Assembly (NCBI GenBank): GCA_025451195.1
Contig: JANWKV010000017.1
Coordinates: forward strand, 2,471-66,470
From: Candidatus Microgenomates bacterium
GTDB taxonomy: Bacteria > Patescibacteriota > Microgenomatia > Levybacterales > UBA12049
Reading direction: 5' to 3'
Length of the DNA stretch: 64,000 nt
Shown: positions 1 to 64,000 of the stretch, piece after piece
How the letters are laid out: each line of letters starts with the position of its first letter
Position numbering within the stretch: the first letter of the stretch is position 1
Made by a program: the position numbers and the translations under genes
The notes under the pieces: generated by a model
The model's database searches: none
What the model was told of the DNA's origin: nothing
What the model saw: only the letters and a program-made list of their open reading frames with translations

Positions 1-708
1 TTGCCCGGTTTCAGGGAGGGCAAAGCGCCAAAAGCGCTGGTTGAAAAAAACCTTGACCAGGAGAAAATAAAAGAAGAAGTCCTAAAAAAAATACTCCCAA
101 AAACTTATCTTGACGCGGTAAAGAAACACAAATTAAATCCTATAATTAATCCAAAAATCCATGTGGAGAAACTGGAAAATGGAAAAGACTGGACATTTAA
201 CGCAATCACATGTGAAGTACCTGTTATAGAATTAAATGATTATAAAAGTGCAATAAAAGGGGTTACCGCAAAAAGTAAGATAGTTATGCCGGGTAAAACA
301 AATACCCCGGCCAATTTTGACGAAATTGTAAATGCAATGCTTTCAAAAATTGATGCTAAAATTCCAAAAATCTTAACAGAAGGAGAGGTCGATAGACTGT
401 TGTCACAACTTTTAGATGAGATAAAAAAGCTCGGACTCACTCTTGACCAATATCTGGCGTCAAGCGGAAAAACTGTTGATCAACTAAGAGGGGATTACGC
501 GTTAAAAGCCCAGAACGATATTAAGCTTGAATTTGCTCTGCAAAAAATTGCAGATGAGGAAAAAATTACCGTTTCCCAAAAAGAAATAGACGAGGCACTC
601 CAAAAAGCAAAAGATGAGACAGAAAGAAAGCAACTCGAAGCAAATGTTTATCTCTTGGCTAACATTATCCGCCAGCAAAAGACACTTGATTTTTTAAAAA
701 GCCTGTAG
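1..708 (+). CDS. tig: Trigger factor (peptidyl-prolyl isomerase chaperone), C-terminal part; 5'-truncated by the window edge
   Basis: The ORF runs in from the window start. Its C-terminal arm/helical domain resembles trigger factor (…KLNPIINPKIHVEK…, LLDEIKKLGLTLDQYL, LQKAKDETERKQLE). Confidence 0.65.
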   Translation: MPGFREGKAPKALVEKNLDQEKIKEEVLKKILPKTYLDAVKKHKLNPIINPKIHVEKLENGKDWTFNAITCEVPVIELNDYKSAIKGVTAKSKIVMPGKTNTPANFDEIVNAMLSKIDAKIPKILTEGEVDRLLSQLLDEIKKLGLTLDQYLASSGKTVDQLRGDYALKAQNDIKLEFALQKIADEEKITVSQKEIDEALQKAKDETERKQLEANVYLLANIIRQQKTLDFLKSL

Positions 709-723
709 TAAAATATAGCTAGC

Positions 724-1401
724 ATGTTACTTCAATCAGACGACGACAAGAAAAAAAAGAAGAAGCTTAAGCCTACTTATAACAATCCTTTTGAAGCGTT
801 TCAGGATATCGGACGAGGAATGGCAGACCAAACTAAAAATCAGTTTACAGAAGGAGCAAAAACTGCAGTTAACCAGATACTCTTTGGAGGAGAAAAACCT
901 CAGCAACATGGAGAACTTATGCCGGGGCAGGAATTTGATTTAAAAGCCCATGAAGAAAATAAAAAAATAGAAGCTCAGGCACACAATATAGAACCCGGAA
1001 TCAACTATGTTGGGGAAATTTTAAAAAGCCACGAGAATGTAGAATCGGAAGAAACAAAAGATTTACAAAAAGATATACAGAATCTTATTCTAGAAATTAA
1101 AAGTCTAGCAGGAGCAACTAACCAACTTGAAAAACAAGTAACAGAAGCAACGGGGCAAATTGTTGTGAGTCCAGGAAAATACCACAAATCATTTTTCCGC
1201 TGGGTATTTTCTGTTATTCGCGACGCAAGGACAAAAATAGACAGCGCAGGATCTTTTTTAACGGCCATGAAGGGCAAACAGCAAAAAGGGCTTATGATGG
1301 GTAAATCCAAAAAAACAAATTACTGGGATATGGCAGAAGAGCACGGCATGGTAAACTTCACTTTATCCGGCGAACGCGCAGTTTCAAATCAGGTAGGATA
1401 A
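724..1401 (+). CDS. Hypothetical protein, 225 aa, with a Lys-rich N-terminus
   Basis: Intact ORF directly downstream of tig. No recognisable motif. Confidence 0.4.
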   Translation: MLLQSDDDKKKKKKLKPTYNNPFEAFQDIGRGMADQTKNQFTEGAKTAVNQILFGGEKPQQHGELMPGQEFDLKAHEENKKIEAQAHNIEPGINYVGEILKSHENVESEETKDLQKDIQNLILEIKSLAGATNQLEKQVTEATGQIVVSPGKYHKSFFRWVFSVIRDARTKIDSAGSFLTAMKGKQQKGLMMGKSKKTNYWDMAEEHGMVNFTLSGERAVSNQVG

Positions 1402-1525
1402 TTTTATCTTCAAACTCAATCTAATTTCTGGTATAATTTAACACACTCGAAGCTATAACTTAGTTGGATAGCGGTCGCCTAAGACGACAAGTCAATAAGC
1501 AGAGTTTGAAATTACAAATTAATGA

Positions 1526-1599
1526 GGGCGGTTAGCTCAGTTGGCTAGAGCGTTACATTGACATTGTAAAGGTCACTGGTTCGAGCCCAGTATCGCCCA
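1526..1599 (+). tRNA. tRNA-Val (anticodon GAC)
   Basis: Cloverleaf: acceptor GGGCGGT/ATCGCCC (one G·U); D-arm GCTCAGTTGGCTAGAGC; anticodon stem TTACA/TGTAA with loop TTGACAT (GAC); T-arm ACTGGTTCGAGCCCAGT; discriminator A. CCA is not encoded. Confidence 0.85.
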
Positions 1600-1716
1600 C
1601 ACTATTGACAAACTGTTTTTTTATTTGTATCATTAAAAAAATGAAAAGCGCAAATATTGTATTAACAACAACTACAACACCTTTTTAGAGGGGGCTGTAG
1701 TTTATGTGCAAATTAC

Positions 1717-1739
1717 GACCTCCGCAAGGAGGTTTTTTT
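1717..1739 (+). terminator. Rho-independent terminator (CCTCC-GCAA-GGAGG followed by T7)
   Basis: A GC stem, a 4-nt loop and a 7-T run lie about 120 nt after tRNA-Val. Confidence 0.55.
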
Positions 1740-1826
1740 GTGGTTTACCCTCTGTCGCTAAAGCTATGGAGGGTTCAGAAACTCTAAAACTCGTGAAACT
1801 CGTTAAGAGTTTATAGAAAAAACGAT

Positions 1827-2744
1827 ATGAAACACATAAAAATAATGAAATTTGGGGGAGCGTCTTTAGCAAATGGGGAAAGAATTCTCCGCGTGGCAAA
1901 GATTGTCAAGAAAATGAATAAGAAAGCCAGCTTAGTCATTGTTGTATCTGCTATGTCAAACGTTACAGACGCATTAATATCTGTATTTAGCAAATATAAA
2001 GAAGGGGATATTTCAAGCGCGTTTGATGAAATGAAATACTTATATGAAATTCATAGTAATGCTTTGTTATATTTTAAATTAGGGAAGAAGGAGAATGATC
2101 TTGCAAATCTAGTACTAAGAAACTTATTTGGAAATTTAAGTTTATATTTGACTCTTCATAGAGAATATAGCATTGCGAATTACGATTATGTTGTTTCATT
2201 TGGAGAAAGATTTAGCGCGTGTCTCGTAAGTTTTGCTCTAATTGAAAAAAATGCAAACGCAGTAGCAATTGACGGCTCATCTGTTATTATTGCAAATCAC
2301 AAATTTAATAACGCAAAAGCGTTATTGGAAGATACAAGGAAAGCGGCTGTGAAAAAATTGCTTCCACTTCTCAAAAGGGATTTTATACCTGTTGTCACTG
2401 GTTTTTTTGCTGCAAATAAAAAAGGCTCTGTTGTTACTTTGGGACGGGGAGGATCAGATTATAGCGCCACTGTTTTAGCAAATGCACTTGATGCTAAGGA
2501 GGTTATCTTATGGAAAGAGGTAAACGGAGTATTCAGTTGTGATCCAAAAAATAATTCACAGGCTATATTTTACCCAAAGCTTTCTTATGAAAAAGCTTCG
2601 GAACTCGCAAAAAATGGAGCAAAAATTTTACATCCTGAGGCTATGAAACCGGTTTCTTCCAAAAAAATTGTTGTTTGGGTTAAAAATACTTTTAATCCAA
2701 AATTCGCAGGGACTAAAATTTATAGCATGGAGGAAAACATATGA
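1827..2744 (+). CDS. lysC: Aspartate kinase; short form (305 aa) without obvious ACT regulatory domains
   Basis: Amino-acid kinase fold: KFGGASL…VVSAMSNVTDAL, GRGGSDYSAT. First gene of an asp-to-thr cluster. Confidence 0.8.
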   Translation: MKHIKIMKFGGASLANGERILRVAKIVKKMNKKASLVIVVSAMSNVTDALISVFSKYKEGDISSAFDEMKYLYEIHSNALLYFKLGKKENDLANLVLRNLFGNLSLYLTLHREYSIANYDYVVSFGERFSACLVSFALIEKNANAVAIDGSSVIIANHKFNNAKALLEDTRKAAVKKLLPLLKRDFIPVVTGFFAANKKGSVVTLGRGGSDYSATVLANALDAKEVILWKEVNGVFSCDPKNNSQAIFYPKLSYEKASELAKNGAKILHPEAMKPVSSKKIVVWVKNTFNPKFAGTKIYSMEENI

Positions 2745-3739
2745 AAAATCTTTACTTAATACACCTAGGCATTGGTCATGTTGGATCGGAATTGGTTTCC
2801 CAAATTGAAAGACAAAATGAAAAAATCTCGAAAATTTTTGGTGTTAATCTTGTGTATAAAAATAAATTTACTTCGAAAAATTCTGAGGAGGAAATAAATA
2901 AATCAATTCAATCTGTTTCTTTACCTTTTGTAATAATTGACACAACATCTTCTGATAAAACTACTCCATACATTCTGTCTGCCTTAAACCGCGGGGGATT
3001 TATCGTATTGGCTAACAAAAGACTGCTTGCAGGAAAACTTAAAGACTTTCAGGAAATTTATAAATATGGATACAAAAGGATTTTACACGAAACAACAGTT
3101 GGTGCTGGACTTCCTGTTATTGAAACCATTAGGCAAATGATTTCAACCGGTGATGAAATAATTTCTATAAACGGATGCTTTAGCGGAACGCTTGGATTTA
3201 TTTGTTCGGAAATCGAAAAGGGGAGAAAATTTTCCGATGCTGTTTTTGAAGCCAAGCAAAAAGGGTTTACAGAATTTGATCCCAGGGAAGACCTATCTGG
3301 TAATGATGTTGCCAGAAAAGTATTAATTTTGGCAAGAATGATGGGTAAAAAAATAGAACCGGAACAGATTAATATTGAGCCTTTATATCCAAAAATGTTA
3401 GCAAAATGTAGCGTTGAGGAGTTTATGGAAAAAGTTAAAATTCTTGATGAAGAATACAAAGAAAAGGTTGAAAAAGCTGTAAAAAAAGACAAAGTACTTC
3501 GATTTGTCGCTGGAATATCAGAAAAAGGGTGTTTTGCCAAATTAACAGAAGTGGAGAAAAAAAGCGCGATTGGATCACTTGAAGGACCAGATAACATAAT
3601 TGTTATTAAAACCAAAAGATACTTTAACCGGCCAATTATTATTCAGGGCCAGGGCGCCGGAGTAGAAGTAACCGCGGCCGGTGTTTTTGGAGATATTTTG
3701 TTGATTGTAAAAAGTATTGGAGGGACCGAAAGCGTATGA
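2741..3739 (+). CDS. hom: Homoserine dehydrogenase
   Basis: N-terminal Rossmann GIGHVGS and a homoserine dehydrogenase catalytic domain (…TVGAGLPVI…, GAGVEVTAAGVFGD). Its start overlaps the lysC stop by 4 bp. Confidence 0.85.
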   Translation: MKNLYLIHLGIGHVGSELVSQIERQNEKISKIFGVNLVYKNKFTSKNSEEEINKSIQSVSLPFVIIDTTSSDKTTPYILSALNRGGFIVLANKRLLAGKLKDFQEIYKYGYKRILHETTVGAGLPVIETIRQMISTGDEIISINGCFSGTLGFICSEIEKGRKFSDAVFEAKQKGFTEFDPREDLSGNDVARKVLILARMMGKKIEPEQINIEPLYPKMLAKCSVEEFMEKVKILDEEYKEKVEKAVKKDKVLRFVAGISEKGCFAKLTEVEKKSAIGSLEGPDNIIVIKTKRYFNRPIIIQGQGAGVEVTAAGVFGDILLIVKSIGGTESV

Positions 3740-4809
3740 AAAAAATAAGAGTTGGAATACTCGGAGCAACAGGAATGGTGGGACAAAGATTTATTCAGCT
3801 GCTTGAAAACCATCCGTGGTTTGAAATCAATTGCGTTGCAGCATCACCTCAATCTGCGGGGGAAAAATATGCCGACGTTGTTTCCAAACGTTGGTGCTTT
3901 AATTCCAAAATACCCCGTGCAGTGAAAAATTTAAAAATTTATGCGGTAATTGAGGATATTATAAAAATTACAAAATTGGTAGATTTTGTTTTTTGCGCAT
4001 TGGATTTGGAAAAAGATGAGATCAGAAAAATCGAAGAAAAATATGCAAGTCTTGGAATACCTGTTGTGTCAAACAATTCCGCAAACAGATGGACCAAAGA
4101 CATCCCGATGATAATGCCGGAAATTAATCCAAATCATATAAAACTTATTGATATCCAGAAAAAAAATAGAGGTTGGAAAAAAGGATTCATTGCTGTCAAA
4201 CCGAACTGTTCAATTCAATCGTATGTATCCATCTTAACAGCATTGAAAGATTTTTTACCAAAAAAAATTAATGTTGTCAGTCTTCAAGCAATATCTGGAG
4301 CAGGAAAAACTTTTAAATCTTGGCCGGAGATGGTCGACAATTTAATTCCATTTATAGGAGGGGAAGAGGAAAAATCGGAAAAAGAACCTCTTAAGATCTG
4401 GGGAAAATTAAAAAATGGAAAAATTGAACAAGAGCGTCTAAAAATTTCCGCGACTTGCATAAGGGTACCCGCCTCTGATGGGCATATGGTTTCTGCCAGT
4501 GTAAAATTTGTGAAAAAACCATCAAAGAATGAGTTTATAGAAGCAGTTTTAAACTTCAATCCCCTTGAAAAATTAAATTTGCCCTCTTCACCCAAACAAC
4601 TTATTACATATTTTGAAGAGGAAAATTTTCCGCAAACTAATTTGCATAGAAATTTGGAAAATGGAATGGGAATTTCCATGGGAAGATTGCGGGAAGACAA
4701 TGATTTTGATTATAAATTTATTGCACTTTCCCACAATACAATCCGAGGAGCAGCAGGTGGAGCAATTTTAACTGCCGAACTTTTAGTTAGGAAAGGATAC
4801 ATTTTATGA
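3736..4809 (+). CDS. asd: Aspartate-semialdehyde dehydrogenase
   Basis: VGILGATGMVGQRF Rossmann fold; Asd-type C-terminal domain (…IALSHNTIRGAAGGAIL). Confidence 0.85.
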   Translation: MKKIRVGILGATGMVGQRFIQLLENHPWFEINCVAASPQSAGEKYADVVSKRWCFNSKIPRAVKNLKIYAVIEDIIKITKLVDFVFCALDLEKDEIRKIEEKYASLGIPVVSNNSANRWTKDIPMIMPEINPNHIKLIDIQKKNRGWKKGFIAVKPNCSIQSYVSILTALKDFLPKKINVVSLQAISGAGKTFKSWPEMVDNLIPFIGGEEEKSEKEPLKIWGKLKNGKIEQERLKISATCIRVPASDGHMVSASVKFVKKPSKNEFIEAVLNFNPLEKLNLPSSPKQLITYFEEENFPQTNLHRNLENGMGISMGRLREDNDFDYKFIALSHNTIRGAAGGAILTAELLVRKGYIL

Positions 4810-5441
4810 TAATTTCTTTTATTGGAATGTCCGGCGTTGGAAAAACATATTGGTCAAAAAAACTTGAAAAAAAGGGATTTAAGCGGTTTTGCGTGGACGA
4901 AATGATTGAGGAAAAACTAAAATCCGATCTTAAAAAATTTGGATATAAAGGAATTAAAGACGTCGCAAAATGGATGGGTCAACCTCTTGATAACAAGTAT
5001 AAGCAAACAAGTAAAAAATATCTTAAGTTTGAGGAAGAGGTTATGCAAGAAATTATTAACTATTTAGAAACAAGGACAAATAGCGAAAGAGTTGTTGTAG
5101 ATACCACTGGCAGTTTAATTTATACAGATAAATCTTTGCAAAGACACCTAGCTAAAAATTCAAAGGTTGTATATTTACATGCTCCAAAATCTGTAAAAAG
5201 AGAAATGGTTATCCGTTACGTTAAAGAGCCAAAACCAATATATTGGGGAAATTTAGCTAAAAATAAGAAAGTCCACAAAACACGAGAATTTCTTATTAAA
5301 GAATACCCAAAGCTTTTGGAATATAGAACAAAAAAATATCAGAAAATTGCTGAGATTTTCTTTGATTATCATTTAATAAGGCATAAAAATTTTACAGAAG
5401 ATGTTTTAATAGATGTTTTAAAAAAATATGATCAAATATAA
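4806..5441 (+). CDS. P-loop NMP/shikimate-kinase-fold small-molecule kinase; sits in the position normally held by homoserine kinase
   Basis: Walker A ISFIGMSGVGKTY at the N-terminus. 211 aa. Overlaps asd and thrC by 4 and 14 bp. Confidence 0.6.
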   Translation: MIISFIGMSGVGKTYWSKKLEKKGFKRFCVDEMIEEKLKSDLKKFGYKGIKDVAKWMGQPLDNKYKQTSKKYLKFEEEVMQEIINYLETRTNSERVVVDTTGSLIYTDKSLQRHLAKNSKVVYLHAPKSVKREMVIRYVKEPKPIYWGNLAKNKKVHKTREFLIKEYPKLLEYRTKKYQKIAEIFFDYHLIRHKNFTEDVLIDVLKKYDQI

Positions 5442-6963
5442 AAGCACTAGGGGATACAAAAAAATATTTACGTTTTCAGAAGCAATTCTAAAAGGAATTG
5501 CCCCAGACGGAGGGCTTTTTGTGCCGGAAAGAATTCCACAATTTTCCTTGATTGATTTAAAAAATCTACAAAGCAAATCATACGACCAAGTTGCAAATTT
5601 TGTGATAAATCTTTTTGAACCGGACTTTTCAAAAAAAGAAATAGCACGAATGACGAAAAAAGCTTACGCCTACGGCGAAAATTTTGATGATAAAGAGATT
5701 GCACCTATTGTGCATTTAAAAGAAAATCAATATATTTTAGAACTTTGGCACGGATCAACATGGGCATTTAAAGACATGGCCTTGCAATTAATGCCCTTGC
5801 TTTTTTCTTATGCGATAAAAAAGGATAACAAAAAGCGCGTCTCAAGAAAAGAAAAACCACTCCAATACCTTATACTTGTTGCAACATCAGGTGATACGGG
5901 AAAAGCAGCTCTAGAAGGCTACAAGAGTAAGGACGACATTTCAATTATTGTTCTATTCCCAGATAAAAAAATCTCTTCAATTCAAGAGTTATCAATGACA
6001 ACCCAAGAGGGAAATAATCTTGCCGTGTATCCATTGCTTGGTAATTTTGACGACACTCAGAGGATTGTTAAAGAAATTTTTGATGATAAAAAATTCAACA
6101 AAAAGCTATTTAATGATTTTCAGACTACATTAAGTTCGGGTAATTCAATTAACTGGGGTCGCTTTCTCCCGCAAGTTATATACCATATAAGCAGCTATGT
6201 TAACTTAATAAGTCAGAATGTTATAAAAATTGGCGATGAGATTGATATTGTAGTTCCAACTGGAAATTTTGGAAATATTCTGGCAGGTTTTATTGCAAAA
6301 AAAATGGGCTTACCAATTAGAAAACTTGTTTGTGCATCAAATGATAACAATGTTTTATCAGAATTCATTCAAACAGGTAATTATGACCTTACTAAAAGAA
6401 AACTTGTGGTAACTTCGAGTCCTTCAATTGATATTCTCGTTGCAAGCAATTTAGAAAGACTTTTATATTTAATAACAAACAATTCTAATAAGATTAAACT
6501 ATGGATGAGGCAGTTAAAGTCAAAAAAGAAGTTTTTTGTAGATGACAATACTAAAAAGGTTTTGCAAAAAGAATTTTATGCGGACTGGGTTTCTGATAAA
6601 GATTCTTTAGAAAATATAAAAAATATTTTTGAACAATGTGATCGTCTGATTGACCCACATACGTCTATTGCGCAAAAAGTTGCTCAAGAATACATCAATA
6701 ATTACAACGTTAAATTGCCAATAATCATTCACTCAACAGCACACTTTGCAAAATTTGCAAGCGCGGTTTATTCAAGCTTATTTAGAAACAATCCAGAAAA
6801 ATTAAGTGAATTTGAGATGCTTAAAGCAATCAAAAAGTTATCAAAAAAAATTAAAATTCCTAGAAATATAGAAGATTTAAAGTCAAAAAAAATAATTCAT
6901 AAAGGAATATTAAATTCAAATAAAAAGGATGCCGAACGTGCTATTATTAGCATATTAAACTGA
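5428..6963 (+). CDS. thrC: Threonine synthase (long, 511 aa, PLP-dependent)
   Basis: N-terminus KYKSTRGY…GGLFVPE typical of ThrC; the pyridoxal-phosphate lysine lies in the WHGSTWAFKD context. Confidence 0.85.
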   Translation: MIKYKSTRGYKKIFTFSEAILKGIAPDGGLFVPERIPQFSLIDLKNLQSKSYDQVANFVINLFEPDFSKKEIARMTKKAYAYGENFDDKEIAPIVHLKENQYILELWHGSTWAFKDMALQLMPLLFSYAIKKDNKKRVSRKEKPLQYLILVATSGDTGKAALEGYKSKDDISIIVLFPDKKISSIQELSMTTQEGNNLAVYPLLGNFDDTQRIVKEIFDDKKFNKKLFNDFQTTLSSGNSINWGRFLPQVIYHISSYVNLISQNVIKIGDEIDIVVPTGNFGNILAGFIAKKMGLPIRKLVCASNDNNVLSEFIQTGNYDLTKRKLVVTSSPSIDILVASNLERLLYLITNNSNKIKLWMRQLKSKKKFFVDDNTKKVLQKEFYADWVSDKDSLENIKNIFEQCDRLIDPHTSIAQKVAQEYINNYNVKLPIIIHSTAHFAKFASAVYSSLFRNNPEKLSEFEMLKAIKKLSKKIKIPRNIEDLKSKKIIHKGILNSNKKDAERAIISILN

Positions 6964-7685
6964 TGAGAAATAAAATGAAACACATTGGAATTGCGGGAAT
7001 TACAGTGCCAGGTTCTCTACTTTGTATTAATACAATAGTTGAAGAAAGTTATAAACATTTTGGAAAAAAATCCATGATTCATCCCAGAATAACTTATACT
7101 AATCCTCCCTTTATTGACGTAGAAAAACCAATGGTGGAAAAAAAATGGGATCAAGTTGCGAAAGACTTATTGCTTTCTATTGATATTTTATATAGGGCTG
7201 GAGCTGATTTTGTTATTATTCCATCAAACCACCCTCATTACGCGATTGAAGAAATTCAACGAAAATCTCCTATTCCAGTTCTTAGCATTCTCGATATAAC
7301 TACTGCGGAATGCAGAAAAAGAAAGTTTAAAAAAGTAGGAATTTTGGGTGTAATTGGAACAATGGCCGGTGGACTATATATAGAACCGCTCAAAAAACAA
7401 GGACTTGAACCTTTGAATTTATCGCCTAAAAGGCAAAAAGAATTTAGTGATTTGATTTTCAATGAAATTATAATCGGCAAACCAGATAAAACAATCGGGG
7501 ATAAGATGCGAATTTTTATTCAAGAACTTAAAGATATGGGGGCAGATAGTTTTATAGCAGGTTGCACAGAGATACCTGTTGTTATTGCCAGCGAAAGTGA
7601 ATCACCTTTACCTTTTATCGATACGACAAGACTTTTGGCAAAAAAAGCATTAGAATACGCAATAGAAACAAAGCAAGAGAACTAG
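6963..7685 (+). CDS. Asp/Glu/hydantoin racemase-family protein (aspartate racemase-like)
   Basis: Asp_Glu_race fold. The first catalytic-Cys position reads PSNHPH (Ser, not Cys). The second, AGCTEIPVV, is intact. Confidence 0.65.
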   Translation: MRNKMKHIGIAGITVPGSLLCINTIVEESYKHFGKKSMIHPRITYTNPPFIDVEKPMVEKKWDQVAKDLLLSIDILYRAGADFVIIPSNHPHYAIEEIQRKSPIPVLSILDITTAECRKRKFKKVGILGVIGTMAGGLYIEPLKKQGLEPLNLSPKRQKEFSDLIFNEIIIGKPDKTIGDKMRIFIQELKDMGADSFIAGCTEIPVVIASESESPLPFIDTTRLLAKKALEYAIETKQEN

Positions 7686-7698
7686 TATAATATTACTT

Positions 7699-9468
7699 AT
7701 GGATAATCAAGATAAACAAAAATTAGAACATCTCAGACATTCCAGCGCCCATCTTTTAGCTGCAGCTGTAATTGACATTTGGCCACACGCCAAACAAACA
7801 ATCGGACCTGCGATAGAAAACGGGTTTTATGAGGATTTGGATTTGGGAGATATAAAAATTTCAGAGAAAGATTTTCCAAAAATTGAGCAGAAAATGCATG
7901 AAATAGTTAAAGGCTGGAAACAATTTGAAAGGATTGAAGTAAATAAAGAAGAGGCGTTAAAAGCTTTTTCAAAAAATGAATATAAACACGAACTCATTGA
8001 AGAATTTGCCAAGGATGGCAAAATCTTAACTATTTATAAATCAGGAGATTATGTAGATCTTTGCCGCGGAGGGCATGATATGGATCCGTCAAAAGATATT
8101 AAACATTTTAAACTTACGAAAATTGCCGGAGCATACTGGCGGGGATCGGAAAAGAACAAAATGTTAACAAGAATCTACGGGACTGCTTTTTATACAAAAG
8201 AAGATTTGGATAATTACTTAAAAATGCAGGAAGAAGCCGAAAAAAGAGATCATAAAAAAATAGGAAAAGAACTTGAGCTTTTTATATTTTCAGAAACATC
8301 TCCCGGGATGCCATATTTCTTGCCAAAGGGACTAATTGTTTTTAATGGACTACTAAATTTTTCAAGAAAAATGCATAAAGACTTTGGTTATGACGAAATC
8401 ATGACGCCTGTTATGTCCAAAAAGGCATTATACGAATCCTCCGGGCATTGGTTTCATTACAGAGAAGATATGTTTATTTCTCCAATGAGTTATCTTCGCA
8501 AGGATTCAAAAGACCCGTACGAGGGACAGGAAGTATTTGGCATAAAGCCCATGAATTGTCCCAATGCAATGACTGTTTTTGGATCAAAAACGCGAAGCTA
8601 CAGGGATTTGCCGATGCGGCTTGCAGAGACAACTGTTCTCCATAGATTTGAGCTTTCAGGAACACTGAATGGACTTTTTAGAGCAAGGGAATTTCATCAG
8701 GATGATTCTCATACATTTTTAGCGATTTCTCAAGTGGGGGAAGAGTTTGAAAAAATAATGGAAATGATTTCAATCTCTTATAGAGCATTTAATTTAAAAT
8801 ACAAGCTTAGATTTGGTACCAGACCGGAGAATTTTATGGGAGAGAGTAAAGACTGGGACATCGCAGAAAAAGAACTGCAAAAAGTTTTGGACAAATCCGG
8901 AGTTGAGTATTTTGTCGCCGAAGGTGAGGGAGCATTTTACGGACCAAAGGTAGATATTCTCATGAAGGATTCACTAGGCAGGGAATGGCAAACAGGTACA
9001 ATTCAACTTGATTTTCAGCAACCGAAGAATTTTAAACTTAAATATACAGATAACGAAGGTAAAGAAATTCAACCTGTTGTTTTCCATAAGGCAATTCTTG
9101 GATCGTTTGAGAGATTTATGGCTATTATTATTGAAGACTTGGAGGGTAAATTACCATTATGGCTTTCGCCTGTTCAGGTAGCGCTTTTGCCAATTACGGA
9201 CAGACACGAAGAATTTGCGAAAACCATAAGCGATCAACTAAAAACTATGGGCATTCGGACCATTGTTGACAGCAGCAAGGAAAGGCTTCAGGCCAAAATT
9301 CGTAACCACACTTTACAACGAACCCCGATTTTAGGTATAATAGGAGATAAAGAAATTGAGCAGAATGGTCTTTCCGTCAGAAGTAGAGATGGAAAAGACT
9401 TGGGGTTTCAAAAAATTGACGATTTTGTAGGTTTTTTACAAACACAAATTGATAAAAAGGTTTCATAG
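7699..9468 (+). CDS. thrS: Threonyl-tRNA synthetase (no N-terminal TGS domain)
   Basis: HSSAHLLA editing-domain motif, class II catalytic core, C-terminal anticodon-binding domain. Confidence 0.9.
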   Translation: MDNQDKQKLEHLRHSSAHLLAAAVIDIWPHAKQTIGPAIENGFYEDLDLGDIKISEKDFPKIEQKMHEIVKGWKQFERIEVNKEEALKAFSKNEYKHELIEEFAKDGKILTIYKSGDYVDLCRGGHDMDPSKDIKHFKLTKIAGAYWRGSEKNKMLTRIYGTAFYTKEDLDNYLKMQEEAEKRDHKKIGKELELFIFSETSPGMPYFLPKGLIVFNGLLNFSRKMHKDFGYDEIMTPVMSKKALYESSGHWFHYREDMFISPMSYLRKDSKDPYEGQEVFGIKPMNCPNAMTVFGSKTRSYRDLPMRLAETTVLHRFELSGTLNGLFRAREFHQDDSHTFLAISQVGEEFEKIMEMISISYRAFNLKYKLRFGTRPENFMGESKDWDIAEKELQKVLDKSGVEYFVAEGEGAFYGPKVDILMKDSLGREWQTGTIQLDFQQPKNFKLKYTDNEGKEIQPVVFHKAILGSFERFMAIIIEDLEGKLPLWLSPVQVALLPITDRHEEFAKTISDQLKTMGIRTIVDSSKERLQAKIRNHTLQRTPILGIIGDKEIEQNGLSVRSRDGKDLGFQKIDDFVGFLQTQIDKKVS

Positions 9469-10078
9469 ACAATTAGATACGAGAAAACAGTACAGGATAA
9501 ATGAACGCATTTGGGCGACTCAGTTACGTGTTTTGGACAATGAGGGTAAACAAGTCGGAGTACTTACAAGACAAGAGGCTTTACAAAAAGCAAAAGAAGA
9601 GGGCTTAGACTTAGTAGAAATTGCCCCGCTTGCCAAACCGCCTGTAGCCAAGATAATTAATTTTAACAAATTTTTGTATCAGGAAGCCAAGAAAAAGCAG
9701 GGAGAAAAGAAAAAGGCAAAAGTTTCTGACACCAAAGAAGTACGTCTTGGACCTTTTATGAGCGACAATGACTTACAGGTGAAGGTAGACAGAACCAAAG
9801 GATTTCTGGAGGATGGAGATAAGGTAAGACTAATTGTAAGATTTAAAGGCAGGCAGATTATCCATCCGGAATTTGGACATAAAATATTGAACAAAGTTTT
9901 TCTTGTTTTGTCTGACATATCTAAAGTAGATAAAACGCCAAAACTTGAAGGAAAACAACTTATTGCCATTATTTCACCGGAGAAGAAAGGCAAAAAAGCA
10001 GTAACAGAAGATAAAGACACAAATGCAGAAGAAAAAAATATACAAGTTACGGGTAAAACAGAAAACAATACTGAATAA
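9449..10078 (+). CDS. infC: Translation initiation factor IF-3, with a Lys/Glu-rich C-terminal tail
   Basis: …GLDLVEIAPLAKPPVAKIINFNKF… is typical IF-3. The ORF has no in-frame AUG; it begins at a TTG (9449) or ATA (9452) overlapping the thrS stop. Confidence 0.85.
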   Translation: MIKRFHRQLDTRKQYRINERIWATQLRVLDNEGKQVGVLTRQEALQKAKEEGLDLVEIAPLAKPPVAKIINFNKFLYQEAKKKQGEKKKAKVSDTKEVRLGPFMSDNDLQVKVDRTKGFLEDGDKVRLIVRFKGRQIIHPEFGHKILNKVFLVLSDISKVDKTPKLEGKQLIAIISPEKKGKKAVTEDKDTNAEEKNIQVTGKTENNTE

Positions 10079-10087
10079 AGTAAATAT

Positions 10088-10282
10088 ATGAAAAAGAAAA
10101 TAAAAAGATCGGTATCCAGAAGATTTAAAATTACAAAAACAGGTAAGGTAATGTTTAGCCACCAATACGGACAACATCACTTTGCTGTAAAATCCGGAAG
10201 CAGAAAAAGAAGGCTTAAAGAACCGGCTGTTTTAGCTAGAGGATTTGCAAAAAAGATAAAGAAGATGATGGGATATTTATAA
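10088..10282 (+). CDS. rpmI: 50S ribosomal protein L35
   Basis: 64-aa basic protein, MKKKIKRSVSRRFKITKTGKV…. Confidence 0.85.
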   Translation: MKKKIKRSVSRRFKITKTGKVMFSHQYGQHHFAVKSGSRKRRLKEPAVLARGFAKKIKKMMGYL

Positions 10283-10431
10283 AAATATGGCAAAACGGGG
10301 CCGAAACATAAATTTCCGGGAAACAAAATCAGAAAGATCGGCAACAAAGTCATATACAAATTTTAGAAAAAACGAAAAAAACTTTAAAAACGAAAATAAA
10401 AGTAAATTAGATATTAACAAAACAAAATAAT

Positions 10432-10782
10432 ATGAGAGTAACAAGAGGAAAAGTATCACATAGAAAACATAAAAAGCTCTTGGGCCTTGCAAAAGGTTAT
10501 AGGGGTAGCCGCAGTAGACTAGCGCGCACAGCCAAAGCAGCTGTTTTACATTCCGGCCAATACGCCTTTCAGGGTAGAAAAAATAAAAAAAGAGACTTTA
10601 GAGCTCTTTGGATTGTTCGAATTTCCGAAGCAGTTAAAAAAGAGGGAATTAACTACAGTACATTCATAAAAAATCTCAAAGCCTCAAAAATTATGTTGGA
10701 TAGAAAATCTCTTGCCGATTTGGTCTTAAACGATCCAAAAACATTCTCCGAAGTTGTCTCCAAAGTCTCCAAAAAATCCTAA
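10432..10782 (+). CDS. rplT: 50S ribosomal protein L20
   Basis: MRVTRGKVSHRKHKKLLGLAKGYRGSRSRL… is canonical L20. Confidence 0.9.
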   Translation: MRVTRGKVSHRKHKKLLGLAKGYRGSRSRLARTAKAAVLHSGQYAFQGRKNKKRDFRALWIVRISEAVKKEGINYSTFIKNLKASKIMLDRKSLADLVLNDPKTFSEVVSKVSKKS

Positions 10783-10809
10783 GTTTTACCAATTTAAAAC
10801 ACCCTATAG

Positions 10810-12498
10810 TTGATAAATCCACCCAGTTTTAATATAATACGACAAATGAAAAAGGAGGAACCTGTAGGTAGAACTAGGACACCTGGAACCGAGACAGAAA
10901 CGCAAAAACAAAGAGGTTTAGTAAAAACAGCCTCTGTTTTATCTTCAACTGGAGCATTATTAGATATACCAAGTAGAACGGTTGACTTTATTGCGGATGT
11001 TATTAGATATGGCGTAGATAAAAAGGAAGATTTTAGTCCTTACATTTCAAAAAGACGGGGCTGGAAAAGATTTGCTGCAAACATTCACGAAAACATTGCA
11101 GATCTGGATGATTACTTAAGTGGAGACGTAACTTATAAAGATATTGCAGCTAAAAGAAAGGTTGACGAAACTGCAATAGAACAGCGTATTCAAAAGACAC
11201 TTTATTTTTTGCGTGATGTTCTCTTAGCAACTCTTCCAGAAAGTATTCGATCTCAAAAAAGTATTGATTATGCGGTCTTACACGTAAGACATTTTCAAGA
11301 AACCCAGAGAAGAAGGCGCGAAGAAGCTGGAATAACCCCAACAACAAGAGTAAGACACTTTGACCAAACCGAAAGACTTCTTCAAATTGCACAAAGATCA
11401 AGTGAACTTGCAAGCCAGGGCTTGTCAAATACGCAAATTGCAAAAGCACTCCAACAAGATTTTCCCGGACTTAATGAGAACGCAATTAGATATGCTGAAA
11501 AACAATGGGCAGCAAGACAACAAGCGATAGCAGAAATGCCATTTGCCGATAAAGAACGCTTTGCAAACGGTTTAACGCTTATCAGACAACAAATAGAACA
11601 AGGATTATTCTTCCATCCGGATTTTACAGTTTATTCATTTATACGCGATGCGATACATTTCAACCTGGATAAAATTTTACTGAGCACACCCGTACAAATA
11701 AAAGCATTACGAAATATTCCGCGCATGATGGCAAATTTTGAAGGAGCAATAGGCCAGCACATGAGTACACCCGAGCTGGCAAAAGCTCAAGGGGTAACCG
11801 CCCAAAATATTTTGGAAGATGTTAAAAACCTAACCGAATTTTTACTTCGCTCAATGCCCCAAGAATTACAACAATGGTATAGAGGACAGGGATTAAGACT
11901 ACCAGGCCAACATGGGGACAGAACATTAATTCCAACTGCTGAGCAAAGGATTTTATGGAATAGACGCTATGAAGATCATGTTACAAGTTTTGAAGCCTCG
12001 CAAGAATTTTCTTCTCCTGAAGAATCAAGACAAACCGAACAGGATATACAGAGAATTGCTCTTCAGAAAATATTCCTTGCAGTATCTAAATCTGTCCCGG
12101 GAATTGCCATTTTCACTTATCAAATACCAACATTTGGTGTTAATCAAGAAATTCAAAATCCCCGCATAGGGTTTGTTTCGCGCGAGGATATTGCAATGGA
12201 AGATACACAAAACCTTTCCCACGAAGCACAAGTAGCTCTTGCCAAAGTTATGGGTGTAATTAGAAGTTCTCCTTCAACTCCTTCGTCAAGAGATAATGAC
12301 ACAATAGAAATTAATGAAAACCCTGGCGAAAATAACCAATTTACAAATCAACGGATGAAACGCGTTATTATAGCTATCGAAACTTCACGATGTAATTTTA
12401 CAAAAGACGAAAACGGTAATCTTATTGTCACAAACAAGAATGGTAACAAACTAACATCCTCGGAAGAAATAAGAAAAGTTATAGAATTGATTAGATAA
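10810..12498 (+). CDS. Hypothetical 562-aa protein with three sigma-70 region-4-like HTH modules, inserted between rplT and pheS
   Basis: HTH-like segments: YKDIAAKRKVDETAIEQRIQKTLYFL, GLSNTQIAKALQQDF…IRYAEKQ, MSTPELAKAQGVTAQNILEDVKNL. The protein is Q/R/A-rich and its GC content is visibly higher than its neighbours. Confidence 0.5.
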   Translation: MINPPSFNIIRQMKKEEPVGRTRTPGTETETQKQRGLVKTASVLSSTGALLDIPSRTVDFIADVIRYGVDKKEDFSPYISKRRGWKRFAANIHENIADLDDYLSGDVTYKDIAAKRKVDETAIEQRIQKTLYFLRDVLLATLPESIRSQKSIDYAVLHVRHFQETQRRRREEAGITPTTRVRHFDQTERLLQIAQRSSELASQGLSNTQIAKALQQDFPGLNENAIRYAEKQWAARQQAIAEMPFADKERFANGLTLIRQQIEQGLFFHPDFTVYSFIRDAIHFNLDKILLSTPVQIKALRNIPRMMANFEGAIGQHMSTPELAKAQGVTAQNILEDVKNLTEFLLRSMPQELQQWYRGQGLRLPGQHGDRTLIPTAEQRILWNRRYEDHVTSFEASQEFSSPEESRQTEQDIQRIALQKIFLAVSKSVPGIAIFTYQIPTFGVNQEIQNPRIGFVSREDIAMEDTQNLSHEAQVALAKVMGVIRSSPSTPSSRDNDTIEINENPGENNQFTNQRMKRVIIAIETSRCNFTKDENGNLIVTNKNGNKLTSSEEIRKVIELIR

Positions 12499-12694
12499 AA
12501 TGGTTATAGAAATCATTCTCAAGATTTTCAAAAAATTCTAACTACGTTTTTCTAAACTTAGCCAAAAGTTGTAATTTCTACTATAAATTGTAAATTATAG
12601 TGTCTCATTATACTTACTTTTCTTTCCAATTCAAAAACTTTCTAATTGGGATTAGGAAAAGTTATGCTCTAATACTTAATCTTGCTTAATTGAC

Positions 12695-12724
12695 TTTCGC
12701 AAAATCGAGCATGAGTGGTATAAT
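12695..12724 (+). promoter_or_regulatory. Promoter-like element with an extended -10 (TGgTATAAT); the same ~30-nt motif recurs at 46958-46990
   Basis: TTTCGCAAAATCGAGCATGAGTGGTATAAT versus TTTTGCAAAATCAAGTATGAGTGGTATAAA. The -10 ends 6 nt before the pheS ATG. Confidence 0.4.
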
Positions 12725-12730
12725 TGCCCC

Positions 12731-13792
12731 ATGGAAGAAAATTTGTTGCAAATAAAAAATGACGCGCTTTCTCTAATCTTTGAAACAGAAGATCCAAAAA
12801 GTTTGGAGGAATTAAAATTACAATTTTTAGGTCGCAGTGGTCGGTTAACCCTGGCTTTTAAAGAAATTGCAGGATTGCCTCTGGAAAAACGAGCCGAAAT
12901 TGGAAAACTGGGAAATGAAATAAAAAAAGTAATTGAAGACGCAATTGCAGACCGGGCAATGGAGCTTAAAAAATCCGCACAAAAAAAACAGAAAAATAAT
13001 CTTGATATTACAAATCCTGGCATAAAACCTCCTCTTGGTCATTTACATTTAGTAACTCAAGCAATTGAAGAAATTACAAGTATCTTTGAGAAAATTGGTA
13101 TAACAAGGGTCAGGTACCCGGAAGTGGAATGGGATTATTATGCATTTACAGCTCTCAATTTCCCGGCTAATCACCCGGCCCGAGATGACTGGGAAACGTT
13201 TTTTACAACAGACAACACAGATAGTAAAAAAGGTCAAATTGTTTTAACGCCGCATACCAGTAACGGCCAGGTAAGAGAAATGGAAAAAGCTGTTGAAGAA
13301 AGTAAAAAAACAAAAATGCCAATAAATATAAGAATGCTAAATATTGCCAAATGTTACCGCAGACAGTCCGACGTTTCCCATACCCAAATGTTTCATCAGT
13401 TTGAAGGGCTAGTTGTTGGAAAAAATATTTCCATATCACATTTAAAAGGAGTTTTGGAATATTTTGTTAAATCATATTTTGGCGAAAAAAGAGAATTTAG
13501 AATAAGACCTTATCATTTTCAGTTTACAGAGCCTTCTTTTGAAATAGATGTTACGTGTGGAGTGTGTCTTGGCAAAGGATGCAAACTTTGCAAAGCAGGT
13601 TGGCTGGAAATGGGAGGCGCTGGAATGGTACATCCAAACGTATTAAATTATGGAAAAATTGATCCAACAATTTATACGGGCTTTGCTTTTGGTTGGGGAG
13701 TAGAAAGGGTTTTGATGATGAAAGAAGGAATAGAAATTGATGATCTTCGCCTTTTGTATAGCAATAAATTAGAGTTTTTAGAACAGTTTTAG
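12731..13792 (+). CDS. pheS: Phenylalanyl-tRNA synthetase alpha subunit
   Basis: FTALNFPANHPARDDWETFF and class II motifs. Carries a CGVCLGKGCKLC 4-Cys insert. Confidence 0.9.
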   Translation: MEENLLQIKNDALSLIFETEDPKSLEELKLQFLGRSGRLTLAFKEIAGLPLEKRAEIGKLGNEIKKVIEDAIADRAMELKKSAQKKQKNNLDITNPGIKPPLGHLHLVTQAIEEITSIFEKIGITRVRYPEVEWDYYAFTALNFPANHPARDDWETFFTTDNTDSKKGQIVLTPHTSNGQVREMEKAVEESKKTKMPINIRMLNIAKCYRRQSDVSHTQMFHQFEGLVVGKNISISHLKGVLEYFVKSYFGEKREFRIRPYHFQFTEPSFEIDVTCGVCLGKGCKLCKAGWLEMGGAGMVHPNVLNYGKIDPTIYTGFAFGWGVERVLMMKEGIEIDDLRLLYSNKLEFLEQF

Positions 13793-13793
13793 T

Positions 13794-15779
13794 ATGGATA
13801 TTAAGATATTGGATTCTCATCTCAGAGAACACTTACAAACAAATGCTAAACCGACAGATATAGCGCGGGTTCTTTCACTCACGAGCGCATCTATAGAACG
13901 GGTTGAAAAATTCGGCGCGAGTACGGATTTTGTTTATTCTGTTGAAATAACAACCAACAGGCCGGATATGGTATCTGTGCGGGGCATAGCGCGTGAAGCA
14001 GCAACTGTATTGCCGCAATTTGGTTTTAGCGCAAAACTTTTACCTCTGGACCTAAAAGTTCCAAAACTAGAAACGAAAGATAAACTTACAATTGATATTA
14101 AAAACGATCCAAAACTTGTCTACAGAATTTGCGCGGTTATTATGGAAGTGGAAATGAAGGATTCTCCAAAATACATTAAAGAAAGGCTGGAAGCAGCCGG
14201 CATTAGAAGCTTAAATAATATTATAGATGTTACAAATTACATAATGCTGGAAATGGGACACCCATCACATGTATTTGATTATGACAGGCTACATACTAAA
14301 AGATTAATTATCCGGGAATCTAAAAAAGGTGAAAAAGTGGTTACTCTTGATAAAAAAGAACATACGCTTCTTGGTGGCGATATTATTGCGGACAACGGTA
14401 AAGGTGAAATTATTGATTTACTTGGAGTAATGGGAACATTAAATAGTGTTGTGACAAATAATACAAAACGTATTTTATTTTTTCTGGACAATAACGATCC
14501 GTGGAAAATCAGGAAAACCTCAATGGGACTTGCAATCCGCACAGAAGCAGCCGCTTTAAACGAAAAAGGGGTGGATGCTGAGTTAGCATATAATGCACTT
14601 TTAAGAGGAGTCGAAATTTATAAAAAAGACGCAAACGCAAAAGTTGCATCAGATATAATTGATATCTATCCCAAAAAAAATAAACCTACAACAATTAAGA
14701 CGACAGGTAAAAAAATCTCCCAATCAATTGGCGTTGAAGTTCCCGTAAAAAAATCCGTAGAAATTCTAAAATCTTTGGGTTTTGATGTAAAAGGAGCAGG
14801 GGATGTACTTTACGCTACACCTCCAACATGGCGGGAAAAAGATGTAACAATTGAAGAAGACTTGGTTGAAGAAGTTGCGAGGGTTTACGGGTATCATAAT
14901 ATTCCGAGCAAGCTTCCTACCTTTGACCGTGCAACCTATTATCACTTAGATAAAAGCCAGTTTTACTGGGAGCAAAAAATAAAGAATGCACTAAGGGATT
15001 GGGGCTTTACCGAAGTTTACACTTATTCTTTGGTTGCTAAAAATCTGCTAACAAATCCTTTGGAAAAAGTGGTAACACTACGAAATCCGCTAGATGAGGA
15101 GCATGTTTATTTAAGAACAGGTCTTTCGACAAGTCTTGCCGCTGTACTTCAGGAAAATAAGATAATGGAAAATGTATGTATTTTTGAGTTGGCAAACGTT
15201 TATAAAAAACAGGTAAAGGTATTACCAAAAGAAATTCTTACTCTTGGGATTCTAATAAAGGGAAAAATGCAAAATGGAGAAACTGTAAATTTTTACCATG
15301 CAAAAGGAATTGTTGAAGAAGTAGCAGTAATCCTTGGTGTTAAGAATTTGAAATTTTATGAACACTTAGAAAATAAAACAGGAGCATACGTTAACATAGG
15401 AGATGAAGAGCTTGGGGAAATAACAATTTTTGATAACATAGACGGTAAAGGCGTAATAGTTGAACTGAATTTTGATCTACTAAGAACGCACGCCAATGCA
15501 AAAAAAACATACACACCACTTCCAAAATATCCGCCTGTTGTCGAAGATATTACGATAGTTGTCGAACCGAACATTAAAACGGGCGATATTATTGATACTA
15601 TAAAAAAACAAAGTTCTCTAGTTAACGAAGTTATACTTTCCGGAACATACCAAAATTCACGTACGTTTCATATTTTATATCTTGATAAAAATAAAAACCT
15701 TACAACAGAAGATGTAGCAAAAATCAGAGAGAAAATAACAAAGATACTTTCAGAAAAATTCTCCGCAGTAGTAAAATAA
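13794..15779 (+). CDS. pheT: Phenylalanyl-tRNA synthetase beta subunit (short form, 661 aa)
   Basis: B3/4, B5 and class-II-like domains plus a C-terminal FDX-ACB-like domain. Starts 2 nt after the pheS stop. Confidence 0.85.
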   Translation: MDIKILDSHLREHLQTNAKPTDIARVLSLTSASIERVEKFGASTDFVYSVEITTNRPDMVSVRGIAREAATVLPQFGFSAKLLPLDLKVPKLETKDKLTIDIKNDPKLVYRICAVIMEVEMKDSPKYIKERLEAAGIRSLNNIIDVTNYIMLEMGHPSHVFDYDRLHTKRLIIRESKKGEKVVTLDKKEHTLLGGDIIADNGKGEIIDLLGVMGTLNSVVTNNTKRILFFLDNNDPWKIRKTSMGLAIRTEAAALNEKGVDAELAYNALLRGVEIYKKDANAKVASDIIDIYPKKNKPTTIKTTGKKISQSIGVEVPVKKSVEILKSLGFDVKGAGDVLYATPPTWREKDVTIEEDLVEEVARVYGYHNIPSKLPTFDRATYYHLDKSQFYWEQKIKNALRDWGFTEVYTYSLVAKNLLTNPLEKVVTLRNPLDEEHVYLRTGLSTSLAAVLQENKIMENVCIFELANVYKKQVKVLPKEILTLGILIKGKMQNGETVNFYHAKGIVEEVAVILGVKNLKFYEHLENKTGAYVNIGDEELGEITIFDNIDGKGVIVELNFDLLRTHANAKKTYTPLPKYPPVVEDITIVVEPNIKTGDIIDTIKKQSSLVNEVILSGTYQNSRTFHILYLDKNKNLTTEDVAKIREKITKILSEKFSAVVK

Positions 15780-15853
15780 AGAATACATTTCGCAGCTTTA
15801 TAGCCAACTGCCTGTCACAATTTAAAGATGACGTTCGCTCCATGTTCACTAAA

Positions 15854-15868
15854 GGAAATTTGATTTCC
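15854..15868. terminator. Weak palindromic hairpin (GGAAAT-TTG-ATTTCC) in the convergent pheT/PBP intergenic region
   Basis: A perfect 6-bp inverted repeat lies between convergent genes. Confidence 0.25.
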
Positions 15869-15994
15869 TATCTTAAAAGACTTTATGCTAATATCGCAAT
15901 CAAATTTCGATTCATTTTAAATTGAACAACCAGTTGTATTTTATTTATTTGAAGCTTTGAAATTCTATTATTGATTTGCTTATTTGGATTACTC

Positions 15995-18226
15995 TTACGG
16001 TGTAGGAGTAGGTGTTTGCGTGCCGGACGGATTTAAAAGGTCTGCAGGAGGATACCATTGGTAATCTGCTGCGGAATGAGTACGTTTTATCCAATCATCT
16101 ATTCCTTGTTGCCATCTATTCTGTCCATCTGTAGAAACAGGATCGTCTTCTTTTACAACGTAATATGTTTTTCCGTCCTTCTCTTGATAAAAAGGGGATA
16201 CAGAAGTTGGTTCCGTACCTTTAATAAAATATTCTGACCTTGTTGGCATATCTTTATAAGGTAGACCTCCAAACAAACTGTCTATTGTAACTGCTATAAC
16301 ATCATCCGGTTTTTGAGGAGGCTCATCTTTTTTCCCTTTTAATACATAAGACATTATTTTATTCCAAATTGGCGAAGCACCTGTCTCACCGCTTGATATT
16401 GCCTGATTCATAACAGAATTGTCATTGTTGCCAACCCAAACACCTACAACATATGACGGTGTGTAACCAATTGCCCAGTTATCTCTTTTTTCATCTGTTG
16501 TTCCTGTTTTAACGCTGACTGTTTTACCCGGCACAACAAGCCAGGAATTTGGCCCAAAATCCATGGTGCGGGCGTTATTATCCAGAAGAATGTGGGATAT
16601 TAAAAATGAAACTTCGGGCGACAAAACTCTTGGGCCTGGTTGTGGATGCGCTTGATACAAAACATTACCGTGACTGTCGGTAACTTTTAGTATAAAAATC
16701 GGGTCTTGCCTAATTCCTTCGTTTGCAAAAACACCGTATGCTGTTACTTCGTCTAAAAGCGTTGTTTCCCGCCCTCCCAGCACAAGAGATAAACCAACAT
16801 CCTGAACATTTTCAGGTGTTGGGTCCCAATTTTGAATTCCCATTTGGTACCCTTGCTGCATAACATCCCGAATTCCAACTCGTGCAAGCATTTTTACGGC
16901 AGGAATATTTAGAGAATTTCCAAGCGCAAAACGTAACTGCTGAGGTCCATGGTCTTTTCCGTCATAATTTACCGGAGTATAAATTGGATTTTTGGGATCA
17001 CCCGATGGAAAATCTGTCTTTACATCCATAACTACACTGCCGGGAGTATAACCCTTTTGGAAAGCAACTGCATACATAATAGGTTTAAGCGAAGATCCGG
17101 GCTGTCTGTTGGCAACAGCGGCATTAAAATTTCCATCGTTTGCCGTGTCAAAATAATCTTTAGACCCAACCATGCTAAGTATTTCTCCGGTTTTTGCGTC
17201 GGATACAATCGATGCTCCATTTCCAACATGGTAATCCTTTAATTTGTCTATTTCCGTATTTACAATATTTTCGGCCTGTTTTTGAATAGAATAATCAAGT
17301 GTTGTTGTAACCTGTAATCCTCCATTTTCCACTTGTTGGTCTGTAAAGTGAAGTTGATTAATTAGAAGTTGTTTTACATACATAACAAAATGTGGAGCTT
17401 TAATAGACGTATTATTGTCGGAAAATACCATCGCTTTTATCTCACTTAATGCACTATCAGATTGTTTTTGTGTTATATATCCATCTGCTACCATTTGAGC
17501 CAATACATCTTGAGACCTGCCAATATAATACTTATTTCCGCTTAGAGGATTATATATACTTGGGCCTTGCGGCAACCCCGCAAGAAGAGCACATTGGGCT
17601 AAATCCAAATCGTTTACATGCTTTCCAAAATAAGTTTCCGATGCCGCTTCAACTCCAACATTTGCACCGCCATACGGAACATCATTAAGATACATTTCTA
17701 AGATTTGGTCTTTACTGTATCTTTTGTCTACCTGAATGGCCAAAATTAATTCTTTTATTTTTCTGGGAAGTGTACGCTCTGAAGATATAAGTGTATTGCG
17801 AACTAATTGCTGTGTAATTCCGGAGCCGCCGGTAACTCTACCTTCTAAAACAATATCTTTAATTACACGAAGGTAACTAAGCGGAGAAAATCCTTGGTTT
17901 GAGTAGAAATTTTTATCTTCTATTGCAATAGTTGCGCTTTGTAGATTTTTAGGAATATCGGAAAGATTTACATAAACTCTGTTTTGCGAGGCATAAACCG
18001 AATATAATAGTATACCTGTTCTATCAAAAATCCGTGTTGATTCCGCTTCTTGTGCTGTAACCAACTTACCAGGCGTTGGTAAATCCCTGCTGTACCAAAT
18101 AAAAGCCACTACCGTAAGTATAACCAAACCTATAAGGGCGTAGAATGCGTATGTTGTTAGTTTGCTAAAAAGAACAATTCTTGACCCTCTGAGGGCAATT
18201 CTTTGTCTCCTGCTCTTAAAACCCAT
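15995..18226 (-). CDS. Class A penicillin-binding protein (bifunctional glycosyltransferase/transpeptidase, PBP1A-like)
   Basis: N-terminal transmembrane segment; GT51 motifs (…GGSGITQQLVRN…); transpeptidase SxxK (GSSLKP), SLN and KTGT motifs; Pro/Thr-rich C-terminal tail. Confidence 0.85.
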   Translation of the reverse strand: MGFKSRRQRIALRGSRIVLFSKLTTYAFYALIGLVILTVVAFIWYSRDLPTPGKLVTAQEAESTRIFDRTGILLYSVYASQNRVYVNLSDIPKNLQSATIAIEDKNFYSNQGFSPLSYLRVIKDIVLEGRVTGGSGITQQLVRNTLISSERTLPRKIKELILAIQVDKRYSKDQILEMYLNDVPYGGANVGVEAASETYFGKHVNDLDLAQCALLAGLPQGPSIYNPLSGNKYYIGRSQDVLAQMVADGYITQKQSDSALSEIKAMVFSDNNTSIKAPHFVMYVKQLLINQLHFTDQQVENGGLQVTTTLDYSIQKQAENIVNTEIDKLKDYHVGNGASIVSDAKTGEILSMVGSKDYFDTANDGNFNAAVANRQPGSSLKPIMYAVAFQKGYTPGSVVMDVKTDFPSGDPKNPIYTPVNYDGKDHGPQQLRFALGNSLNIPAVKMLARVGIRDVMQQGYQMGIQNWDPTPENVQDVGLSLVLGGRETTLLDEVTAYGVFANEGIRQDPIFILKVTDSHGNVLYQAHPQPGPRVLSPEVSFLISHILLDNNARTMDFGPNSWLVVPGKTVSVKTGTTDEKRDNWAIGYTPSYVVGVWVGNNDNSVMNQAISSGETGASPIWNKIMSYVLKGKKDEPPQKPDDVIAVTIDSLFGGLPYKDMPTRSEYFIKGTEPTSVSPFYQEKDGKTYYVVKEDDPVSTDGQNRWQQGIDDWIKRTHSAADYQWYPPADLLNPSGTQTPTPTP

Positions 18227-18266
18227 ACAAATATTATAACTATCTAAAGCCGTTAAGGCAATAAAT

Positions 18267-18295
18267 TTGACATTAAAAAGGAAACCTGAGATAAT
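18267..18295 (+). promoter_or_regulatory. Sigma-70-type promoter: TTGACA, 17 nt, GATAAT
   Basis: Consensus -35, 17-nt spacer and a near-consensus -10, about 140 nt upstream of the DAHP synthase ATG. Confidence 0.5.
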
Positions 18296-18349
18296 ATTTT
18301 TTGTGAGAAAGTTACAACAGAAAAATAGTTTTTGGTTTTATTTTACTTC

Positions 18350-18420
18350 CCTCCGGGAGGAGGCTTAAGGCTGTAAAATAAAGCCATAAAGCACTTACCT
18401 CCCAAGCGGGAGGTTTTTTT
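18350..18420 (+). promoter_or_regulatory. Leader attenuator: upstream hairpin CCUCC-GGGA-GGAGG, then intrinsic terminator CCUCCC-AAGC-GGGAGG-U7 ending 13 nt before the first aro gene
   Basis: Two hairpins built from the same CCUCC/GGAGG words allow alternative pairing. A 6-bp GC stem plus seven U sits between a promoter and the operon it must read through. Confidence 0.55.
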
Positions 18421-18433
18421 ATGTTTAAAATAT

Positions 18434-19276
18434 ATGATTTCAACTAAATTACGAAGAAAAATTATAATTGCAGGGCCTTGTGGGGCAGAAACAAAGGAAC
18501 AAATTGAAGATTCTGTGCGTGAAGCTAAGAATCTCCAGGTTGATTTTTTACGGGTAAATCTTTGGAAGCCACGCACAAAACCAGGTTTTGAAGGATTACA
18601 AAAAGAGGGATTGGAACTTATGATCGCGGCCGCAAAAGCCGGAATTACACCTGGCACAGAAGTTATCATGCCTCAGCATGCAAAACTTGTTATAAAACAT
18701 GTGCTGGCGGCAACAAAAAACGGTAAAGTGCTTATCTGGATTGGAGCGCGCAACCAGAACCATTTTATCCAAAGAGAAATATCAAAAATTGCATCCAAAA
18801 ACAACAGAGTTATTCTTATGGTAAAAAATCAAATCTGGCATAACGAAAAACACTGGGAAGGAATTGTGGAACATATCATGTCAGGCGGGATTAAGAAGGA
18901 AAACCTGTTACTTTGCCATAGGGGATTTGCGCCAATTGGAGAAAATCCAAACGGCTACAGGAATGTTCCGGATTTTGACATGGCAATGAGAATAAAAGAA
19001 AAAACGGGAATTCCCATGATTTTTGATCCATCCCATACAGGAGGAAGTATTGAAAAAGTATTTAAAATTTCACAAGAGGCGGATAACTTCGACTTTGACG
19101 GATACATGGTAGAAGTTCATCCAAATCCTAAACAAGCCTTGTCTGATGCAGATCAGCAATTAACATGGACTCAATTTAAATTGTTGCTCAAAGATCTATA
19201 TAATAGAAGAGTGGAGAAAACCAAAAGCCCTGATAAATTTTTAAGTAAAATTATTTATGAAAAAATTGTTAATTAA
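18434..19276 (+). CDS. 3-deoxy-D-arabino-heptulosonate-7-phosphate synthase (DAHP synthase), type I-beta, unfused
   Basis: IIAGPCGAE, KPRTKP, IGARN, LCHRG, DPSH and VEVHPNP…ALSD motifs are of the DAHP synthase/KDO8P synthase I-beta family. KPRT (not the KANRSS of KDO8PS) and the aro context favour DAHP synthase. Confidence 0.8.
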   Translation: MISTKLRRKIIIAGPCGAETKEQIEDSVREAKNLQVDFLRVNLWKPRTKPGFEGLQKEGLELMIAAAKAGITPGTEVIMPQHAKLVIKHVLAATKNGKVLIWIGARNQNHFIQREISKIASKNNRVILMVKNQIWHNEKHWEGIVEHIMSGGIKKENLLLCHRGFAPIGENPNGYRNVPDFDMAMRIKEKTGIPMIFDPSHTGGSIEKVFKISQEADNFDFDGYMVEVHPNPKQALSDADQQLTWTQFKLLLKDLYNRRVEKTKSPDKFLSKIIYEKIVN

Positions 19277-20342
19277 CATTAAAGAGCAAAAGCAGGTTTC
19301 TTATCCGATTTTTATTGGAGAGGATATCCTTTTTAAAATAACGTCTCTTTGTGATTTGTCTAAATATTCAAAAATTGCCGTTGTAACCGATAAAGTAGTA
19401 GAAAAATTACTTCTTAAAAATTCAAGGCAGTTTTTGCCGGAAAATTCTTTTATTATCGTTTTACCATATGGTGAAAGAGCAAAAAATATAGACTGTGTTG
19501 AAGAAATATGGAGGGAATTATTTGAAAACGGATGTGACAGAAAATCAATTGTTATAAATATCGGCGGGGGAGTAATTACAGATATCGGCGGATTTGCGGC
19601 AAGTACTTACATGCGTGGAATTCCATTTATAAATGCACCGACAACTCTTCTTTCTCAGGTTGATGCAAGTATTGGCGGAAAAACAGGAATAAATTTTAAT
19701 GAAATAAAAAATCTGGTTGGCACTTTTGACCAACCAAAAGCAATTATTATTGATACCTCTGTTTTGAAAACTTTGCCGGAAAGAGAATTTGTTTCAGGAT
19801 TTGGGGAAATAATTAAACATGGTCTTATTTCGGATAAAAATTATTTTGAATACGTTACCTCAAAAAAGCCTTATGAATTTACACAGGAAGAACTGGTTGG
19901 AATTATCGAAAAATCCTGCGAACTAAAAGGATCGTTTGTAGGAGAGGACGAGAAAGAAGGAGAATTAAGAAAAACTATAAATTTTGGCCATACTATTGGC
20001 CATGCTCTGGAAAGCTTAAGTTTTGAGACAGACAAACCGCTTACTCATGGCGAAGCAATAAGCATTGGCATGGTTGCAGAATCTTACATTTCGGTTTTTA
20101 CGAATTTATTAAAAGAAAACGAAATTGGAATAATTAAAAATGGCTTTGTTCATGCGGGCTTGCCAATAAGTTACAAGAACATCGATGAAAAAAGGGTTTT
20201 GGAAAAAATTAAGGGCGATAAAAAAAATGAGAGAGGATTAACAAATTTTACTCTTTTACGGGGAATTGGAAAATCTTTAATAAATCAGAAAGTTAGTTCA
20301 AAAATAATACTTGATGCACTTAAAAAAATAAATGAACTATGA
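19257..20342 (+). CDS. aroB: 3-dehydroquinate synthase
   Basis: GGGVITDIGGFAASTYMRGIPFINAPTTLLSQVDASIGGKTGIN. Confidence 0.85.
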   Translation: MKKLLINIKEQKQVSYPIFIGEDILFKITSLCDLSKYSKIAVVTDKVVEKLLLKNSRQFLPENSFIIVLPYGERAKNIDCVEEIWRELFENGCDRKSIVINIGGGVITDIGGFAASTYMRGIPFINAPTTLLSQVDASIGGKTGINFNEIKNLVGTFDQPKAIIIDTSVLKTLPEREFVSGFGEIIKHGLISDKNYFEYVTSKKPYEFTQEELVGIIEKSCELKGSFVGEDEKEGELRKTINFGHTIGHALESLSFETDKPLTHGEAISIGMVAESYISVFTNLLKENEIGIIKNGFVHAGLPISYKNIDEKRVLEKIKGDKKNERGLTNFTLLRGIGKSLINQKVSSKIILDALKKINEL

Positions 20343-22132
20343 ATATAGAATTATTACCGTTAAAAAATCCCGCGAACATACGGATTAAAATTCCCGGTTC
20401 TAAAAGTTATACAAATAGAGCTCTTATTTTAGCATCTCTTACAAAAGGCGTTGTAGAAATAATAAATCCGCTTTTTTCCGATGATACAAATGCAATGATT
20501 GATTGCCTAAAAACTCTTGGGATAAAAATAAACATTCAGCCGGAAAAAATTGTAGTAGCGGGAGATATTTCTGATGTAAAAAATTCCAGATTTATTCTTA
20601 ATGCAAATTTATCGGCAACTACGATAAGATTTATTTTAGCTCTTTGCTATTTAACAAAAGGTGAAAAAATCTTAACTGGAAAACCAGGACTTTTAATGCG
20701 CCCAATTAAAGACTTGGTTGACGGCTTGAAAAAACTGGGCGCAAAAATTGTATACCTTGATAAAAAAGGTTTTCCTCCTGTAAAAGTTTTCCCAATGGTA
20801 TCGGTAATGAAAACAAAAAACATAAAACTAAATGGAAACATAAGCAGTCAATTCTTATCCGCACTGCTTATGACAGCACCTATTCTCGGAGAAATAAAAA
20901 TTGAAGTAGGAAATCTCACATCTATTCCATATGTTGATATGACAATCGAAATGTTAAACCGGTTTGGTATTAATGTTGTAAATGAAAATTACAAAAAATT
21001 TATTGTATTTAAAGATCAAACTTATAAAGCAAACGCTGTTATGATCGAAGGGGATTATTCAAGCGCAACATATTTTGCGGCTGCCGCCGCTATTACAAAA
21101 TCAACGGTGGTTTTAGAAAACCTTAAAACACCTTCTAAACAGGCGGATGCAAAATTTTTTAAAATTCTTGAGGAAATGGGAAATAAAATTACAAGAAAAT
21201 CAAGTGAAATTACCGTTGAAGGAAAAGGCGTTAAGCCTGTTACGGTTGATATGAAAGATTGTCCTGATAGTATCCAAACTTTAGCTGTTTTATCGTCTTT
21301 TGCCAAGGGGCAAACAAAAATTTCCGGGATCCAAACACTGAAGTTTAAAGAAACAAACAGAGTCAACGCAATCGCCAGCCAGTTAAAGAAAATGAAAATT
21401 AAAACAGAAGTTATAAAAAATGTATTAATAATTTATGGAGGAAACCCAAAATCGGCAATTATAAAAACTTATGATGACCATAGAATGGCAATGTCTTTTG
21501 CGGTTGTTGGAAGCAAATTAAATGGAATTATTATAGAAAATCCTAAAGTTGTTGACAAAACTTTTCCATTATTTTGGGAAGAAATTAAAAAATTAGGGAT
21601 TGGCATAAAAAAAATAGAACCGTCTAAACTTGTTCTAATTGGATTTATGGGAGCGGGAAAAAGCTCTGTTGCGCCTCTTTTGGCCAAAAAACTTAACAAA
21701 GAGGCAGTGGAAATGGATCTTATTATAGCTAAAAAGGCAAAAAGAGAGTCAGTTGCTCAAATTTTTGAAAAAGACGGTGAGAAAACTTTCAGATTATTAG
21801 AACTAAAGACAGCAAAAAAGCTCGAGCAAAAAAAAGATATTGTTATTTCAACGGGCGGGGGAGTGATTATGAATAGCAAACTCATGGAACATCTAAAAAA
21901 AGACAGTCTTGTTGTTTTTTTAGATACCGAATTTGAGACTATAAAAAAACGTCTCGCGGATTTTTCTGATAGACCATTATGGAAAAATGAGAAAAAGACG
22001 AAAGAACTTTTTGACACCAGACTTCCTCTTTATTATAAGTACTCTGACTTTATCGTAAAAACAGATGGAAAGTCTTTAGGAATGATTGTTAACGAAGTTA
22101 ATGAAGTTTTTGAAAACTTAGAAAGCTTATGA
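20339..22132 (+). CDS. aroA: Bifunctional EPSP synthase (N-terminal ~425 aa) / shikimate kinase (C-terminal ~165 aa)
   Basis: N-terminus KIPGSKSYTNRALILASL (EPSPS). C-terminus LIGFMGAGKSSVAPLLAKKL…ISTGGGVI (shikimate kinase Walker A and core). Confidence 0.85.
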   Translation: MNIELLPLKNPANIRIKIPGSKSYTNRALILASLTKGVVEIINPLFSDDTNAMIDCLKTLGIKINIQPEKIVVAGDISDVKNSRFILNANLSATTIRFILALCYLTKGEKILTGKPGLLMRPIKDLVDGLKKLGAKIVYLDKKGFPPVKVFPMVSVMKTKNIKLNGNISSQFLSALLMTAPILGEIKIEVGNLTSIPYVDMTIEMLNRFGINVVNENYKKFIVFKDQTYKANAVMIEGDYSSATYFAAAAAITKSTVVLENLKTPSKQADAKFFKILEEMGNKITRKSSEITVEGKGVKPVTVDMKDCPDSIQTLAVLSSFAKGQTKISGIQTLKFKETNRVNAIASQLKKMKIKTEVIKNVLIIYGGNPKSAIIKTYDDHRMAMSFAVVGSKLNGIIIENPKVVDKTFPLFWEEIKKLGIGIKKIEPSKLVLIGFMGAGKSSVAPLLAKKLNKEAVEMDLIIAKKAKRESVAQIFEKDGEKTFRLLELKTAKKLEQKKDIVISTGGGVIMNSKLMEHLKKDSLVVFLDTEFETIKKRLADFSDRPLWKNEKKTKELFDTRLPLYYKYSDFIVKTDGKSLGMIVNEVNEVFENLESL

Positions 22133-22962
22133 ATATAACAGCAACAACTAAAATTTGTTTGGTGATTGGAGACCCGGTTAATCATTCACTCTCTCCTCAA
22201 ATGCACAATACAGCATACGCCGCACTGGGTATTGATGATAAATTTATTCATCTGGCAGCAGAAATAAAAATTGAGAATATTGGCGAAATTGTTAAAGCAG
22301 TAAGACTCCTTAAGATAAGAGGCCTCACGTGCACAATTCCGCATAAGATTACAATCATGAAATACCTGGATAAAATCGACGGAGTCGCGAAAAAGATAGG
22401 CGCGGCAAATTCCATCGTAAATAATAATGGAGTTTTAACGGGATTCAATACTGATTGGGTCGGAGTTTCAAAATCGTTTGAAAATGTAACGCGTGTTAAG
22501 AATAAAAAGGCAGCAGTTATCGGATCCGGAGGGGCAGCAAGGGCGTTTATTTATGCTCTTACCGTAGGCGGAGCAAAAGTAACTGTTTTTACAAGAAACA
22601 TAAAAAATGTTAAAAGTCTTTCTGATGAGTTTGGAGTAAAAATTAAATCTTTTGAACAAATTAGTGAAATTGTAGATGAAGAAATAGTTTGCAACGCAAC
22701 GCCGGTTGGGATGTATCCAAAAATTGATGATTCTATTATTCCTAAAGAATATATAAAGAGAAACCATATTATATTTGACGCTGTTTACAATCCTTTCGAA
22801 ACAAAATTACTAAAAGAGTCGTTGGATAAAGGCGCGACTATTATTCATGGGTATAAAATGCTTCTATTTGAGGCAGCAGAAAAGTTCAAATTGTATACGG
22901 GCTATGACGCTCCAATTGATGTAATGGAAAATGAATTACTTAAAAATTTACAAAATCTATGA
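22129..22962 (+). CDS. aroE: Shikimate 5-dehydrogenase
   Basis: GDPVNHSLSPQMHN substrate-binding motif; GSGGAARA Rossmann fold. Confidence 0.85.
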   Translation: MNITATTKICLVIGDPVNHSLSPQMHNTAYAALGIDDKFIHLAAEIKIENIGEIVKAVRLLKIRGLTCTIPHKITIMKYLDKIDGVAKKIGAANSIVNNNGVLTGFNTDWVGVSKSFENVTRVKNKKAAVIGSGGAARAFIYALTVGGAKVTVFTRNIKNVKSLSDEFGVKIKSFEQISEIVDEEIVCNATPVGMYPKIDDSIIPKEYIKRNHIIFDAVYNPFETKLLKESLDKGATIIHGYKMLLFEAAEKFKLYTGYDAPIDVMENELLKNLQNL

Positions 22963-23636
22963 TTGCAAAATTTTGCTTACCGATTTTAGTAAAAACTAAA
23001 AAAGAAGTTCTGAAAAAAATTACTGAAAATAAAAACCAGTACGATATGTTTGAAGTCTGGATAAGTTCTTTAAAAGAACCTTTTCCGGTTATTCTGGACT
23101 TGATTCAGAACCTTTCTAAAGAACTTCAAGGAAAACTTATAATTGTTTTCAGAGACCGCAACGGAAAAGTTATAATGGAAAAAGACAAAAAGGAAAATAT
23201 ACTTTCTCTTTGTAATAATTCCAAAGTTTTGGTTGATATAGATTTTGAAAACCAAAAAGAAGATTTACAGTTTATAAATATAAACAAGTTAAAAATAAAA
23301 ATTCTCCTTTCTTACCATAACTTTGAAGAGACTCCACATAATTTAATAGAAATAATTGATAGAATGGAAAAAATAAAACCGGAAATAATAAAACTCGCAA
23401 CCAAATGCAATAGCAACACAGATTCGATTAAATTACTTGGACTTTTACTGTTTTGTAAAAAGCGAGGTCTTAAATGCATTGTTTTGGGAATGGGAAAATT
23501 TGGAGTTATTACAAGAATATTTGGCTCTTTATGGGGAAATGAAATCGTTTTTGCGCCGGTTGAAAAAAGGCAAGCAAGCGCATCTGGACAATTAACAGTC
23601 GGACAACTTAAAGATATTTTTGCTATATTAAAATAA
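22959..23636 (+). CDS. aroD: 3-dehydroquinate dehydratase, type I
   Basis: Aligns with type I AroD: SYHNFEETP, catalytic-Lys context LGMGKFGVITRIFG, C-terminus ASASGQLTVGQLKDI. Confidence 0.8.
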   Translation: MIAKFCLPILVKTKKEVLKKITENKNQYDMFEVWISSLKEPFPVILDLIQNLSKELQGKLIIVFRDRNGKVIMEKDKKENILSLCNNSKVLVDIDFENQKEDLQFININKLKIKILLSYHNFEETPHNLIEIIDRMEKIKPEIIKLATKCNSNTDSIKLLGLLLFCKKRGLKCIVLGMGKFGVITRIFGSLWGNEIVFAPVEKRQASASGQLTVGQLKDIFAILK

Positions 23637-23638
23637 CT

Positions 23639-24724
23639 ATGCCGGGAAATACATTTGGACAATTGTTTAGAGTTACAACTTTTGGTGAATCGCACGGAGG
23701 GTGTGTAGGGTGTGTCGTGGATGGGTGCCCTCCGGGTCTTTCTATATCTGTTGGGGAAATTCAAAAAGAATTGGACAGAAGAAAACCCGGTCAAAGCGCA
23801 ATAACTTCTCCCAGAAAAGAAGAGGACGAAATAGAAATTTTGTCGGGGATTTTCGAAGGAAAGACAACTGGTACTCCAATTTTACTCCTTGCCAAAAATA
23901 AAGACATGAAGCCAGAGGATTATTCAGAACTTTCAAAACTTTACAGACCCGGTCATGCAGATTATACATTTGAAAAAAAATACGGGCTTCGTGACCCAAG
24001 GGGGAGCGGCCGTGCATCGGCTAGGGAAACCTTGGCACGCGTTGCGGCAGGAGCAATTGCTAAAAAATTTCTTAAAGAAAAATTAGGGATAGAAATATTA
24101 AGCTTTGTTGAACAAGTTGGAGAAATTAAAACAAACATTGATTTTAATCATGTTACTTCAGAGCAAATTGAGTCAAACGAAATCCGCTGCCCGGACATTG
24201 ATATTGCCGGACAAATGATAAGCCTTATCGAGAAAGTAAGAGATGAGGGAGACTCAGTAGGAGGAGTCGTAAGAGGTATTATTAAAAATGTCCCGGTCGG
24301 ACTTGGTGAACCGGTCTTTGACAAACTACCCGCAGATTTGAGTAAAGCTATGATGAGTATTAATGCGACAAAGGGATTTGAATTCGGATCCGGTTTTGAA
24401 GGAGTAAAGAAAAAAGGGAGCGAACATAACGACGAGTTTGAAGTTGATGAAAAAGGCAACGTTAAAACAAAAACAAATAATGCGGGCGGGACTTTAGGCG
24501 GAATTTCAGACGGTCAGCCTATTTATTTTAGAGTTGCATTTAAACCCGTTTCTACAATAAAAAAGAAGCAAAAAACAATAAACAGAAATAACCAAAACGT
24601 TGAACTTGAAGCCAGTGGACGCCATGATCCTTGCGTTCTGCCAAGAGCAGTCCCAATTGTTGATGCAATGGCGGCACTTACTGTTATGGATCACTACCTT
24701 CGTCACAAAGCTCAGAATTTATGA
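23639..24724 (+). CDS. aroC: Chorismate synthase
   Basis: GQLFRVTTFGESHG, RPGHADYT, GRHDPCV motifs. Confidence 0.9.
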   Translation: MPGNTFGQLFRVTTFGESHGGCVGCVVDGCPPGLSISVGEIQKELDRRKPGQSAITSPRKEEDEIEILSGIFEGKTTGTPILLLAKNKDMKPEDYSELSKLYRPGHADYTFEKKYGLRDPRGSGRASARETLARVAAGAIAKKFLKEKLGIEILSFVEQVGEIKTNIDFNHVTSEQIESNEIRCPDIDIAGQMISLIEKVRDEGDSVGGVVRGIIKNVPVGLGEPVFDKLPADLSKAMMSINATKGFEFGSGFEGVKKKGSEHNDEFEVDEKGNVKTKTNNAGGTLGGISDGQPIYFRVAFKPVSTIKKKQKTINRNNQNVELEASGRHDPCVLPRAVPIVDAMAALTVMDHYLRHKAQNL

Positions 24725-25473
24725 ATATGGATTCGATAGAAAGTAAAACTATTGGTGTTATTGGATTTGGAAATTTTGGCAAAGTAATTTGTAAATATTT
24801 ATTTCCAAAAAATAAAATTGCCGTTTATTCTAACGAACTAAATAATGTTAACCCTTTCAATAACTGTAAGCCTTGTGGATCTTTAAAAGATCTTGTAAAT
24901 TCCGCGGATATTATTATTCCCGCCATACCTATAAAAAAATTTGAGGAAGTAATAAAACAAATTTCCTCAACAATAGCAGAAAACCAAATTGTGATGGAAA
25001 TATGTTCCGTAATGGAATATCCTGTTGAAGTTATGAAAAAATACCTTCCGGAAAATTCAAAAATGATCGCTTCCCATCCGATGTTTGGCCCAAATTCAAT
25101 TCAAAAAAATAAAAACATTCTAAATGGTTTTAAAATTGTGTTATCAAACATTTCTTTGGATAAAAATTTGTATTCTCTTTTTAAAAACTATTTTTTAAAC
25201 CTCAACCTGAACGTGGTTGAATTAAGCCCGGTAGAACACGATGAATATTCTGCAAAATCGCAATTCTTTGCGCTGCTGATTGGCCAGATTGCGCAAGATT
25301 TACATCTTAAAAAAACACAAATTGATACACCTGGCGCAAATGCAATATTTGACTCCATACCTTTTATGGGACCGGACAGAGAAATAATTGAGGACATGAT
25401 AACATACAATAAATTTTGCAGTAAGATCCATAAAGAAATTGTTACTGTTTTAGACGGTTTGAAAAACTCATGA
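24721..25473 (+). CDS. tyrA: Prephenate/arogenate dehydrogenase
   Basis: IGVIGFGNFGK Rossmann fold, HPMFGP motif. Sits between aroC and pheA. Confidence 0.65.
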   Translation: MNMDSIESKTIGVIGFGNFGKVICKYLFPKNKIAVYSNELNNVNPFNNCKPCGSLKDLVNSADIIIPAIPIKKFEEVIKQISSTIAENQIVMEICSVMEYPVEVMKKYLPENSKMIASHPMFGPNSIQKNKNILNGFKIVLSNISLDKNLYSLFKNYFLNLNLNVVELSPVEHDEYSAKSQFFALLIGQIAQDLHLKKTQIDTPGANAIFDSIPFMGPDREIIEDMITYNKFCSKIHKEIVTVLDGLKNS

Positions 25474-26297
25474 CTAATGTTTATTTCTTAGGGCCTGAAA
25501 AATCATTTAGCGAAATAATTACAAAAAAAGTTCTTGATTCAAATCTTTATATTTTTACTCCTTGCAAATCTTTTATAGAGATCGGTGAAAAAGTTTTGGA
25601 AGATAAGGGTTCTGTTGGCGTTTTGCCGATCGAAAATTCCATAACAAGCGACATTCATGAAAATATAGATTTTTTATTCAAAAACAATTTAAACATCGTA
25701 AAAGAAGCATATCTTAATATTAACCTGCATTTAATTGGACTAAAGGCAAGCAAATTAGAAAATATAAAAACAGTATTGTCCCATCCCAGGGCAATTTTAC
25801 AATGCACAAATTTTATAAAAAAACATAATTTTCAACTGGTTGAAACCCTTAGCACCGCGGGAGCAAAAAATATTTTAGAAAAAAATAAAAATCAGAGCCA
25901 AGCATTAATTGGCAGTAAAGAATTGGTAAAAAATGAAGATCAATTTATTATTCTCAAAGAAAATATAGGAAACATTAAATTTAACAGGACCCGTTTTGCA
26001 TTCGTAAGTTCAAAGGATAAAGAAAATATGGGCAATAAAGCTTCCATAGCATTTAAGGTTTTACACAAACCAGGATCTTTAGCTAAGATTTTTTCAGTGA
26101 TTGCCGAAAAAAACCTAAACGTTGATAAAATTGAATCACGCCCAATCCCCGGTACAAATTGGGAGTATTATTTTTGGGTTGATATTGAATCTCATGAAAA
26201 TCTAAAAATAGCTAAAATCGATGAGATTTTTAAACAAAATACTCTAGAATATATTATACTTGGGGTGTATAAGAGAGGAGAAGTTTTCGAAAGTTAA
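25470..26297 (+). CDS. pheA: Prephenate dehydratase with a C-terminal ACT domain
   Basis: PDT domain (VYFLGPEKSFSE…) and ACT domain (ASIAFKVLHKPGSLAKI). Confidence 0.8.
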   Translation: MTNVYFLGPEKSFSEIITKKVLDSNLYIFTPCKSFIEIGEKVLEDKGSVGVLPIENSITSDIHENIDFLFKNNLNIVKEAYLNINLHLIGLKASKLENIKTVLSHPRAILQCTNFIKKHNFQLVETLSTAGAKNILEKNKNQSQALIGSKELVKNEDQFIILKENIGNIKFNRTRFAFVSSKDKENMGNKASIAFKVLHKPGSLAKIFSVIAEKNLNVDKIESRPIPGTNWEYYFWVDIESHENLKIAKIDEIFKQNTLEYIILGVYKRGEVFES

Positions 26298-26299
26298 CT

Positions 26300-26560
26300 A
26301 TGAACGAATTGAAAGATTTAAGAAAAGAAATAGATGCCATTGATAACCATTTGCTGGATCTTATTCAGAAAAGACTTATTGTTATGAAACAAACGGGCGA
26401 TGCAAAAAAAAGATTAGGTAAATCTTTAAAAGATGAAAAAAGAGAAAAAGAAAAAATTTCTCTTCTTGAAAAAAGGTCTAAAGAACTTGGAATTCCTGTT
26501 AGAATAGTTTTAAAAATTTGGCAAATATTTTTTCGCAACTCAGAAGAGATAGAAAAGTAA
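26300..26560 (+). CDS. Chorismate mutase (AroQ class, monofunctional)
   Basis: 86 aa; LRKEIDAIDNHLLDLIQKRL… matches the CM_2 helical fold. Confidence 0.75.
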   Translation: MNELKDLRKEIDAIDNHLLDLIQKRLIVMKQTGDAKKRLGKSLKDEKREKEKISLLEKRSKELGIPVRIVLKIWQIFFRNSEEIEK

Positions 26561-26589
26561 ATAATATAAATGATATACTCAAAAAGCAA

Positions 26590-27813
26590 ATGGACAAAAT
26601 AGAAGAATTATTAACAAGAGGTGTTGACAAAGTTTATCCCACGAAAGAAGATTTGGAAAAAGTTCTCCGCTCAGGTAAAAAACTTACACTTTATCAAGGA
26701 TTTGACCCAACTGGCACCCAGCTTCATTTAGGCCACATTGTGGGACTTAGAAAATTAAAACAATGGCAAAACCTAGGACATCATGTAATTTTTTTAATTG
26801 GTGACGGAACAGGTCAGGCAGGCGATCCATCAGGTAAACTAAAATCAAGAGAAAGATTTTTCACAACAGACGAACTTCGCAAAAATGCACTGGATTACGT
26901 AAAGCAGGCCTCAAAGATTGTAAATTTTGAAGGTGATAACCCCATTGAAATTAAATATAACGGCGATTGGCTTAATAAATTAAACTTAACAAAGCTTCTT
27001 GATCTTGCTGGACATTTTACAGTACAACAAATGATAGAACGCGACATGTTTCAAAAACGGATAAAAGAAAATGCGTCGATAAATTTAAGGGAATTTTTAT
27101 ATCCCTTGCTGCAAGGATATGATTCTGTCGCAATGAACGTTGATTTGGAACTAGGTGGCACAGACCAAACTTTTAATATGCTTGCGGGACGCCAATTGGT
27201 AAAAGATTACTTACAAAAAGAAAAATTTGTCATGACAACCCCGCTTCTCACAGATTCCAAGGGTACAAAAATCGGCAAATCAGAAGGAAATGTTATAGCC
27301 CTTATAGACAAACCCGGAGACTTGTTTGGAAAAGTTATGACGCTACCTGATGATGTTATCGCAAAAGCTTTTGAATACTTAACTGATATTCCAATGGAAG
27401 ACATAAAAAAGATTAGCGAAGACATGAGCAAAGGAATAAATCCTGTTAATCATAAGAAAGAACTTGCGTTTGAGATTGTTAAACAACTTAATGATGATCT
27501 ATCCGCAAACAAAGCCCAAGAAGAATTTGAGAAAGTAATACAAAATAAAGAGCAGCCATCGGAACTCAAAATTTCTGTATTTGATGAGTCTTTCGCGTCA
27601 GAGGCTTCTATTGCAGCAGCAATGACAGCTACAGGAACGGCATCAAGTATTTCAGATGCAAAAAGGACTGCAGAACAAGGTGGTGTTAGTATTAATGGAG
27701 AGTTAATTAAAGACGTAAATGTTCCTTTCAACCAATACTTAAACGAAGATGAAATCATAATAAAAAGAGGCAAACATAATATTGTTAAAGTTAAAATCGA
27801 TAAGAAAAAGTAA
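26590..27813 (+). CDS. tyrS: Tyrosyl-tRNA synthetase. The start is taken at ATG 26590; the ORF track's 26518 start overlaps the chorismate mutase gene.
   Basis: HLGH (HIGH) and KIGKS (KMSKS) motifs; C-terminal S4 domain. Confidence 0.85.
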   Translation: MDKIEELLTRGVDKVYPTKEDLEKVLRSGKKLTLYQGFDPTGTQLHLGHIVGLRKLKQWQNLGHHVIFLIGDGTGQAGDPSGKLKSRERFFTTDELRKNALDYVKQASKIVNFEGDNPIEIKYNGDWLNKLNLTKLLDLAGHFTVQQMIERDMFQKRIKENASINLREFLYPLLQGYDSVAMNVDLELGGTDQTFNMLAGRQLVKDYLQKEKFVMTTPLLTDSKGTKIGKSEGNVIALIDKPGDLFGKVMTLPDDVIAKAFEYLTDIPMEDIKKISEDMSKGINPVNHKKELAFEIVKQLNDDLSANKAQEEFEKVIQNKEQPSELKISVFDESFASEASIAAAMTATGTASSISDAKRTAEQGGVSINGELIKDVNVPFNQYLNEDEIIIKRGKHNIVKVKIDKKK

Positions 27814-27817
27814 TTAT

Positions 27818-29368
27818 ATGAAAAAATTTGCTTTAATTAGTGTTTTTGATAAAACAGATGTTGGTTTTTTTGCCAAAAAATTAATTGATCTGGATTATAC
27901 GATAACTTCAACTGGAGGAACTGCAAAAGCTTTAGAGAGTGAAGATATTCCTTTTGTGCCAATTCAAGAAATTACAGGAAACCCCGAAAGCTTTGATGGA
28001 AGGATGAAGACAATTAGTTTCCAAATAGAATCGGGAATTTTATATGACCGCACAAACAAGAAACATCTTAAAGAAGCGGAAGATTTAAACATTCTGCCAA
28101 TAGATATTGTTGTTTGCAATTTATACCCTTTTGAGAAAACAATTTCTAAAGAAAACGTTAATTTAGACGAAGCGGTTGAAAATATAGATGTTGGTGGACC
28201 AACAATGGTAAGAGCAGCTGCAAAAAATTTTAAGAATGTTTTGATTGTTGTTAACCCAAAAGATTATAAAGAAATAGAACAAAAACTGGAAAATAATAAT
28301 ATAGATGATGTTTTCAGGAAAAAATTAGCAGCAAAAGCATTTGCTCATTTATCATTTTACGATAGTCAAATAGCAACGTACCTTGGCGGCGAATTGTTTC
28401 CCGAAGAGATTACAATTCCGGGACGTAAATTAACAGACCTTCGATATGGAGAAAATCCTCACCAAAGAGGTGCGGTTTATGTAAAACCAGGATTTGATTC
28501 ATCTTTAAAAAATTTGGACAAAAAGTGGGGGAGGGAATTATCTCTAATTAATGTTAATGATATTAATGCAGGACTTGAATCAGTTAGACTTTTTAGAAAC
28601 CCGACTGCTGCAGTTATAAAACATAATAGTCCGTCAGGCATTGCACTTGGAGAAAATGCAAAGGAAGCTTTGAATCGGGCAATTGAGGCAGATCCTGAAT
28701 CCGCGTTTGGAGGAATAATTGTATTGAACGAACCTATGACACTTGACAGCGCGAAAGTTATAGGCAGTTTTAAAGAAGAAAAAAGAGGAAATATAGACAT
28801 TGTTGCAATTCCGGAAATTGATGATGATGCGCTTGAATATTTAACAAGGGTTAGAAAAACAATGGGAATTTATACATTTGGGAAAATTCCAAAAAGTCTT
28901 GATCCAGTTAACATTAAATGGATCGACGGAGGTTTTATTTTACAAACCGCAGATATAGACGTAGACAAAGGGTTTGAAAAGTGGAAAATTGTAACAAAAA
29001 AAACCCCAACCCAAAAACAAATGCAACAAATGGAAATAGCATGGAAATTTATAACAAGAATAAAATCAAATTCGGTAATTATTGTTGATAAAGATTTACC
29101 AATGACAAGAGGTATTGGATCTGGTCAAACATCACGCGTTAGATCCACAAAAATCGCACTCGAACAAGCCGGAAAATTTGGCAAAGATGCCATTTTGGCA
29201 AGCGACAGTTTTTTCCCTTTCCCCGACAGTATCCAGGCGGCCGGTAAAGCAGGTATTACCGCTGTTGTACAACAGGGAGGATCAATCAATGACCAAGCAT
29301 CTATTGACGAAGCGGATAAAAATGATATAACAATGGTATTCACAGGCCGGAGAGCTTTCTGGCATTAA
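27818..29368 (+). CDS. purH: Bifunctional AICAR transformylase / IMP cyclohydrolase. The start is taken at ATG 27818, 4 nt after the tyrS stop.
   Basis: MGS-like N-terminal domain (ALISVFDKTDV…TSTGGTAKAL) and AICARFT C-terminal domain. Confidence 0.9.
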   Translation: MKKFALISVFDKTDVGFFAKKLIDLDYTITSTGGTAKALESEDIPFVPIQEITGNPESFDGRMKTISFQIESGILYDRTNKKHLKEAEDLNILPIDIVVCNLYPFEKTISKENVNLDEAVENIDVGGPTMVRAAAKNFKNVLIVVNPKDYKEIEQKLENNNIDDVFRKKLAAKAFAHLSFYDSQIATYLGGELFPEEITIPGRKLTDLRYGENPHQRGAVYVKPGFDSSLKNLDKKWGRELSLINVNDINAGLESVRLFRNPTAAVIKHNSPSGIALGENAKEALNRAIEADPESAFGGIIVLNEPMTLDSAKVIGSFKEEKRGNIDIVAIPEIDDDALEYLTRVRKTMGIYTFGKIPKSLDPVNIKWIDGGFILQTADIDVDKGFEKWKIVTKKTPTQKQMQQMEIAWKFITRIKSNSVIIVDKDLPMTRGIGSGQTSRVRSTKIALEQAGKFGKDAILASDSFFPFPDSIQAAGKAGITAVVQQGGSINDQASIDEADKNDITMVFTGRRAFWH

Positions 29369-29370
29369 AT

Positions 29371-29478
29371 ATGGAAATATTTAGAAAACACTCTTGGATT
29401 TGGAAAGTAATCGTTATTGTCGCATCGTTAGCACTTATACTTGCGCCAATTTTGTCTTACTTACAGTTTCTTCAATAA
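29371..29478 (+). CDS. Possible 35-aa single-transmembrane small membrane protein (MEIFRKHSWIWKVIVIVASLALILAPILSYLQFLQ)
   Basis: Below the ORF-track size cutoff. Begins 3 nt after the purH stop. Hydrophobic core of ~20 aa. Confidence 0.3.
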   Translation: MEIFRKHSWIWKVIVIVASLALILAPILSYLQFLQ

Positions 29479-29482
29479 TTAA

Positions 29483-31516
29483 ATGAATTTTAATACACAG
29501 CTCGCAACCCTTGGCGGTGCTTTTAAGCTTTATGCAAAACGTCTGCAAAAATTAGGGATTTTTACAGTAAACGACCTTCTTTACCATATTCCATTTAGAT
29601 ATGAAGATTTTTCCAATATTTCAAAAATAAACAGGCTAAGTCTTGGGGAAATTACTACTCTTCAAGGGAAAGTTACCGAAATTAAAAATATATATACAAA
29701 AAATTTTAAAAAAATCCAGGAAGCTAGAATAGCTGATGAGACAGGATCTGTTGATACAATCTGGTTTAATCAACCTTTTTTAACCAGAGTTATTCATGCA
29801 GGTGATGAAATATCCATTTCAGGCAGAGCAGACTGGTATAACAGAAAAGTTTCCATGGTTTCTCCACAATATGAAATAGTTTATGAAAAAGATAATCTGG
29901 GAAATTTTAAAACAATCCATACAGGAAGATTTGTACCCGTATACTCTGAAACAAAAGGCGTAAGTTCCAAATGGTTGAGACGTCAAATTTATAAAATAAT
30001 TTACGAATATAAACTGATTCAAGAAGAGTATATTCCTTATCCAATATTAAAAGATCAAGATTTGATCGGAATAAACGAAGCAATTGAACAAATTCATTTC
30101 CCAAACAAATTAGAACAAACTGTTAAGGCAAAGCAAAGGTTATCGTTTGATGAGTTATTCCTGATGCTGCTTTCCGCGGAAAGCAGAAAGAAAAATTGGA
30201 GGAAAATTTTGAAAGGTAAAGCTTTTGAGGTTGAAAATTTTAAAACAAATATATCCCGTTTTTGGGAAAGTCTTCCATTTGATCTAACAAATGCACAACT
30301 TAAATCTATTCATGACATCTTAGCAGACGTCTCAAAAGAAACTCCAATGAATAGGCTTTTACAGGGGGACGTAGGTAGTGGAAAAACTGTTGTTGCAACA
30401 ATAATAATGTATTTAGCTTTTTTAAATAATATGCAGTCAATCCTTATGGCACCAACCCAAATTTTAGCCGAGCAACATTTTTCTACAATAAGCAAATTGC
30501 TCTCTCCGCTTAAAATTAGCGTTGAGCTGGCAACAGGTTCTGTAAAGCCAAAAAATAAATTTGATATTCTTGTTGGGACGCATGCCGTACTTTCGGAGAA
30601 AATTAATTTTGACAATTTGGGTCTTGTCGTAATTGACGAGCAACAAAGGTTTGGAGTGGAACAAAGGGCAATAATCAGAAAAAAAGGAGATAACCCCCAC
30701 GTCTTAACAATGACGGCAACACCAATTCCTAGAACAGTTGCTCTTACATTATACGGAGACTTGGATTTATCGGTTTTAGATGAAATGCCAAAAGGCAGAA
30801 AATTTATAAAAACATGGCTGGTGCCAAACGAAAAACGGGAGAACGGTTATAAATGGATGGAAAAAGAACTTAAAGAGAACAATTCGCAAGCATTTATTGT
30901 ATGCCCTTTTATTGAAGAGTCAGAAAGTATGACAACTGTAAAAGCGGCGACAAAAGAATTTGAAACTTTACAAAAAAATGTTTTCTCAAACCTTAAACTT
31001 GGGCTTTTGCATGGAAAAATGAAGGCAACCGAAAAATCAAAAATATTGGAAAAGTTTAGAAAGAATGAAATCGATATTTTAGTCGCAACGCCTGTTGTTG
31101 AGGTTGGTATTGATTTCCCCAATGCAACAATAATTGTAATTGAAGCGGCTGAAAGATTTGGACTTGCGGGACTTCACCAGTTAAGAGGGCGCGTTGGCAG
31201 GGGAGAAAAAAAATCATATTGTCTACTTTTTACAGAATCTTTAAACCCCGAAACAAAACAAAGATTAACAGCCATGGAAAAAATCCATAATGGGGCAGAG
31301 CTTGCAGAACTTGATTTACAACTGAGAGGCCCGGGAGAAATTTATGGGACAGTCCAAAGCGGAAAAAGAGTTTTAAAGGTTGCAACGTTTTCCGATTTGA
31401 CTCTTATTGAAAAGGCAAAAAGTGAAGCACAAAAAATTTTACCGGAAATTGACAAATATCCAATACTTTTAGCTAAAGTACAAAATACAAATGCCAAGGA
31501 AATTAGTCCGGACTAG
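29483..31516 (+). CDS. recG: ATP-dependent DNA helicase RecG
   Basis: Wedge/OB N-terminus; helicase motifs GDVGSGKT, VIDEQQRFGV, QLRGRVGRG. Confidence 0.85.
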   Translation: MNFNTQLATLGGAFKLYAKRLQKLGIFTVNDLLYHIPFRYEDFSNISKINRLSLGEITTLQGKVTEIKNIYTKNFKKIQEARIADETGSVDTIWFNQPFLTRVIHAGDEISISGRADWYNRKVSMVSPQYEIVYEKDNLGNFKTIHTGRFVPVYSETKGVSSKWLRRQIYKIIYEYKLIQEEYIPYPILKDQDLIGINEAIEQIHFPNKLEQTVKAKQRLSFDELFLMLLSAESRKKNWRKILKGKAFEVENFKTNISRFWESLPFDLTNAQLKSIHDILADVSKETPMNRLLQGDVGSGKTVVATIIMYLAFLNNMQSILMAPTQILAEQHFSTISKLLSPLKISVELATGSVKPKNKFDILVGTHAVLSEKINFDNLGLVVIDEQQRFGVEQRAIIRKKGDNPHVLTMTATPIPRTVALTLYGDLDLSVLDEMPKGRKFIKTWLVPNEKRENGYKWMEKELKENNSQAFIVCPFIEESESMTTVKAATKEFETLQKNVFSNLKLGLLHGKMKATEKSKILEKFRKNEIDILVATPVVEVGIDFPNATIIVIEAAERFGLAGLHQLRGRVGRGEKKSYCLLFTESLNPETKQRLTAMEKIHNGAELAELDLQLRGPGEIYGTVQSGKRVLKVATFSDLTLIEKAKSEAQKILPEIDKYPILLAKVQNTNAKEISPD

Positions 31517-31547
31517 TAATCTCTGATTACAAATCTAAAGTAATGCT

Positions 31548-31576
31548 TGTAAATAAAGCTAAAATTAGGTAAAATA
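31548..31576 (+). promoter_or_regulatory. Promoter-like element TTGTAA, 17 nt, TAAAAT upstream of rpmF
   Basis: Spacing and hexamers fit a sigma-70 promoter. The genome is AT-rich, so the chance-match rate is high. Confidence 0.3.
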
Positions 31577-31607
31577 TGAATTAGCTGAAAATTACAGCTA
31601 ACTCAAT

Positions 31608-31802
31608 ATGCCGCACGAACCAAAGAAAAGACATTCAAGGGAAAGAAAGGGAGAAAGAAGAGCAGCTATTAAATTGGCTGTTAAAAAATCTATAAAGTGC
31701 CCGAATTGCGGGGCAGCAACTTTACCGCATATGGTTTGTAAATCCTGCGGATTTTACAAAGGGCAGGAAGCGGTAAAAACTAAAAAACAGGCAGCAAAAT
31801 AA
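31608..31802 (+). CDS. rpmF: 50S ribosomal protein L32 (zinc-ribbon type)
   Basis: Basic N-terminus and CPNCG…CKSCG zinc ribbon, like Firmicutes-type L32. Confidence 0.75.
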
Positions 31803-31804
31803 CC

Positions 31805-32158
31805 ATGAAAAGTCCTCATGATCCCCGCCACATCAAAAGAAAAAAACTTTTGGAAGAACTATTCAGCCTTGAATTTCATAAACAACGTGTAAGTCCGGAA
31901 ACGGAAAAAATAATACTAAATACAAAAGTTATAGATGAAAAAATAACAAAAGCAGCTCCGGAATTTCCGGTTGAAAAAATAAACAAAGTAGACCTTGCAA
32001 TTTTAAGGCTTGCAATGTATGAACTTTTTATAAGTAAGGAGAGTCCGGCTAAAGTAATTATTGACGAGGCTATAGAACTTGCCAAAGAATACGGCGGAGA
32101 TACAAGCCCTGCATTTATAAACGGCGCACTTGGGCATATAACAACAAATGATAAATAA
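31805..32158 (+). CDS. nusB: Transcription antitermination factor NusB
   Basis: 117-aa helical protein, …LAMYELF…[14 protein letters not shown]…. Confidence 0.8.
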
Positions 32159-32813
32159 TCTTCCAGAATTCAAAAATCAAAAACTATTTGACCAGGCATT
32201 TACGCACAGATCTTATCTTAACGAGGTAAAAGAAAATATAGACTCAAACGAACGACTAGAATTCTTAGGCGATAGTATTCTGTCTTTTCTTGTTTCCCGA
32301 TTTTTGTATCAAAAGTATCCGGATTTTAACGAGGGAGTTTTAACAAATATCCGTTCTCTTTTGGTAAATACAAGAAGTTTGGGGGAAACAGCCAAAAAAT
32401 TAGGGTTTGGAGACCTTTTAAAACTCTCCAAAGGCGAACATGAGGCACAAGGCAGGAAAAACCAAAGCCTTTTAGCCGACAGCTACGAAGCTTTTATTGG
32501 TGCTCTATTTTTAGATCAGGGGCTTGAAAAAGTAGCAGAATTTGTTAATGACTCGCTTCTGACAAGCGTTTCGGAATTGGTTGAGAAAAAAACGTTTAAA
32601 GATCCGAAAAGCCTACTTCAGGAGTATGCACAGTCAAAAAAGAAAGGCTCTCCATTGTATAAGGTTATTCTGGAAGAAGGGCCTGCACACGCAAAAGTAT
32701 TTACAGTTGCAGTCTACGTTTCGGGAAAACTTGTTGGAGAAGGAACAGGAAAATCCAAACAACAGGCTGAGGAACAGGCTGCAAGACAGGCTCTTGAGAA
32801 CGATGATAAATAA
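32148..32813 (+). CDS. rnc: Ribonuclease III
   Basis: [11 protein letters not shown] signature and a C-terminal dsRBD. Confidence 0.9.
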
Positions 32814-32829
32814 TGGTAAAATATAACTT

Positions 32830-33063
32830 ATGTCACTTGTAATAAGACTAATGCGAGTAGGGAAAAAAGGCGAAAGCAAATACCGCCTTGTTGTTAAGGA
32901 GAAACGGGACAGAAGAGACGGCAAAGCTGTTGAGTACCTGGGGTCTTTTGAAAAAATGGCAGGTGGAAAAAGTACTAAAAAAATTAATCTTAACAGAATA
33001 AAATATTGGCTATCTGTTGGAGCCAGACCAACGCCTACTGTTAAAAAAATTATAGAAGCATGA
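32830..33063 (+). CDS. rpsP: 30S ribosomal protein S16
   Basis: MSLVIRLMRVGKKGESKYRLVV…. Confidence 0.9.
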   Translation: MSLVIRLMRVGKKGESKYRLVVKEKRDRRDGKAVEYLGSFEKMAGGKSTKKINLNRIKYWLSVGARPTPTVKKIIEA

Positions 33064-33293
33064 AAGACACACTTTCCTTCTTAGTCAGTTCAATTGTTGA
33101 TAAGCCGGAGTCTGTTGTTATTGACGAAAACCTTGAAGAAGGAATTATAAATTTTGTCATTCACGTAGACAAAGACGATATAGGCAAAGTTATTGGGAAA
33201 GAAGGAAAGGTCATAAGAGCATTAAGGAATGCAATGAAAATACCCGCAATAAAGCAAAATAAAAGAATCCATATTACCGTTGGAGAAGAATAA
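33060..33293 (+). CDS. KH-domain RNA-binding protein (YlqC/UPF0109 family)
   Basis: IGKVIGKEGKVIRALR is a KH GXXG loop. Its position after rpsP is conserved. Confidence 0.75.
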   Translation: MKDTLSFLVSSIVDKPESVVIDENLEEGIINFVIHVDKDDIGKVIGKEGKVIRALRNAMKIPAIKQNKRIHITVGEE

Positions 33294-33321
33294 ACAGAAC
33301 CTTTAAAATACCTGCGACCAC

Positions 33322-34029
33322 ATGAAAATATCAATCCTCACGCTTTTTCCGGAAATGTTTACCGGCCCACTAACAGAATCAATTATAAAAAGAGCAAGAG
33401 AAAAGAAATTAGTGGAAATTGAATTTTGCAATATCCGTGATTTTGGAATCGGAAAACACAAAGCAGTTGATGACAAACCGTTTGGCGGTGGAACCGGAAT
33501 GGTTATGAGAGTTGATGTTTTAGATAAAGCTATCAAAAATGTCAGGCAAAATGGGCTGAATAAATTCCAAGAAAAATGTGTGTTACTTGATGCCAGAGGA
33601 AAAGTTTTTATGCAGAGTGTTTCAAAATCGTTTTCAAAACTGGAACATCTAATTTTAGTATGCGGTCATTATGAAGGCGTTGACGAAAGGGTAAGAAGCC
33701 TAGTGGATGATGTTGTGTCAATTGGGGATTTTATTATAACAGGTGGAGAAATCCCTGCCATGATAATTGTTGATTCTGTTGTACGGCTTATTCCCGGTGT
33801 TTTAAAAGAAAATGCAACAAGTTACGAATCTTTTTCTTTAGCAGGTTTTGATGAAAAAAAAAATCTGGAATATCCTCAGTATACGCTGCCAAGAGATTAT
33901 AACTCTCTTTCCGTGCCAAATGTCCTTTTATCCGGCAACCATAAAGAAATTGAGAATTGGAAAAAGGAACAATCAATCTTAATTACAAAAAAACATAGGC
34001 CGGATCTTTTGGAAAATATTAAAGATTAA
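33322..34029 (+). CDS. trmD: tRNA (guanine37-N1)-methyltransferase
   Basis: ILTLFPEMF…, GGGTGMVM, SPOUT knot motifs. Its 3' end overlaps the convergent pilO-like gene by 11 bp. Confidence 0.9.
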   Translation: MKISILTLFPEMFTGPLTESIIKRAREKKLVEIEFCNIRDFGIGKHKAVDDKPFGGGTGMVMRVDVLDKAIKNVRQNGLNKFQEKCVLLDARGKVFMQSVSKSFSKLEHLILVCGHYEGVDERVRSLVDDVVSIGDFIITGGEIPAMIIVDSVVRLIPGVLKENATSYESFSLAGFDEKKNLEYPQYTLPRDYNSLSVPNVLLSGNHKEIENWKKEQSILITKKHRPDLLENIKD

Positions 34030-34699
34030 TGAGTGAATTTGAAGACGGCGGCAGTACAATTGACTCTTGAAGAGTTTGCAATAATTTCTTTTCCTGATCG
34101 CTAAGGACATTAACTGTTGTAATATTATCATTAAGAGATACGTTTGGGAACGGCTTAAAGTAGAAGACAGAAACAATAGTTACGGTATTATTTGAGATTT
34201 GTATATCAGCAATATCAGAAATTGGAGCTTGTTTTTTTAGTGATGAAATAAATTTTTTTGCTTCGGTAACGCCTCCGGTAATACTTAACCTAATTTGGAT
34301 TGTATTCCCGTTAGCTCCAGTTTTTGACAAATCACCAACATCAAAACTATAGTCTCCAAGCGCAGTGCCCGAAATAATTGCCGCTTGAGAAATAGCATTT
34401 AAAACTCCAATGTAATCCTTGTTTTGTGGCAATACCTGTGAAAGAAAAAGGATCTCGTTGTTTAAAATATCATCGTTGGTATTTGAAACAATATCAATGT
34501 TTTTGTTAAGTTGATCAATTTTTTGTATTGAGCTGCTCACCTGACTTCTAACAGAAACCCACTCTTGAATTTGCGGGAAAATTGCTTCAACAATAATTAC
34601 AATACATACTGCAAAAATAATGACTGGAGCTATAAACTGCTTATTTCTGTAGTATATTATCCTGAGTGTTGTTTGATTTACTGGAGAAGGTTTATTCAT
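34019..34699 (-). CDS. Type IV pilus assembly protein, PilO-like
   Basis: N-terminal transmembrane segment then coiled coil. Position after PilN. Confidence 0.5.
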   Translation of the reverse strand: MNKPSPVNQTTLRIIYYRNKQFIAPVIIFAVCIVIIVEAIFPQIQEWVSVRSQVSSSIQKIDQLNKNIDIVSNTNDDILNNEILFLSQVLPQNKDYIGVLNAISQAAIISGTALGDYSFDVGDLSKTGANGNTIQIRLSITGGVTEAKKFISSLKKQAPISDIADIQISNNTVTIVSVFYFKPFPNVSLNDNITTVNVLSDQEKKLLQTLQESIVLPPSSNSLINL

Positions 34700-35232
34700 A
34701 ATAATGTTACATCAAGTACTAAAATATATTTCCCCGATTGAATGTCGCCAACCAAACTCGAAACTGTAACTTTTTGAAAAATATGATTTTTGTTTATGTT
34801 ATTTATTATGTAATCTAAAAATGAATTTACTGAAAGCAAAGACGATGAAGAAACTGTAACGTTTAGACTATTTTTTGTAACCTCGAAAGAATCGAATTTT
34901 GAATCTTGCGGCAAAGCGCTAGAAACATTTACAAGAATATCTTCGTATGATTTGCTCTTTTTTTGAATATCCGAAATACTTTCAATTCTATCTTTAATTA
35001 AGGTCATTTTTACTATTTTCTTTTGTTGAGTGTGCAGCGTTTGATTTAAACTGTCTTCTTTTTTAGACAAAGTACCAAGTTCTGACGTACTGTTAAGAAC
35101 AAACAAACCAACAGAAGCAATAACACAAAGGCCTAAGAAAATATATGCAACTTTCTTTATATTCCCAGCCTGTCTATATGATATTGACGATTCTTTTCTT
35201 CTTGAAGATATTAAATTAACTTCTTTACTCAT
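34696..35232 (-). CDS. Type IV pilus assembly protein, PilN-like
   Basis: Single transmembrane segment then coiled coil. Follows pilM with a 4/8-bp overlap. Confidence 0.55.
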   Translation of the reverse strand: MSKEVNLISSRRKESSISYRQAGNIKKVAYIFLGLCVIASVGLFVLNSTSELGTLSKKEDSLNQTLHTQQKKIVKMTLIKDRIESISDIQKKSKSYEDILVNVSSALPQDSKFDSFEVTKNSLNVTVSSSSLLSVNSFLDYIINNINKNHIFQKVTVSSLVGDIQSGKYILVLDVTLL

Positions 35233-36259
35233 AATCTCTCATTGCAAGACCAACCCCAATTGTGTAAGACGGGGCATCATCGAGGATCTCTTTTGGTACT
35301 TCTTGGGGAATTAAAACTTTCCATGGATTTGCAATTTCTGTTTCAATGCCTGTTGCGTTAACAAAAAAACTGTTAATTCCGGGAAGCTTTGCCGTTCCAC
35401 CTGTAATAACAATTTGCTTTATAGGATCTGTAACATACTTTCCATTATAGTAAACAATTGCTTTTTTAACTTCAGAAATAATTGATGACAAAACAGGTTG
35501 GGTTGCTTTACCAATTTTCCCTTCAAAATTTTTATTAGACAAACCGTATGCTTTCTTATATTCTTCTGCCTGAGCAAGTGAAAACCCAAAGTCTGCCGCT
35601 ATCGCGCGAGAAAGAGCAACACCACCGGTTGGTAAAGAATAGGTGAAAATAAGCGTTCCGCTCCTAACAATTGCCAATGATGTATGGAGAGCCCCGATGT
35701 TTACAATCAGCGATGAGGGAAATTTATTCTGGCCAATGACAATTGAACGTATCGCGGAAAGAATTTCTGTTTCAAGTACGTTAATTGTAATACCGGCAGT
35801 AGCTAAAATTCTCTCATATTTGTCTATCAGAACCGTCGGGGCACCGACTAAAAGAACATCCATTTTTGGGTTTGGCTCGGTTGGATCCGGACGGCGCAAA
35901 ACCTTATAATCAAGAGTAACACTTGTAAGAGAAACCGGAATATATTGCTCGGCTTCCCAATAAATTGCCGATGCCAACTCTTTGTCGGATAACACCGGCA
36001 TTTCTATTACTCTCGTATAAACCTGACTTTCAGGTAATGCAACATTTGCCATACGGGTTGAAATTTGAGCGTCAGACAGTAATTTTGAAAGGGTTTGTGC
36101 CATTTCTTCCTGATCAAGAGGAGATTCGGAAAGAAGTCCTTTTGCAGGAGCAGGGACTGTTAATACCGAATTAAGAAGGTATCCTTCTTTTTGTTTATCG
36201 AGCCAAACAACTTTTATTGTTGTCGCGCCAATATCAATACCAAAAACTTTATTTTTCAT
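35225..36259 (-). CDS. pilM: Type IV pilus assembly ATPase-fold protein PilM. The start is taken at MKNKVFGIDIG.
   Basis: Actin-like ATPase fold (VFGIDIGATTIKVV…). Confidence 0.8.
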   Translation of the reverse strand: MKNKVFGIDIGATTIKVVWLDKQKEGYLLNSVLTVPAPAKGLLSESPLDQEEMAQTLSKLLSDAQISTRMANVALPESQVYTRVIEMPVLSDKELASAIYWEAEQYIPVSLTSVTLDYKVLRRPDPTEPNPKMDVLLVGAPTVLIDKYERILATAGITINVLETEILSAIRSIVIGQNKFPSSLIVNIGALHTSLAIVRSGTLIFTYSLPTGGVALSRAIAADFGFSLAQAEEYKKAYGLSNKNFEGKIGKATQPVLSSIISEVKKAIVYYNGKYVTDPIKQIVITGGTAKLPGINSFFVNATGIETEIANPWKVLIPQEVPKEILDDAPSYTIGVGLAMRDYE

Positions 36260-36260
36260 T

Positions 36261-37151
36261 TTATTGTGAAGATAAAACAGAGAATATGTATGCCGAAGGA
36301 ACACTGTCCCAAGTTTCAAAATATGTTACCTGGCGCTGGGCTGATCCTGCCTGGCCTTGGGAAACTATAAGTTGTCCCTCTCCGGTATTAGGCAAAACCG
36401 GAGAACTGGCGGCAATTGATATTCCAACTTTTGAATTGGCAAACAGTGGAATTATTCTTGCAAATAAAATATTATTTATAGTAAACGAATTTGAAGAGAG
36501 AAAATTTACCCCTGAACCGTTAAAGTTTGTGGCTCCGGCAGCATTTGGCAAAGGGAAGTTGGTACTTCTGCCGCTTGAGCAGCCGTTTTCAACCGGATAT
36601 CTGGCTATTTTTAAATCCGAAGCAGTTCTACTTGTACCTGTAATTACAACCAATTCTACAGCGGAAAAATTACAATATTGCGTTGCCGGAGGAGTAGCTC
36701 CTGTATAATCACCCCAATAAACCGTAAAAGTACCGCTCCAATTGGACGTATAAAGCTTTGTCGGATCCGGATCAAATTTTGTAAACCAGATATCCGTCCC
36801 TTCGTCTTTTGATATAGGATCTCCGTTATTTAATAATGCTATTCTGGTTCCCTGTCCAACATATGTTCTGCTAATTGATGTTATTGATGATCCGTTGTTA
36901 AATTGTTGACCAATTGAAGGATTTTGATTTGTGGCTTGTAAGTATTGTTCTATCCCTGCCTCTGCCGCAGAAAATGCTTTTTGGGAGTTAGCTTCTTCGG
37001 AACCCATTTTTAGATTAGTTATTGTCCGGGACGCTATAGATAACCCAACTGTTAAAGCAATAACCATAATAAGAACAACAATAAGAAAAGCTTGCCCCAG
37101 CTGGCGAGGCGTTGAGGATAAGTTTTTTTGTGAGCCCTGAATCACATGCAT
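36261..37151 (-). CDS. Membrane-anchored Ser/Thr/Gly/Asn-rich surface protein encoded in the pilus locus (not a canonical prepilin)
   Basis: N-terminal hydrophobic anchor RQLGQAFLIVVLIMVIALTVG without the G-F-T-L-x-E prepilin motif. The rest is low-complexity and looks extracellular. Confidence 0.4.
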   Translation of the reverse strand: MHVIQGSQKNLSSTPRQLGQAFLIVVLIMVIALTVGLSIASRTITNLKMGSEEANSQKAFSAAEAGIEQYLQATNQNPSIGQQFNNGSSITSISRTYVGQGTRIALLNNGDPISKDEGTDIWFTKFDPDPTKLYTSNWSGTFTVYWGDYTGATPPATQYCNFSAVELVVITGTSRTASDLKIARYPVENGCSSGRSTNFPLPNAAGATNFNGSGVNFLSSNSFTINNILFARIIPLFANSKVGISIAASSPVLPNTGEGQLIVSQGQAGSAQRQVTYFETWDSVPSAYIFSVLSSQ

Positions 37152-37263
37152 GAATTTAGCGTAACAAGCTGGTCAATGTCTGTCAACTATATTCCTTAAC
37201 TTAAAATTTATAAACAGGATATGTTTTGTGCCATATGCCATAAAACCAAATATGACAGGTATC

Positions 37264-37899
37264 TTACCTGTTTTTATTTCTTAAAGTAATTCCTGTAAAG
37301 AAAGGTATCGGATTTGCCGAAGCGGAATTTTCAACAACTCCTGTTGGTTTTGCAGATGTTAGTGAAAAAGATATTCCAATAACAGGGTAGTCTGTTGCCG
37401 ATGATTGACTGCAGGTAAATCCGCATGAAGTTGTCATAACAGAATTAGTATCTAAATAAGGCTGCGGAGTTGGATTAGCGCTTGTGTAGTAAGTAATTGA
37501 ATTGTTTACGCTATCACAGGTGAATGTAGTTTGATTTCCGTCCGGATCTGTAACGGTTATTGCGGTTATTGTGGGAACCGGCGTGGGATAAACAGCAGTG
37601 ACGCATGTTGGAGTCGGAGAAACTATTAAAGGGGAAGAAACATCTGTTGCATCTCTTATCGTTTTTGACATCTGCGTTATTACGTAATTCCCATTCTGTT
37701 TTACATTTGTTAATGTATCTGTTTTTGTTGAAGTTCGCAGTGATGTTACAAGAATTACTGTTCCAATACCGCTTACTAAGGAAAAAACAACTATTACTGC
37801 TAAAAGCTCTATCAAAGTAAACCCGTTTGTGTTTTTTGTTACTTTGTAAATTATAGAAAAAAATTTAATTTTTAATTTGGCAAAAATCATGCTATTCAT
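37264..37899 (-). CDS. Type IV pilin-like protein (prepilin N-terminus …TNGFTLIELLAVIVV); Thr/Pro-rich
   Basis: G|FTLIE class III signal. The start is placed at the ATG 2 nt after the upstream gene's stop. Confidence 0.7.
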   Translation of the reverse strand: MNSMIFAKLKIKFFSIIYKVTKNTNGFTLIELLAVIVVFSLVSGIGTVILVTSLRTSTKTDTLTNVKQNGNYVITQMSKTIRDATDVSSPLIVSPTPTCVTAVYPTPVPTITAITVTDPDGNQTTFTCDSVNNSITYYTSANPTPQPYLDTNSVMTTSCGFTCSQSSATDYPVIGISFSLTSAKPTGVVENSASANPIPFFTGITLRNKNR

Positions 37900-37901
37900 A
37901 A

Positions 37902-38477
37902 CTAACTTGGCGCCGGAACAACATCTCCGCTTGAAAAGCATGAAGAAAGTTTTACGCTGTGGCAATAAGGATTTACCCTGCTCGTACATTTATTGTCTGC
38001 CCAAGAAACAGATGAAATCACATATGTTCCGTATTGACACTGATTTGGGCTGCCTCCTCCCGGGGTATCGTTATAAATTGTTATCTCACGTACAAACGTA
38101 TTGCTAACATTTGGATTACAAACCCCGCTATTTGGTCCGCATGTAATATAATCTGATGCTGCCGGATTGGTCTCAATTTGTCTGCACGTATCTGCAAGGC
38201 AATAATGCTGACTAAGCGTTACGAATGTGCCGTAATTTGTGTTTCTCATAAACCTCATTATTTCCATGCCTTGTTGGGCATATTGAGTTGCCAGGTTTTG
38301 ATTTTTAACAAACTCGGCATTATTAAGCGATGTTATAGCGGCAATTGTTATAGATGTTACAATTACCGTTATAACAGACAGCGCGACAAGTACCTCAATT
38401 AATGTTTGCCCCGTACACGAGCACCAACACCTGGGGCCACGGGCGATGACGGACAGGATTTTTTGAAATATCTTCAT
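37902..38477 (-). CDS. Type IV minor pilin-like protein (…CTGQTLIEVLVAL…)
   Basis: GQTLIE prepilin-like motif followed by a hydrophobic helix. The start is chosen directly after the upstream stop. Confidence 0.55.
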   Translation of the reverse strand: MKIFQKILSVIARGPRCWCSCTGQTLIEVLVALSVITVIVTSITIAAITSLNNAEFVKNQNLATQYAQQGMEIMRFMRNTNYGTFVTLSQHYCLADTCRQIETNPAASDYITCGPNSGVCNPNVSNTFVREITIYNDTPGGGSPNQCQYGTYVISSVSWADNKCTSRVNPYCHSVKLSSCFSSGDVVPAPS

Positions 38478-39010
38478 TTTATTAGACCTGTATTGAAAAC
38501 CGTAATTGGCGTTGGTGTTATGCTGTATCCTCCAACTGAGATATTCCATGAAGATGAATTGGGAGAATCACAGGGGGACGAAACGCTACTCGTTACTGAA
38601 TTAAATAAAAGCGTATGGGAGTCTGTTGTAACTGTAACATTTGGAGGGAGCGGCTTGGCTGTACCACTTACCAAGCTGTCTGTACTGTCGCACCTGATGT
38701 CAAGTTGATAACCCGAACTAATATTGCATGCAGCACATGCATCGTTTTTGGGACAAAAAACTACTAAATAACCGTTGAATTTTTGCCCTGAAGAGCAAAG
38801 CGATACTTGGGAATTTGCTCTTGACCTTGCATCAAAGATTGTTGTTTTTATCTCCTGGGTAACAGTATTTATCGTCTGTTTTCTGCTATAAGTAACAAAT
38901 GCTGCCAAACCCGCGGTCGACAAAATAGCAATTACGGAAAAAACTACAATTAATTCAATTAGCGTAAAACCCTTTAGGAAGTGCCATTTTCTTTTGAGTA
39001 TAAATTTCAT
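38474..39010 (-). CDS. Type IV pilin-like protein (MKFILKRKWHFLKGFTLIELIVV…)
   Basis: KGFTLIE motif. ATGA start/stop overlap with the upstream pilin gene. C-terminal Cys residues. Confidence 0.7.
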   Translation of the reverse strand: MKFILKRKWHFLKGFTLIELIVVFSVIAILSTAGLAAFVTYSRKQTINTVTQEIKTTIFDARSRANSQVSLCSSGQKFNGYLVVFCPKNDACAACNISSGYQLDIRCDSTDSLVSGTAKPLPPNVTVTTDSHTLLFNSVTSSVSSPCDSPNSSSWNISVGGYSITPTPITVFNTGLIK

Positions 39011-39504
39011 GGATTGTATACGTTGTAGTATTTTCCCGACGTACACGTACCGCTTCCTGTAACACCGGTTGGAAGAGAAGAACTTATGTGCGAATCTGTG
39101 TCGCTGCCGTTTTCAACACAAAAACTCAGGGAATATTGACCGCTTCCGGTATAATTATATAAGTAAACGCCTCCATTCCATGTTCCGCTGCCGAACGGAT
39201 CGCATGGAATTTTTTGCATGTATGTAGATGCACCGCTACTTAAGGAACCTCCGCAGGTTGATAGAGTGCTACTTACCGGATAATCCGATTGGTCTGCTCG
39301 GTATTGCTCAAGAGCAGCCTGGATCTCGCTAATGTCTGATTTTCTCCTGCCATCTCTTGCCCTTTCACGAACACCGATAAAACTGGTTAACAAAAGCGAT
39401 GCAAGTACGCCAATTATTGCCATAACAATTAGAAGTTCTATTAGCGTAAATCCTTTAGTTATTCTCAGGGTAATTTTCTTTCCAGGTATTCCGTTAATTA
39501 CCAT
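39007..39504 (-). CDS. Type IV pilin (…ITKGFTLIELLIVMAIIGVLA…), PilA-like
   Basis: Canonical prepilin signal and N-terminal helix. 165 aa. Confidence 0.75.
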   Translation of the reverse strand: MVINGIPGKKITLRITKGFTLIELLIVMAIIGVLASLLLTSFIGVRERARDGRRKSDISEIQAALEQYRADQSDYPVSSTLSTCGGSLSSGASTYMQKIPCDPFGSGTWNGGVYLYNYTGSGQYSLSFCVENGSDTDSHISSSLPTGVTGSGTCTSGKYYNVYNP

Positions 39505-39535
39505 ATATTTATGATAGGCCGCCAGTAAAAATTAA

Positions 39536-40051
39536 TCAAGGCGATGTGTTTGGACTTGATACTCCAAAATTACATATACCACCGCAAGCCATAGGTGGAA
39601 TATTGTTTGTTTGTAAACTGGCACAAATACCAGGACCCGCAGACAGGCATCTTTCCGGATCAGAACTGTCTTCCAGAGAAGCATACAAGTAATATGTTTG
39701 ATTATTGTTTGTAGAGAAATAAATGTATTTCCTATTTTTATCAGGATCTTTAGGAAGGAAATTCATATATGGAATCCAGGGATTACCCCAGAGAATTGGA
39801 ATATTTGTTTTAAAATCAACAATTTGATAATTTTTTGAAGAGGGGTATCTTGCTCTGTCTCTAAAATATTCTTCAAGCATTTTTTGCAGCTGTTTTATGT
39901 CGTTTTTTCTTATTGCGTCGTTCATTTTTTCTATACGTTGGGTCGGATTAATGATTGTTAAAACAAATCCTCCTATAACAACGATAACGCCTAAAAAAAT
40001 AATCACTTGAATAAGTGTAAGTCCTTTCTCTAAAAAACCATTTTTTTTCAT
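39536..40051 (-). CDS. Pilin-like protein with a non-canonical N-terminus (MKKNGFLEKG|LTLIQ; Gln rather than Glu at position +5)
   Basis: Short basic leader, Gly, then a hydrophobic helix. The conserved Glu5 is replaced by Gln and the +1 residue is Leu. Confidence 0.5.
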   Translation of the reverse strand: MKKNGFLEKGLTLIQVIIFLGVIVVIGGFVLTIINPTQRIEKMNDAIRKNDIKQLQKMLEEYFRDRARYPSSKNYQIVDFKTNIPILWGNPWIPYMNFLPKDPDKNRKYIYFSTNNNQTYYLYASLEDSSDPERCLSAGPGICASLQTNNIPPMACGGICNFGVSSPNTSP

Positions 40052-40052
40052 A

Positions 40053-40490
40053 TTACGGACATGCATTGCCGGGATTTGAAACTTCACAAACTTTACCTGT
40101 TGCTGATTCATATCTATAAAAGGGGTTTGAAATAAACCTCGCGGATTTTAAAGGAGAGGTGATAACAATACTGACGCAGGAAACTCCACCTGTGCAACCT
40201 GCCGGATTTGCGGTAAAAGTGTAGGAGTAGCCATCGGGAGGACTTGGTTGTTTACTGATTTCATTTTCACCAAACAAATCCGCCAAACTCGCGGGATAAA
40301 AACCGCTATGGTTTGTCGCGAAGGATTCGCTGGCTCTGCCATATAAACTAATATCCTGTTCTGCAACAGTATCTGATGCATATTTAATTTGATCAAAAGA
40401 AACTGCAACAATTACAACAGATAAAATTGCCGCAATTCCCATAACTACAAGAAGTTCCAAAAGCGTAAAGCCCCTTAAATTGGCATCCAT
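40053..40490 (-). CDS. Type IV pilin (MDANLRG|FTLLELLVVMGIAAIL); paralogue of the 41365-41862 pilin
   Basis: Canonical short leader. The C-terminal half shares ESxAT…GFYPAS…CTGGV.C…YESATGK.C with the other pilin. Confidence 0.75.
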   Translation of the reverse strand: MDANLRGFTLLELLVVMGIAAILSVVIVAVSFDQIKYASDTVAEQDISLYGRASESFATNHSGFYPASLADLFGENEISKQPSPPDGYSYTFTANPAGCTGGVSCVSIVITSPLKSARFISNPFYRYESATGKVCEVSNPGNACP

Positions 40491-40540
40491 ATTTCTAGTA
40501 TGGATATGCAAAATTTTGCTGTCAAGCCTGGACTGGATCT

Positions 40541-41314
40541 CTACCTGAAAAATATAAAAAAAATATTAAGAAGAAAATTGCCCCACAAAAGAGTGCTTAT
40601 GGTTCCCAAGGCCAAAAACGGTCCGAATGCAATTGTGCTTTTAAGCTTTTTCCTGCGAAGAAAAATTAAAAGTATTGAAAACAAAGCGCCTGACACAAAA
40701 GCTATGTAAATAGAAATAACTATGCCGGGAAACCCAAGTAGAATTCCCATAACTAAAACAAACTTTACATCTCCCATTCCCATTCCTTTCCCCTTTGTAA
40801 AAACGGCAAGCAAAAGAAAAAACAAAAATGCGCCGACTCCCGAAATAATAAACACGGGAATTTTTCCAAAATTTGTAAACAAATTAAAAAGAAAGCCGCA
40901 AATTCCAAGCGACAAAAGAATTATGTCCGGAATTATTCCATCAAAAATGTCAATGAAAAATATAATAATAAGTAACGACATAATGAAAAGACAATAAATA
41001 AGCCAAATTGGATTTAGGCCGTGTTGGTAAAAATATATACTTCCTAAACTAAAAAGTATGCCTGTTGTAATTTCTATTATTGGATATCTGTAACCTATAA
41101 ATTTTTTGCAATAACGACACTTACCATAAAGAAATATAAATGAAAAAACAGGAATTAGATCTATCCAGGATAAAGTGTGTTTGCAAAATTCACAATGGGA
41201 CCGCCCTTTAAAAAAGGTTTCGCCACGGGGAAGTCTGTCTATAATAACGTTTAGAAAGCTTCCTATAAATAACCCGGAAATAAAAAGGACAATTACGAAT
41301 AGAAGAAAATGCAC
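40541..41314 (-). CDS. pilD: Prepilin peptidase / N-methyltransferase (A24 family)
   Basis: N-terminal CxxC…CxxC zinc-binding region (CEFCKH…CRYCKK); multi-transmembrane protein with conserved Asp residues. Confidence 0.8.
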   Translation of the reverse strand: MHFLLFVIVLFISGLFIGSFLNVIIDRLPRGETFFKGRSHCEFCKHTLSWIDLIPVFSFIFLYGKCRYCKKFIGYRYPIIEITTGILFSLGSIYFYQHGLNPIWLIYCLFIMSLLIIIFFIDIFDGIIPDIILLSLGICGFLFNLFTNFGKIPVFIISGVGAFLFFLLLAVFTKGKGMGMGDVKFVLVMGILLGFPGIVISIYIAFVSGALFSILLIFLRRKKLKSTIAFGPFLALGTISTLLWGNFLLNIFFIFFR

Positions 41315-41364
41315 ATAAAAATCGTACGTTAAATATAAAACAAAATCAACCTAGGAGATGGTAA

Positions 41365-41862
41365 TTAACATTGTGCGCCAACAACCGGAGTTATCGCGGG
41401 TCCTAAGAAACAAGTCTTACCTGTTGCAGATTCATATTTCATCAGCGGCGTTGCAGAGTATTTTGCGCTTTTCATTACTGACCAGATAGCAATTCCTGTA
41501 CAATCAACACCGCCTGTACAGGATCCTGGATTTGTAATCCAGTTATAACCGTATCCTGATGCCGGAGTAGGGGCAAATTTTAATTCATTGGCAGTTACTA
41601 AATCTGCTGCAGATGCAGGATAAAAGCCGTTTCTAGCTGTTGCATAAGATTCCGCCGCCCTTGCCTGCACGCCTACATCAGATAATACTCTTGAGTCATT
41701 GGCTGCGTTAATTTTTTCTGTTGGGTTGATTGCCGCAACAAGACCGATAGATAAAACTCCTAAAATTGCCATAACTATTAAAAGCTCAATAAGAGTAAAC
41801 CCCTTAGTTGCGCGCAGAAAAAGCCTCTTTTGATATGTTATCTTAAATCTGGGCAGAAACAT
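41365..41862 (-). CDS. Type IV pilin, candidate major pilin (…LRATKGFTLIELLIVMAILGVLS…)
   Basis: Canonical prepilin motif. C-terminal disulfide-pair cysteines. Sits next to the pilC/pilT/pilB genes. Confidence 0.75.
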   Translation of the reverse strand: MFLPRFKITYQKRLFLRATKGFTLIELLIVMAILGVLSIGLVAAINPTEKINAANDSRVLSDVGVQARAAESYATARNGFYPASAADLVTANELKFAPTPASGYGYNWITNPGSCTGGVDCTGIAIWSVMKSAKYSATPLMKYESATGKTCFLGPAITPVVGAQC

Positions 41863-41913
41863 ATACTTAACTTAGTATACACACATATTTTACTTTGTTG
41901 TCAAGTGGTAGCA

Positions 41914-43113
41914 TTATTGTATTGACGAGGTAAGATTATAAATAGGCGTAATTACAGAAATAATAAGGAATGCAACTCCTAAGCCCAACATAACCATAAT
42001 AATAGGTTCTATTAAAACCGTAAGATTTTTAACCTTTTCTTCAACTTCTCTTTCAAAGTATTCAGAAATCTTTAGAAGAGATTCGTCTAATTTTCCTGTT
42101 TGTTCACCAATCTTTACCATTTGGATAAAAATTGGCGGAAAGACAGAATAGGTTGACATTCCATCTCCAACGCCTATGCCTTTTTCAACTCTAGCGGCAA
42201 CGTCAAGAATGGCGTTTCTGTAGACTAAATTTCCTGCAACATCGGAGGTTTCATTTAATGATTGGACAACAAGCGATCCTGCTTCGATTAAAAGTCCCAT
42301 TGTACGGGCCACCTCGGAAAGAATAGATAATGTAACAATATTTCCCATTATCGGAATTCGAAGCATAATTTCATCTCTTATTAATCTTCCTGATTCGGTT
42401 GCAACCCAACGGGTGTAAAGAAATATAATAAGTGCAACCATGCCGATTGCGATAGGCCACCAATTTACAAAAAAATGAGATATCGTAATAACAACAACGG
42501 TTGCAAACGGTAATTTAATATTAAGATTCGCGTACAAACCGGTCAGCTGCGGAATAACAAAAATCATCATAACCATAGTTACAGCAATCATTAAAACAAC
42601 TATAACTGCTGGATAAATAAGAGCTGCTTTTACAGCACCTTTTAGCTTTTGTCCCTTTTCCAGATTATCGGCAAGTCTGTTCAAAATTTTATCCAGAAAT
42701 CCTGACGATTCTCCGGCTTTAATAAGAGAAATATAAACAGGAGAAAATACATTGGGAAATTTACTGATTCCGAATGAAAGTGGTTTTCCCTCCTGAACAT
42801 CTGCAATTACACTTATTACAATCTCTTTCATTGAGGGATTTTGCATTTGATCTTTTAGGATCGACAAAGCCTGCATAAGAGTAAGTCCCGATGCAAGAAT
42901 TGAAGAAAGTTGCCTTGTAAATAAAACCAAATCCGTATTCCCTTGTCTTTTTAAAAAAGAGAGAAGAGATATTTCTTCTTGTTTCGGTTTTATGAAAATC
43001 GGAAGAAGGTCCTTACCCCGAATGTAATATGCGGCCTCACTAATATCTTTTGCTTCGATTATTCCTTGTTGAATTTTTCCGTCTTTACTGACAGCCTTAT
43101 AATTAAGCTTCAT
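41914..43113 (-). CDS. pilC: Type IV pilus inner-membrane platform protein PilC (GspF family)
   Basis: Two T2SSF repeats, ~400 aa, multiple transmembrane segments. Confidence 0.85.
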   Translation of the reverse strand: MKLNYKAVSKDGKIQQGIIEAKDISEAAYYIRGKDLLPIFIKPKQEEISLLSFLKRQGNTDLVLFTRQLSSILASGLTLMQALSILKDQMQNPSMKEIVISVIADVQEGKPLSFGISKFPNVFSPVYISLIKAGESSGFLDKILNRLADNLEKGQKLKGAVKAALIYPAVIVVLMIAVTMVMMIFVIPQLTGLYANLNIKLPFATVVVITISHFFVNWWPIAIGMVALIIFLYTRWVATESGRLIRDEIMLRIPIMGNIVTLSILSEVARTMGLLIEAGSLVVQSLNETSDVAGNLVYRNAILDVAARVEKGIGVGDGMSTYSVFPPIFIQMVKIGEQTGKLDESLLKISEYFEREVEEKVKNLTVLIEPIIMVMLGLGVAFLIISVITPIYNLTSSIQ

Positions 43114-43119
43114 AGGAAA

Positions 43120-44187
43120 TCACCCTAACATGCGCAGTAATTCTTCCGGGTGGAGAGAATAATTTTTTGCAACTTCTAAAGAGACTGCACCCGACAATAC
43201 AAGTTGGGCCAGATATGCTTCCAAGGTTATCATTCCAACTTCTTGAGACGTTTGAATAATAGAATCTATAAGATGGGTTTTCCCTTCACGGATATTGCTG
43301 GATATTGCGGCGTTTGCGATAAGTACTTCAACTGCCGGAATTCTTCCTCCTGCCAACTGGGGGAGAAGTCTTTGGGAAATAATTCCTCTTAAAACAAACG
43401 AAAGCTGGATACGAATTTGTGACTGCTGATGCTCAGGAAAAGAATCTATAATACGGTCAACGCTTTGAGACGCGGAATTAGTATGAAGGGTTGAAAAAAC
43501 CAAATGGCCCGTTTCCGCAATCGTCATAGCCGCCGCCATTGTGTCCGGGTCACGCATTTCTCCAATAAGTAAAACGTCCGGGTCTTCACGAAGGGCAGAT
43601 CTTAATGCCATGTTCCAGGAATGGGTATCGGATTTCATCTCGCGTTGAGAAATAATACTTTGCCCGTTAGGATAAATATATTCGATAGGATCTTCTATTG
43701 TTAGAATATGCGATGACCGTCTCATATTTATTTCATTCACCATTGACGCAAGCGTTGTTGATTTTCCGTGTCCTGTTGGACCTGTCACCAGCACTAAACC
43801 CTGCCGCAACTCTGCAAAAGAATGACAAATTTTTGGCAAATGCAACTCTTCTATTGAGGCAATAGATCTTGGAAGATATCTGAATGCTGCACACAAAACT
43901 CCACGCTGATAATATGCGTTTACACGAAATCTTCCAAGGTCTCCTGTTATACCTCCTCCGTAAGGAATTGAAAAATCAAGTTCTTTGTTGGTAATAATCA
44001 ACTCTTTTTGTTCCGGACTTACAACGGCAAAAATCATTTGCTCGGCTGTTTCTTTGGAAACGGCAGAATAATTTGAAAGAAGCGAAAGCGAACCGTTTAT
44101 TCGAATAGCAGGGGGAATACCAGGTAGAATATGCAAATCAGAAGCATTATTTTTAACTGTTAAATCAAGTAATTCTTTTATATCCAT
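43120..44187 (-). CDS. pilT: Type IV pilus retraction ATPase PilT. The start is taken at MDIKELLDL.
   Basis: ASDLHI…, Walker A GPTGHGKSTT, Asp box and His box. ~355 aa with no N-terminal extension. Confidence 0.8.
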   Translation of the reverse strand: MDIKELLDLTVKNNASDLHILPGIPPAIRINGSLSLLSNYSAVSKETAEQMIFAVVSPEQKELIITNKELDFSIPYGGGITGDLGRFRVNAYYQRGVLCAAFRYLPRSIASIEELHLPKICHSFAELRQGLVLVTGPTGHGKSTTLASMVNEINMRRSSHILTIEDPIEYIYPNGQSIISQREMKSDTHSWNMALRSALREDPDVLLIGEMRDPDTMAAAMTIAETGHLVFSTLHTNSASQSVDRIIDSFPEHQQSQIRIQLSFVLRGIISQRLLPQLAGGRIPAVEVLIANAAISSNIREGKTHLIDSIIQTSQEVGMITLEAYLAQLVLSGAVSLEVAKNYSLHPEELLRMLG

Positions 44188-44252
44188 AAAACTCCCTTCG
44201 GTCGTAATAAACAAATATACAAATAATCCAATTGAAAAATTTGATTATCGTA

Positions 44253-46076
44253 TTATTCTTGAGCGACCCTTAGCACTTCTTCAATCGTTGTATTACCTTT
44301 TAAAACTTTTAAAAATCCGTCCTGTTTCATTGTAACCATACCATCCTGGACTGCTTGTCTTTCAATTTCATCAATGGAAGAATGTTTCAGTAAAAGTTGG
44401 GACATTTTTTCTGTTACAGGCAGCACTTCAAAAATTCCAATTCTTCCCAGATATCCCGAATCTCCACATTCCGCACATCCTTTACCTTTATAAAATTTTA
44501 TCTGGGTTGAATCTGCCGGGAAGAGAACCCCTAATGTTGCTTTTATCTCCTGAATCAGTTGGGCAGGAGGTTCATAGGCAACTTTACAAGTGCTACAAAT
44601 CTGACGGACAATGCGCTGACCTACAATTGCGTTTAGCGTTGATGCAATTAAAAACGCTTCGGCACCCAAATCCAGAAGACGGGGGAGTGCTCCGGCTGCG
44701 TTGGACGTATGAAGTGTTGAAAAAACCAAATGGCCTGTAAGTGCTGCTTGAATTGCAAGGTCTGTTGTTTCTCTGTCTCTAATTTCTCCCACCAAAATTA
44801 TGTTTGGGTCCTGTCGTAAAAAAGAGCGGAGTCCGAATGCGAATGTAAGACCAACTCCCGGGTTAATTTGCACTTGGTTAATTCCGGGGATTTCATACTC
44901 GACAGGATCCTCCAAAGACATTATATTTACTCTTGTTGTGTTAAGTTTTGTCAAAATAGAATAAAGCGTTGTTGTTTTACCCGATCCGGTTGGTCCACAA
45001 ACAAGAATTATTCCGTGCGGCCTAAGTATTGCGGCATCTAAATTTCTAAGGGAAATACCATTTAAACCTAATTCGTTCAATGTTGGTATTCCTCCCGATT
45101 TACGCAAAAGTCTCATCACAACTTTTTCCCCATGAGCTGTTGGTAAAACTGACACACGAAGATCCACTTCTTTATCTTCAACTTTAAAATTAAATCTTCC
45201 ATCCTGAGGAGTTCGGTGCTCATCGATTTTCATTTCCGATAAAATTTTTATGCGCGAAATAACTGCCTCCTGCACTGTTTTGGGAAGCGTTAATCTGTCG
45301 TATAAAATGCCATCGATCCTATACCTTACTCTTATTCTGTCTTCCATCGGCTCTATGTGAACATCCGATGCCCTGGACAAAACCGCGTAATCCAAAATGG
45401 TTGATACAATTTTTGCAATCGGTGCTTCCTTAATAATTTCTCCAATTTTTTTGCTGTCAACAGTTTTGCTTTTACTTGTTAATTCTTCTGTTTCCTTAAC
45501 TGCTTTGCCTACCTCGCCAACTAATTCCTGTCTATACTGTGAGCTAATTGCCTTTTCAACGTCTGAGGGCGTAGCGGCGTATGCTTTAATTGTCAATCCG
45601 GTTTTTTCCCTTACAAATTGTATTGCCTCCAAATCAACAGGATTTGCCATAGCAATTGACAGTGTTTTTGATGTATCGTCATATGAAAACGGAATAAGGG
45701 CAAATCTTTCAACAACAGCACGCGGAATAAAACTCAAAGCTTCTGGAGAAAAAGCAGTTGTTGCCAGCGAAACAAACGGAACACTAATTGCTTGGGCTTT
45801 GGCCCTTGAGATTTTTTCCTCATTAAACAAATGCATTTCGTTAAGAACTGTTTCTGCTGATTTTCCGCCCGTTGCCATCTTAACTTTAACGTCTTCATAC
45901 TGCTGTCTTGTAAGTAAATTTTGGCTTAGGAGTATGTCCGCAATTGTGTTTCTGTCATCTGATATTTGTATTGCAGAAGAACTATCCTGAACTTGAGCCA
46001 CCTGCGTATTTTGTGCAGGGTCTTGTGGCGCAGCTTGAAAATTTTGATCAGGTTGTGGTAATTGTGATTGTGTCAT
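44253..46076 (-). CDS. pilB: Type IV pilus assembly ATPase PilB (GspE family) with a T2SSE_N domain and a C-terminal tetracysteine motif. The start is taken at MTQSQL.
   Basis: Walker A GPTGSGKTTT; CSTC…CAEC zinc motif; N-terminal MshEN-like domain. Confidence 0.85.
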   Translation of the reverse strand: MTQSQLPQPDQNFQAAPQDPAQNTQVAQVQDSSSAIQISDDRNTIADILLSQNLLTRQQYEDVKVKMATGGKSAETVLNEMHLFNEEKISRAKAQAISVPFVSLATTAFSPEALSFIPRAVVERFALIPFSYDDTSKTLSIAMANPVDLEAIQFVREKTGLTIKAYAATPSDVEKAISSQYRQELVGEVGKAVKETEELTSKSKTVDSKKIGEIIKEAPIAKIVSTILDYAVLSRASDVHIEPMEDRIRVRYRIDGILYDRLTLPKTVQEAVISRIKILSEMKIDEHRTPQDGRFNFKVEDKEVDLRVSVLPTAHGEKVVMRLLRKSGGIPTLNELGLNGISLRNLDAAILRPHGIILVCGPTGSGKTTTLYSILTKLNTTRVNIMSLEDPVEYEIPGINQVQINPGVGLTFAFGLRSFLRQDPNIILVGEIRDRETTDLAIQAALTGHLVFSTLHTSNAAGALPRLLDLGAEAFLIASTLNAIVGQRIVRQICSTCKVAYEPPAQLIQEIKATLGVLFPADSTQIKFYKGKGCAECGDSGYLGRIGIFEVLPVTEKMSQLLLKHSSIDEIERQAVQDGMVTMKQDGFLKVLKGNTTIEEVLRVAQE

Positions 46077-46125
46077 GGGCAGATATTTTAATCGTACACA
46101 AAGAAGAGCTATAATACAAGCTGTT

Positions 46126-46779
46126 ATGCAAACATTTTTGATTATTTCCAAAAATAAAGACCGGGAAAAGATTTACATAAATGACATGCGCAAAAAACAA
46201 AATATTGATCCTCTCGATTGCGTTTTTTTATCAACAGAGAAAACATTTGGCATTGAAAATGTACGCGATCTGCAGAAAACCATCTTTTTAAAACCCTTAA
46301 AAAGCAAGGAAAAAATTGTTGTTGTTGAAGATTTTCAAACCGCAACGATTGAGGCTCAAAACGCAATGCTAAAAATCCTTGAAGAACCGCCAAATAACAC
46401 AATTATTATTTTGACTTCTCAATCTATAAGATTTGTTATTCCGACCGTTCTTTCCCGGACAACATTAGTGCATCTTGAGGACGAAGAAAAAAATGATAGA
46501 GACAGTAAATCAACAGAAGAGCTCTTGAAAATTATAACGATGACGGATGAAGAAAAATTATACCTAGCACAGGAAAAATCAAAAGATAAGGAACTTGCTA
46601 TTAACTGGGTAGTAAAGCTTATCTACGGATCAAGAAATTTACTCCTGGAAAACTCATCCAGGCAAAACATTGAGATGTCCAAAAATTTGATTGAATCATA
46701 CAGGCTAATAACAGAAACAAACGTAAATACGCGGTTTTTGCTGGAAAATACACTTTTAAAACTGCGTCAGATTGGTTAA
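46126..46779 (+). CDS. holB: DNA polymerase III delta-prime-like clamp-loader subunit, N-terminally truncated (no Walker A region)
   Basis: AQNAMLKILEEPP and the SRC-like …LSRTT… motif. Only ~218 aa. Transcribed divergently from pilB. Confidence 0.6.
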   Translation: MQTFLIISKNKDREKIYINDMRKKQNIDPLDCVFLSTEKTFGIENVRDLQKTIFLKPLKSKEKIVVVEDFQTATIEAQNAMLKILEEPPNNTIIILTSQSIRFVIPTVLSRTTLVHLEDEEKNDRDSKSTEELLKIITMTDEEKLYLAQEKSKDKELAINWVVKLIYGSRNLLLENSSRQNIEMSKNLIESYRLITETNVNTRFLLENTLLKLRQIG

Positions 46780-46957
46780 ACCTGATAATTTTAATATTCT
46801 TGACGAGAGAATATAAAAAAGTTATAACGATCTATTAGAATTTATAAAAATAATAGAAACGAATTCAAATAGTCGGGTATTAAAACTATTTGTATACCCA
46901 TCTAACTCAGGTTTGCAAATAGTGTATAACACCCGATTACTTGATTTTGGCCTCACC

Positions 46958-46990
46958 AACTTTTTGCAAAATCAAGTATGAGTGGTATAA
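46958..46990 (+). promoter_or_regulatory. Second copy of the shared promoter-like motif (…TTTTGCAAAATCAAGTATGAGTGGTATAAA…)
   Basis: About 28/31 identical to the pheS-upstream element. Lies ~30 nt upstream of the pncB-like start; a GGAG precedes the ATG. Confidence 0.4.
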
Positions 46991-47020
46991 AATTGATTTA
47001 GTGGAGTATAGTATTTGAGC

Positions 47021-48082
47021 ATGAGCAAATTTTGGAGCGAGGAAATCATTCAAAAAATAAGAAAAGGATATTATTCCGCAGTGTATTTTAACCGCACAAA
47101 ACAAATTCTTCAGGAAGATAAAAATCTTAAGAGTGTTACTATGCAGATTTTTCAAAAAAAAGATAGCACAATTGTATGTGGCGTAGAAACTGTGAAAGAA
47201 CTGTTAAGAGAAACCACGGGTTATTTTGAAAACGGTAAGTGGATTGACAAACATAATGAAATTTCTCTTTTTTCCTTAAAGGACGGGGATAGTACAGAAA
47301 GCTTGGAAACAGTTATGCATATAAAAGGTCCGTATGCGTATTTTGCGCATCTTGAATCTTTATATCTGGGAATTCTGGCCCGCCAAAGTAAAATCGCAAC
47401 TAATACTAAAAACGTTGTAAAAGCAGCAAACGAAAAATCTGTATTATTTTTCGCAGACAGATTTGACTATTTCTTAAATCAGGAACTTGACGGTTTTTCT
47501 GCAAAAGTTGGCGGGGCAACCGGCGTTGCAACATCCGCACAGGCTAGCTTTTGGAACAATGAGCCTTCCGGGACAATTCCTCACGCATTAATTGCTATAT
47601 ATAATGGTAATACTCTTGAAGCGGCAAAAGCATTTGCTAAAAACTTTCCGCAAGCACCGTTTATTGTTCTTGTTGACTTTGAAAACGATTGTGTAAAAAC
47701 AGCTCTTGCTGTAGCAAGATATTTTGGAGATAAACTTTACGGTGTTAGACTTGATACATCGGAAAGCGTGGTTGACAAATCAGTGAAAGGGGAAAAATTA
47801 TATGGCGTTAACCCTCAGCTTGTAAAGAATGTCCGTGATGCATTAAATAGGCAAGGTTTTGAAAATGTGAAGATTATAGTGTCCGGCGGATTTAGCACTG
47901 AAAAAATTGTGCAATTTGAAAAGGAAAAAGTACCGGTTGATATTTATGGCGTAGGCTCGTCACTAATGAAGGGAAATATTGATTTTACCGCAGACATTGT
48001 AGAAGTGGAAAACATAAAAATTGCAAAATTCGGCAGAGAATTAAAACCTAACAAAAAATTACAGGCCATTGACATCAAATAA
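47021..48082 (+). CDS. pncB: Nicotinate phosphoribosyltransferase-family protein (short archaeal-type NAPRTase)
   Basis: GTIPHALI and RLDTSE (RLDSGD-like) motifs; ~350 aa. A TTG two codons upstream (47015) is an alternative start. Confidence 0.6.
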   Translation: MSKFWSEEIIQKIRKGYYSAVYFNRTKQILQEDKNLKSVTMQIFQKKDSTIVCGVETVKELLRETTGYFENGKWIDKHNEISLFSLKDGDSTESLETVMHIKGPYAYFAHLESLYLGILARQSKIATNTKNVVKAANEKSVLFFADRFDYFLNQELDGFSAKVGGATGVATSAQASFWNNEPSGTIPHALIAIYNGNTLEAAKAFAKNFPQAPFIVLVDFENDCVKTALAVARYFGDKLYGVRLDTSESVVDKSVKGEKLYGVNPQLVKNVRDALNRQGFENVKIIVSGGFSTEKIVQFEKEKVPVDIYGVGSSLMKGNIDFTADIVEVENIKIAKFGRELKPNKKLQAIDIK

Positions 48083-48088
48083 AATCCC

Positions 48089-49507
48089 TTGTATTCTGCG
48101 CTCAAAGTCAAATTTATGGAATATTCGGCATTTGAAAAAGTACCTGTTAAAGCGCAAAGTTATTCATTTTTGGACCAAGTTACATTTTGGTTTTCCGCAA
48201 CAAGCCTTCCGGCAACTTGGCTTTATGGAGCTTATATGGCAGGATGGAAAGGTGTTGTTGCATCTTTTCTTTTTATTATTTTCGTAAACGGCCTTTCACT
48301 TATTCCCTGGGCGTATTTTGGAGAAATAGCCCAAAAAACAGGCGGATCCATGATGGCAATTGCCAGGCCGGCTTTTGGAATTAAGGGATCTGTTGTGCCT
48401 TCTGTTTTTTATCTGGCTTTTGGTATGGGTTGGGCTTTGGTTAACGCGTTCTTAGGAAGCATTGCAATTTCTTTTATATTTGCACAATGGCTAAATTGGC
48501 CGGCATATCTAAGCCCACATTCTATTCCATACATGATTGTTTATCTTGCAATTTTTGCAATTCTTAATGGAATTTTTGGAATCGCAGGTCACAGGTGGAT
48601 TAAAAAATTACAATGGGCTGCAACCGGCTTTTTTTTAATTCTTGGCGGATATCAAACGTTTATTGTTGTAAACCAGTGGGGACTGCAAAAAATAATTTCC
48701 TGGGTTCCAACTGCAGTGCAATATTACGCAACGGGTTTTGGAAACTGGCAATTCAGTTTTCCAATAACATTCGCTTTACTTTTTGATTTAATGGTTGCGT
48801 TTAACTGGACATGGGAATTCATTGGGGATTTTTCAAGATTTGCCAAAACAAAAAATGCAGGTACGTGGGGACCGTTTATTGGAGCTTTTGTTGCACAAAT
48901 TTGGTGGTTTATGGTTGGGGCTTTTGCAGTTGCATATTTGGCTTTATCAAATGGCGGAAAATTTACCCCGCTTTTGGCGGACCCGAGTAGCACAACTGTT
49001 TCCTTAGGTCTTGGCTGGCTAGCAGCTCTAATTATACTTTTCGCAACTGTAACCACCGATGCCGGGAATATTTATGCATCTGCTTTAAGTATTTCCAATA
49101 TGTTACCAAAGGCAAAAATTTCACTCAGAAAATTGCTTGTAATTGTTTCCATTCTTGTTTTCCCTTTATCCACTCTTCCTCTTTTATCAGGAAATTTATT
49201 GAACTTCTTTATTTTCTTTTTAGATTTCTTGGGAGCACTCGTTATTCCACTTTGGACTCTTATGCTTGTTGATTACTTCTTTGTTAAAAAAAGAGATTAT
49301 TCCGACGACTTATACAAAAAGGACGGGGGAAAATATTGGTATCAAAATGGTTGGAATTTTAAAGCAATTGCCGTACTTTTTGCCGGCACGATATTTTATT
49401 GGGTAATTAGTTATGTATTCCCAAATATTAGGGAAACATTTACTGCAACTATTCCAACTATAATATTTGTTGGCGTTTTGTACTTACTTGTCTCCAATAA
49501 AAAATAA
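48089..49507 (+). CDS. NCS1-family (nucleobase/cation symporter-1) permease
   Basis: 12-transmembrane topology. The N-terminus …FWFSATSLPATWLYGAYMAGW… is typical of cytosine/allantoin/thiamine/nicotinamide-riboside permeases. Confidence 0.7.
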   Translation: MYSALKVKFMEYSAFEKVPVKAQSYSFLDQVTFWFSATSLPATWLYGAYMAGWKGVVASFLFIIFVNGLSLIPWAYFGEIAQKTGGSMMAIARPAFGIKGSVVPSVFYLAFGMGWALVNAFLGSIAISFIFAQWLNWPAYLSPHSIPYMIVYLAIFAILNGIFGIAGHRWIKKLQWAATGFFLILGGYQTFIVVNQWGLQKIISWVPTAVQYYATGFGNWQFSFPITFALLFDLMVAFNWTWEFIGDFSRFAKTKNAGTWGPFIGAFVAQIWWFMVGAFAVAYLALSNGGKFTPLLADPSSTTVSLGLGWLAALIILFATVTTDAGNIYASALSISNMLPKAKISLRKLLVIVSILVFPLSTLPLLSGNLLNFFIFFLDFLGALVIPLWTLMLVDYFFVKKRDYSDDLYKKDGGKYWYQNGWNFKAIAVLFAGTIFYWVISYVFPNIRETFTATIPTIIFVGVLYLLVSNKK

Positions 49508-49512
49508 CACTT

Positions 49513-50196
49513 ATGCACGAAGAATTCCTTTCCTGGCTTGACAGCTGGAAAAATAATCTTAAGCCTATTCAATTTAAATATCTTGGTGATTCTAAAAAAA
49601 TCGCGATTGTTTCTGTTGACATGATTGTTGGTTTTTGTCACAAAGGTGCTCTTTCCAGTAAAGAAGTTCATGATATTATTCCCGCTGTTGTTGATGTGTT
49701 TAAAAAAGCAAATGATTATGGAATAAAAAATTTCCTGCTTTTGCAAGATTCACATATAGAAAATGCGGAAGAATTTAGTATTTATCCACCACATTGTATT
49801 AAAGGTACCGGGGAAGCACAAAATATACCAGAGCTTGCAGATCTTCCATTTTCAGATAAATTTACTACTTTTGAAAAAAACGCGTGGAGTCCGGCATATG
49901 ACACCACCCTAAATGACTGGATTAAAAATCATCCAGAGGTAGAAACATTTATTATTGTAGGGGATTGCACCGATATTTGTGTTCATGCCACAGCAATGCA
50001 TCTTAGGATGCAAGCAAACGCATTACAAAAAAAAAGAAAAATAATAATTCTTTCAAATTCAGTTGCAACCTACGATATTTCCGTAGAAAAATCTAAAGAA
50101 TTAAACACGCTCCCGCATCCATCTGACATTTTTCATTTAATGTTTCTCTACCAGATGAAACTAAATGGAATTGAGATTGTAAAAAAAATAGTTTAA
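49513..50196 (+). CDS. pncA: Isochorismatase-family hydrolase, probable nicotinamidase
   Basis: IAIVSVDMIVGFC… and catalytic-Cys context IIVGDCTDICVHATA. Sits next to NAPRTase. Confidence 0.6.
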   Translation: MHEEFLSWLDSWKNNLKPIQFKYLGDSKKIAIVSVDMIVGFCHKGALSSKEVHDIIPAVVDVFKKANDYGIKNFLLLQDSHIENAEEFSIYPPHCIKGTGEAQNIPELADLPFSDKFTTFEKNAWSPAYDTTLNDWIKNHPEVETFIIVGDCTDICVHATAMHLRMQANALQKKRKIIILSNSVATYDISVEKSKELNTLPHPSDIFHLMFLYQMKLNGIEIVKKIV

Positions 50197-50211
50197 TGCT
50201 AATCTCAACTA

Positions 50212-50781
50212 ATGTTTAAAGATCCAATCCTCAATAAACTTATAAAAAAATACCCCTCTCCTGTTTTTGAAGACAGAAGCAAAAGATTATTCGAACGACT
50301 TGTAGAAGCAATAATCTCGCAACAATTGTCTGTAAAAGCAGCGGATACTATCTTTAACAGATTTTTAGATATCTTTAAAACAAAATCTTTCCCATCGCCA
50401 AAAGAGGTATTAAAAATAAATGATGAAAAAATTAGGAAAGCCGGTATTTCATACAGGAAGATAGAATATATTAAAGGCATTGCACAATCTTTTCTTGATA
50501 AAAAAATAGATATTAAAGCAATAAAAAACGTATCCGATGAGGAAGTAATCGTGGAGCTAACAAAACTTAAGGGAATAGGGAAGTGGACGGCCGAAATGAT
50601 TTTAATTTTTTCCTTGCAAAGACCGGACGTGTTTTCTATTGGAGATGCCGGTCTAAGGCGCGCAATCGAAAAACTTTATGGAATCACGAACCAAACTGAA
50701 ATGCTCTCATTGTCAGAAACTTGGAAACCTTTTCGCTCTACAGCCTCGTGGTACTTATGGAGATCTTTGGAAAATGATTAA
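50212..50781 (+). CDS. HhH-GPD DNA glycosylase (AlkA / 3-methyladenine DNA glycosylase II-like)
   Basis: Helix-hairpin-helix region LKGIGKWTAEMILIF plus a catalytic Asp. Confidence 0.7.
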   Translation: MFKDPILNKLIKKYPSPVFEDRSKRLFERLVEAIISQQLSVKAADTIFNRFLDIFKTKSFPSPKEVLKINDEKIRKAGISYRKIEYIKGIAQSFLDKKIDIKAIKNVSDEEVIVELTKLKGIGKWTAEMILIFSLQRPDVFSIGDAGLRRAIEKLYGITNQTEMLSLSETWKPFRSTASWYLWRSLEND

Positions 50782-50842
50782 AGCTTATAATTATTTATTA
50801 CTATAACTTATTGCCCTAATTACGAAAAATATGCTAATATAG

Positions 50843-52795
<1,953 letters not shown>

Positions 52796-52826
52796 GGATT
52801 GTAATGATATAATAATCAAATAACTT

Positions 52827-53369
52827 ATGCCTGATTTTAATAAAATTTTAGCACCAGGAGATTTAGACAAAGGACTTATTAATGCCGTCATTGATATTCC
52901 ACAAGGATCATTCCTGAAAGTTGAATATAACAGGAAAGCAGGAACTTTTTTTGTTGACAGAGTCGAGCCAAATATTTTTGCAAAACCTGTTAATTACGGA
53001 TTTATTCCTCAAACAAAAGATACAGACGGAGACGAATTGGATGTTATGTTGGTCTGTGAAGAGGCAATACCAACAGGAACTCATTTGCAGGCAAAGATTT
53101 TGGGAATTATGAATTTTGAAGATGATGGTGAAATGGATTATAAAATAGTATGCGTCCCGGCAGATGACAGAAATACAGGTGACAGCATTAAATCTTTAGA
53201 AGATCTTGGAGAAAGGTGGAAACAAAAAATGGAATTTCATTTTAACCACTATAAAGACCTTAAAAAGCCCGGAACAACAAAAGTGTTGGGTTGGGGTAAT
53301 ATAGAGGAAGCGAAAAAAATTATCCTCGAGTGTATCACCCGATACAAAAAAGAAGGCTTCTCCAAATAA
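52827..53369 (+). CDS. ppa: Inorganic pyrophosphatase (family I)
   Basis: …DGDELDVMLV… active-site acidic cluster; 180 aa. Confidence 0.85.
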   Translation: MPDFNKILAPGDLDKGLINAVIDIPQGSFLKVEYNRKAGTFFVDRVEPNIFAKPVNYGFIPQTKDTDGDELDVMLVCEEAIPTGTHLQAKILGIMNFEDDGEMDYKIVCVPADDRNTGDSIKSLEDLGERWKQKMEFHFNHYKDLKKPGTTKVLGWGNIEEAKKIILECITRYKKEGFSK

Positions 53370-53378
53370 TAAATTTTT

Positions 53379-55892
53379 ATGACAGAAATAGGCAAATTAC
53401 AAAAAACTGAGATTACTGGAGAAATGAAGAGGGCGTATTTAGACTACGCCATGTCTGTTATTGTCTCAAGGGCACTACCGGATGTTCGTGATGGTCTAAA
53501 ACCGGTCCATAGACGTATTCTTTATGCAATGCACGAATTGGGACTTGACCATAATTCCAAATATAAAAAATCGGCAACGGTTGTTGGAGAAGTGATGGGA
53601 AAATATCACCCTCATGGGGACATGCCAATCTATGATGCTCTTGTCCGTTTGGCTCAGGATTTTTCAATGCGATATCCGCTTATTGACGGGCAGGGAAATT
53701 TTGGGTCCCTAGACGGAGATCCGCCGGCTGCCATGCGTTACACCGAAGCAAGAATGGCAGCAATAACCAATGAAATGCTTTATGACATTGAAAAACAAAC
53801 TGTCGATACAATTTCTAATTTTGATTCAACCCGGCAGGAGCCGGTCTATCTTCCTGCAAAATTACCAAATCTTTTACTCATGGGAAGTGAAGGGATCGCG
53901 GTTGGAATGGCAACAAAAATTCCTCCTCATAATCTAACCGAAGTATTGGACGCGGTTATTGCACTTATTGCAAAATCAAAAATTGAAAAAACAACACGCG
54001 TAAATCTTACTTCAACTATTACTGTTGAAGAACTTTTGGAAATTATTAAAGGACCGGATTTCCCAACTGCGGGAAGTATTTACGACATAAACGAAATAAG
54101 AAATCTTTATACAACCGGCAAGGGAAAAATTTTAATGCGGGGAAAGGCAGAAATTGAAGAAATCGGCAACGGAAAATCTGCAATTATAGTTACCGAACTT
54201 CCTTATCAGGTAAATAAAGCACTACTTGTTGCCCGCATTGCGGAGCTTGCCAAAGAGAAAAAAGTTGAGGGGATTTCCGATTTACGCGACGAATCAGACA
54301 GACACGGACTTCGAATTGTCATTGAGTTAAAACGTGATGCATCTCCTAAAAAAGTTTTAAATAATTTATACAAAAACACGGCTCTGCAAACTACGTTTGC
54401 CGCAAATGTTGTTGCACTAGTTGACGGCACTCCTCAAACCCTTACTTTAAAAGTGATTCTTGAAGAATATCTAAAGCACAGGTTTATTGTTATCACAAGA
54501 AGGTCGGAATTTGAACTTTCTCAGGCAAAAGCAAGGCTTCATATTCTGGAAGGTTTAAAAATTGCCGTTGATCATATCGATGCGGTTATAAAAACAATTA
54601 GGGAATCCAAAGACCAGGAAGATGCGAAGAAAAACTTAATGGCAAAATTCAAGTTGTCGGAAATCCAATCAACCGCAATTTTAGACATGCAGCTGAGGCG
54701 CCTCGCAGCTCTGGAACGGCAAAAGATAGAAGACGAACTTCTAATGGTACGGGAAACAATTGCCTATTTGGAAGATTTACTTTCCCACCCGGATAAAATC
54801 CTCAAAGTTGTTAAAGACGAGTTGGAAAAGCTAAAAGAAAAGTATGCCGACCCGAGACGAACAAGAGTGTATAAAGGTAAAGTCGATGAATTTTCGGAAG
54901 AGGATTTAATTCCAAATGAACCGACCGTTATAACTATTACAGATACTGGTTATATAAAAAGACAATCCACAACCAGTTTCCATACTCAACACAGAGGAGG
55001 TAAAGGAATTAAGGGAATGACAACAAAAGACGAAGATGACATTATGAATATCCGCTACGCCCAAACTCATGACAACCTTCTCTTCTTCACAAACAAAGGA
55101 AAGGTTTACCAACTTAAGGCGTATGAAATTGCGGAAAGTAGTCGTACCAGCAAAGGCTCTGCAATTGTTAATCTTTTGAATATTGAGCAAGGTGAAAGAA
55201 TTGAATCATTTATTAACTACGCTGGCAAAGTATCAGGCAAATATGTTTTCCTCACGACCAGAAACGGTACTGTTAAAAAATCAAAAGTATCTGAGTTTGA
55301 AAATATAAGAAAAAGCGGAATTGTAGCAATTAAATTGGATAAGGGAGATGAACTTGTTTGGAGTACGTTAACTACAGGAGATAACGAGGTACTACTTGTT
55401 ACAAAAGAAGGTAAAGCAATTAAATTTTCTGAGTCAGAAGTAAGACCAATGGGTAGAGCAACTCAGGGAGTAAGAGGAATTCTTATTGGTAATACCGACC
55501 AAGTTATTAGCATGGATGTTATTGCAAAAGGGGATAAAACAGCTGAGCTTTTTACAATAATGGAAAACGGTCTTGGTAAAAAAACTTTAGCTCAGGAATT
55601 TAGGGGAGCCCACAGGGGAGGCCAGGGAGTAAAAGTTGCAAATGTTTCCGAAAAAACAGGTAAGGTGGCTTTCTCGCAGGTTATTCCTCCAAACGCAAAA
55701 TCTGTTATATTAACGTCCAAAAAAGGACAGGTTGTTCAACTTGAACTTGCATCCGTGCCAAAACTTTCCCGGGCAACTCAGGGAGTAATTTTAATGCGCT
55801 TTTCAAAAGCGGGAGACCATATTGCCTCAGCAACTTGTATCGAAATAAAAGAAGAAATAATTAAAAAATTAGAAAAAAACGAAAAAAAATAA
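53379..55892 (+). CDS. gyrA: DNA gyrase subunit A
   Basis: Active-site region …[10 protein letters not shown]…, QRRGGKG, and beta-pinwheel C-terminal repeats. Confidence 0.9.
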
Positions 55893-55898
55893 GCCGTT

Positions 55899-56759
55899 AT
55901 GGTAATTGATGGCAAACAGTTGGCGGAAAAAATATTAGAAGAACTTGCCGTCCGTGTTGAGAAATTAAAAGAAGAAAAAAGCATTACGCCTCATTTAGCA
56001 GTTATCAGAGTTGGAGACGATCCAGCTACTACGGCATATGTAAATCAAAAAAAACGCATGGGCGAGAAAATAGGCGGCGTTGTGAGCATTTATAATTTTG
56101 ACAAAAACGATTCACAAGAAAAAGTCTTAGAATGCATTGAATTTTTACAAAAAAAAGGAGACATTAACGGGCTAATTATACAACTTCCTCTTCCGCGCCA
56201 ATTGAATGAAGAAATATTAACAAACGCTGTTGAAAAAGATAAAGATGTTGACGGTTTTAGGAAAGATTCAGGTTTTAGCGAACCAATCGCGGAAGCAGTT
56301 ATTAGAATCTTAGAAGAAATTTTTTTACAGGAACAGCAAAATAAAAATACAGGCAGTAAAGAATTCCTCTCCTGGCTTAAGCCTCAAAAAATTGTTGTTA
56401 TGGGTAAGGGTAAAACAGGGGGAAAACCGATTATTCATATTTTAAATAATCTGGGAATTACACCAACTATTGTTGACAGCAAAACCCCAAACATGGAAGA
56501 GTTAACGCAAAGTGCCGACATTCTAGTTTGCGCTATTGGCAAAGGGAAAATTATAACTGAAGGTATGATTAAAAAAGACGCAATTTTACTTGGAATAGGA
56601 ATGCATCGGGAATCAGATGGAAAATTGCATGGAGATTACGATTCTGAAGAAATTGCTGGAAAAGCTGCCTATTATACCCCTATTCCAGGAGGTATAGGGC
56701 CCGTAAATGCGGCAATGTTATTGGTAAATGTTGTTAATGCGGCAGAAAATCAAAACTAA
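55899..56759 (+). CDS. folD: Bifunctional methylenetetrahydrofolate dehydrogenase/cyclohydrolase
   Basis: N-terminal catalytic and C-terminal NAD(P)-binding domains; 286 aa. Confidence 0.85.
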   Translation: MVIDGKQLAEKILEELAVRVEKLKEEKSITPHLAVIRVGDDPATTAYVNQKKRMGEKIGGVVSIYNFDKNDSQEKVLECIEFLQKKGDINGLIIQLPLPRQLNEEILTNAVEKDKDVDGFRKDSGFSEPIAEAVIRILEEIFLQEQQNKNTGSKEFLSWLKPQKIVVMGKGKTGGKPIIHILNNLGITPTIVDSKTPNMEELTQSADILVCAIGKGKIITEGMIKKDAILLGIGMHRESDGKLHGDYDSEEIAGKAAYYTPIPGGIGPVNAAMLLVNVVNAAENQN

Positions 56760-56760
56760 T

Positions 56761-57924
56761 ATGGACGTTTATGAAGAAGCAATAAAGCTTCACAAAAAAT
56801 ACCAGGGAAAACTTGAAACCGTTTCTAAAATATTTGTTAAGGACAAACAAACACTTTCCCAGGTTTATACTCCCGGCGTTGGTGCTGTATCAAAAGCAAT
56901 TGAAGCTAATAAAGAATTGGCAAAAGAGCTAACTCTTAAAGGACGCACTATCGCAGTTGTTTCCGATGGAAGCGCTGTTTTGGGCCTCAGGAATATTGGA
57001 CCCGAGGCTGCAATGCCTGTTATGGAAGGGAAGGCAATTTTATTTAAGCAGTTTGGTGGACTTGATGCTTTTCCGATTTGTATTGGCACCCAAAATACAG
57101 GCGAGATTATCACATTTGTGAAAAATTTGACTCCAACATTTGCCGGAATTAATTTAGAAGACATCGAAGCACCCCGTTGTTTTGTTATTGAACAAGCTTT
57201 GCAAGACATTGGAATCCCTGTTATGCACGATGACCAGCATGGCACAGCAGTTGTTGTATTGGCAGGACTTTTAAATGCTGCAAAAGTTGTCGGCAAGAGT
57301 CTGCAAGATTTAAAAGTAGTAATAAACGGCGCAGGTGCTGCGGGTATTGCAATTGCAAATATGCTTTTATGTAAGAGTTTTGAATCCGACATCTGTACTC
57401 CTGTTGGGGATTTAATACTCGTTGACAGCAAAGGAATTATAGATCGCGACCGAAAAGACTTGAATATATTCAAAAAAGAAATTGCAAGGTATTCAAATAA
57501 AGAAAATAAATCGGGTATTCTTATGGACGGCTTAATGGGAGCAGACGTTTTTATTGGTGTTTCAAGAGGTAATCTTGTTACTCCAAAAATGATAAAAACC
57601 ATGAACAAAAATGCAATTGTTTTTGCAATAGCAAATCCAATCCCTGAAATTATGCCCGGTGACGCTAAAAAAGGCGGAGCAACAGTTGTTGCATCGGGAA
57701 GAAGTGACTTTCCGAATCAAATCAACAATGTTTTGGCTTTCCCTGGAATTTTTAAAGGTGCGTTAAAATCAGGAGCCACAAGAATAACAAACGTTATGAA
57801 ACATGCCGCGGCTTACGCAATAGCAGGAACAATTAAGAATCCAACGGCAGATGAAATTATTCCAAGTGTTTTTTATCCAAACCTTGCCGACATTGTTGCA
57901 AAAGCAGTTTCAGATGCCACCTAG
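56761..57924 (+). CDS. NAD(P)-dependent malic enzyme (small prokaryotic form)
   Basis: VYTPGVGAVSKAI; GAGAAGIAIANML Rossmann fold. The start is taken at ATG 56761, just after the folD stop. Confidence 0.8.
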   Translation: MDVYEEAIKLHKKYQGKLETVSKIFVKDKQTLSQVYTPGVGAVSKAIEANKELAKELTLKGRTIAVVSDGSAVLGLRNIGPEAAMPVMEGKAILFKQFGGLDAFPICIGTQNTGEIITFVKNLTPTFAGINLEDIEAPRCFVIEQALQDIGIPVMHDDQHGTAVVVLAGLLNAAKVVGKSLQDLKVVINGAGAAGIAIANMLLCKSFESDICTPVGDLILVDSKGIIDRDRKDLNIFKKEIARYSNKENKSGILMDGLMGADVFIGVSRGNLVTPKMIKTMNKNAIVFAIANPIPEIMPGDAKKGGATVVASGRSDFPNQINNVLAFPGIFKGALKSGATRITNVMKHAAAYAIAGTIKNPTADEIIPSVFYPNLADIVAKAVSDAT

Positions 57925-57939
57925 CTTCAAAATGACCCC

Positions 57940-57968
57940 TTGACAAGATATAAAACCCGTAGTATATT
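57940..57968 (+). promoter_or_regulatory. Sigma-70-type promoter: TTGACA, 17 nt, TATATT
   Basis: Consensus -35 and a good -10, about 430 nt upstream of argG. Confidence 0.5.
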
Positions 57969-57974
57969 GGTATT

Positions 57975-58402
57975 TAACAATTTAAGTTACGGCGTTGACG
58001 GAGAAAGACAACACGAAAGTGAAGTCCTCGAGCTCCTGAGCCAGTTCCAGAAAAAATTCGAAAGAATAGTAAGGAACAGAATAAGCCAATTTGACTCTCT
58101 GTCAAGGCATTCACAGAGGGATTTTTAATCGAAAGATTACCAGATTGGAAAGAAGCGTGGCACCACGGAACAATCCGTCGCTTTCTGCGGTTCTCTCAGT
58201 AAGGAGAGGCCCAGAAAGGGGCGGATTTTTGGTATTCCGACAGTTTTTTAAAAATAGAATACCAACCCGCCGACCAATCGCCCTGTGAGGCGTGCATGAA
58301 TAATACTGAAAAGCCGAACGGAAAGATTAGGCGGGTGTGAGTAAAAATGAAAGAAGATCCTGAAATCCCTTACAGGGTAAAAATTCAGGATGACAAAATT
58401 AT
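57975..58402 (+). ncRNA. Long GC-rich structured 5' leader, a candidate cis-regulatory RNA, ending in a hairpin that sequesters the argG Shine-Dalgarno (SD) sequence
   Basis: Local GC is ~50% against the ~33% background. Several nested stems (e.g. GGTATTC…GAATACC at 58241-58267). ATCCTGAA (58357-58364) pairs with TTCAGGAT (58384-58391), covering the AGGA ribosome-binding site. There is no convincing protein-coding frame. Confidence 0.45.
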
Positions 58403-59599
58403 ATGAAAAAAAATATAAACAAAAAAGTGATTTTAGCGTTTTCAGGGGGACTGGACACTTCATTCTGTGTTCCTTATTTAATGGAACAAGGATATGAAGT
58501 TGTAACTGTGACAGTTAACACTGGTGGATTTACTAAAAAGGAACTATTAAATATTTCTGAAAAATCAAAAAAACTTGGAGCTGTAAAACATTATGAAGTA
58601 AATGCAAAAAAAGAAATGTTTGAAAAAATAGCTTCATACATCATAAAGTTCCACGCTTTATATCAAAGCTCATATCCAAATATGTGTGCTGATAGATACA
58701 TTATTGCGGAGAAGGTTGTTAATATTGCAAAAAAAGAAAACACAAAATTTGTTGCACACGGATCAAGTGCAATGGGGAATGATCAGGTAAGGTTTGATTT
58801 ATCTTTTATGTTTCTTGCGCCAAACTTTACAATCCTTACCCCTATTAAGGAGATTGGTGGAAATAGAAAAAAAGAAGAACAATATTTAAAAGAAAAAAGC
58901 TTGCCATTTGAAATTAAGCATGCAAAATATTCCATTAACAAAAACATCTTGGGTGCCACATATTCCGGATTGGAAATTGATCAGCTTAAACAAGCAGATA
59001 AAAATATATTTACCTTGACTAAATTAATTTCTCAAAAACCCCAAAAACATATACTTTCATTTTTAAAAGGAATTCCAACTCATCTAAATGGCAAAAAAAT
59101 GTCAGGGGAAGAAATTCTTTCAAAGATGAATATAATTGCAGGAAGTTTTGGATTTGGACAAGAAGACTATACAGGTGACTGCATAATTGGAATAAAAGGA
59201 CACATTGCATTTGAAGCACCAGGAATCTTAACCCTTATAAAAGCACACAATGCATTACAGCAAGTAATACTGACAAAGCAACAACAAAATATTGGTGAAT
59301 ATATTAGTCACCAATTTGCCGAACTTTTATACAACGGTAAGTTTTTTGATTCAGTGTTAAAAGATTTACAAGCATTTATTGATTCTCAACAAAAGAGTGT
59401 TAATGGAAATGTAACGCTGATATTTGATTCCCATCAAGTTAAGGTTTCAGAAATTTCTTCGCCTAACTCTCTTATTAACCCTAAGATTGCAACATACGCT
59501 CAACAAGCTAGTTGGACAGCTCAAGACGCAAAAGGATTTATTACTTTATTTGGACTTCAGGAAAAAATATCTGCGCAAAAAGGAGAATTATATGAATAA
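58403..59599 (+). CDS. argG: Argininosuccinate synthase
   Basis: PP-loop ILAFSGGLDTS; ~400 aa. Confidence 0.85.
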   Translation: MKKNINKKVILAFSGGLDTSFCVPYLMEQGYEVVTVTVNTGGFTKKELLNISEKSKKLGAVKHYEVNAKKEMFEKIASYIIKFHALYQSSYPNMCADRYIIAEKVVNIAKKENTKFVAHGSSAMGNDQVRFDLSFMFLAPNFTILTPIKEIGGNRKKEEQYLKEKSLPFEIKHAKYSINKNILGATYSGLEIDQLKQADKNIFTLTKLISQKPQKHILSFLKGIPTHLNGKKMSGEEILSKMNIIAGSFGFGQEDYTGDCIIGIKGHIAFEAPGILTLIKAHNALQQVILTKQQQNIGEYISHQFAELLYNGKFFDSVLKDLQAFIDSQQKSVNGNVTLIFDSHQVKVSEISSPNSLINPKIATYAQQASWTAQDAKGFITLFGLQEKISAQKGELYE

Positions 59600-60143
59600 C
59601 GTAATTTTGACATCAAATTCAAATTCTACTTTTGTTCCAAATAATTCTTTACAAAAGGACATTCAAATCATTCTAGGGAAAAATGTTGCTGAAAAACTAA
59701 GTGAATCAGAGATAGATTTTCTTTCAAAAATGTATAGTCAAAAACTTGCAAAACACAAAGAAACAATGCTGCAGCTAACTAAATTTCAATTAAAAAAGAT
59801 TATTAATAGTGGCCTGATGATAATAGCTATTGATAAAAATACAAAAGAAATTATTGCCGGAGGAAGAATTATGTTTCATAAAAATCATACATATGAATTT
59901 TGCAGTTGGGTAGCTTTTAAAAAGGGTTTTGGAAAAATAATTATAAATTCTGCCAAAAAATTGGCACTTTCATTAGATAAAGCAGCAAGCCTTTACAGCG
60001 TAATTCAAAAAGACAATATATACGCTCAAATCGCATTGGAAAAAACAGGTGCAAAAAAATTGAATTCAAAACCCAAAGATCTTGTACTTATTTTGGAAAA
60101 ATCAGATGGGAAAAAAGCGGATGCTGTGTATTTTGAACTTTAA
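59592..60143 (+). CDS. GNAT-family acetyltransferase (183 aa), possibly a short-form N-acetylglutamate synthase
   Basis: Motif-A-like …WVAFKKGFGKIIINSAKKLA…. ATG overlaps the argG stop. Sits between argG and argH. Confidence 0.45.
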   Translation: MNNVILTSNSNSTFVPNNSLQKDIQIILGKNVAEKLSESEIDFLSKMYSQKLAKHKETMLQLTKFQLKKIINSGLMIIAIDKNTKEIIAGGRIMFHKNHTYEFCSWVAFKKGFGKIIINSAKKLALSLDKAASLYSVIQKDNIYAQIALEKTGAKKLNSKPKDLVLILEKSDGKKADAVYFEL

Positions 60144-60147
60144 ATTT

Positions 60148-61641
60148 ATGAAAAATAAGATATACGACGGAATTTATACAAAAGGACCAAATCAACAAAC
60201 AGATTCATTCATTGTAGATTTTGCACAACAACAAGCAGACAGTGAAATAGTACCTTTTTATTTGTGGGAAACGTTGGCGCACAATTATATGCTAATGAAA
60301 CAAAAAATTGTACCAGAAAAAGCTGCAAAGAAAATATTAAAAGAGCTAATTTATCATTCTGAAAATATTGAAAAGAATGGATTTATTGTTGACCCGTTAA
60401 TTGGGGACGTGCATGAAAATTTTGAAAATTTATTAATAAAATCAATTGGTGATATTGCGGGATGGATGCATGTTGCCAGATCAAGAAATGATCAAATTAC
60501 AACAGACCAAAAGTTAATTACCAAAAAATTACTTTTTGATCTTTATGGTCAAATTTTTAATCTTGCAAAAGTTTTAGAAAAAAAGGTTTACAAATACAAA
60601 AATGTTGTTATGCCGGGATTTACCCATTTTAGGGTAGCGATGCCTTCTTCATTTGGTTTCTGGTGGCAATCATATTTACAGCAAATTATTGAGTGTGAAG
60701 AAATTTTAAAGTCAGTATTTTTAACAACAGATATTTCTTCCTTAGGAGCCGGAGCATCGTATGGTGTGAATTGGCCGATTGATCCTAAAATGACCGCAAA
60801 TGACTTAGGCTTTGATAAACCTATGATAAATGCTCTTTTCGCTTTAAATTCAAGAGGAATACATGAATCATACGTTTTAGGACCACTTTGCAGTCTATCT
60901 GTAGTTTTATCGAGAATGATGGAAGATATTATTTACTTTAGCTCAGCTGAAATAAACTTTATTTTTGTTGATGAATCATTTACAACAGGAAGTTCAATAA
61001 TGCCTCAAAAAATGAATGCTGTTGTGGCAGAAAGAACAAGAAGTAAAGCTGCGAAAATATTAGGAAATTATATTACAACTTTAATAAGTTTGAAGGGAAC
61101 ACCTTCCGGTTACAACATGGACTCTGCAGAAACAAAAACTTCAATAATTGAGAGTTTAAAAATATTTATTGACACAATTAATATTGTTGCTCAAATGTTA
61201 GAAACAATCTCTCCCAATACAGCAGCTATGGGAAATGCTGTTGCACCGTCTTTGGCTACAAAGCTTGCGGATTGCCTCTCTCAAGATTATCAAATTCCAT
61301 TTAGAAAAACCCACCAGATTGTTGGAAAAGTTCTCCAACAAATTGATAAAGACATCTCAAAAATATCTTCTGAAAAATTGGAAAAAATAATTATGGAAAT
61401 TGTTGGCAAAAAAATTACGCTTCCAAAAGGATATTTGCAAAATATATTAGATTCAGAAAATGCTTTATCACAGTACTACTACAAAGGGTCTCCAAATCCA
61501 ACATATGTAGAAAAGGTAAATGCGGAGCTTTCGATACAAAACCAACAATTTTTAAACTGGTTTAAAAAAGAGCAAGAAAAATTTTATGATGCTAAGAAAA
61601 ATTTAGTAAGCAAAGTTAAAAAATATTTGAAGGAAAAATAA
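60148..61641 (+). CDS. argH: Argininosuccinate lyase
   Basis: Fumarate-lyase signature GSSIMPQKMN. The start is taken at ATG 60148, after the GNAT stop. Confidence 0.85.
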   Translation: MKNKIYDGIYTKGPNQQTDSFIVDFAQQQADSEIVPFYLWETLAHNYMLMKQKIVPEKAAKKILKELIYHSENIEKNGFIVDPLIGDVHENFENLLIKSIGDIAGWMHVARSRNDQITTDQKLITKKLLFDLYGQIFNLAKVLEKKVYKYKNVVMPGFTHFRVAMPSSFGFWWQSYLQQIIECEEILKSVFLTTDISSLGAGASYGVNWPIDPKMTANDLGFDKPMINALFALNSRGIHESYVLGPLCSLSVVLSRMMEDIIYFSSAEINFIFVDESFTTGSSIMPQKMNAVVAERTRSKAAKILGNYITTLISLKGTPSGYNMDSAETKTSIIESLKIFIDTINIVAQMLETISPNTAAMGNAVAPSLATKLADCLSQDYQIPFRKTHQIVGKVLQQIDKDISKISSEKLEKIIMEIVGKKITLPKGYLQNILDSENALSQYYYKGSPNPTYVEKVNAELSIQNQQFLNWFKKEQEKFYDAKKNLVSKVKKYLKEK

Positions 61642-61642
61642 T

Positions 61643-62737
61643 ATGAATTTATTAAAAAAACTAATACAAATACATTCTGTTTCAGGGAGTGAAAAAGAAA
61701 TTCAACAATTTATATTTGATTATTTCTTTAAAAAAAATTTGCAACCTTTTTATGTTGGGGAAAACGTTGTTGTAAAAATTGATGGAAATGACAATAAAAA
61801 ATCTCTAATTTTTAATGCGCATGTTGACACAATTTCTGCTGGGAATACAAAGCTATGGAAATATCCACCTTTTGCAGGAGTAAAGACAAATGGAAAAATA
61901 TATGGAGTGGGAGCAAGTGATAGCAAAGCAGGAATTGCAACCCTAATGATGCTTGGAAATGAATTTAAGAAAAATAAACCAAAGTGTGATATCTGGTTAA
62001 CATTTGTTGTAAAAGAGGAAACAGACGGATCGGGAACAAAAAACTTCATTAATCTCTTTACCAACAACTATAAGAAACAATATAAGGAAATTGCCGGGAT
62101 ATTACTTGAGCCGACAAATCTTTCCAAAATTGAAATTGCTCATAAAGGAAATGTTTTCCTAAAGGTTATTACATATGGTGATAGTGGACATGGATCTGCT
62201 CCTGAGTTGGTTAAAGAAAACGCAATCAATATTATGCAAAAAGTAGCAAAAAAACTTTTAAAACTAGAGAAAGAATGGAAAAAAGAATATGAAGATTCAC
62301 TTTTAGGAAGCCCCTCAATTGCTTTATTTACTTCATTACACGCAGGAGATCCCTTAAGCCCTAATAAAATTCCAGAAACTTGTGTCGCAACATTTGATAT
62401 TCGCACAACACCAAAAATGCATAAAAATGCTTTAGAAATGGTGAAGAAAGAAATAAAGGAAAAAAATATTGAAGTATTCACAAAATACAAACCTTTAGAA
62501 TGCGGATTTACATCTCCCAACGCAAGAATTGTAACAATCACAAAATCAAGCGCTGATTCGGAGATTTGTGCTTCTTCAAGCTCAAACGACCTTTTATTTT
62601 TTACAAAAGCAGAAATTCCCGCTGTAGTATTTGGACCGGGGAATACAAATGAAAAACACAAAGTAAATGAGTTTTGTGAAATCAAAAACTTGATAAAAGC
62701 AAAAGAAATTTATAAAGAAATTATTCAAAAATTTTAA
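61643..62737 (+). CDS. argE: M20-family metallopeptidase (acetylornithine deacetylase / succinyl-diaminopimelate desuccinylase, ArgE/DapE-like)
   Basis: …FNAHVDTISAG… and …GVGASDSKAG… metal-ligand motifs. Confidence 0.7.
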   Translation: MNLLKKLIQIHSVSGSEKEIQQFIFDYFFKKNLQPFYVGENVVVKIDGNDNKKSLIFNAHVDTISAGNTKLWKYPPFAGVKTNGKIYGVGASDSKAGIATLMMLGNEFKKNKPKCDIWLTFVVKEETDGSGTKNFINLFTNNYKKQYKEIAGILLEPTNLSKIEIAHKGNVFLKVITYGDSGHGSAPELVKENAINIMQKVAKKLLKLEKEWKKEYEDSLLGSPSIALFTSLHAGDPLSPNKIPETCVATFDIRTTPKMHKNALEMVKKEIKEKNIEVFTKYKPLECGFTSPNARIVTITKSSADSEICASSSSNDLLFFTKAEIPAVVFGPGNTNEKHKVNEFCEIKNLIKAKEIYKEIIQKF

Positions 62738-62738
62738 T

Positions 62739-64000
62739 ATGAAAAATGAATCAAAAAAACTAATCGTTATCGGGTGTGGACCAAAAGGAACTGCCCTTGG
62801 CGTTAAAAATAAAGTGCTTCAAGACTTAGGTTATAATGTTCCCGATGTTATTATCATTGAAAAAGAAAATGTTGGCGCACACTGGGACGGCAAACATGGA
62901 TTAACACACGGCAGATTACCTCTTGGGTCTGCTCCACAAAAAGATATTGGCTATCCTTACAGATCTTTATTTGATAAAAAGGTTGATAAAGAAATGCAAA
63001 AGTACTCATGGAACGCATACATGATTGAAAAAGATTATTACGTTGATTGGATTGATAAAGGAAGACTTGCCCCAACCCATATTGAATGGGCAAAATATTT
63101 TCAGTGGGCAGTTAAAAAGGCAGGGGTAAAAGTTTATAAAGGTGAGGTAGTAAAAATTAATAAAGAAGAAGATAAATGGAAAGTCAAATTTATTAATGGC
63201 AAGGCCAATGAAGTAATGGGTGACGGACTTGTTATCACTGGCCCAGGCGAACCAAAACAACTGCCTATTTATGGGATTGTTGAGAAAAAAAATTCAATTC
63301 CCACTGTCCTTGATGGTAAAAATTTTTGGCAATTTGTAAAACATTTTAGAAAATTAAAAAATGTAAAGATTGCGTTACTTGGCGGGGGAGAATCTGCAGC
63401 TTCAATTATCGTTGGGCTCCTAGATCATGTTGATATCGCAACAGTTAAAGTTGATTTAATAAATAATGGCCATGCAACTGTTTTTACAAGAAATGAAAAC
63501 TCACTTGATAATATGCATTTTTCAGACCCAACCCATTGGAAACTTCTAACAGAAGAAGAAAGAATACGCTTTATTAAAGCGGCAAGAGCAGGAAATTTTT
63601 CCGTTTATGCAAAAAATATTATTGACGAACATTACCTTAATTCATGGGTTTCATACAAGGCGGTTAATATGAAATATGTAAAACCGCTAAAAATTGTAGC
63701 CGGCTCTGACAAACCCGGTCTTGTTTATTCATTAGCAGATGGAAGCATTAAAAAATCCGAATATGATTTTATTATTTCCGGAATTGGATTTAACGCATTA
63801 AGTTTTACGAAATTTATGAAAGATACAAATGAACTTACAAATAAACACGACCTTGAGAAAAAAATTCAAGATGATATGAGTGTTAAGGACATAAAACCAA
63901 CACTTCATTTGCCAATGCTGTCTGCCTTAAATCAGGGGATTGGGTTTTCAGAATTAACGTGTCTTGGACTTTTAGCTGACAGAATTTTACAACCGTATGT
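62739..64000 (+). CDS. Flavin-dependent lysine/ornithine N-monooxygenase-family protein (SidA/IucD/PvdA-like), 3'-truncated by the window end
   Basis: Hand-translated; it is absent from the ORF track because it has no stop in the window. FAD motif VIGCGPKG, …HIEWAKYFQWAV…, NADPH motif LLGGGESAAS. Confidence 0.6.
   Translation, partial: MKNESKKLIVIGCGPKGTALGVKNKVLQDLGYNVPDVIIIEKENVGAHWDGKHGLTHGRLPLGSAPQKDIGYPYRSLFDKKVDKEMQKYSWNAYMIEKDYYVDWIDKGRLAPTHIEWAKYFQWAVKKAGVKVYKGEVVKINKEEDKWKVKFINGKANEVMGDGLVITGPGEPKQLPIYGIVEKKNSIPTVLDGKNFWQFVKHFRKLKNVKIALLGGGESAASIIVGLLDHVDIATVKVDLINNGHATVFTRNENSLDNMHFSDPTHWKLLTEEERIRFIKAARAGNFSVYAKNIIDEHYLNSWVSYKAVNMKYVKPLKIVAGSDKPGLVYSLADGSIKKSEYDFIISGIGFNALSFTKFMKDTNELTNKHDLEKKIQDDMSVKDIKPTLHLPMLSALNQGIGFSELTCLGLLADRILQPY

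What the first reader, a model, noticed from the sequence alone, without database searches (positions are those of the whole stretch)
4806..5441. Shikimate-kinase-fold P-loop kinase occupies the thrB slot of a complete thr operon
The cluster lysC-hom-asd-X-thrC encodes every step from aspartate to threonine except homoserine kinase. Where thrB is expected there is a 211-aa P-loop (NMP/shikimate-kinase-like) kinase, translationally coupled by 4- and 14-bp overlaps. The genome already has a separate shikimate kinase fused to aroA at 20339-22132. The inference is a non-orthologous homoserine kinase. This mirrors the archaeal case, in which a GHMP (homoserine-kinase-like) enzyme replaces shikimate kinase.
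Basis: partly seen in the sequence, partly recalled or inferred. Interest (0 to 1): 0.65.

Follow-up and report, generated by a model that had tools for sequence, protein, structure and literature searches.

The report
Shikimate-kinase-fold homoserine kinase in thr operon
A small P-loop kinase that looks like shikimate kinase sits where homoserine kinase should be in a threonine-regulated threonine operon, and it most likely does that job; the trick is already proven in Desulfovibrio, but this widespread branch of the family is still labelled 'hypothetical' or 'shikimate kinase'.

Summary
ORF 4806-5441 (211 aa) overlaps asd by 4 bp and thrC by 14 bp inside AK-hom-asd-X-thrC. A true shikimate kinase is fused to AroA at 20339-22132.

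X has a shikimate-kinase fold (AF2 pLDDT 93.9; top PDB matches are all shikimate kinases). It keeps the catalytic residues but loses two shikimate-binding features.

Four lines of context evidence point to homoserine kinase:
- 50 of 69 informative non-redundant homologous loci have X directly next to thrC, asd or hom.
- X is fused in frame to aspartokinase-homoserine dehydrogenase, in both orders, and to homoserine dehydrogenase alone.
- Twelve X-containing operons, this one included, follow a Thr-run leader peptide (here MKSANIVLTTTTTPF plus a terminator).
- No GHMP, PGM-like or HAD-type alternative kinase was found in the window.

The idea is not new. Price et al. 2018 showed that the shikimate-kinase-like DvMF_0971 of Desulfovibrio vulgaris is a homoserine kinase. 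The NCBIfam model named for that type (NF040667) is the best curated hit for all 46 family members tested, but far below its cut-off (37.8 vs 197 bits).

X therefore belongs to a divergent, longer, unannotated branch found in Patescibacteria, Acidobacteriota-like and Thermodesulfobacteriota MAGs. Verdict: interpretation supported; new variant of a known kind; moderate interest.

The parts
1605..1633 (+). Promoter-like site (TTGACA, 17-nt spacer, TATCAT) just after tRNA-Val and just before the leader ORF
   Evidence: 11 of 12 consensus matches. This is a consensus match only. The count of such sites in the region is not above the shuffled expectation.
1641..1688 (+). Thr-codon leader peptide ORF, MKSANIVLTTTTTPF, with five consecutive Thr codons at 1665-1679
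   Evidence: Sequence read. The same kind of Thr-run short ORF lies 0-139 nt upstream of the first gene of 12 non-redundant X-containing thr operons. None occurs on the minus strand of the same 607 kb.
1689..1744 (+). Attenuator. GGGGG (1690-1694) can pair with CCUCC (1720-1724) as an antiterminator. Alternatively CCUCC pairs with GGAGG in the terminator hairpin 1717-1734, which is followed by a U-run.
   Evidence: The terminator-like site was found. In the fold, the MFE structure shows the antiterminator pairing and the centroid shows the terminator hairpin (z = -2.29). The attenuation mechanism is inferred by analogy with E. coli thrL.
1827..2744 (+). Aspartate kinase, catalytic domain only (305 aa, no ACT domains)
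   Evidence: AA_kinase 5.8e-49; TIGR00657 6.4e-80.
2741..3739 (+). Homoserine dehydrogenase
   Evidence: Homoserine_dh 4.6e-46 and NAD_binding_3.
3736..4809 (+). Aspartate-semialdehyde dehydrogenase
   Evidence: NF006416 1.8e-139; TIGR00978 1.1e-106.
4806..5441 (+). X: 211-aa P-loop kinase of shikimate-kinase fold, proposed homoserine kinase
   Evidence: AF2 pLDDT 93.9. Foldseek top hits are shikimate kinases. hhalign to shikimate kinases gives 97.9% probability. NF040667 is the best NCBIfam hit (E 1.6e-9).
5428..6963 (+). Threonine synthase (Thr_synth_N + PALP + THR4_C type), the consumer of O-phosphohomoserine
   Evidence: TIGR00260 5.3e-69.
6963..7685 (+). Asp/Glu-type amino acid racemase whose start overlaps the thrC stop. 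Its membership of the pathway is unclear.
   Evidence: Asp_Glu_race 3.4e-29; TIGR00035 1.5e-37.
7699..9468 (+). Threonyl-tRNA synthetase directly downstream. thrS is also adjacent to X-thrC in several other loci.
   Evidence: One search gives the translation. The tblastn context shows thrS next to X in L019, L022, L028 and L030, and downstream of thrC in L023, L065 and L078. The window ORF itself was not run against a family library.
20339..22132 (+). EPSP synthase fused to the genuine shikimate kinase (residues 437-589)
   Evidence: EPSP_synthase 1.6e-110; SKI 4.9e-39; 32% identity to E. coli AroK.

Best explanation
X (4806-5441) is the homoserine kinase of this organism. It is an ATP-dependent P-loop kinase of the shikimate-kinase fold that phosphorylates the gamma-hydroxyl of L-homoserine. 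It is translated from the same Thr-attenuated mRNA as aspartate kinase, homoserine dehydrogenase, aspartate-semialdehyde dehydrogenase and threonine synthase, and it supplies O-phosphohomoserine to the threonine synthase encoded immediately downstream.

Shown here: the fold, the operon position, the recurrence of that position, the fusions, the leader peptide, and the residue pattern.

Inferred, by alignment to shikimate kinase:
- The Walker A Lys13 and the LID residue Lys143 (in place of shikimate kinase Arg117) handle ATP and the transferred phosphate.
- Asp31 (equivalent to Asp34) positions or activates the substrate hydroxyl.
- Arg174 (equivalent to Arg136) binds the substrate carboxylate.
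- Loss of Arg58 (now Leu73), the change of GGG to T101-G102-S103, and a 13-residue insertion (52-64, with invariant W56 and P60) reshape the pocket for the smaller amino acid.
- The invariant Glu76 (equivalent to Glu61) is then free to bind the alpha-amino group.
For: 1. Position. There are 4-bp and 14-bp overlaps with asd and thrC.

2. Neighbourhood. Of 85 non-redundant loci, 50 have thrC, asd or hom directly adjacent (under 260 bp apart, and in most cases overlapping X by a few bases). Another 19 have none, and 16 are too short to tell. That is 50 of 69 informative loci. The window's own clade is fully linked.

3. Fusions.
- P0129 (1031 aa) is AA_kinase-ACT-Homoserine_dh-X and is followed directly by thrC.
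- P0257 (1055 aa) is X-AA_kinase-ACT-Homoserine_dh.
- In-frame homoserine dehydrogenase-X fusions followed by thrC occur in L032, L048 and L041.

4. Co-regulation. Thr-run leader ORFs lie upstream of 12 X-containing operons, including this one. None lies on the opposite strand of the same 607 kb.

5. Fold and residues.
- AF2 pLDDT is 93.9.
- Foldseek PDB top hits are all shikimate kinases.
- hhalign to shikimate kinases gives 97.9% probability. K13, D31, E76 and R174 are retained, R58 becomes L73, and GGG becomes TGS.
- Among these, K13, D31, E76, G102, S103 and R174 are invariant across all 69 linked and unlinked loci. L73 and T101 are nearly so.

6. The closest curated family is the Desulfovibrio-type homoserine kinase model NF040667. 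It hits 46 of 46 members (best E 3.7e-15), against 16 of 46 for AroK (best 5e-6).

7. Precedent. DvMF_0971, a shikimate-kinase-like protein, complements E. coli thrB- (PMC5764234).

8. A genuine shikimate kinase exists elsewhere in the window.

9. The window holds no GHMP, PGM-like or HAD-type candidate.
Against: There is no biochemical or genetic test of this protein or of any member of its family.

The score against the validated family model is far below the cut-off (37.8 vs 197 bits), so orthology to DvMF_0971 is not established.

19 of 69 informative loci show no thr gene within the DNA held. Most of these form one clade whose one named close relative is a Thermodesulfobacteriota MAG, and there the LID Lys is often His.

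Only 64 kb of the genome could be checked for another homoserine kinase.

Substrate-contact roles come from a profile alignment, not from docking or model coordinates.

Shikimate-kinase homologues are not homoserine kinases in general. The Phaeobacter shikimate kinase PGA1_c14090 failed to complement thrB-.
Confidence: 0.85

Rival explanations
1. X is a second, divergent shikimate kinase (an AroK/AroL-type isozyme) that merely happens to lie in the thr operon.
For: It has the shikimate-kinase fold, and the best PDB matches are shikimate kinases. Pfam SKI scores exactly at its gathering threshold. JGI annotates many homologues as shikimate kinase.
Against: The shikimate carboxylate-binding Arg58 is Leu, and the GGG shikimate-binding loop is TGS. 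AroK and AroL NCBIfam scores are 22-25 bits against cut-offs above 160. A bona fide shikimate kinase (SKI 4.9e-39) is fused to AroA in the aro operon. X is never seen in aro context; instead it is linked or fused to thr genes and lies under Thr leader control.
Confidence: 0.04
2. X phosphorylates a different thr-pathway-related small molecule. One candidate is L-threonine, as PduX does for cobalamin synthesis. Alternatively it acts as a regulatory or moonlighting kinase, and homoserine kinase is encoded elsewhere in the genome.
For: The whole genome was not visible. About a quarter of family members are not linked to thr genes. Substrate identity is inferred only.
Against: The operon otherwise lacks exactly one step. 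Threonine synthase of this type needs O-phosphohomoserine (established pathway knowledge). The fusions are to homoserine dehydrogenase, the enzyme that makes homoserine. No cobalamin genes were seen in the window.
Confidence: 0.07
3. X is a generic nucleotide or NMP kinase-like ATPase (an adenylate, dephospho-CoA or gluconate kinase relative) with a housekeeping role.
For: There are weak hits to AAA_18, AAA_33 and AAA_28. Dephospho-CoA kinases and adenylate-kinase-like proteins appear lower in the Foldseek list.
Against: Those matches are weaker than the shikimate-kinase and NF040667 matches. The family-specific invariant residues map to the shikimate-kinase substrate site. Thr-specific context and fusions are not expected for a housekeeping kinase.
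Confidence: 0.03

Closest known systems
Desulfovibrio-type homoserine kinase related to shikimate kinase (DvMF_0971; NCBIfam NF040667 hom_kin_desulfo; Price et al. 2018, PMC5764234)
   Same: Both are P-loop shikimate-kinase-like proteins. The proposed activity here is the one proven for DvMF_0971. In both cases a separate true shikimate kinase exists in the genome. NF040667 is the best curated hit for all 46 members tested.
   Different: The score is only 33-49 bits against a cut-off of 197. X-family proteins are about 205-225 aa against a 163-position model, with a 13-residue insertion in the substrate-binding subdomain and a longer C-terminus. X is usually inside thr operons or fused to thrA-like proteins. 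I could not obtain a DvMF_0971 sequence for a residue-level comparison.
Shikimate kinase AroK/AroL (Pfam PF01202)
   Same: The fold is shared (Foldseek E about 1e-7, TM 0.52-0.61 normalised to the query; hhalign 97.9%). Walker A, Asp34, Glu61, Arg136 and the LID Pro equivalents are kept.
   Different: Identity is 15-18%. Arg58 becomes Leu, GGG becomes TGS and LID Arg117 becomes Lys. There is an extra segment carrying the WMGQP motif. The genomic context is thr, not aro.
Canonical GHMP homoserine kinase ThrB (E. coli b0003)
   Same: X occupies the same operon slot, between the homoserine-forming enzymes and thrC, and has the same proposed reaction. The AK-HD-X fusion followed by thrC mimics the E. 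coli order thrA-thrB-thrC.
   Different: The fold is unrelated. There is no GHMP motif and no detectable similarity.
Other proposed ThrB replacements: PGM-like ThrB2 (TIGR02535, BT2402) and ThrH of Pseudomonas
   Same: Both are non-orthologous fillers of the homoserine kinase step that were identified largely from thr-operon context (PMC7311316, PMC9026213).
   Different: Their folds and chemistry differ (a phosphomutase-like or HAD-like phosphotransferase, against an ATP P-loop kinase).
Archaeal GHMP-type shikimate kinase
   Same: This rests on established knowledge and was not tested here.
   Different: The direction of the swap is opposite, and there is no sequence relationship to X.

Membership tests
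Shikimate kinase (AroK/AroL, PF01202) | P-loop Walker A motif and the shikimate-kinase (NMP-kinase-like) fold | tested here: met
   GMSGVGKT at residues 7-14. AF2 pLDDT 93.9. Foldseek PDB top 26 hits are shikimate kinases or a design based on one. hhalign gives 97.9%.
Shikimate kinase (AroK/AroL, PF01202) | Shikimate-binding residues Arg58 and the G79-G80-G81 loop (M. tuberculosis numbering) | tested here: not met
   Arg58 aligns to Leu73, which is Leu in 46 of 50 linked and 17 of 19 unlinked loci. GGG aligns to T101-G102-S103, which is invariant or nearly so.
Shikimate kinase (AroK/AroL, PF01202) | Curated model score | tested here: inconclusive
   Pfam SKI scores 22.1 bits, exactly at the gathering score. 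NCBIfam AroL scores 21.9 against a cut-off of 161, so that one is not met.
Shikimate kinase (AroK/AroL, PF01202) | Being the only shikimate kinase, or lying in aro context | tested here: not met
   A genuine SKI domain (4.9e-39) is fused to AroA in the aro operon. X is in thr context in 50 of 69 informative loci.
Desulfovibrio-type shikimate-kinase-like homoserine kinase (NF040667) | Score at or above the curated cut-off (197 bits) | tested here: not met
   The window protein scores 37.8 bits, and the 8 family members whose scores were printed range 32.6-48.8 bits. For the 46-member alignment only E-values were returned (best 3.7e-15). It is nevertheless the top NCBIfam hit for 46 of 46 members.
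Desulfovibrio-type shikimate-kinase-like homoserine kinase (NF040667) | Complementation of E. coli thrB-, or threonine-rescued auxotrophy of mutants | not testable with these tools
   This was shown only for DvMF_0971 (PMC5764234).
GHMP homoserine kinase (ThrB) | GHMP ATP-binding motif (PxGSGLGSSA) and similarity to ThrB | tested here: not met
   tblastn with E. coli ThrB found nothing at E < 1e-3 in the window or in 91 related loci. A motif search of the window's six frames found nothing.
PGM-like ThrB2 (TIGR02535) / ThrH | Phosphoglycerate-mutase-like metalloenzyme domain, or HAD phosphoserine-phosphatase-like domain | tested here: not met
   X has only P-loop kinase hits. No such domain was found in any window ORF scanned.
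Functional class: homoserine kinase (EC 2.7.1.39) | Conserved co-localisation, fusion and co-regulation with the thr pathway | tested here: met
   50 of 69 loci are linked. AK-HD-X, X-AK-HD and HD-X fusions exist. Thr leader peptides lie upstream of 12 operons.
Functional class: homoserine kinase (EC 2.7.1.39) | No other homoserine kinase in the same genome (phyletic complementarity) | tested here: inconclusive
   None is present in the 64-kb window or in the flanks of the related loci. Whole genomes could not be searched.
Functional class: homoserine kinase (EC 2.7.1.39) | ATP-dependent phosphorylation of L-homoserine | not testable with these tools
   This needs an enzyme assay or complementation.

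The most novel reading that the evidence does not exclude
The X family may be an independent recruitment of the shikimate-kinase fold to homoserine phosphorylation, rather than a sister of the Desulfovibrio enzyme. It would have its own substrate-recognition solution: the WMGQP insertion, the TGS loop, and a free Glu76 for the amino group. It would also be the unrecognised main homoserine kinase of threonine-prototrophic Patescibacteria, Acidoferrum-like Acidobacteriota and many Thermodesulfobacteriota. That would close part of the ThrB gap that GapMind reported as low-confidence in 29 of 148 prototrophs.
Probability: 0.3. Interest if true: 0.6.

Novelty: new variant of a known kind. Interest (0 to 1): 0.45.

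Why it matters
Homoserine kinase is one of the steps most often reported 'missing' in automated reconstructions of amino acid biosynthesis. GapMind found ThrB low-confidence in 29 of 148 prototrophs (PMC7311316). Such gaps feed claims of auxotrophy and cross-feeding, especially for candidate-phyla-radiation bacteria.

This family is large: 1530 clusters at 50% identity with E < 1e-3. No source consulted here names it as a homoserine kinase. Recognising it would turn apparent threonine auxotrophs into predicted prototrophs in several uncultivated lineages.

It would also give a second, structurally distinct example of how the shikimate-kinase scaffold is retuned from a cyclitol acid to an amino acid. 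The Thr-leader attenuators found upstream show that classical ribosome-mediated attenuation operates in these lineages too.

Tried and rejected
1. I spent the single genome-contig scan on the single protein rather than the alignment.

2. I looked for a conserved neighbour in the loci not linked to thr genes. There is none. The largest neighbour clusters have 3 members, and they are unrelated functions. No alternative function is suggested.

3. I looked for a riboswitch or T-box upstream of the operon with Rfam at E <= 0.1. Only tRNA-Val was found. The regulator is instead a leader peptide.

5. I could not obtain a DvMF_0971 sequence. A residue-level comparison and a joint phylogeny with the validated enzyme were therefore not done, and only the NCBIfam HMM score is available.

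6. My first guess was that Glu76 replaces Arg58. I rejected it after hhalign placed Glu76 on shikimate kinase Glu61 and Leu73 on Arg58.

7. The literature searches ('homoserine kinase' with Patescibacteria, with shikimate kinase and non-orthologous, and DvMF_0971) found no paper describing this family.
Full report
**Observation**

Its ATG overlaps the TGA of the upstream gene as ATGA, and an AGGAAAGGA stretch lies 8-16 nt upstream. The ATG of the downstream gene (5428) lies 14 bp inside the ORF.

The neighbours were checked against Pfam and NCBIfam:
- 1827-2744: aspartate kinase, 305 aa, catalytic domain only.
- 2741-3739: homoserine dehydrogenase.
- 3736-4809: aspartate-semialdehyde dehydrogenase.
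- 5428-6963: threonine synthase, with Thr_synth_N and THR4_C domains.
- 6963-7685: an Asp/Glu-type racemase.

The next ORF, 7699-9468, is read as threonyl-tRNA synthetase from its homologues next to X in related loci; it was not run against a family library.

So every step from aspartate to threonine is encoded except homoserine kinase. The only unassigned gene, X, is a Walker-A protein with weak P-loop kinase hits: AAA_18 1.6e-5, and SKI 22.1 bits, exactly at Pfam's threshold.

ORF 20339-22132 is EPSP synthase plus a strong SKI domain (4.9e-39), inside a complete shikimate operon at 18434-26297.

**What X is structurally**

An AlphaFold2 model built on a 46-sequence family alignment (A1) is confident, with mean pLDDT 93.9 and pTM 0.90. 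Foldseek against the PDB returns shikimate kinases as the top matches (3trf, 4y0a, 1kag, 2iyz and others). E is about 1e-7, TM is 0.52-0.61 normalised to the query, and identity is 15-18%. Dephospho-CoA kinases and adenylate-kinase-like proteins appear only further down.

I compared the family profile with an alignment of E. coli AroK, E. coli AroL and the window's own shikimate kinase domain. The profile-profile comparison gives 97.9% probability and E 5.5e-13. The residue map is below. M. tuberculosis numbers follow from my knowledge of that enzyme.

| X residue | E. coli AroK | M. tuberculosis SK | Status |
|---|---|---|---|
| K13 | K17 | K15 | kept |
| D31 | D36 | D34 | kept |
| L73 | R60 | R58 | changed |
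| E76 | E63 | E61 | kept |
| T101-G102-S103 | G81-G82-G83 | G79-G81 | changed |
| K143-P144 | R120-P121 | LID R117 | Arg to Lys |
| R174 | R140 | R136 | kept |

A 13-residue insertion (52-64) carries the invariant W56, G58 and P60.

Across 50 thr-linked and 19 unlinked non-redundant loci, K13, D31, W56, G58, P60, E76, D99, G102, S103, P144, R174 and Y178 are invariant. The phosphotransfer machinery of shikimate kinase is therefore kept, while two hallmark shikimate contacts (Arg58 and the GGG loop) are replaced and the substrate-binding subdomain is remodelled.

**Context evidence for function**

Homologues number 289 in the word-indexed search. In an exhaustive profile search, 1530 cluster representatives score E < 1e-3. 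I collected 91 related loci and located thr genes in them.

After removing near-identical copies, 85 loci remained, counting the window itself:
- 50 have thrC, asd or hom directly adjacent to X (under 260 bp apart), in most cases overlapping it by a few bases.
- 19 have none, despite at least 1.5 kb on both sides.
- 16 are too short to judge.

The window's protein lies in a clade in which every informative locus is linked.

Three kinds of gene fusion exist:
- P0129 (1031 aa) is AA_kinase-ACT-Homoserine_dh-X, and thrC starts at its stop codon. This is a thrA::X-thrC arrangement.
- P0257 (1055 aa) is X-AA_kinase-ACT-Homoserine_dh.
- In L032, L048 and L041 the C-terminus of homoserine dehydrogenase runs in frame into X, again followed by thrC.

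Fusion to the enzyme that makes homoserine is what one expects of the enzyme that consumes it.

**A regulatory link found in passing**

A promoter-like site lies at 1605-1633. Between it and the aspartate kinase start (1827) there is a 15-codon ORF, MKSANIVLTTTTTPF (1641-1688), with five consecutive Thr codons. It is followed by a G-run that can pair with the 5' arm of a terminator hairpin (1717-1734 plus a U-run). This is the layout of a ribosome-mediated attenuator like E. coli thrL.

Thr-run leader ORFs such as MMNRLLQTTTTTTTTTFGG and MTNKQIFTTTTTTTTTTFSG lie 0-139 nt upstream of the first gene of 12 non-redundant X-containing operons. None occurs on the opposite strand of the same 607 kb. 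X is therefore expressed under threonine-specific control in several lineages.

**Other candidates for the step**

tblastn with E. coli ThrB finds nothing in the window or in any related locus. No GHMP motif occurs in the window's six frames. Pfam scans of the other substantial ORFs of the window show housekeeping genes, the shikimate operon, a type IV pilus cluster and argG/argH. They show no GHMP kinase, PGM-like metalloenzyme or HAD-type protein. This covers only 64 kb of the genome.

**Comparison with what is known**

The idea is not new in kind. Price et al. 2018 (PMC5764234) found that mutants of DvMF_0971 in Desulfovibrio vulgaris Miyazaki F are rescued by threonine. That gene was annotated as shikimate kinase. 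It complements E. coli thrB-, while a second, AroL-like shikimate kinase serves the aro pathway.

NCBIfam carries a model for that type, NF040667 (hom_kin_desulfo). It is the best NCBIfam hit for X (E 1.6e-9) and hits all 46 aligned family members (best 3.7e-15). AroK models hit only 16 of 46 (best 5e-6). The scores are 33-49 bits against a cut-off of 197, and the model is 163 positions long against about 210 residues for X. X is therefore not a member of that curated family but its nearest recognisable relative.

No source names any homologue homoserine kinase. NCBI calls them hypothetical and JGI calls them shikimate kinase. My literature searches found no description of this family. Other proposed ThrB replacements (PGM-like ThrB2/TIGR02535, and ThrH) are unrelated folds.

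**Distribution**

Named homologues come from these groups:
- Candidatus Microgenomates, Roizmanbacteria, Doudnabacteria and Spechtbacterales, all candidate-phyla-radiation lineages.
- A GC-rich X-thrC clade (58-61% GC) whose named relatives include Candidatus Acidoferrum.
- A clade whose one named close relative is a Thermodesulfobacteriota MAG.

Most members of that last clade are not next to thr genes, they have no conserved neighbour, and they often carry His instead of the LID Lys. Unlinked thr genes are ordinary in such genomes, so this does not contradict the assignment. It does leave room for a functional shift in that clade.

**Verdict**

X is most likely the organism's homoserine kinase (confidence about 0.85). 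The catalytic mechanism is inferred by homology to shikimate kinase. The substrate assignment rests on neighbourhood, fusion and co-regulation evidence.

It is a divergent, unannotated variant of a kind already demonstrated once. That makes it useful for annotation and for understanding how this fold changes substrate, but it is not a categorically new system.

Noticed in passing
window 1605-1744: A Thr-codon leader peptide (MKSANIVLTTTTTPF, 1641-1688) with alternative antiterminator and terminator pairings lies upstream of the thr operon. This is classical ribosome-mediated attenuation in what is probably a candidate-phyla-radiation bacterium. The promoter-like -10 element ends about 7 nt before the ATG, so the leader mRNA may be leaderless.
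   Followed up: yes
L007, L011, L033, L036, L038, L042, L065, L071, L072, L080, L087 (leader ORF coordinates): Leader ORFs with runs of 5-10 Thr codons (for example MTNKQIFTTTTTTTTTTFSG), many ending in FGG, FSG, ISG or PGG, lie upstream of the related thr operons. Their attenuator structures were not analysed.
   Followed up: partly
window 1827-2744 and 2741-3739: The aspartate kinase is only 305 aa and has no ACT regulatory domains. The homoserine dehydrogenase (332 aa) also lacks an ACT domain. Feedback inhibition by Thr or Lys may therefore be absent, with control left to the leader attenuator. The L003 homologue has the same 304-aa aspartate kinase.
   Followed up: no
window 6963-7685: An Asp/Glu-type amino acid racemase (TIGR00035 1.5e-37) starts on the last base of the thrC stop codon, inside the thr operon. 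Its role there is unexplained, and it was not seen next to thrC in the other loci examined.
   Followed up: no
window 7699-9468; L019, L022, L028, L030, L023, L065, L078: Threonyl-tRNA synthetase is repeatedly adjacent to X-thrC, either directly upstream of X or downstream of thrC. In L028 a Thr-run short ORF (MNSKIKNLLTTTTARVFAVFM) precedes thrS-X-thrC.
   Followed up: partly
L043, L049, L055, L066, L069, L073, L079, L083 and relatives: A clade of the family (43-55% GC; the one named close relative is a Thermodesulfobacteriota MAG) is not linked to thr genes. It has WMGFPY instead of WMGQPY and KPHPMLW instead of PKPVIWG, with the LID Lys replaced by His. This may be a functional sub-type.
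   Followed up: partly
P0247 (379 aa), P0261 (358 aa), P0260, P0252, P0219: Some family members carry N-terminal extensions of 80-170 residues that have no Pfam match.
   Followed up: no
window 20339-22132: EPSP synthase and shikimate kinase are fused into one 597-aa protein, inside a tightly packed aroG-aroB-aroA::aroK-aroE-aroD-aroC-tyrA-pheA operon (18434-26297). Full Thr and aromatic amino acid pathways are unusual for candidate-phyla-radiation genomes.
   Followed up: partly
window 10810-12498; 34019-35232; 37902-39046; 39536-40111; 59424-60143: Several sizeable ORFs have no Pfam match at 1e-5. One is a 562-aa protein between rplT and pheS. Others lie within the type IV pilus cluster (about 34-46 kb, with PilM, prepilin peptidase, PilC and two T2SSE ATPases).
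   Followed up: no
L009 6163-6603 and L010 6636-7082: In two unlinked candidate-phyla-radiation loci, X is followed by a protein of about 146-148 aa with no Pfam hit. I did not test whether the two are homologous.
   Followed up: no

Follow-up and report, generated by a model that had tools for sequence, protein, structure and literature searches.

What kind of gene lies between rplT and pheS in this genome, how did it come to be there, and what might its product do? From the letters of the sequence, the initial annotation had described a large open reading frame (ORF) with three sigma-70 region-4-like helix-turn-helix (HTH) repeats. Here, we document the ORF, its singleton status, the variability of the junction that holds it, a repeat scar around it and a promoter match in front of it, all within or relative to a window of 64,000 nt (the whole stretch of DNA that was analysed). 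We propose that it is a lineage-restricted accessory cassette gene with its own promoter, encoding a protein that would carry HTH-type modules and have a binding role, an explanation that we regard, taken as a whole, as moderately probable.

A real gene without detectable relatives

As first annotated, a large ORF with an intact frame lies between rplT and pheS, both identified by NCBIfam (Table 1); thrS, infC and rpmI on its 5' side and pheT on its 3' side each exceed their NCBIfam cut-offs as well. The frame is open without interruption over 10810..12498 of the plus strand (562 aa counted from TTG). Its start codon is most likely ATG 10846, giving 550 aa; the sole database entry for the protein (P0001) is likewise 550 aa long, and TTG 10810 is the -35 hexamer of the promoter-like site. 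The ORF is a real gene. It comprises 550 open codons in DNA of ~36% GC and shows the order GC1 > GC2 > GC3, as do the adjoining genes; an estimated ~7% of random codons are stops in such AT-rich DNA, so that an open frame of this length is not expected by chance. The product is predicted to be cytoplasmic, with a pI of 8.7, and mostly helical (58% helix in the model secondary structure), with a small strand-rich C-terminal part.

Table 1 Features of the rplT-pheS region, in window coordinates
Feature	Protein position	Window position	Strand	Description
rplT (ribosomal protein L20)		10432..10782	+	left neighbour; NCBIfam TIGR01032, 129.8 bits (cut-off 65.65)
Orphan-gene promoter-like site		10810..10838	+	TTGATA-17 nt-TATAAT, 11/12 matches
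Orphan ORF		10846..12498	+	550 aa from ATG; self-only database matches
S1	aa 74-136	11065..11253	+	predicted sigma region-4-like HTH; helices aa 80-91, 97-104, 108-129
Short internal repeat		11284-11310 and 11350-11376	+	27 nt, 78% identical
S2	aa 172-237	11359..11556	+	HTH-like, turn ~5 residues longer; also resembles UBA three-helix motif
S3	aa 283-343	11692..11874	+	HTH signature by inspection (Ala-5, Gly-9, Val-10, Ile-15)
Basic C-terminal part	aa 498-550	12337..12495	+	pI 9.9; predicted strands then helix, low confidence
Decayed rplT 3'-end duplicate		12509..12541	+	right-hand scar; retains in-frame TAA
pheS promoter-like site		12696..12724	+	extended -10 (TGgTATAAT), ends 6 nt before ATG 12731
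pheS		12731..13792	+	right neighbour; NCBIfam TIGR00468, 244 bits (cut-off 237.45)

The orphan protein has no detectable relative in public databases. Both HMMER phmmer against 1.84 billion representative proteins and a word-index search of 5.8 billion clusters retrieved only the protein itself, and the database cluster of P0001 has one member. A profile of its three segments (S1-S3) likewise found no relatives among the 5.8 billion clusters, nor did the protein find any in metagenome contigs, phages and plasmids. Searches of the PDB and PHROGs with the whole protein gave no homologue, and no anti-phage defence family of PADLOC matched it at E up to 1. None of the 160 related loci carries the gene, not even among their cargo ORFs, and the window has no second copy. 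Origin by duplication of a neighbouring gene was rejected, as tblastx and blastn comparison of the insert with the rest of the window gave chance-level matches only. Literature searches on orphan proteins of Levybacteria, on a hotspot at rplT-pheS and on leaderless mRNAs in Patescibacteria gave nothing relevant.

The amino-acid make-up is the only unusual compositional trait of the ORF. Its GC content had been called clearly higher than that of its neighbours, which does not hold: the ORF has 0.378, compared with 0.379 for rplT, 0.368 for thrS and 0.357 for pheS, and genes across the window span 0.288-0.430. GC3 (0.249) is ordinary for the window, and the small GC excess reflects amino-acid composition, since it is confined to codon positions 1 and 2. 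The reported richness in Gln, Arg and Ala is confirmed, these residues making up 23.3% of the protein, the top value among the 56 window ORFs of at least 100 aa (typically ~13%). So is the scarcity of Lys, Ile and Asn relative to the neighbours, with only 18.9% of residues.

A variable junction in Levybacteria

The ORF had been read as interrupting a conserved thrS-infC-rpmI-rplT-pheST operon. This premise is not valid in Levybacteria, where the rplT-pheS junction varies widely. Among 114 Levybacteria loci with both genes, the gap is <150 bp in 37, 400-1000 bp in 42 and at least 1 kb in 21, and varied cargo of at least 400 bp separates the genes in 63; in 17 loci beyond these 114, pheS has no rplT within 3 kb. 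Across related loci the gaps span 43 to 4232 bp. The nearest relatives found (PheS 75-83% identical) have gaps of almost always 75-262 bp and lack the orphan gene, and two among the closest (L004 and L006) carry other small ORFs in gaps of 507 and 676 bp. Among the junction cargo, GreA occurs in 11 loci and NUDIX in eight, and many further cargo ORFs are without a Pfam family. CysRS-like and aminotransferase-like ORFs were also seen at the junction when translations were inspected. In relatives, the junction is the border of transcription units, with a strong terminator 3' of rplT. The orphan gene is a lineage-specific accessory gene, not the disruption of a conserved operon.

A degraded rplT 3'-end duplicate behind the insert

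Integrative elements that enter the 3' ends of genes leave a direct repeat of that end, and such a repeat flanks the insert described here. Its left copy is the final 33 nt of rplT (10750-10782), which matches the relic at 12509-12541 in 22 of 33 nt; all 11 mismatches are transitions, against a random expectation of 30%. When the intergenic region was shuffled 20000 times, a match of at least 17/22 turned up in only 5 cases, and the relic is the sole other site in the window within five mismatches of the rplT 3' end. The relic is contained in a mini-ORF at 12500-12541, MVIEIILKIFKKF*. Within the insert there is one ORF and no integrase or recombinase, the ORF being without a recombinase match in Pfam, NCBIfam and PHROGs. 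Among the other cargo-bearing loci, rplT 3'-end relics are present only in L014, where a toxin-antitoxin pair after rplT lies between copies of a 73-95 nt stretch of the rplT 3' end that are 89% identical. The earlier suggestion of acquisition is supported by the absence of the gene from the related loci and by the decayed duplicate after the insert, and draws no support from GC content. Two further readings of the flanks, both prompted by a by-eye likeness, were discarded: that the 63 nt before the ORF are what is left of the rplT terminator and pheS promoter seen in relatives, and that the sequence after the relic is the relatives' post-rplT motif. Shuffle tests were unsupportive of both.

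We propose the following history. Briefly, a compact one-gene cassette of ~1.73 kb (promoter plus ORF) would have entered directly after the rplT stop codon and duplicated the rplT 3' end, of which the left copy would still end the working gene while the right copy would have decayed by transitions. On this account, the rplT/pheS border of Levybacteria divides two transcription units and has taken in unrelated cargo again and again. The ORF itself is apparently held open by selection, given that it is intact although the relic has diverged from rplT by 0.33 per site: under simulated neutral drift with at least 0.1 transitions per site, no more than 92 of 20000 runs kept the ORF open. This argument presumes that the repeat copies were identical at insertion, and a divergent foreign copy arriving with the cassette would void the age estimate.

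Expression signals

The promoter-like site of the orphan gene is the best match in 9400-13000, a region in which the count of promoter sites is not above that of shuffled sequence. Its -10 box stops 7 nt short of ATG 10846, so that the transcript would be leaderless or nearly so. The same layout occurs at thrS, at pheS and at the gene ending at 18226 on the minus strand, and a -10 box placed 6-7 nt before the pheS ATG is enriched clade-wide. We infer that the orphan mRNA is probably leaderless or near-leaderless and transcribed from its own sigma-70-type promoter. The idea of a gene riding on a translation operon is unsupported, given this predicted promoter, placed for a leaderless start, and the separation of transcription units at the junction in relatives. 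No terminator was found between rplT and the orphan ORF, so read-through co-transcription could also occur. Rfam gave no family near the ORF, and neither a T-box nor a leader before pheS; RNA folding of 12490-12735 was only marginally better than in shuffles (z = -2.0). A cluster of AWTTGTAAWTT motifs lies in 12300-12850.

Predicted architecture of the orphan protein

Three segments with a short helix, a turn and a long helix begin at ~aa 97, 195 and 309 (550-aa numbering), in agreement with the positions first given for them. S1 was modelled by AlphaFold2 from an alignment of three rows, namely the segments of the protein itself (just 17-21% identical), and reached a pLDDT of 88.4. Nearly all of its top Foldseek matches were HTH proteins, ECF sigma region 4 domains among them, at E > 0.4 throughout; the structural neighbours comprise sigma region 4, LuxR-type, TrpR and YlxM-like HTH domains. 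Superpositions on these non-significant matches gave TM values up to 0.73 and rmsd values of 0.6-1.4 Å over 32-51 columns, with TM 0.73 and 1.4 Å for SigD4. Sequence models point the same way below their thresholds: Sigma70_r4_2 matched this one segment with 15.6 bits (cut-off 25.7, E = 0.013), the YlxM model NF045758 with 17.1 bits (cut-off 80, E = 0.0042), HTH_AsnC and UPF0122/YlxM also matched sub-threshold, and three independent HTH models converge on aa 87-123. Each segment further had weak PHROG matches to DNA-binding or regulator families, among them phrog_1368 ('transcriptional regulator', E = 0.0074) for S2 and phrog_7061 ('HTH DNA binding protein', E = 0.28) for S3. The orphan protein holds, as a predicted fold, at least one three-helix module of the sigma region 4/HTH type. 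There are probably three such modules in total, the HTH fold of S2 and S3 being judged from their sequence patterns. Of the three repeats first claimed, S1 is upheld as a predicted fold; S2 and S3 have no Pfam HTH match, and none of the sequence or structure matches in favour of an HTH reaches significance.

The three-helix modules appear to be separated by basic linkers, with a small basic domain at the C-terminal end. The copies of the short internal repeat lie inside a basic linker and encode VRHFQETQR and VRHFDQTER, and an acidic low-complexity linker (aa 469-497) precedes the basic C-terminal part, for which no family match was found. A weak hint of an internal tandem duplication of a ~210-aa module comes from local self-alignments that cluster at offsets 207-218; the two halves of the protein aligned equally well in 5 of 500 shuffles, and an all-offset band test was not significant (17/200), with its best band at a different offset. 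The full-length protein, modelled by AlphaFold2 from the single sequence, reached a pLDDT of 38; this model is unusable and no fold search was made from it. The proposal of an anti-sigma-like factor found no backing, as the protein contains a single cysteine and lacks a zinc motif (HxxxCxxC), a membrane helix and any hydrophobic stretch with the length or character of one.

Possible functions and alternative explanations

The likeliest role of the orphan protein, going by the predicted fold, is that of a transcription-associated HTH-repeat protein. It may bind nucleic acid or the transcription machinery, either as a regulator or as a cassette-borne accessory factor. An alternative hypothesis, which we consider unlikely, is that the three-helix modules are protein-protein interaction units, UBA-like or degenerate sigma-4-like and no longer DNA-binding; the protein would then be an adaptor or mimic that, for example, fills a sigma-4 docking site on RNA polymerase or attaches to another partner, rather than a regulator that binds specific DNA sequences. 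This hypothesis draws on the match of the S1-S3 profile to the Cbl UBA domain (E = 3e-4 over the full UBA length, HTH proteins only at E ~1), which S3 alone also retrieves (E = 0.92), and on charge: S1-S3 are acidic to neutral (pI 5.2-6.8), with acidic residues opening the putative recognition helices, and do not have the basic residues that the recognition helix of sigma region 4 typically carries. Acidic starts of this kind are unusual among DNA-contacting HTH domains. However, nearly everything that the confident S1 model retrieves is an HTH DNA-binding domain, neither structure library lists a UBA-named entry among its top 50, and three HTH family models converge on S1. The UBA match, on inspection of the alignment, seems driven largely by the S2 sequence SSEL..SQGLS..QIAKAL.

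The scar invites the question whether the ORF is a remnant or passenger of a mobile element, either a divergent transposase or recombinase with N-terminal HTHs or the last surviving gene of a larger island that had integrated at the rplT 3' end. The flanking repeat of the target's 3' end and the same scar around the toxin-antitoxin cassette of L014 agree with such an origin, as does the fact that transposases can have multi-HTH N-termini (an IstA transposase HTH is among the S1 Foldseek matches). We nevertheless consider it quite improbable: terminal inverted repeats are missing from its boundaries, Pfam, NCBIfam and PHROGs gave no domain of a transposase, integrase or recombinase, the window holds no second copy, GC3 and promoter layout look native, and for an enzyme of a mobile element the lack of a relative in 15 billion proteins would be highly unusual. 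That the ORF is non-functional, a chance open frame or decaying relic picked up by gene callers, is the conclusion that zero homologues, the poor full-length model and the lack of a family assignment might suggest. It is extremely improbable in view of the number of open codons, the codon-position GC pattern of real genes, the near-consensus promoter positioned exactly as at thrS and pheS, the confidently folding S1 and a frame that is intact while the adjoining relic has diverged by 33%.

It is tempting to go further and to regard the rplT 3' end in Levybacteria as the attachment site for an undescribed, integrase-less form of cassette capture that duplicates this end, and the 550-aa orphan as the founder of a new class of proteins whose repeated, non-basic sigma-4-like modules act on RNA polymerase and not on DNA. 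We think it highly unlikely that both claims hold together. The attachment-site reading counts two independent cases, the orphan ORF and the toxin-antitoxin pair of L014. As a founder of such a class, the orphan protein would be a sigma-4 mimic or an anti-sigma-like factor.

If the reading as an accessory cassette gene holds, the locus offers a well-documented true orphan gene in a bacterium of the candidate phyla radiation, whose entry point, expression signals and maintenance by selection would all be legible from sequence. The locus also shows that the textbook order thrS-infC-rpmI-rplT-pheST is not fixed in Levybacteria and that accessory genes land at the rplT/pheS boundary recurrently, where the two scars speak for a mechanism that copies the rplT 3' end. 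The protein may also add to the known architectures that use sigma-4/HTH-type modules. Practical significance is modest, because orphan proteins are common in genomes of the candidate phyla radiation.

Comparison with known systems

With the ECF sigma-4 domains of Mycobacterium tuberculosis SigD4 (3vep) and SigL (3hug) and Streptomyces coelicolor SigR (5fgm), the S1 model shares the layout of helix, short helix, 3-residue turn and long helix (TM 0.66-0.73, rmsd 1.3-1.4 Å over 46-51 columns; several sigma-4 domains among the nearest structures give TM 0.65-0.73, all at E > 1), and Sigma70_r4_2 is the top Pfam sequence match of the orphan protein, far below the family cut-off. Unlike ECF sigma factors, the protein is ~3x larger, may contain the module three times, and shows no Sigma70_r2 match even at E up to 10; its modules are acidic to neutral, whereas ECF sigma-4 is basic. 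The GerE/LuxR C-terminal HTH had no Pfam match in the protein, and DosR, EvgA, TraR and RcsB are only non-significant structural neighbours of S1. YlxM/UPF0122 (SP_1288, PDB 1s7o, TM 0.69) is the best NCBIfam match on S1, spanning just 36 residues (aa 99-134 of the 562-aa reading), and YlxM proteins are single-domain and ~100 aa long, in contrast to the 550 aa of the orphan. The Cbl UBA domain (PDB 2oo9, 2juj), the best match of the S1-S3 profile, is of the same size as the segments and likewise three-helix; it is eukaryotic and ubiquitin-binding, which differs from the setting of the orphan protein, and Pfam UBA did not match the latter.

As for the insert, it lacks the terminal inverted repeats, transposase domain and multiple copies that define insertion sequences. 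In layout it resembles the e14 element and phage 21, which integrate at the 3' end of icd in Escherichia coli and duplicate that end. There, too, the insert follows directly after the stop codon of the target and a second, non-functional copy of the 3' end lies beyond it. Unlike these elements, the 1.7-kb insert carries no integrase or other element gene, and its repeat, at 33-45 nt, is short and has diverged by 33%. The PIN/VapC-like toxin-antitoxin cassette of L014 occupies the same site after rplT and is compact, of similar scale and bounded by the same type of repeat. Its proteins are unrelated to the orphan protein and its cargo lies on the opposite strand, and since its repeat is long and just 11% diverged, that insertion is much more recent.

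An intact orphan gene between rplT and pheS

The large reading frame between rplT and pheS proves to be a genuine gene, intact and lineage-specific, with no known relatives. An ORF scan of the window found it open without interruption from 10810 to 12498 on the plus strand. Its neighbors, thrS, infC, rpmI and rplT upstream and pheS and pheT downstream, all score above the curated NCBIfam cut-offs, which places it between rplT and pheS as initially annotated. The listed TTG start at 10810 is probably wrong, as this TTG belongs to the TTGATA of a promoter-like site; we use instead the first ATG (10846), where the protein's sole database entry (P0001, 550 aa) also begins. The 550 open codons in AT-rich DNA and a GC content that decreases from the first to the second to the third codon position, as in the neighboring genes, show that the frame truly codes for protein and did not arise by chance.

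Only the orphan protein itself was recovered from 5.8 billion protein clusters by word-index search and, with phmmer at E ≤ 0.001, from 1.84 billion sequences chosen to represent about 15 billion proteins. Relatives were likewise absent from PDB sequences, PADLOC, metagenome contigs, and phage and plasmid records, while Pfam, NCBIfam and PHROGs gave sub-threshold matches only. The window holds no paralogue, and the insert resembles no other part of it in any frame.

The amino-acid make-up of the protein is indeed unusual, with Q, R and A at 23.3% of residues, the window maximum, and K, I and N at 18.9%. The clearly higher GC content of the initial annotation was not confirmed, because the gene has a GC content of 0.378 as compared to 0.379 for rplT, 0.368 for thrS and 0.357 for pheS, lies inside the range of the window genes (0.288-0.430), and has a GC3 (0.249) squarely typical for the window. 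Measured against window genes, GC and GC3 give no sign of a recent foreign origin. A basic linker of the protein contains VRHFQETQR and VRHFDQTER, encoded by two copies of a 27-nt direct repeat that lie 66 nt apart and are 78% identical; a local duplication on a small scale is the suggested origin.

Coordinates of features in the window, the orphan protein (aa, 550-aa numbering) and the related locus L014
Feature	Position (strand)	Details
rplT	10432-10782	left neighbor of the orphan; NCBIfam
pheS	12731-13792	right neighbor of the orphan; NCBIfam
Orphan promoter-like site	10810-10838	TTGATA, 17 nt, TATAAT; 11/12 matches, best within 9400-13000
TATAAT box 6-7 nt ahead of ATG, thrS	7680-7701	ATG 7699
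TATAAT box 6-7 nt ahead of ATG, orphan	10833-10848	
TATAAT box 6-7 nt ahead of ATG, pheS	12719-12733	ATG 12731; extended TG
TATAAT box 6-7 nt ahead of ATG, gene ending 18226	18226-18245 (-)	
27-nt direct repeat in orphan	11284-11310 / 11350-11376	
AWTTGTAAWTT copies	12338-12348 (-), 12567-12577 (+), 12586-12596 (+), 12815-12825 (-)	three exact, one with one mismatch
HTH-like segment S1	aa 74-136	helices at aa 80-91, 97-104, 108-129
HTH-like segment S2	aa 172-237	longer turn
HTH-like segment S3	aa 283-343	classic Ala-5/Gly-9/Val-10/Ile-15 HTH pattern, by inspection
L014 PIN-type toxin	6632-7033 (-)	directly past rplT
L014 antitoxin	7030-7275 (-)	cargo with the toxin
L014 direct repeat of rplT 3' end	6539-6620 / 7318-7411	73-95 nt, 89% identity; flanks toxin-antitoxin

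The rplT-pheS junction in Levybacteria

By its PheS relatives, of which the best reach 82-83% identity, the window belongs to Candidatus Levybacteria (Levyibacteriota; Patescibacteria/CPR). The positions of rplT and pheS were determined across 160 related loci, 114 of which hold both genes. The gap between them is under 150 bp in 37 of the 114, 150-400 bp in 14, 400-1000 bp in 42 and 1 kb or more in 21; in 17 further loci no rplT lies within 3 kb of pheS. The orphan does lie within the gene order that the initial annotation described as a conserved operon, but this junction is not conserved, and its interruption is the rule in this clade, not the exception. Pfam-confirmed cargo includes a GreA-type factor (11 loci) and a NUDIX hydrolase (8 loci), and among the translations of other ORFs, inspection showed resemblance to prephenate dehydratase, CysRS and an aminotransferase, among others. 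The junction also holds many ORFs of 75-370 aa that have no Pfam family and are unrelated to one another (L006, L017, L034, L037, L055, L060, L066, L077 and others), and a 75-aa ORF is common to L018, L023, L047 and L077. None of the cargo in the 160 loci resembles the orphan. In the closest relatives found (PheS 75-83%), the orphan is absent and gaps are almost all 75-262 bp, except in L004 (507 bp) and L006 (676 bp), which contain other small ORFs.

Insertion scar and probable purifying selection

Directly 3' of the orphan stop, a decayed duplicate of the rplT 3' end (12509-12541 vs 10750-10782) retains 22 of 33 identical positions and the TAA stop in frame. Each of the 11 mismatches is a transition, as compared to 30% expected for unrelated sequence of the same composition. 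The core 22-mer has no further match in the 64-kb window at up to five mismatches, and shuffles of the 232-nt intergenic region gave an equally good match in 5 of 20,000 cases. The relic forms an in-frame mini-ORF of 13 codons (MVIEIILKIFKKF and stop, 12500-12541) that begins 2 nt past the orphan stop; its first 15 nt resemble the final orphan codons (12503-12517 vs 12478-12492, 87%).

A scan of the other loci revealed one clean parallel, in L014 (6539-7411), where a toxin-antitoxin pair on the strand opposite to rplT is followed by a GNAT-like ORF and pheS. That two unrelated cargos bear the same type of scar suggests a duplication of the rplT end whenever cargo enters this junction, as a Campbell-type or att-like event would produce. 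Neither insert encodes a recombinase, and no terminal inverted repeats were found at the orphan insert boundaries. The insert runs from 10783 to about 12508, some 1.73 kb in all, and is made up of a 27-nt stretch followed by the promoter and the ORF; the gene probably entered with its own promoter at a junction that varies clade-wide. Acquisition, as initially proposed, is upheld, though not for the reason given, GC content.

Between the relic and the functional copy of the rplT end, 0.33 of the sites are different. The orphan has 49 codons one transition away from a stop, and under simulated neutral drift it stayed open in only 92 of 20,000 runs at 0.1 transitions per site and in 2 of 20,000 at 0.17. 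This supports purifying selection on the orphan, with the caveat that the repeat copies may already have differed at joining.

Transcription signals

Few window genes have a Shine-Dalgarno sequence. The -10 box of the orphan ends 7 nt ahead of its ATG, and good -10 boxes at 157 Levybacteria pheS starts show a spacing of 6-7 nt in 31 loci versus about two per other spacing. As this spacing is shared with neighboring genes and pheS across the clade, the orphan uses the native signal of the clade, and its start is probably leaderless, as judged from sequence. Close relatives (PheS 77-83%; L001, L002, L003, L005, L007, L008, L081-L083, L085, L087) carry a strong GC-rich hairpin and T-run terminator 20-40 nt past the rplT stop, and pheS of close relatives has a -10 box 6-9 nt upstream of the ATG; the junction is therefore a transcription-unit boundary and not an operon interior. 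With its own promoter at such a boundary, the orphan lends no support to the earlier picture of a gene riding on a translation operon. No terminator was recognizable on either side of it in the window, and none comparable to those of relatives follows rplT or the orphan; read-through from rplT, or into pheS, may occur.

The 11-mer AWTTGTAAWTT, a motif defined after the repeats were seen, has four exact matches in 64 kb versus 1.8 expected. Three of these and a copy with one mismatch cluster within 490 nt, from the end of the orphan across the promoter region of pheS into its opening codons; these copies could be operator-like sites.

Predicted protein architecture

The orphan product is probably a helical protein bearing predicted sigma-4/HTH-like modules. 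Modelled at full length from its sequence alone, it reaches a pLDDT of just 38, a poor value; helix makes up about 58% of this model, and the C-terminus is a short part rich in strands. The protein has one cysteine and no membrane helix. There are hints, though not robust ones, that a module of about 210 aa was duplicated.

Three HTH-like segments lie where the initial annotation had put them, although only S1 has a predicted fold behind it (pLDDT 88.4, from an alignment whose only other rows were S3 and S2). S1 falls below threshold with three independent HTH models, namely Sigma70_r4_2 (15.6 bits vs 25.7), HTH_AsnC and UPF0122/YlxM (17.1 bits vs 80). HTH proteins make up nearly all of its Foldseek neighbors in the PDB and among viral models, including Trp repressor, SigF, LuxR-type domains, the YlxM-like 1s7o and ECF sigma region 4 of AlgU, SigK, SigL, SigR and SigD4 (TM 0.73, rmsd 1.4 Å); none of these matches is significant (all E > 0.4), which is unsurprising for a 63-residue segment. 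S2 and S3 have no Pfam HTH match and only weak PHROG matches. Several findings count against a DNA-binding reading: a three-segment profile ranks a Cbl UBA domain (E = 3e-4) ahead of every HTH protein, pairwise identity among the segments is only 17-21%, the segments have pI values of 5.2-6.8 and acidic residues where the putative recognition helices begin, and basic parts lie elsewhere (N-terminus, linker 139-178, C-terminal 53 residues). The reading that can be defended is a single module predicted to have a sigma-4/HTH-type fold, plus a further two that are plausible; the HTH proposal of the initial annotation is partly upheld. No family test run here made the protein a member of the sigma-70, LuxR, YlxM, anti-sigma or transposase families.

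Two by-products of this analysis are of most interest: the scar derived from the rplT 3' end, which recurs, and the probably leaderless promoter layout. Orphan proteins and variable junctions as such are common in CPR genomes.

Follow-up and report, generated by a model that had tools for sequence, protein, structure and literature searches.

The 64,000-nucleotide window, by which we mean the whole stretch of DNA analysed, carries on its plus strand an aromatic operon of 11 genes (18,434–29,368) running from DAHP synthase (18,434–19,276) to PurH. Pfam identifies its products as DAHP synthase, DHQ synthase, an EPSP synthase-shikimate kinase fusion, shikimate dehydrogenase, DHQase I, chorismate synthase, prephenate dehydrogenase, prephenate dehydratase, chorismate mutase, TyrRS and PurH, which bears out the shikimate pathway, the Phe and Tyr branches and the tyrS gene listed in a first-pass annotation of this DNA. 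Most junctions between genes are 4-nt overlaps or 2-nt gaps, and no plus-strand terminator is predicted between 18,413 and 36,175; the 11 genes are probably co-transcribed.

The promoter described in the first-pass annotation can be read directly upstream: a TTGACA −35 hexamer (18,267–18,272) and, after a spacer of 17 nt, an extended −10 element (18,287–18,295, with TG at 18,287–18,288 and GATAAT at 18,290–18,295), together giving 11 of 12 matches in a promoter scan. A divergent minus-strand promoter (TTGCCT-17-TATAAT, 18,233–18,261) serves a class A PBP gene whose ATG lies at 18,226, 6 nt after that −10 box, and it bounds the 5' side of the leader. Promoter geometry predicts a transcript start at about G18,303. 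Only 76 nt separate the class A PBP ATG from this position, and they are filled by the two back-to-back promoters. Taken singly, promoter and terminator scans are not significant, as shuffles yield 2.4 and 0.9 sites per region.

A 21-codon open reading frame, (M)RKLQQKNSFWFYFTSLREEA*, opens at this predicted transcript start itself, 7 nt after the −10 box, and runs from GTG at 18,303 to TAA at 18,366–18,368. It contains five consecutive aromatic codons, TTT TGG TTT TAT TTT (Phe-Trp-Phe-Tyr-Phe, 18,330–18,344). This putative sensing ORF is absent from the first-pass annotation, whose 8-codon uORF lies further downstream, after the terminator, and is not the sensing one. Its start is GTG rather than ATG, as in the relatives L001 and L009, and it has no SD, so its translation would rest on leaderless initiation; given the predicted transcript start, the ORF appears to be leaderless or nearly so. 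A TTG at 18,267 was rejected as an alternative start codon, being inside the −35 box and 5' of any plausible transcript start, and a minus-strand ORF at 18,343–18,669, antisense to the leader and to the start of the DAHP synthase gene, was treated as spurious.

Alternative folds of the leader RNA

The leader of about 118 nt is predicted to fold into a long stem (P1), a small hairpin and a terminator at −43 kcal/mol, better than all of 200 shuffles (z = −3.9). The modelled P1, a second element absent from the first-pass annotation, would pair the aromatic codons themselves (5' strand, 18,328–18,346) with an A-rich 3' strand, GUAAAAUAAAGCC-A-UAAAG (18,373–18,392), as indicated by the minimum-free-energy fold and by covariation. 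Segment 1 (CCUCC, 18,350–18,354) begins 6 nt past the last aromatic codon and forms the 5' arm of hairpin 1, whose 3' arm lies in segment 2 (GGGAGGAGG, 18,355–18,363). The first-pass annotation was right that two hairpins are built from the same words, but its position for hairpin 1 (18,354–18,367) is off by 4 nt; the elements are CCTCC at 18,350–18,354, GGGA, and GGAGG at 18,359–18,363. Segment 3 (ACCUCCC, 18,397–18,403) and segment 4 (GGGAGGU, 18,408–18,414) form the arms of the intrinsic terminator, (A)CCTCCC/AAGC/GGGAGG(T), which is present in the sequence as previously annotated, with a GC-rich stem of 7 pairs followed by a U7 tract (18,414–18,420).

Segment 3 is also the alternative partner of segment 2, and this second pairing constitutes the antiterminator, whose inner helices overlap the 3' strand of P1. 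Masking the early aromatic codons makes the antiterminator the minimum-free-energy fold of the window's leader (−21.4 kcal/mol, where the terminator hairpin has −12.0). If the modelled ribosome is instead placed on the final two aromatic codons and given a generous +14 footprint, the terminator is favoured at equilibrium. Which fold prevails therefore hinges on how large the footprint is and on co-transcriptional kinetics.

Segment 4 is SD-like, and the U7 tract is also the spacer between it and an ATG at 18,421, 7 nt downstream. This ATG opens the 8-codon ORF MFKIYDFN* (18,421–18,447, plus strand), which overlaps the start of DAHP synthase (ATG 18,434) by 14 nt, exactly as had been annotated. 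The DAHP synthase gene has no SD of its own. Across this genome, genes are preceded by SD-like motifs no more often than background predicts (9 of 62, against 13%), so that an SD role for GGGAGG is plausible but only a proposal; the terminator 3' arm probably doubles as a ribosome-binding site.

Conservation among related loci

From 461 candidate loci, 80 were kept, and the comparison drew on 88 related DAHP-synthase loci. Those that carry a label come mostly from Patescibacteria/CPR; the nearest labelled relatives are Patescibacteria/Levybacteria MAGs. An alignment of eight leaders with MAFFT and RNAalifold recovered the terminator alone and misaligned the middle of the leader. With a cut-off of E ≤ 0.01, a covariance model, R1, built from a hand-annotated seed of six sequences, detects 67 homologous leaders among the 88 loci and a single one in the window. 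Per-cluster counts refer to 49 sequence clusters, or distinct leaders.

A TTGACA-16/18-TAnnnT promoter (at least 9 of 12 matches) stands ahead of 47 of 54 homologous leaders, and in these 47 the −10 box ends just 6–14 nt 5' of the leader start codon, leaving no room for an SD. Within the window, −10 boxes lie directly ahead of 8 of 61 start codons, against a background of 3.9%; this modest enrichment is only a hint that leaderless mRNAs may be common in this genome.

Homologous leader ORFs occur in nearly every related locus. They have 15–26 codons, start mostly with ATG, at model position 1, and carry aromatic runs such as YFWFYF, WFYFYF or FYFFYF. Summed over the 49 clusters, the runs hold 156 Phe, 104 Tyr and 31 Trp codons, with Trp present in 31 clusters. 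A check for open frames around the U-rich run was uninformative, all three frames being open, and we used a frame-preservation test instead: the distance from the start codon to a conserved Tyr codon is a multiple of three (30, 33, 36 or 39 nt) in 48 of the 49 distinct leaders.

The first-pass annotation had suggested looking for covariation among homologous leaders, and the stems do covary, including the antiterminator arm with the terminator arm. In an alignment of related sequences fitted to the model, for which shuffle controls overstate significance, 88.3% of cells are paired in the terminated state (77.2% in shuffles), both sides have changed in 21 of 23 pairs, and the covariation score is 0.310 against 0.145 in shuffles (reached by 0 of 500) and 0.03–0.10 in slid controls. 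The terminator arm is 97% paired in the family, with changes on both sides in 6 of 7 pairs. In P1, synonymous TAT/TAC and TTT/TTC changes are compensated on the partner strand; at the pair 44:125, for example, 25 sequences have UA and 15 have CG. Hairpin 1 is short (3 modelled pairs, 93% paired) and weak in many relatives. For the antiterminator, segments 2 and 3 are paired in 84.4% of cells and the score is 0.157 against 0.095 (0 of 500), again from the fitted alignment, with the same overstatement by shuffles. Terminators of the form CCCCGC/GCGGGG go with a GCGGGG segment 2 and those of the form CCUCCC/GGGAGG with GGGAGG; duplexes of segments 2 and 3 reach about −9.6 kcal/mol within a class and about −6.5 kcal/mol across classes (permutation, 0 of 5000). 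The alternative pairing that had been proposed from geometry, of hairpin 1's 3' arm with the terminator's 5' arm, is thereby backed by covariation.

A second putative attenuator of identical build lies upstream of the threonine (thr) operon at 1,605–1,742; in its element at 1,641–1,688, five Thr codons stand in place of the aromatic codons. We regard this twin as independent corroboration of the reading of the aromatic leader.

Proposed transcription attenuation and its alternatives

We consider it highly likely that the aromatic leader is a ribosome-mediated (leader-peptide) transcription attenuator, and aromatic amino acids are very probably the signal to which this putative attenuator responds. 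The first-pass annotation had named an aromatic-amino-acid-responsive attenuator as one possibility, and the terminator/antiterminator leader with its covarying alternative pairing supports it.

We infer the following course, from transcript start through leader translation, stalling and termination to use of the SD-like arm. When charged tRNAs are plentiful, the ribosome would reach the stop codon at 18,366–18,368; with a ribosome there, or with none on the leader, P1, hairpin 1 and the terminator (segments 3 and 4) would form and RNA polymerase would halt at about 18,420. A shortage of charged Phe-, Tyr- or Trp-tRNA would make the ribosome stall on the aromatic codons, blocking P1 and covering segment 1. 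Segment 2 (GGGAGG and the GGCUU...AAGC inner helices) would then capture segment 3 ahead of the synthesis of segment 4, which would prevent the terminator and let the 11-gene operon be transcribed. In the read-through fold the GGGAGG of the terminator 3' arm would be single-stranded and would probably load ribosomes at ATG 18,421, and since DAHP synthase has no SD of its own, the overlapping 8-codon ORF would hand them on to it.

The strongest competing explanation, though an improbable one, is purely translational control, with the CCUCCC/GGGAGG hairpin only sequestering a ribosome-binding site and ATG 18,421 and RNA polymerase not terminating. In erm-type translational attenuation, its model, a ribosome stalled on the leader by an antibiotic frees an arm that otherwise sequesters a downstream ribosome-binding site. 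At this locus, by contrast, uncharged tRNA is the proposed cause, the hairpin doubles as an intrinsic terminator, and the SD is putative. The stem is indeed short (6–7 bp), and the U-run could be just the spacer between SD and start: 28 of 49 clusters have an ATG or GTG exactly 7 nt past the terminator stem, compared with about 1.1 at other offsets, and several loci use it as the true start codon of their first gene. However, a GC-rich stem followed immediately by 6–8 U is the signature of an intrinsic terminator, and it is kept, U-tract included, by the 21 clusters (of 49) without a start codon at +7. The first units of the tandem leaders in L085–L088 keep stem and U-run too, and the Thr leader has the same signature although its post-terminator ORF stops 40 nt short of the gene. 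The two levels of control are in any case compatible, and leader-peptide attenuation as we propose it already has a translational layer.

Less probable still, and very unlikely in our judgement, is an RNA that senses a ligand, a protein or a tRNA (a small riboswitch, a T-box or a TRAP/PyrR-like site), with the short ORF incidental. Terminator/antiterminator geometry by itself suits any type of attenuator, and Rfam returns weak noise matches such as PyrR at E = 8, yet no T-box or riboswitch family is matched even at E ≤ 10. T-box leaders are about 200–300 nt long, with a specifier loop and a conserved T-box sequence, and the earlier remark that this leader is too short for one agrees with its length, the lack of an Rfam match and the two promoters that occupy the 76 nt upstream. 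TRAP-regulated leaders, as in the Bacillus trp operon, carry nine to eleven (G/U)AG triplets 2–3 nt apart; no array of 9–11 such triplets is found in 18,303–18,420, only scattered GAG and UAG, mostly within the GGGAGG words. The best-conserved part of the leader is moreover the start codon with its in-frame aromatic run, and a frame kept in 48 of 49 leaders together with synonymous third-base changes is the behaviour of a coding sequence, not of an aptamer; in the twin before the thr operon it is the codons that are replaced. The small riboswitch suggested in the first-pass annotation is accordingly not supported: a 21-codon ORF with FWFYF as its probable sensor makes a riboswitch or a protein or tRNA sensor unnecessary.

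That the leader is constitutive or a product of chance (a terminator that leaks, or an insulator, set between divergent promoters and accompanied by a U-rich ORF that arose by accident) is the least likely explanation of all: in a genome of 35.7% G+C, U-rich stretches often give Phe/Tyr-rich pseudo-ORFs, many spurious matches occur on other strands and three frames are open around the run, but position and architecture are kept across 67 loci with DAHP synthases that share only 48–66% identity, the stems covary, the reading frame is preserved, and aromatic-rich spurious ORFs arise only about 0.02 times per 200 nt whereas nearly all loci with enough upstream DNA carry such an ORF at the same place.

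The GGGAGG-U7-ATG arrangement pointed out in the first-pass annotation is conserved in relatives, where the post-terminator ORF is the gene's own start, an in-frame extension of it, or a separate ORF of 2–17 codons. MFKIYDFN* is a probable ribosome-entry or coupling ORF that varies among relatives. Some loci (L011, L040 and others) have extra sequence between attenuator and gene, which matched no Rfam family. For these CPR genomes, poor in SD sequences and apparently given to leaderless transcripts, we also entertain, as a possibility somewhat short of even, a two-layer relay in which a leaderless sensor ORF is joined to GGGAGG-U7-AUG as the only internal loading site, feeding the chain of overlapping genes by termination-reinitiation. 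The loading site may be exposed only in the antiterminated fold, and in some lineages (L085–L088) the module may also get a second aromatic leader peptide, arranged in tandem, translated. If this is true, a single RNA word governs read-through by RNA polymerase and, along with it, translation across the whole operon.

Known attenuators and significance

The mechanism itself is a known, textbook one; the variants are the leaderless sensor ORF, the mixed Phe/Tyr/Trp sensing and the terminator arm that is probably a ribosome-binding site. The best Rfam match of the region is Phe_leader (RF01859; 18,313–18,420, E = 1e-6, 47.7 bits against a gathering threshold of 55), aligned end to end with the model across the long stem and the terminator. 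Relatives score 29–43 bits, and only L011 passes the threshold, at 56.4. Phe_leader is defined by a Phe-only run upstream of pheA in gamma-proteobacteria, where pheL genes have been catalogued (PMC3082878), while the run here is F/W/Y and the first gene is DAHP synthase. As in pheL-pheA, a short leader ORF has Phe codons that pair with a downstream A-rich strand, followed by small internal hairpins and a CCUCCC/GGGAGG-type terminator. Unlike pheL-pheA, the run is mixed, the operon has 11 genes led by DAHP synthase in place of pheA, the leader ORF lacks an SD and lies at or near the predicted 5' end of the transcript, and the host is CPR-like. The likeness may be convergent, since both leaders need UUU codons, their complement and a terminator.

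In arrangement the leader also resembles aroR-aroF of Corynebacterium glutamicum (Neshat et al. 2014). According to the account of that work in PMC11802643, a Phe-Tyr-Phe leader peptide precedes a DAHP synthase-first operon and ribosome stalling raises read-through. The likeness is one of arrangement, across phyla; the run here is longer (5–7 codons), usually includes Trp, and is accompanied by a conserved start codon after the terminator arm. With trpL-type attenuators such as that of the E. coli trp operon (Yanofsky 1981) it shares the four-segment logic of 1:2, 2:3 and 3:4 pairings decided by ribosome position; the sensed codons differ, an extra long stem forms from the regulatory codons, and the leader ORF is predicted to be leaderless. 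Leaderless attenuator peptides have been predicted in Deinococcus deserti (14 of them; PMC4007540), and polycysteine leaderless short ORFs are described in mycobacteria (10.1101/834739). In those cases an AUG or GUG without an SD opens the sensor ORF no more than a few nucleotides from the 5' end of the transcript. For the aromatic leaders such a start is predicted from promoter geometry, the −10 box ending 6–14 nt ahead of the start codon; the phyla and amino acids are different. In the literature we covered, incompletely and thus as weak evidence of novelty, we found no report of leader-peptide attenuation in Patescibacteria or the candidate phyla radiation.

Members of the candidate phyla radiation (CPR) cannot be cultured, and to our knowledge almost nothing is known about their gene regulation. 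A conserved leader-peptide attenuator implies that transcription and translation are coupled in these cells, that amino-acid supply is sensed through tRNA charging, and that this lineage makes real use of its pathways to the aromatic amino acids and threonine, both of them unusually complete by CPR standards. The conserved start codon right after the terminator suggests a route of translation for a gene behind a long leader in a genome that makes little use of SD sequences and otherwise appears to depend on leaderless transcripts. Because this leader family lies just under the Phe_leader threshold it is missed by annotation pipelines, and our alignment and model could serve as the starting point for a proper RNA family. 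Most likely, this is a textbook mechanism of the trp/pheA style in an unusual lineage, one that switches on the aromatic pathway when aromatic amino acids run short.

A leader-peptide ORF ahead of the aromatic operon

The element preceding the aromatic operon is, in all likelihood, a ribosome-mediated (leader-peptide) attenuator. On the forward strand, its promoter comprises TTGACA (18267-18272), a 17-nt spacer with a TG, and GATAAT (18290-18295), a consensus arrangement that the first-pass annotation had already picked out and that scores 11/12 in our scan. A divergent class A PBP gene starts at 18226 on the minus strand and has its own promoter (TTGCCT-17-TATAAT, 18261-18233), so two back-to-back promoters take up all 76 nt ahead of the leader. 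Pfam bears out the operon content read earlier (shikimate pathway, Phe/Tyr branches and tyrS): DAHP synthase, DHQ synthase, an EPSP synthase-shikimate kinase fusion, shikimate dehydrogenase, DHQase I and chorismate synthase, then prephenate dehydrogenase, prephenate dehydratase, chorismate mutase, TyrRS and PurH. Most junctions are 4-nt overlaps or 2-nt gaps, and no forward-strand terminator is predicted after the leader before 36175.

The sensor itself had been overlooked. A leader ORF of predicted translation (M)RKLQQKNSFWFYFTSLREEA runs on the forward strand from GTG 18303 to TAA 18366-18368 and contains five consecutive aromatic codons, TTT TGG TTT TAT TTT (18330-18344). The GTG is placed 7 nt past the -10 box, G18303 is the first purine at a suitable distance, and transcription should start there, leaving no space for an SD between the expected transcript start and the GTG. 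Open-frame length does not discriminate as a coding test, every frame being open across the U-rich run. Spacing is informative: of 49 distinct leaders, 48 place a conserved Tyr codon 30, 33, 36 or 39 nt from the aligned start codon, always a multiple of 3 nt, and the remaining one is a misaligned row.

These leaders come from a DAHP synthase search that returned 8 loci in reference genomes and 80 in metagenomes, at 48-66% protein identity. Among the labelled relatives, the closest are MAGs named Candidatus Levybacteria or 'Patescibacteria group'; a few others bear MAG labels that seem unreliable. Almost all loci having enough upstream DNA carry, just 5' of the operon, a short ORF that begins with ATG and contains a run of aromatic codons, for example MKLTQNYFWFYFTSPTEG, MHLQNKSWFYFYFTSQPGRLFRVK and MNTRAQQYFYFFYYWLPSGVVC, each followed by a stop codon. 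Across 49 clusters (85% identity) the runs hold 156 F, 104 Y and 31 W, with Trp present in 31 of the 49. R1, a covariance model of these leaders built from six of them, with the stem between the aromatic codons and a downstream A-rich strand (P1), hairpin 1 and the terminator annotated, matches 67 leaders across 89 sources at E <= 0.01 and the window exactly once (114.7 bits).

The surroundings of the attenuator vary among relatives. A PfkB-family kinase by Pfam (L007 2084-2998) is the first gene at one locus, with DAHP synthase next; at L008, L032 and L084 the first gene is also not DAHP synthase, and its N-terminus looks similar to that of the kinase. An extra conserved stretch of ~90 nt, ACACAATCCGYC ... 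TTCGAATAGAA ... GGAGGAT-ATG, separates attenuator from DAHP synthase in two loci only (L011 2845-2990 and L040 2905-2995); it has no Rfam match and may be a second regulatory element. Other, differing inserts occupy this position in L013, L017, L022, L029, L034, L037 and L042. Tandem aromatic leader peptides lie ~120-140 nt apart in L085 (1722-1954), L086 (about 1005-1194), L087 (2730-2975) and L088 (388-625), as in MKNTGTQNFYFYFYTCLGGGGCDC followed by MIKKLNLKFYFYFYPA. In L085, L087 and L088 both units end in a terminator of their own, and no promoter could be detected for the second; in L086 no perfect terminator turned up behind the second leader. L022 also carries a second, divergent match to the leader model (229-99, minus strand; 38.9 bits, Rfam Phe_leader 37.3) that points away from the DAHP synthase leader, encodes a peptide poor in aromatic codons, and would control a gene lost at the contig end.

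Alternative folds and their covariation

Two hairpins follow the aromatic codons on the forward strand: hairpin 1 (CCTCC 18350-18354, GGGA, GGAGG 18359-18363), whose words had been read correctly but 4 nt too high, and the intrinsic terminator, (A)CCTCCC 18397-18403, AAGC, GGGAGG(T) 18408-18414, with T7 at 18414-18420, just as first described. Taken alone, the consensus scans for promoter and terminator carry no significance. The leader as a whole folds at -43 kcal/mol (z = -3.9; 0 of 200 shuffles as good), and in the MFE fold the aromatic codons (18328-18346) form a long stem with the A-rich strand 18373-18392, with hairpin 1 inside and the terminator after.

When a ribosome is made to mask the first aromatic codons, P1 is blocked and the MFE fold in the window becomes the antiterminator, in which GGGAGG 18355-18360 pairs with CCUCCC 18398-18403, with inner helices reusing the P1 3' strand (-21.4 kcal/mol for this element, -12.0 for the terminator hairpin). 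The terminator forms once the ribosome is placed at the stop codon, and likewise when there is no ribosome. A ribosome on the first aromatic codons would thus prevent P1 and let the 3' arm of hairpin 1 (segment 2) pair with the 5' arm of the terminator (segment 3), giving the antiterminated fold; one that reached the stop codon, or its absence, would give the terminated fold. If the last two aromatic codons are covered by a generous footprint, the equilibrium fold returns to the terminator; the outcome thus depends on just where the ribosome stalls and on co-transcriptional kinetics, and this dependence is the main soft spot of the attenuator model.

Covariation among homologous leaders had been proposed as a check, and both states covary. 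In the terminated state the paired fraction of cells is 88.3%, compared with 77.2% for shuffles, both sides change in 21 of the 23 pairs, and the score of 0.310, against 0.145 in shuffles, is reached by 0/500; moving the partners by 1-3 columns lowers it to 0.03-0.10. Synonymous third-base changes (TAT/TAC, TTT/TTC) are compensated on the P1 partner strand, pair 44:125 being UA in 25 sequences and CG in 15. The antiterminator, a pairing of segment 2 GGGAGG with segment 3 CCUCCC that R1 was not fitted to, has 84.4% of cells paired and a score of 0.157 against 0.095 (reached by 0/500), with G:C in place of A:U in 9 sequences. A register-free duplex test agrees: segment 2 is GCGGGG in leaders with CCCCGC/GCGGGG terminators and GGGAGG in those with CCUCCC/GGGAGG, and it also fits its own arm in the rarer types CCCCU, UCCCCC, GCUCCC and CCUCCUA. 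Own-class duplexes average ~-9.6 kcal/mol versus ~-6.5 across classes, a mean attained by 0/5000 permutations, although the sequences are related and the alignment model-fitted, so that these duplex and covariation figures are support for structures rather than probabilities. The alternative pairing suggested at first pass is backed by both tests.

The 'aromatic-responsive attenuator or small riboswitch' originally suggested keeps its attenuator and its aromatic sensing, the latter very probably through the unseen leader peptide rather than a riboswitch. The Rfam scan of the region gave no T-box or riboswitch family even at E <= 10, in line with the earlier statement that this is not a T-box.

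Possible ribosome entry and probable leaderless initiation

The mini-ORF described earlier, MFKIYDFN followed by a stop, is present; it opens at ATG 18421 (forward strand) and overlaps the DAHP synthase ATG at 18434. An ATG or GTG stands exactly 7 nt past the terminator stem, right behind U7, in 28 of 49 clusters, where other offsets average ~1.1. This codon may be the first gene's own start (e.g. L019, L024, L051, L065, L067), an in-frame extension of that gene (e.g. L032, L054-L056, L066), the start of a 2-17-codon ORF ending on or beside the gene's ATG (as in the window, and with an ATGA overlap in the six loci L002, L012, L014, L015, L025 and L044), or, in loci with inserted sequence, that of a short ORF ending far 5' of the gene (e.g. 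L011, L017, L030, L034). Five 'other' terminators with a +7 start codon in these loci all proved to be attenuator terminators, and none of the remaining 13 non-attenuator terminators has one. Perfect-stem intrinsic terminators are scarce outside attenuators (~13, versus ~55 in attenuators, in 456 kb from 89 sources, both strands).

The U-tract is kept in clusters that have no +7 start codon, so the terminator region seems to combine two superimposed functions, termination and ribosome entry. DAHP synthase itself has no SD in the sequence. In such an SD-poor genome, a gene behind a 118-nt leader would need an internal ribosome-entry site, and we infer that the terminator 3' arm could serve as one in the antiterminated fold only.

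A promoter scoring at least 9/12, with its -10 box ending 6-14 nt before the leader start codon, precedes 47 of 54 leaders, and thus the sensor ORF is predicted to be leaderless or nearly so, with at most a few nucleotides of 5' UTR. SD-like motifs upstream of window ORFs of at least 150 aa are at background level (9/62 vs 13%), and a TATAAT-like box lies 6-7 nt before several ATGs, among them 7699, 12731, 18226 (minus strand, the PBP) and 39504 (minus strand). Leaderless initiation therefore looks normal here, and the boxes suggest that leaderless mRNAs are common in the source organism. Genes within operons of the window overlap, for the most part, by 4 nt. For Deinococcus deserti (PMC4007540) and mycobacteria (10.1101/834739), attenuator peptides of the leaderless kind have been described.

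A threonine counterpart and relation to known attenuators

A second leader in the window, also on the forward strand, has a promoter (TTGACA 1605-1610, 17-nt spacer, TATCAT 1628-1633) 7 nt before ATG 1641, which opens the ORF MKSANIVLTTTTTPF with five Thr codons (1665-1679). Downstream lies a complement that pairs with the Thr codons, a small hairpin comes next, and the terminator CCTCC-GCAA-GGAGG (1719-1732) is followed by T7 and then GTG 1740. Rfam does not recognise this leader, which precedes an operon for aspartate kinase, homoserine dehydrogenase, aspartate-semialdehyde dehydrogenase (Asd), a small kinase and threonine synthase. The element has the same build as the aromatic leader and is a probable second leader-peptide attenuator, an independent corroboration within the window. 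Where homoserine kinase would be expected, this operon has a 211-aa protein (4806-5441, forward strand) that matches SKI/AAA_18 (shikimate-kinase-like) weakly and may fill that role as a non-orthologous enzyme.

The aromatic leader shares its proposed mechanism with the trpL and pheL attenuators, and in function it most resembles aroR-aroF of Corynebacterium glutamicum, where a Phe-Tyr-Phe leader peptide precedes a DAHP synthase operon (PMC11802643). Its best Rfam match is Phe_leader (RF01859) at 18313-18420, which scores 47.7 bits (E = 1e-6; cut-off 55) in an alignment spanning the long stem and the terminator. The biological definition of Phe_leader calls for a run of Phe codons only, placed ahead of pheA, in gamma-proteobacteria (PMC3082878). 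The window leader falls outside both the score threshold and this definition, and we therefore file it as a leader-peptide attenuator and not as a Phe_leader member. One relative (L011 2704-2823) scores 56.4 against the gathering score of 55, whereas for the window and most relatives the range is 29-48, so that automatic annotation labels a minority of the family and misses the rest. Three traits would set the aromatic leader apart as a variant: the sensor ORF is probably leaderless, the sensing is of Phe, Tyr and Trp together, and a conserved start codon follows the terminator arm.

Full-text search of an incomplete literature found no publication on leader-peptide attenuation in CPR/Patescibacteria. 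The aromatic leader gives clean support to a textbook mechanism within a lineage whose gene regulation is, to our knowledge, essentially unstudied.
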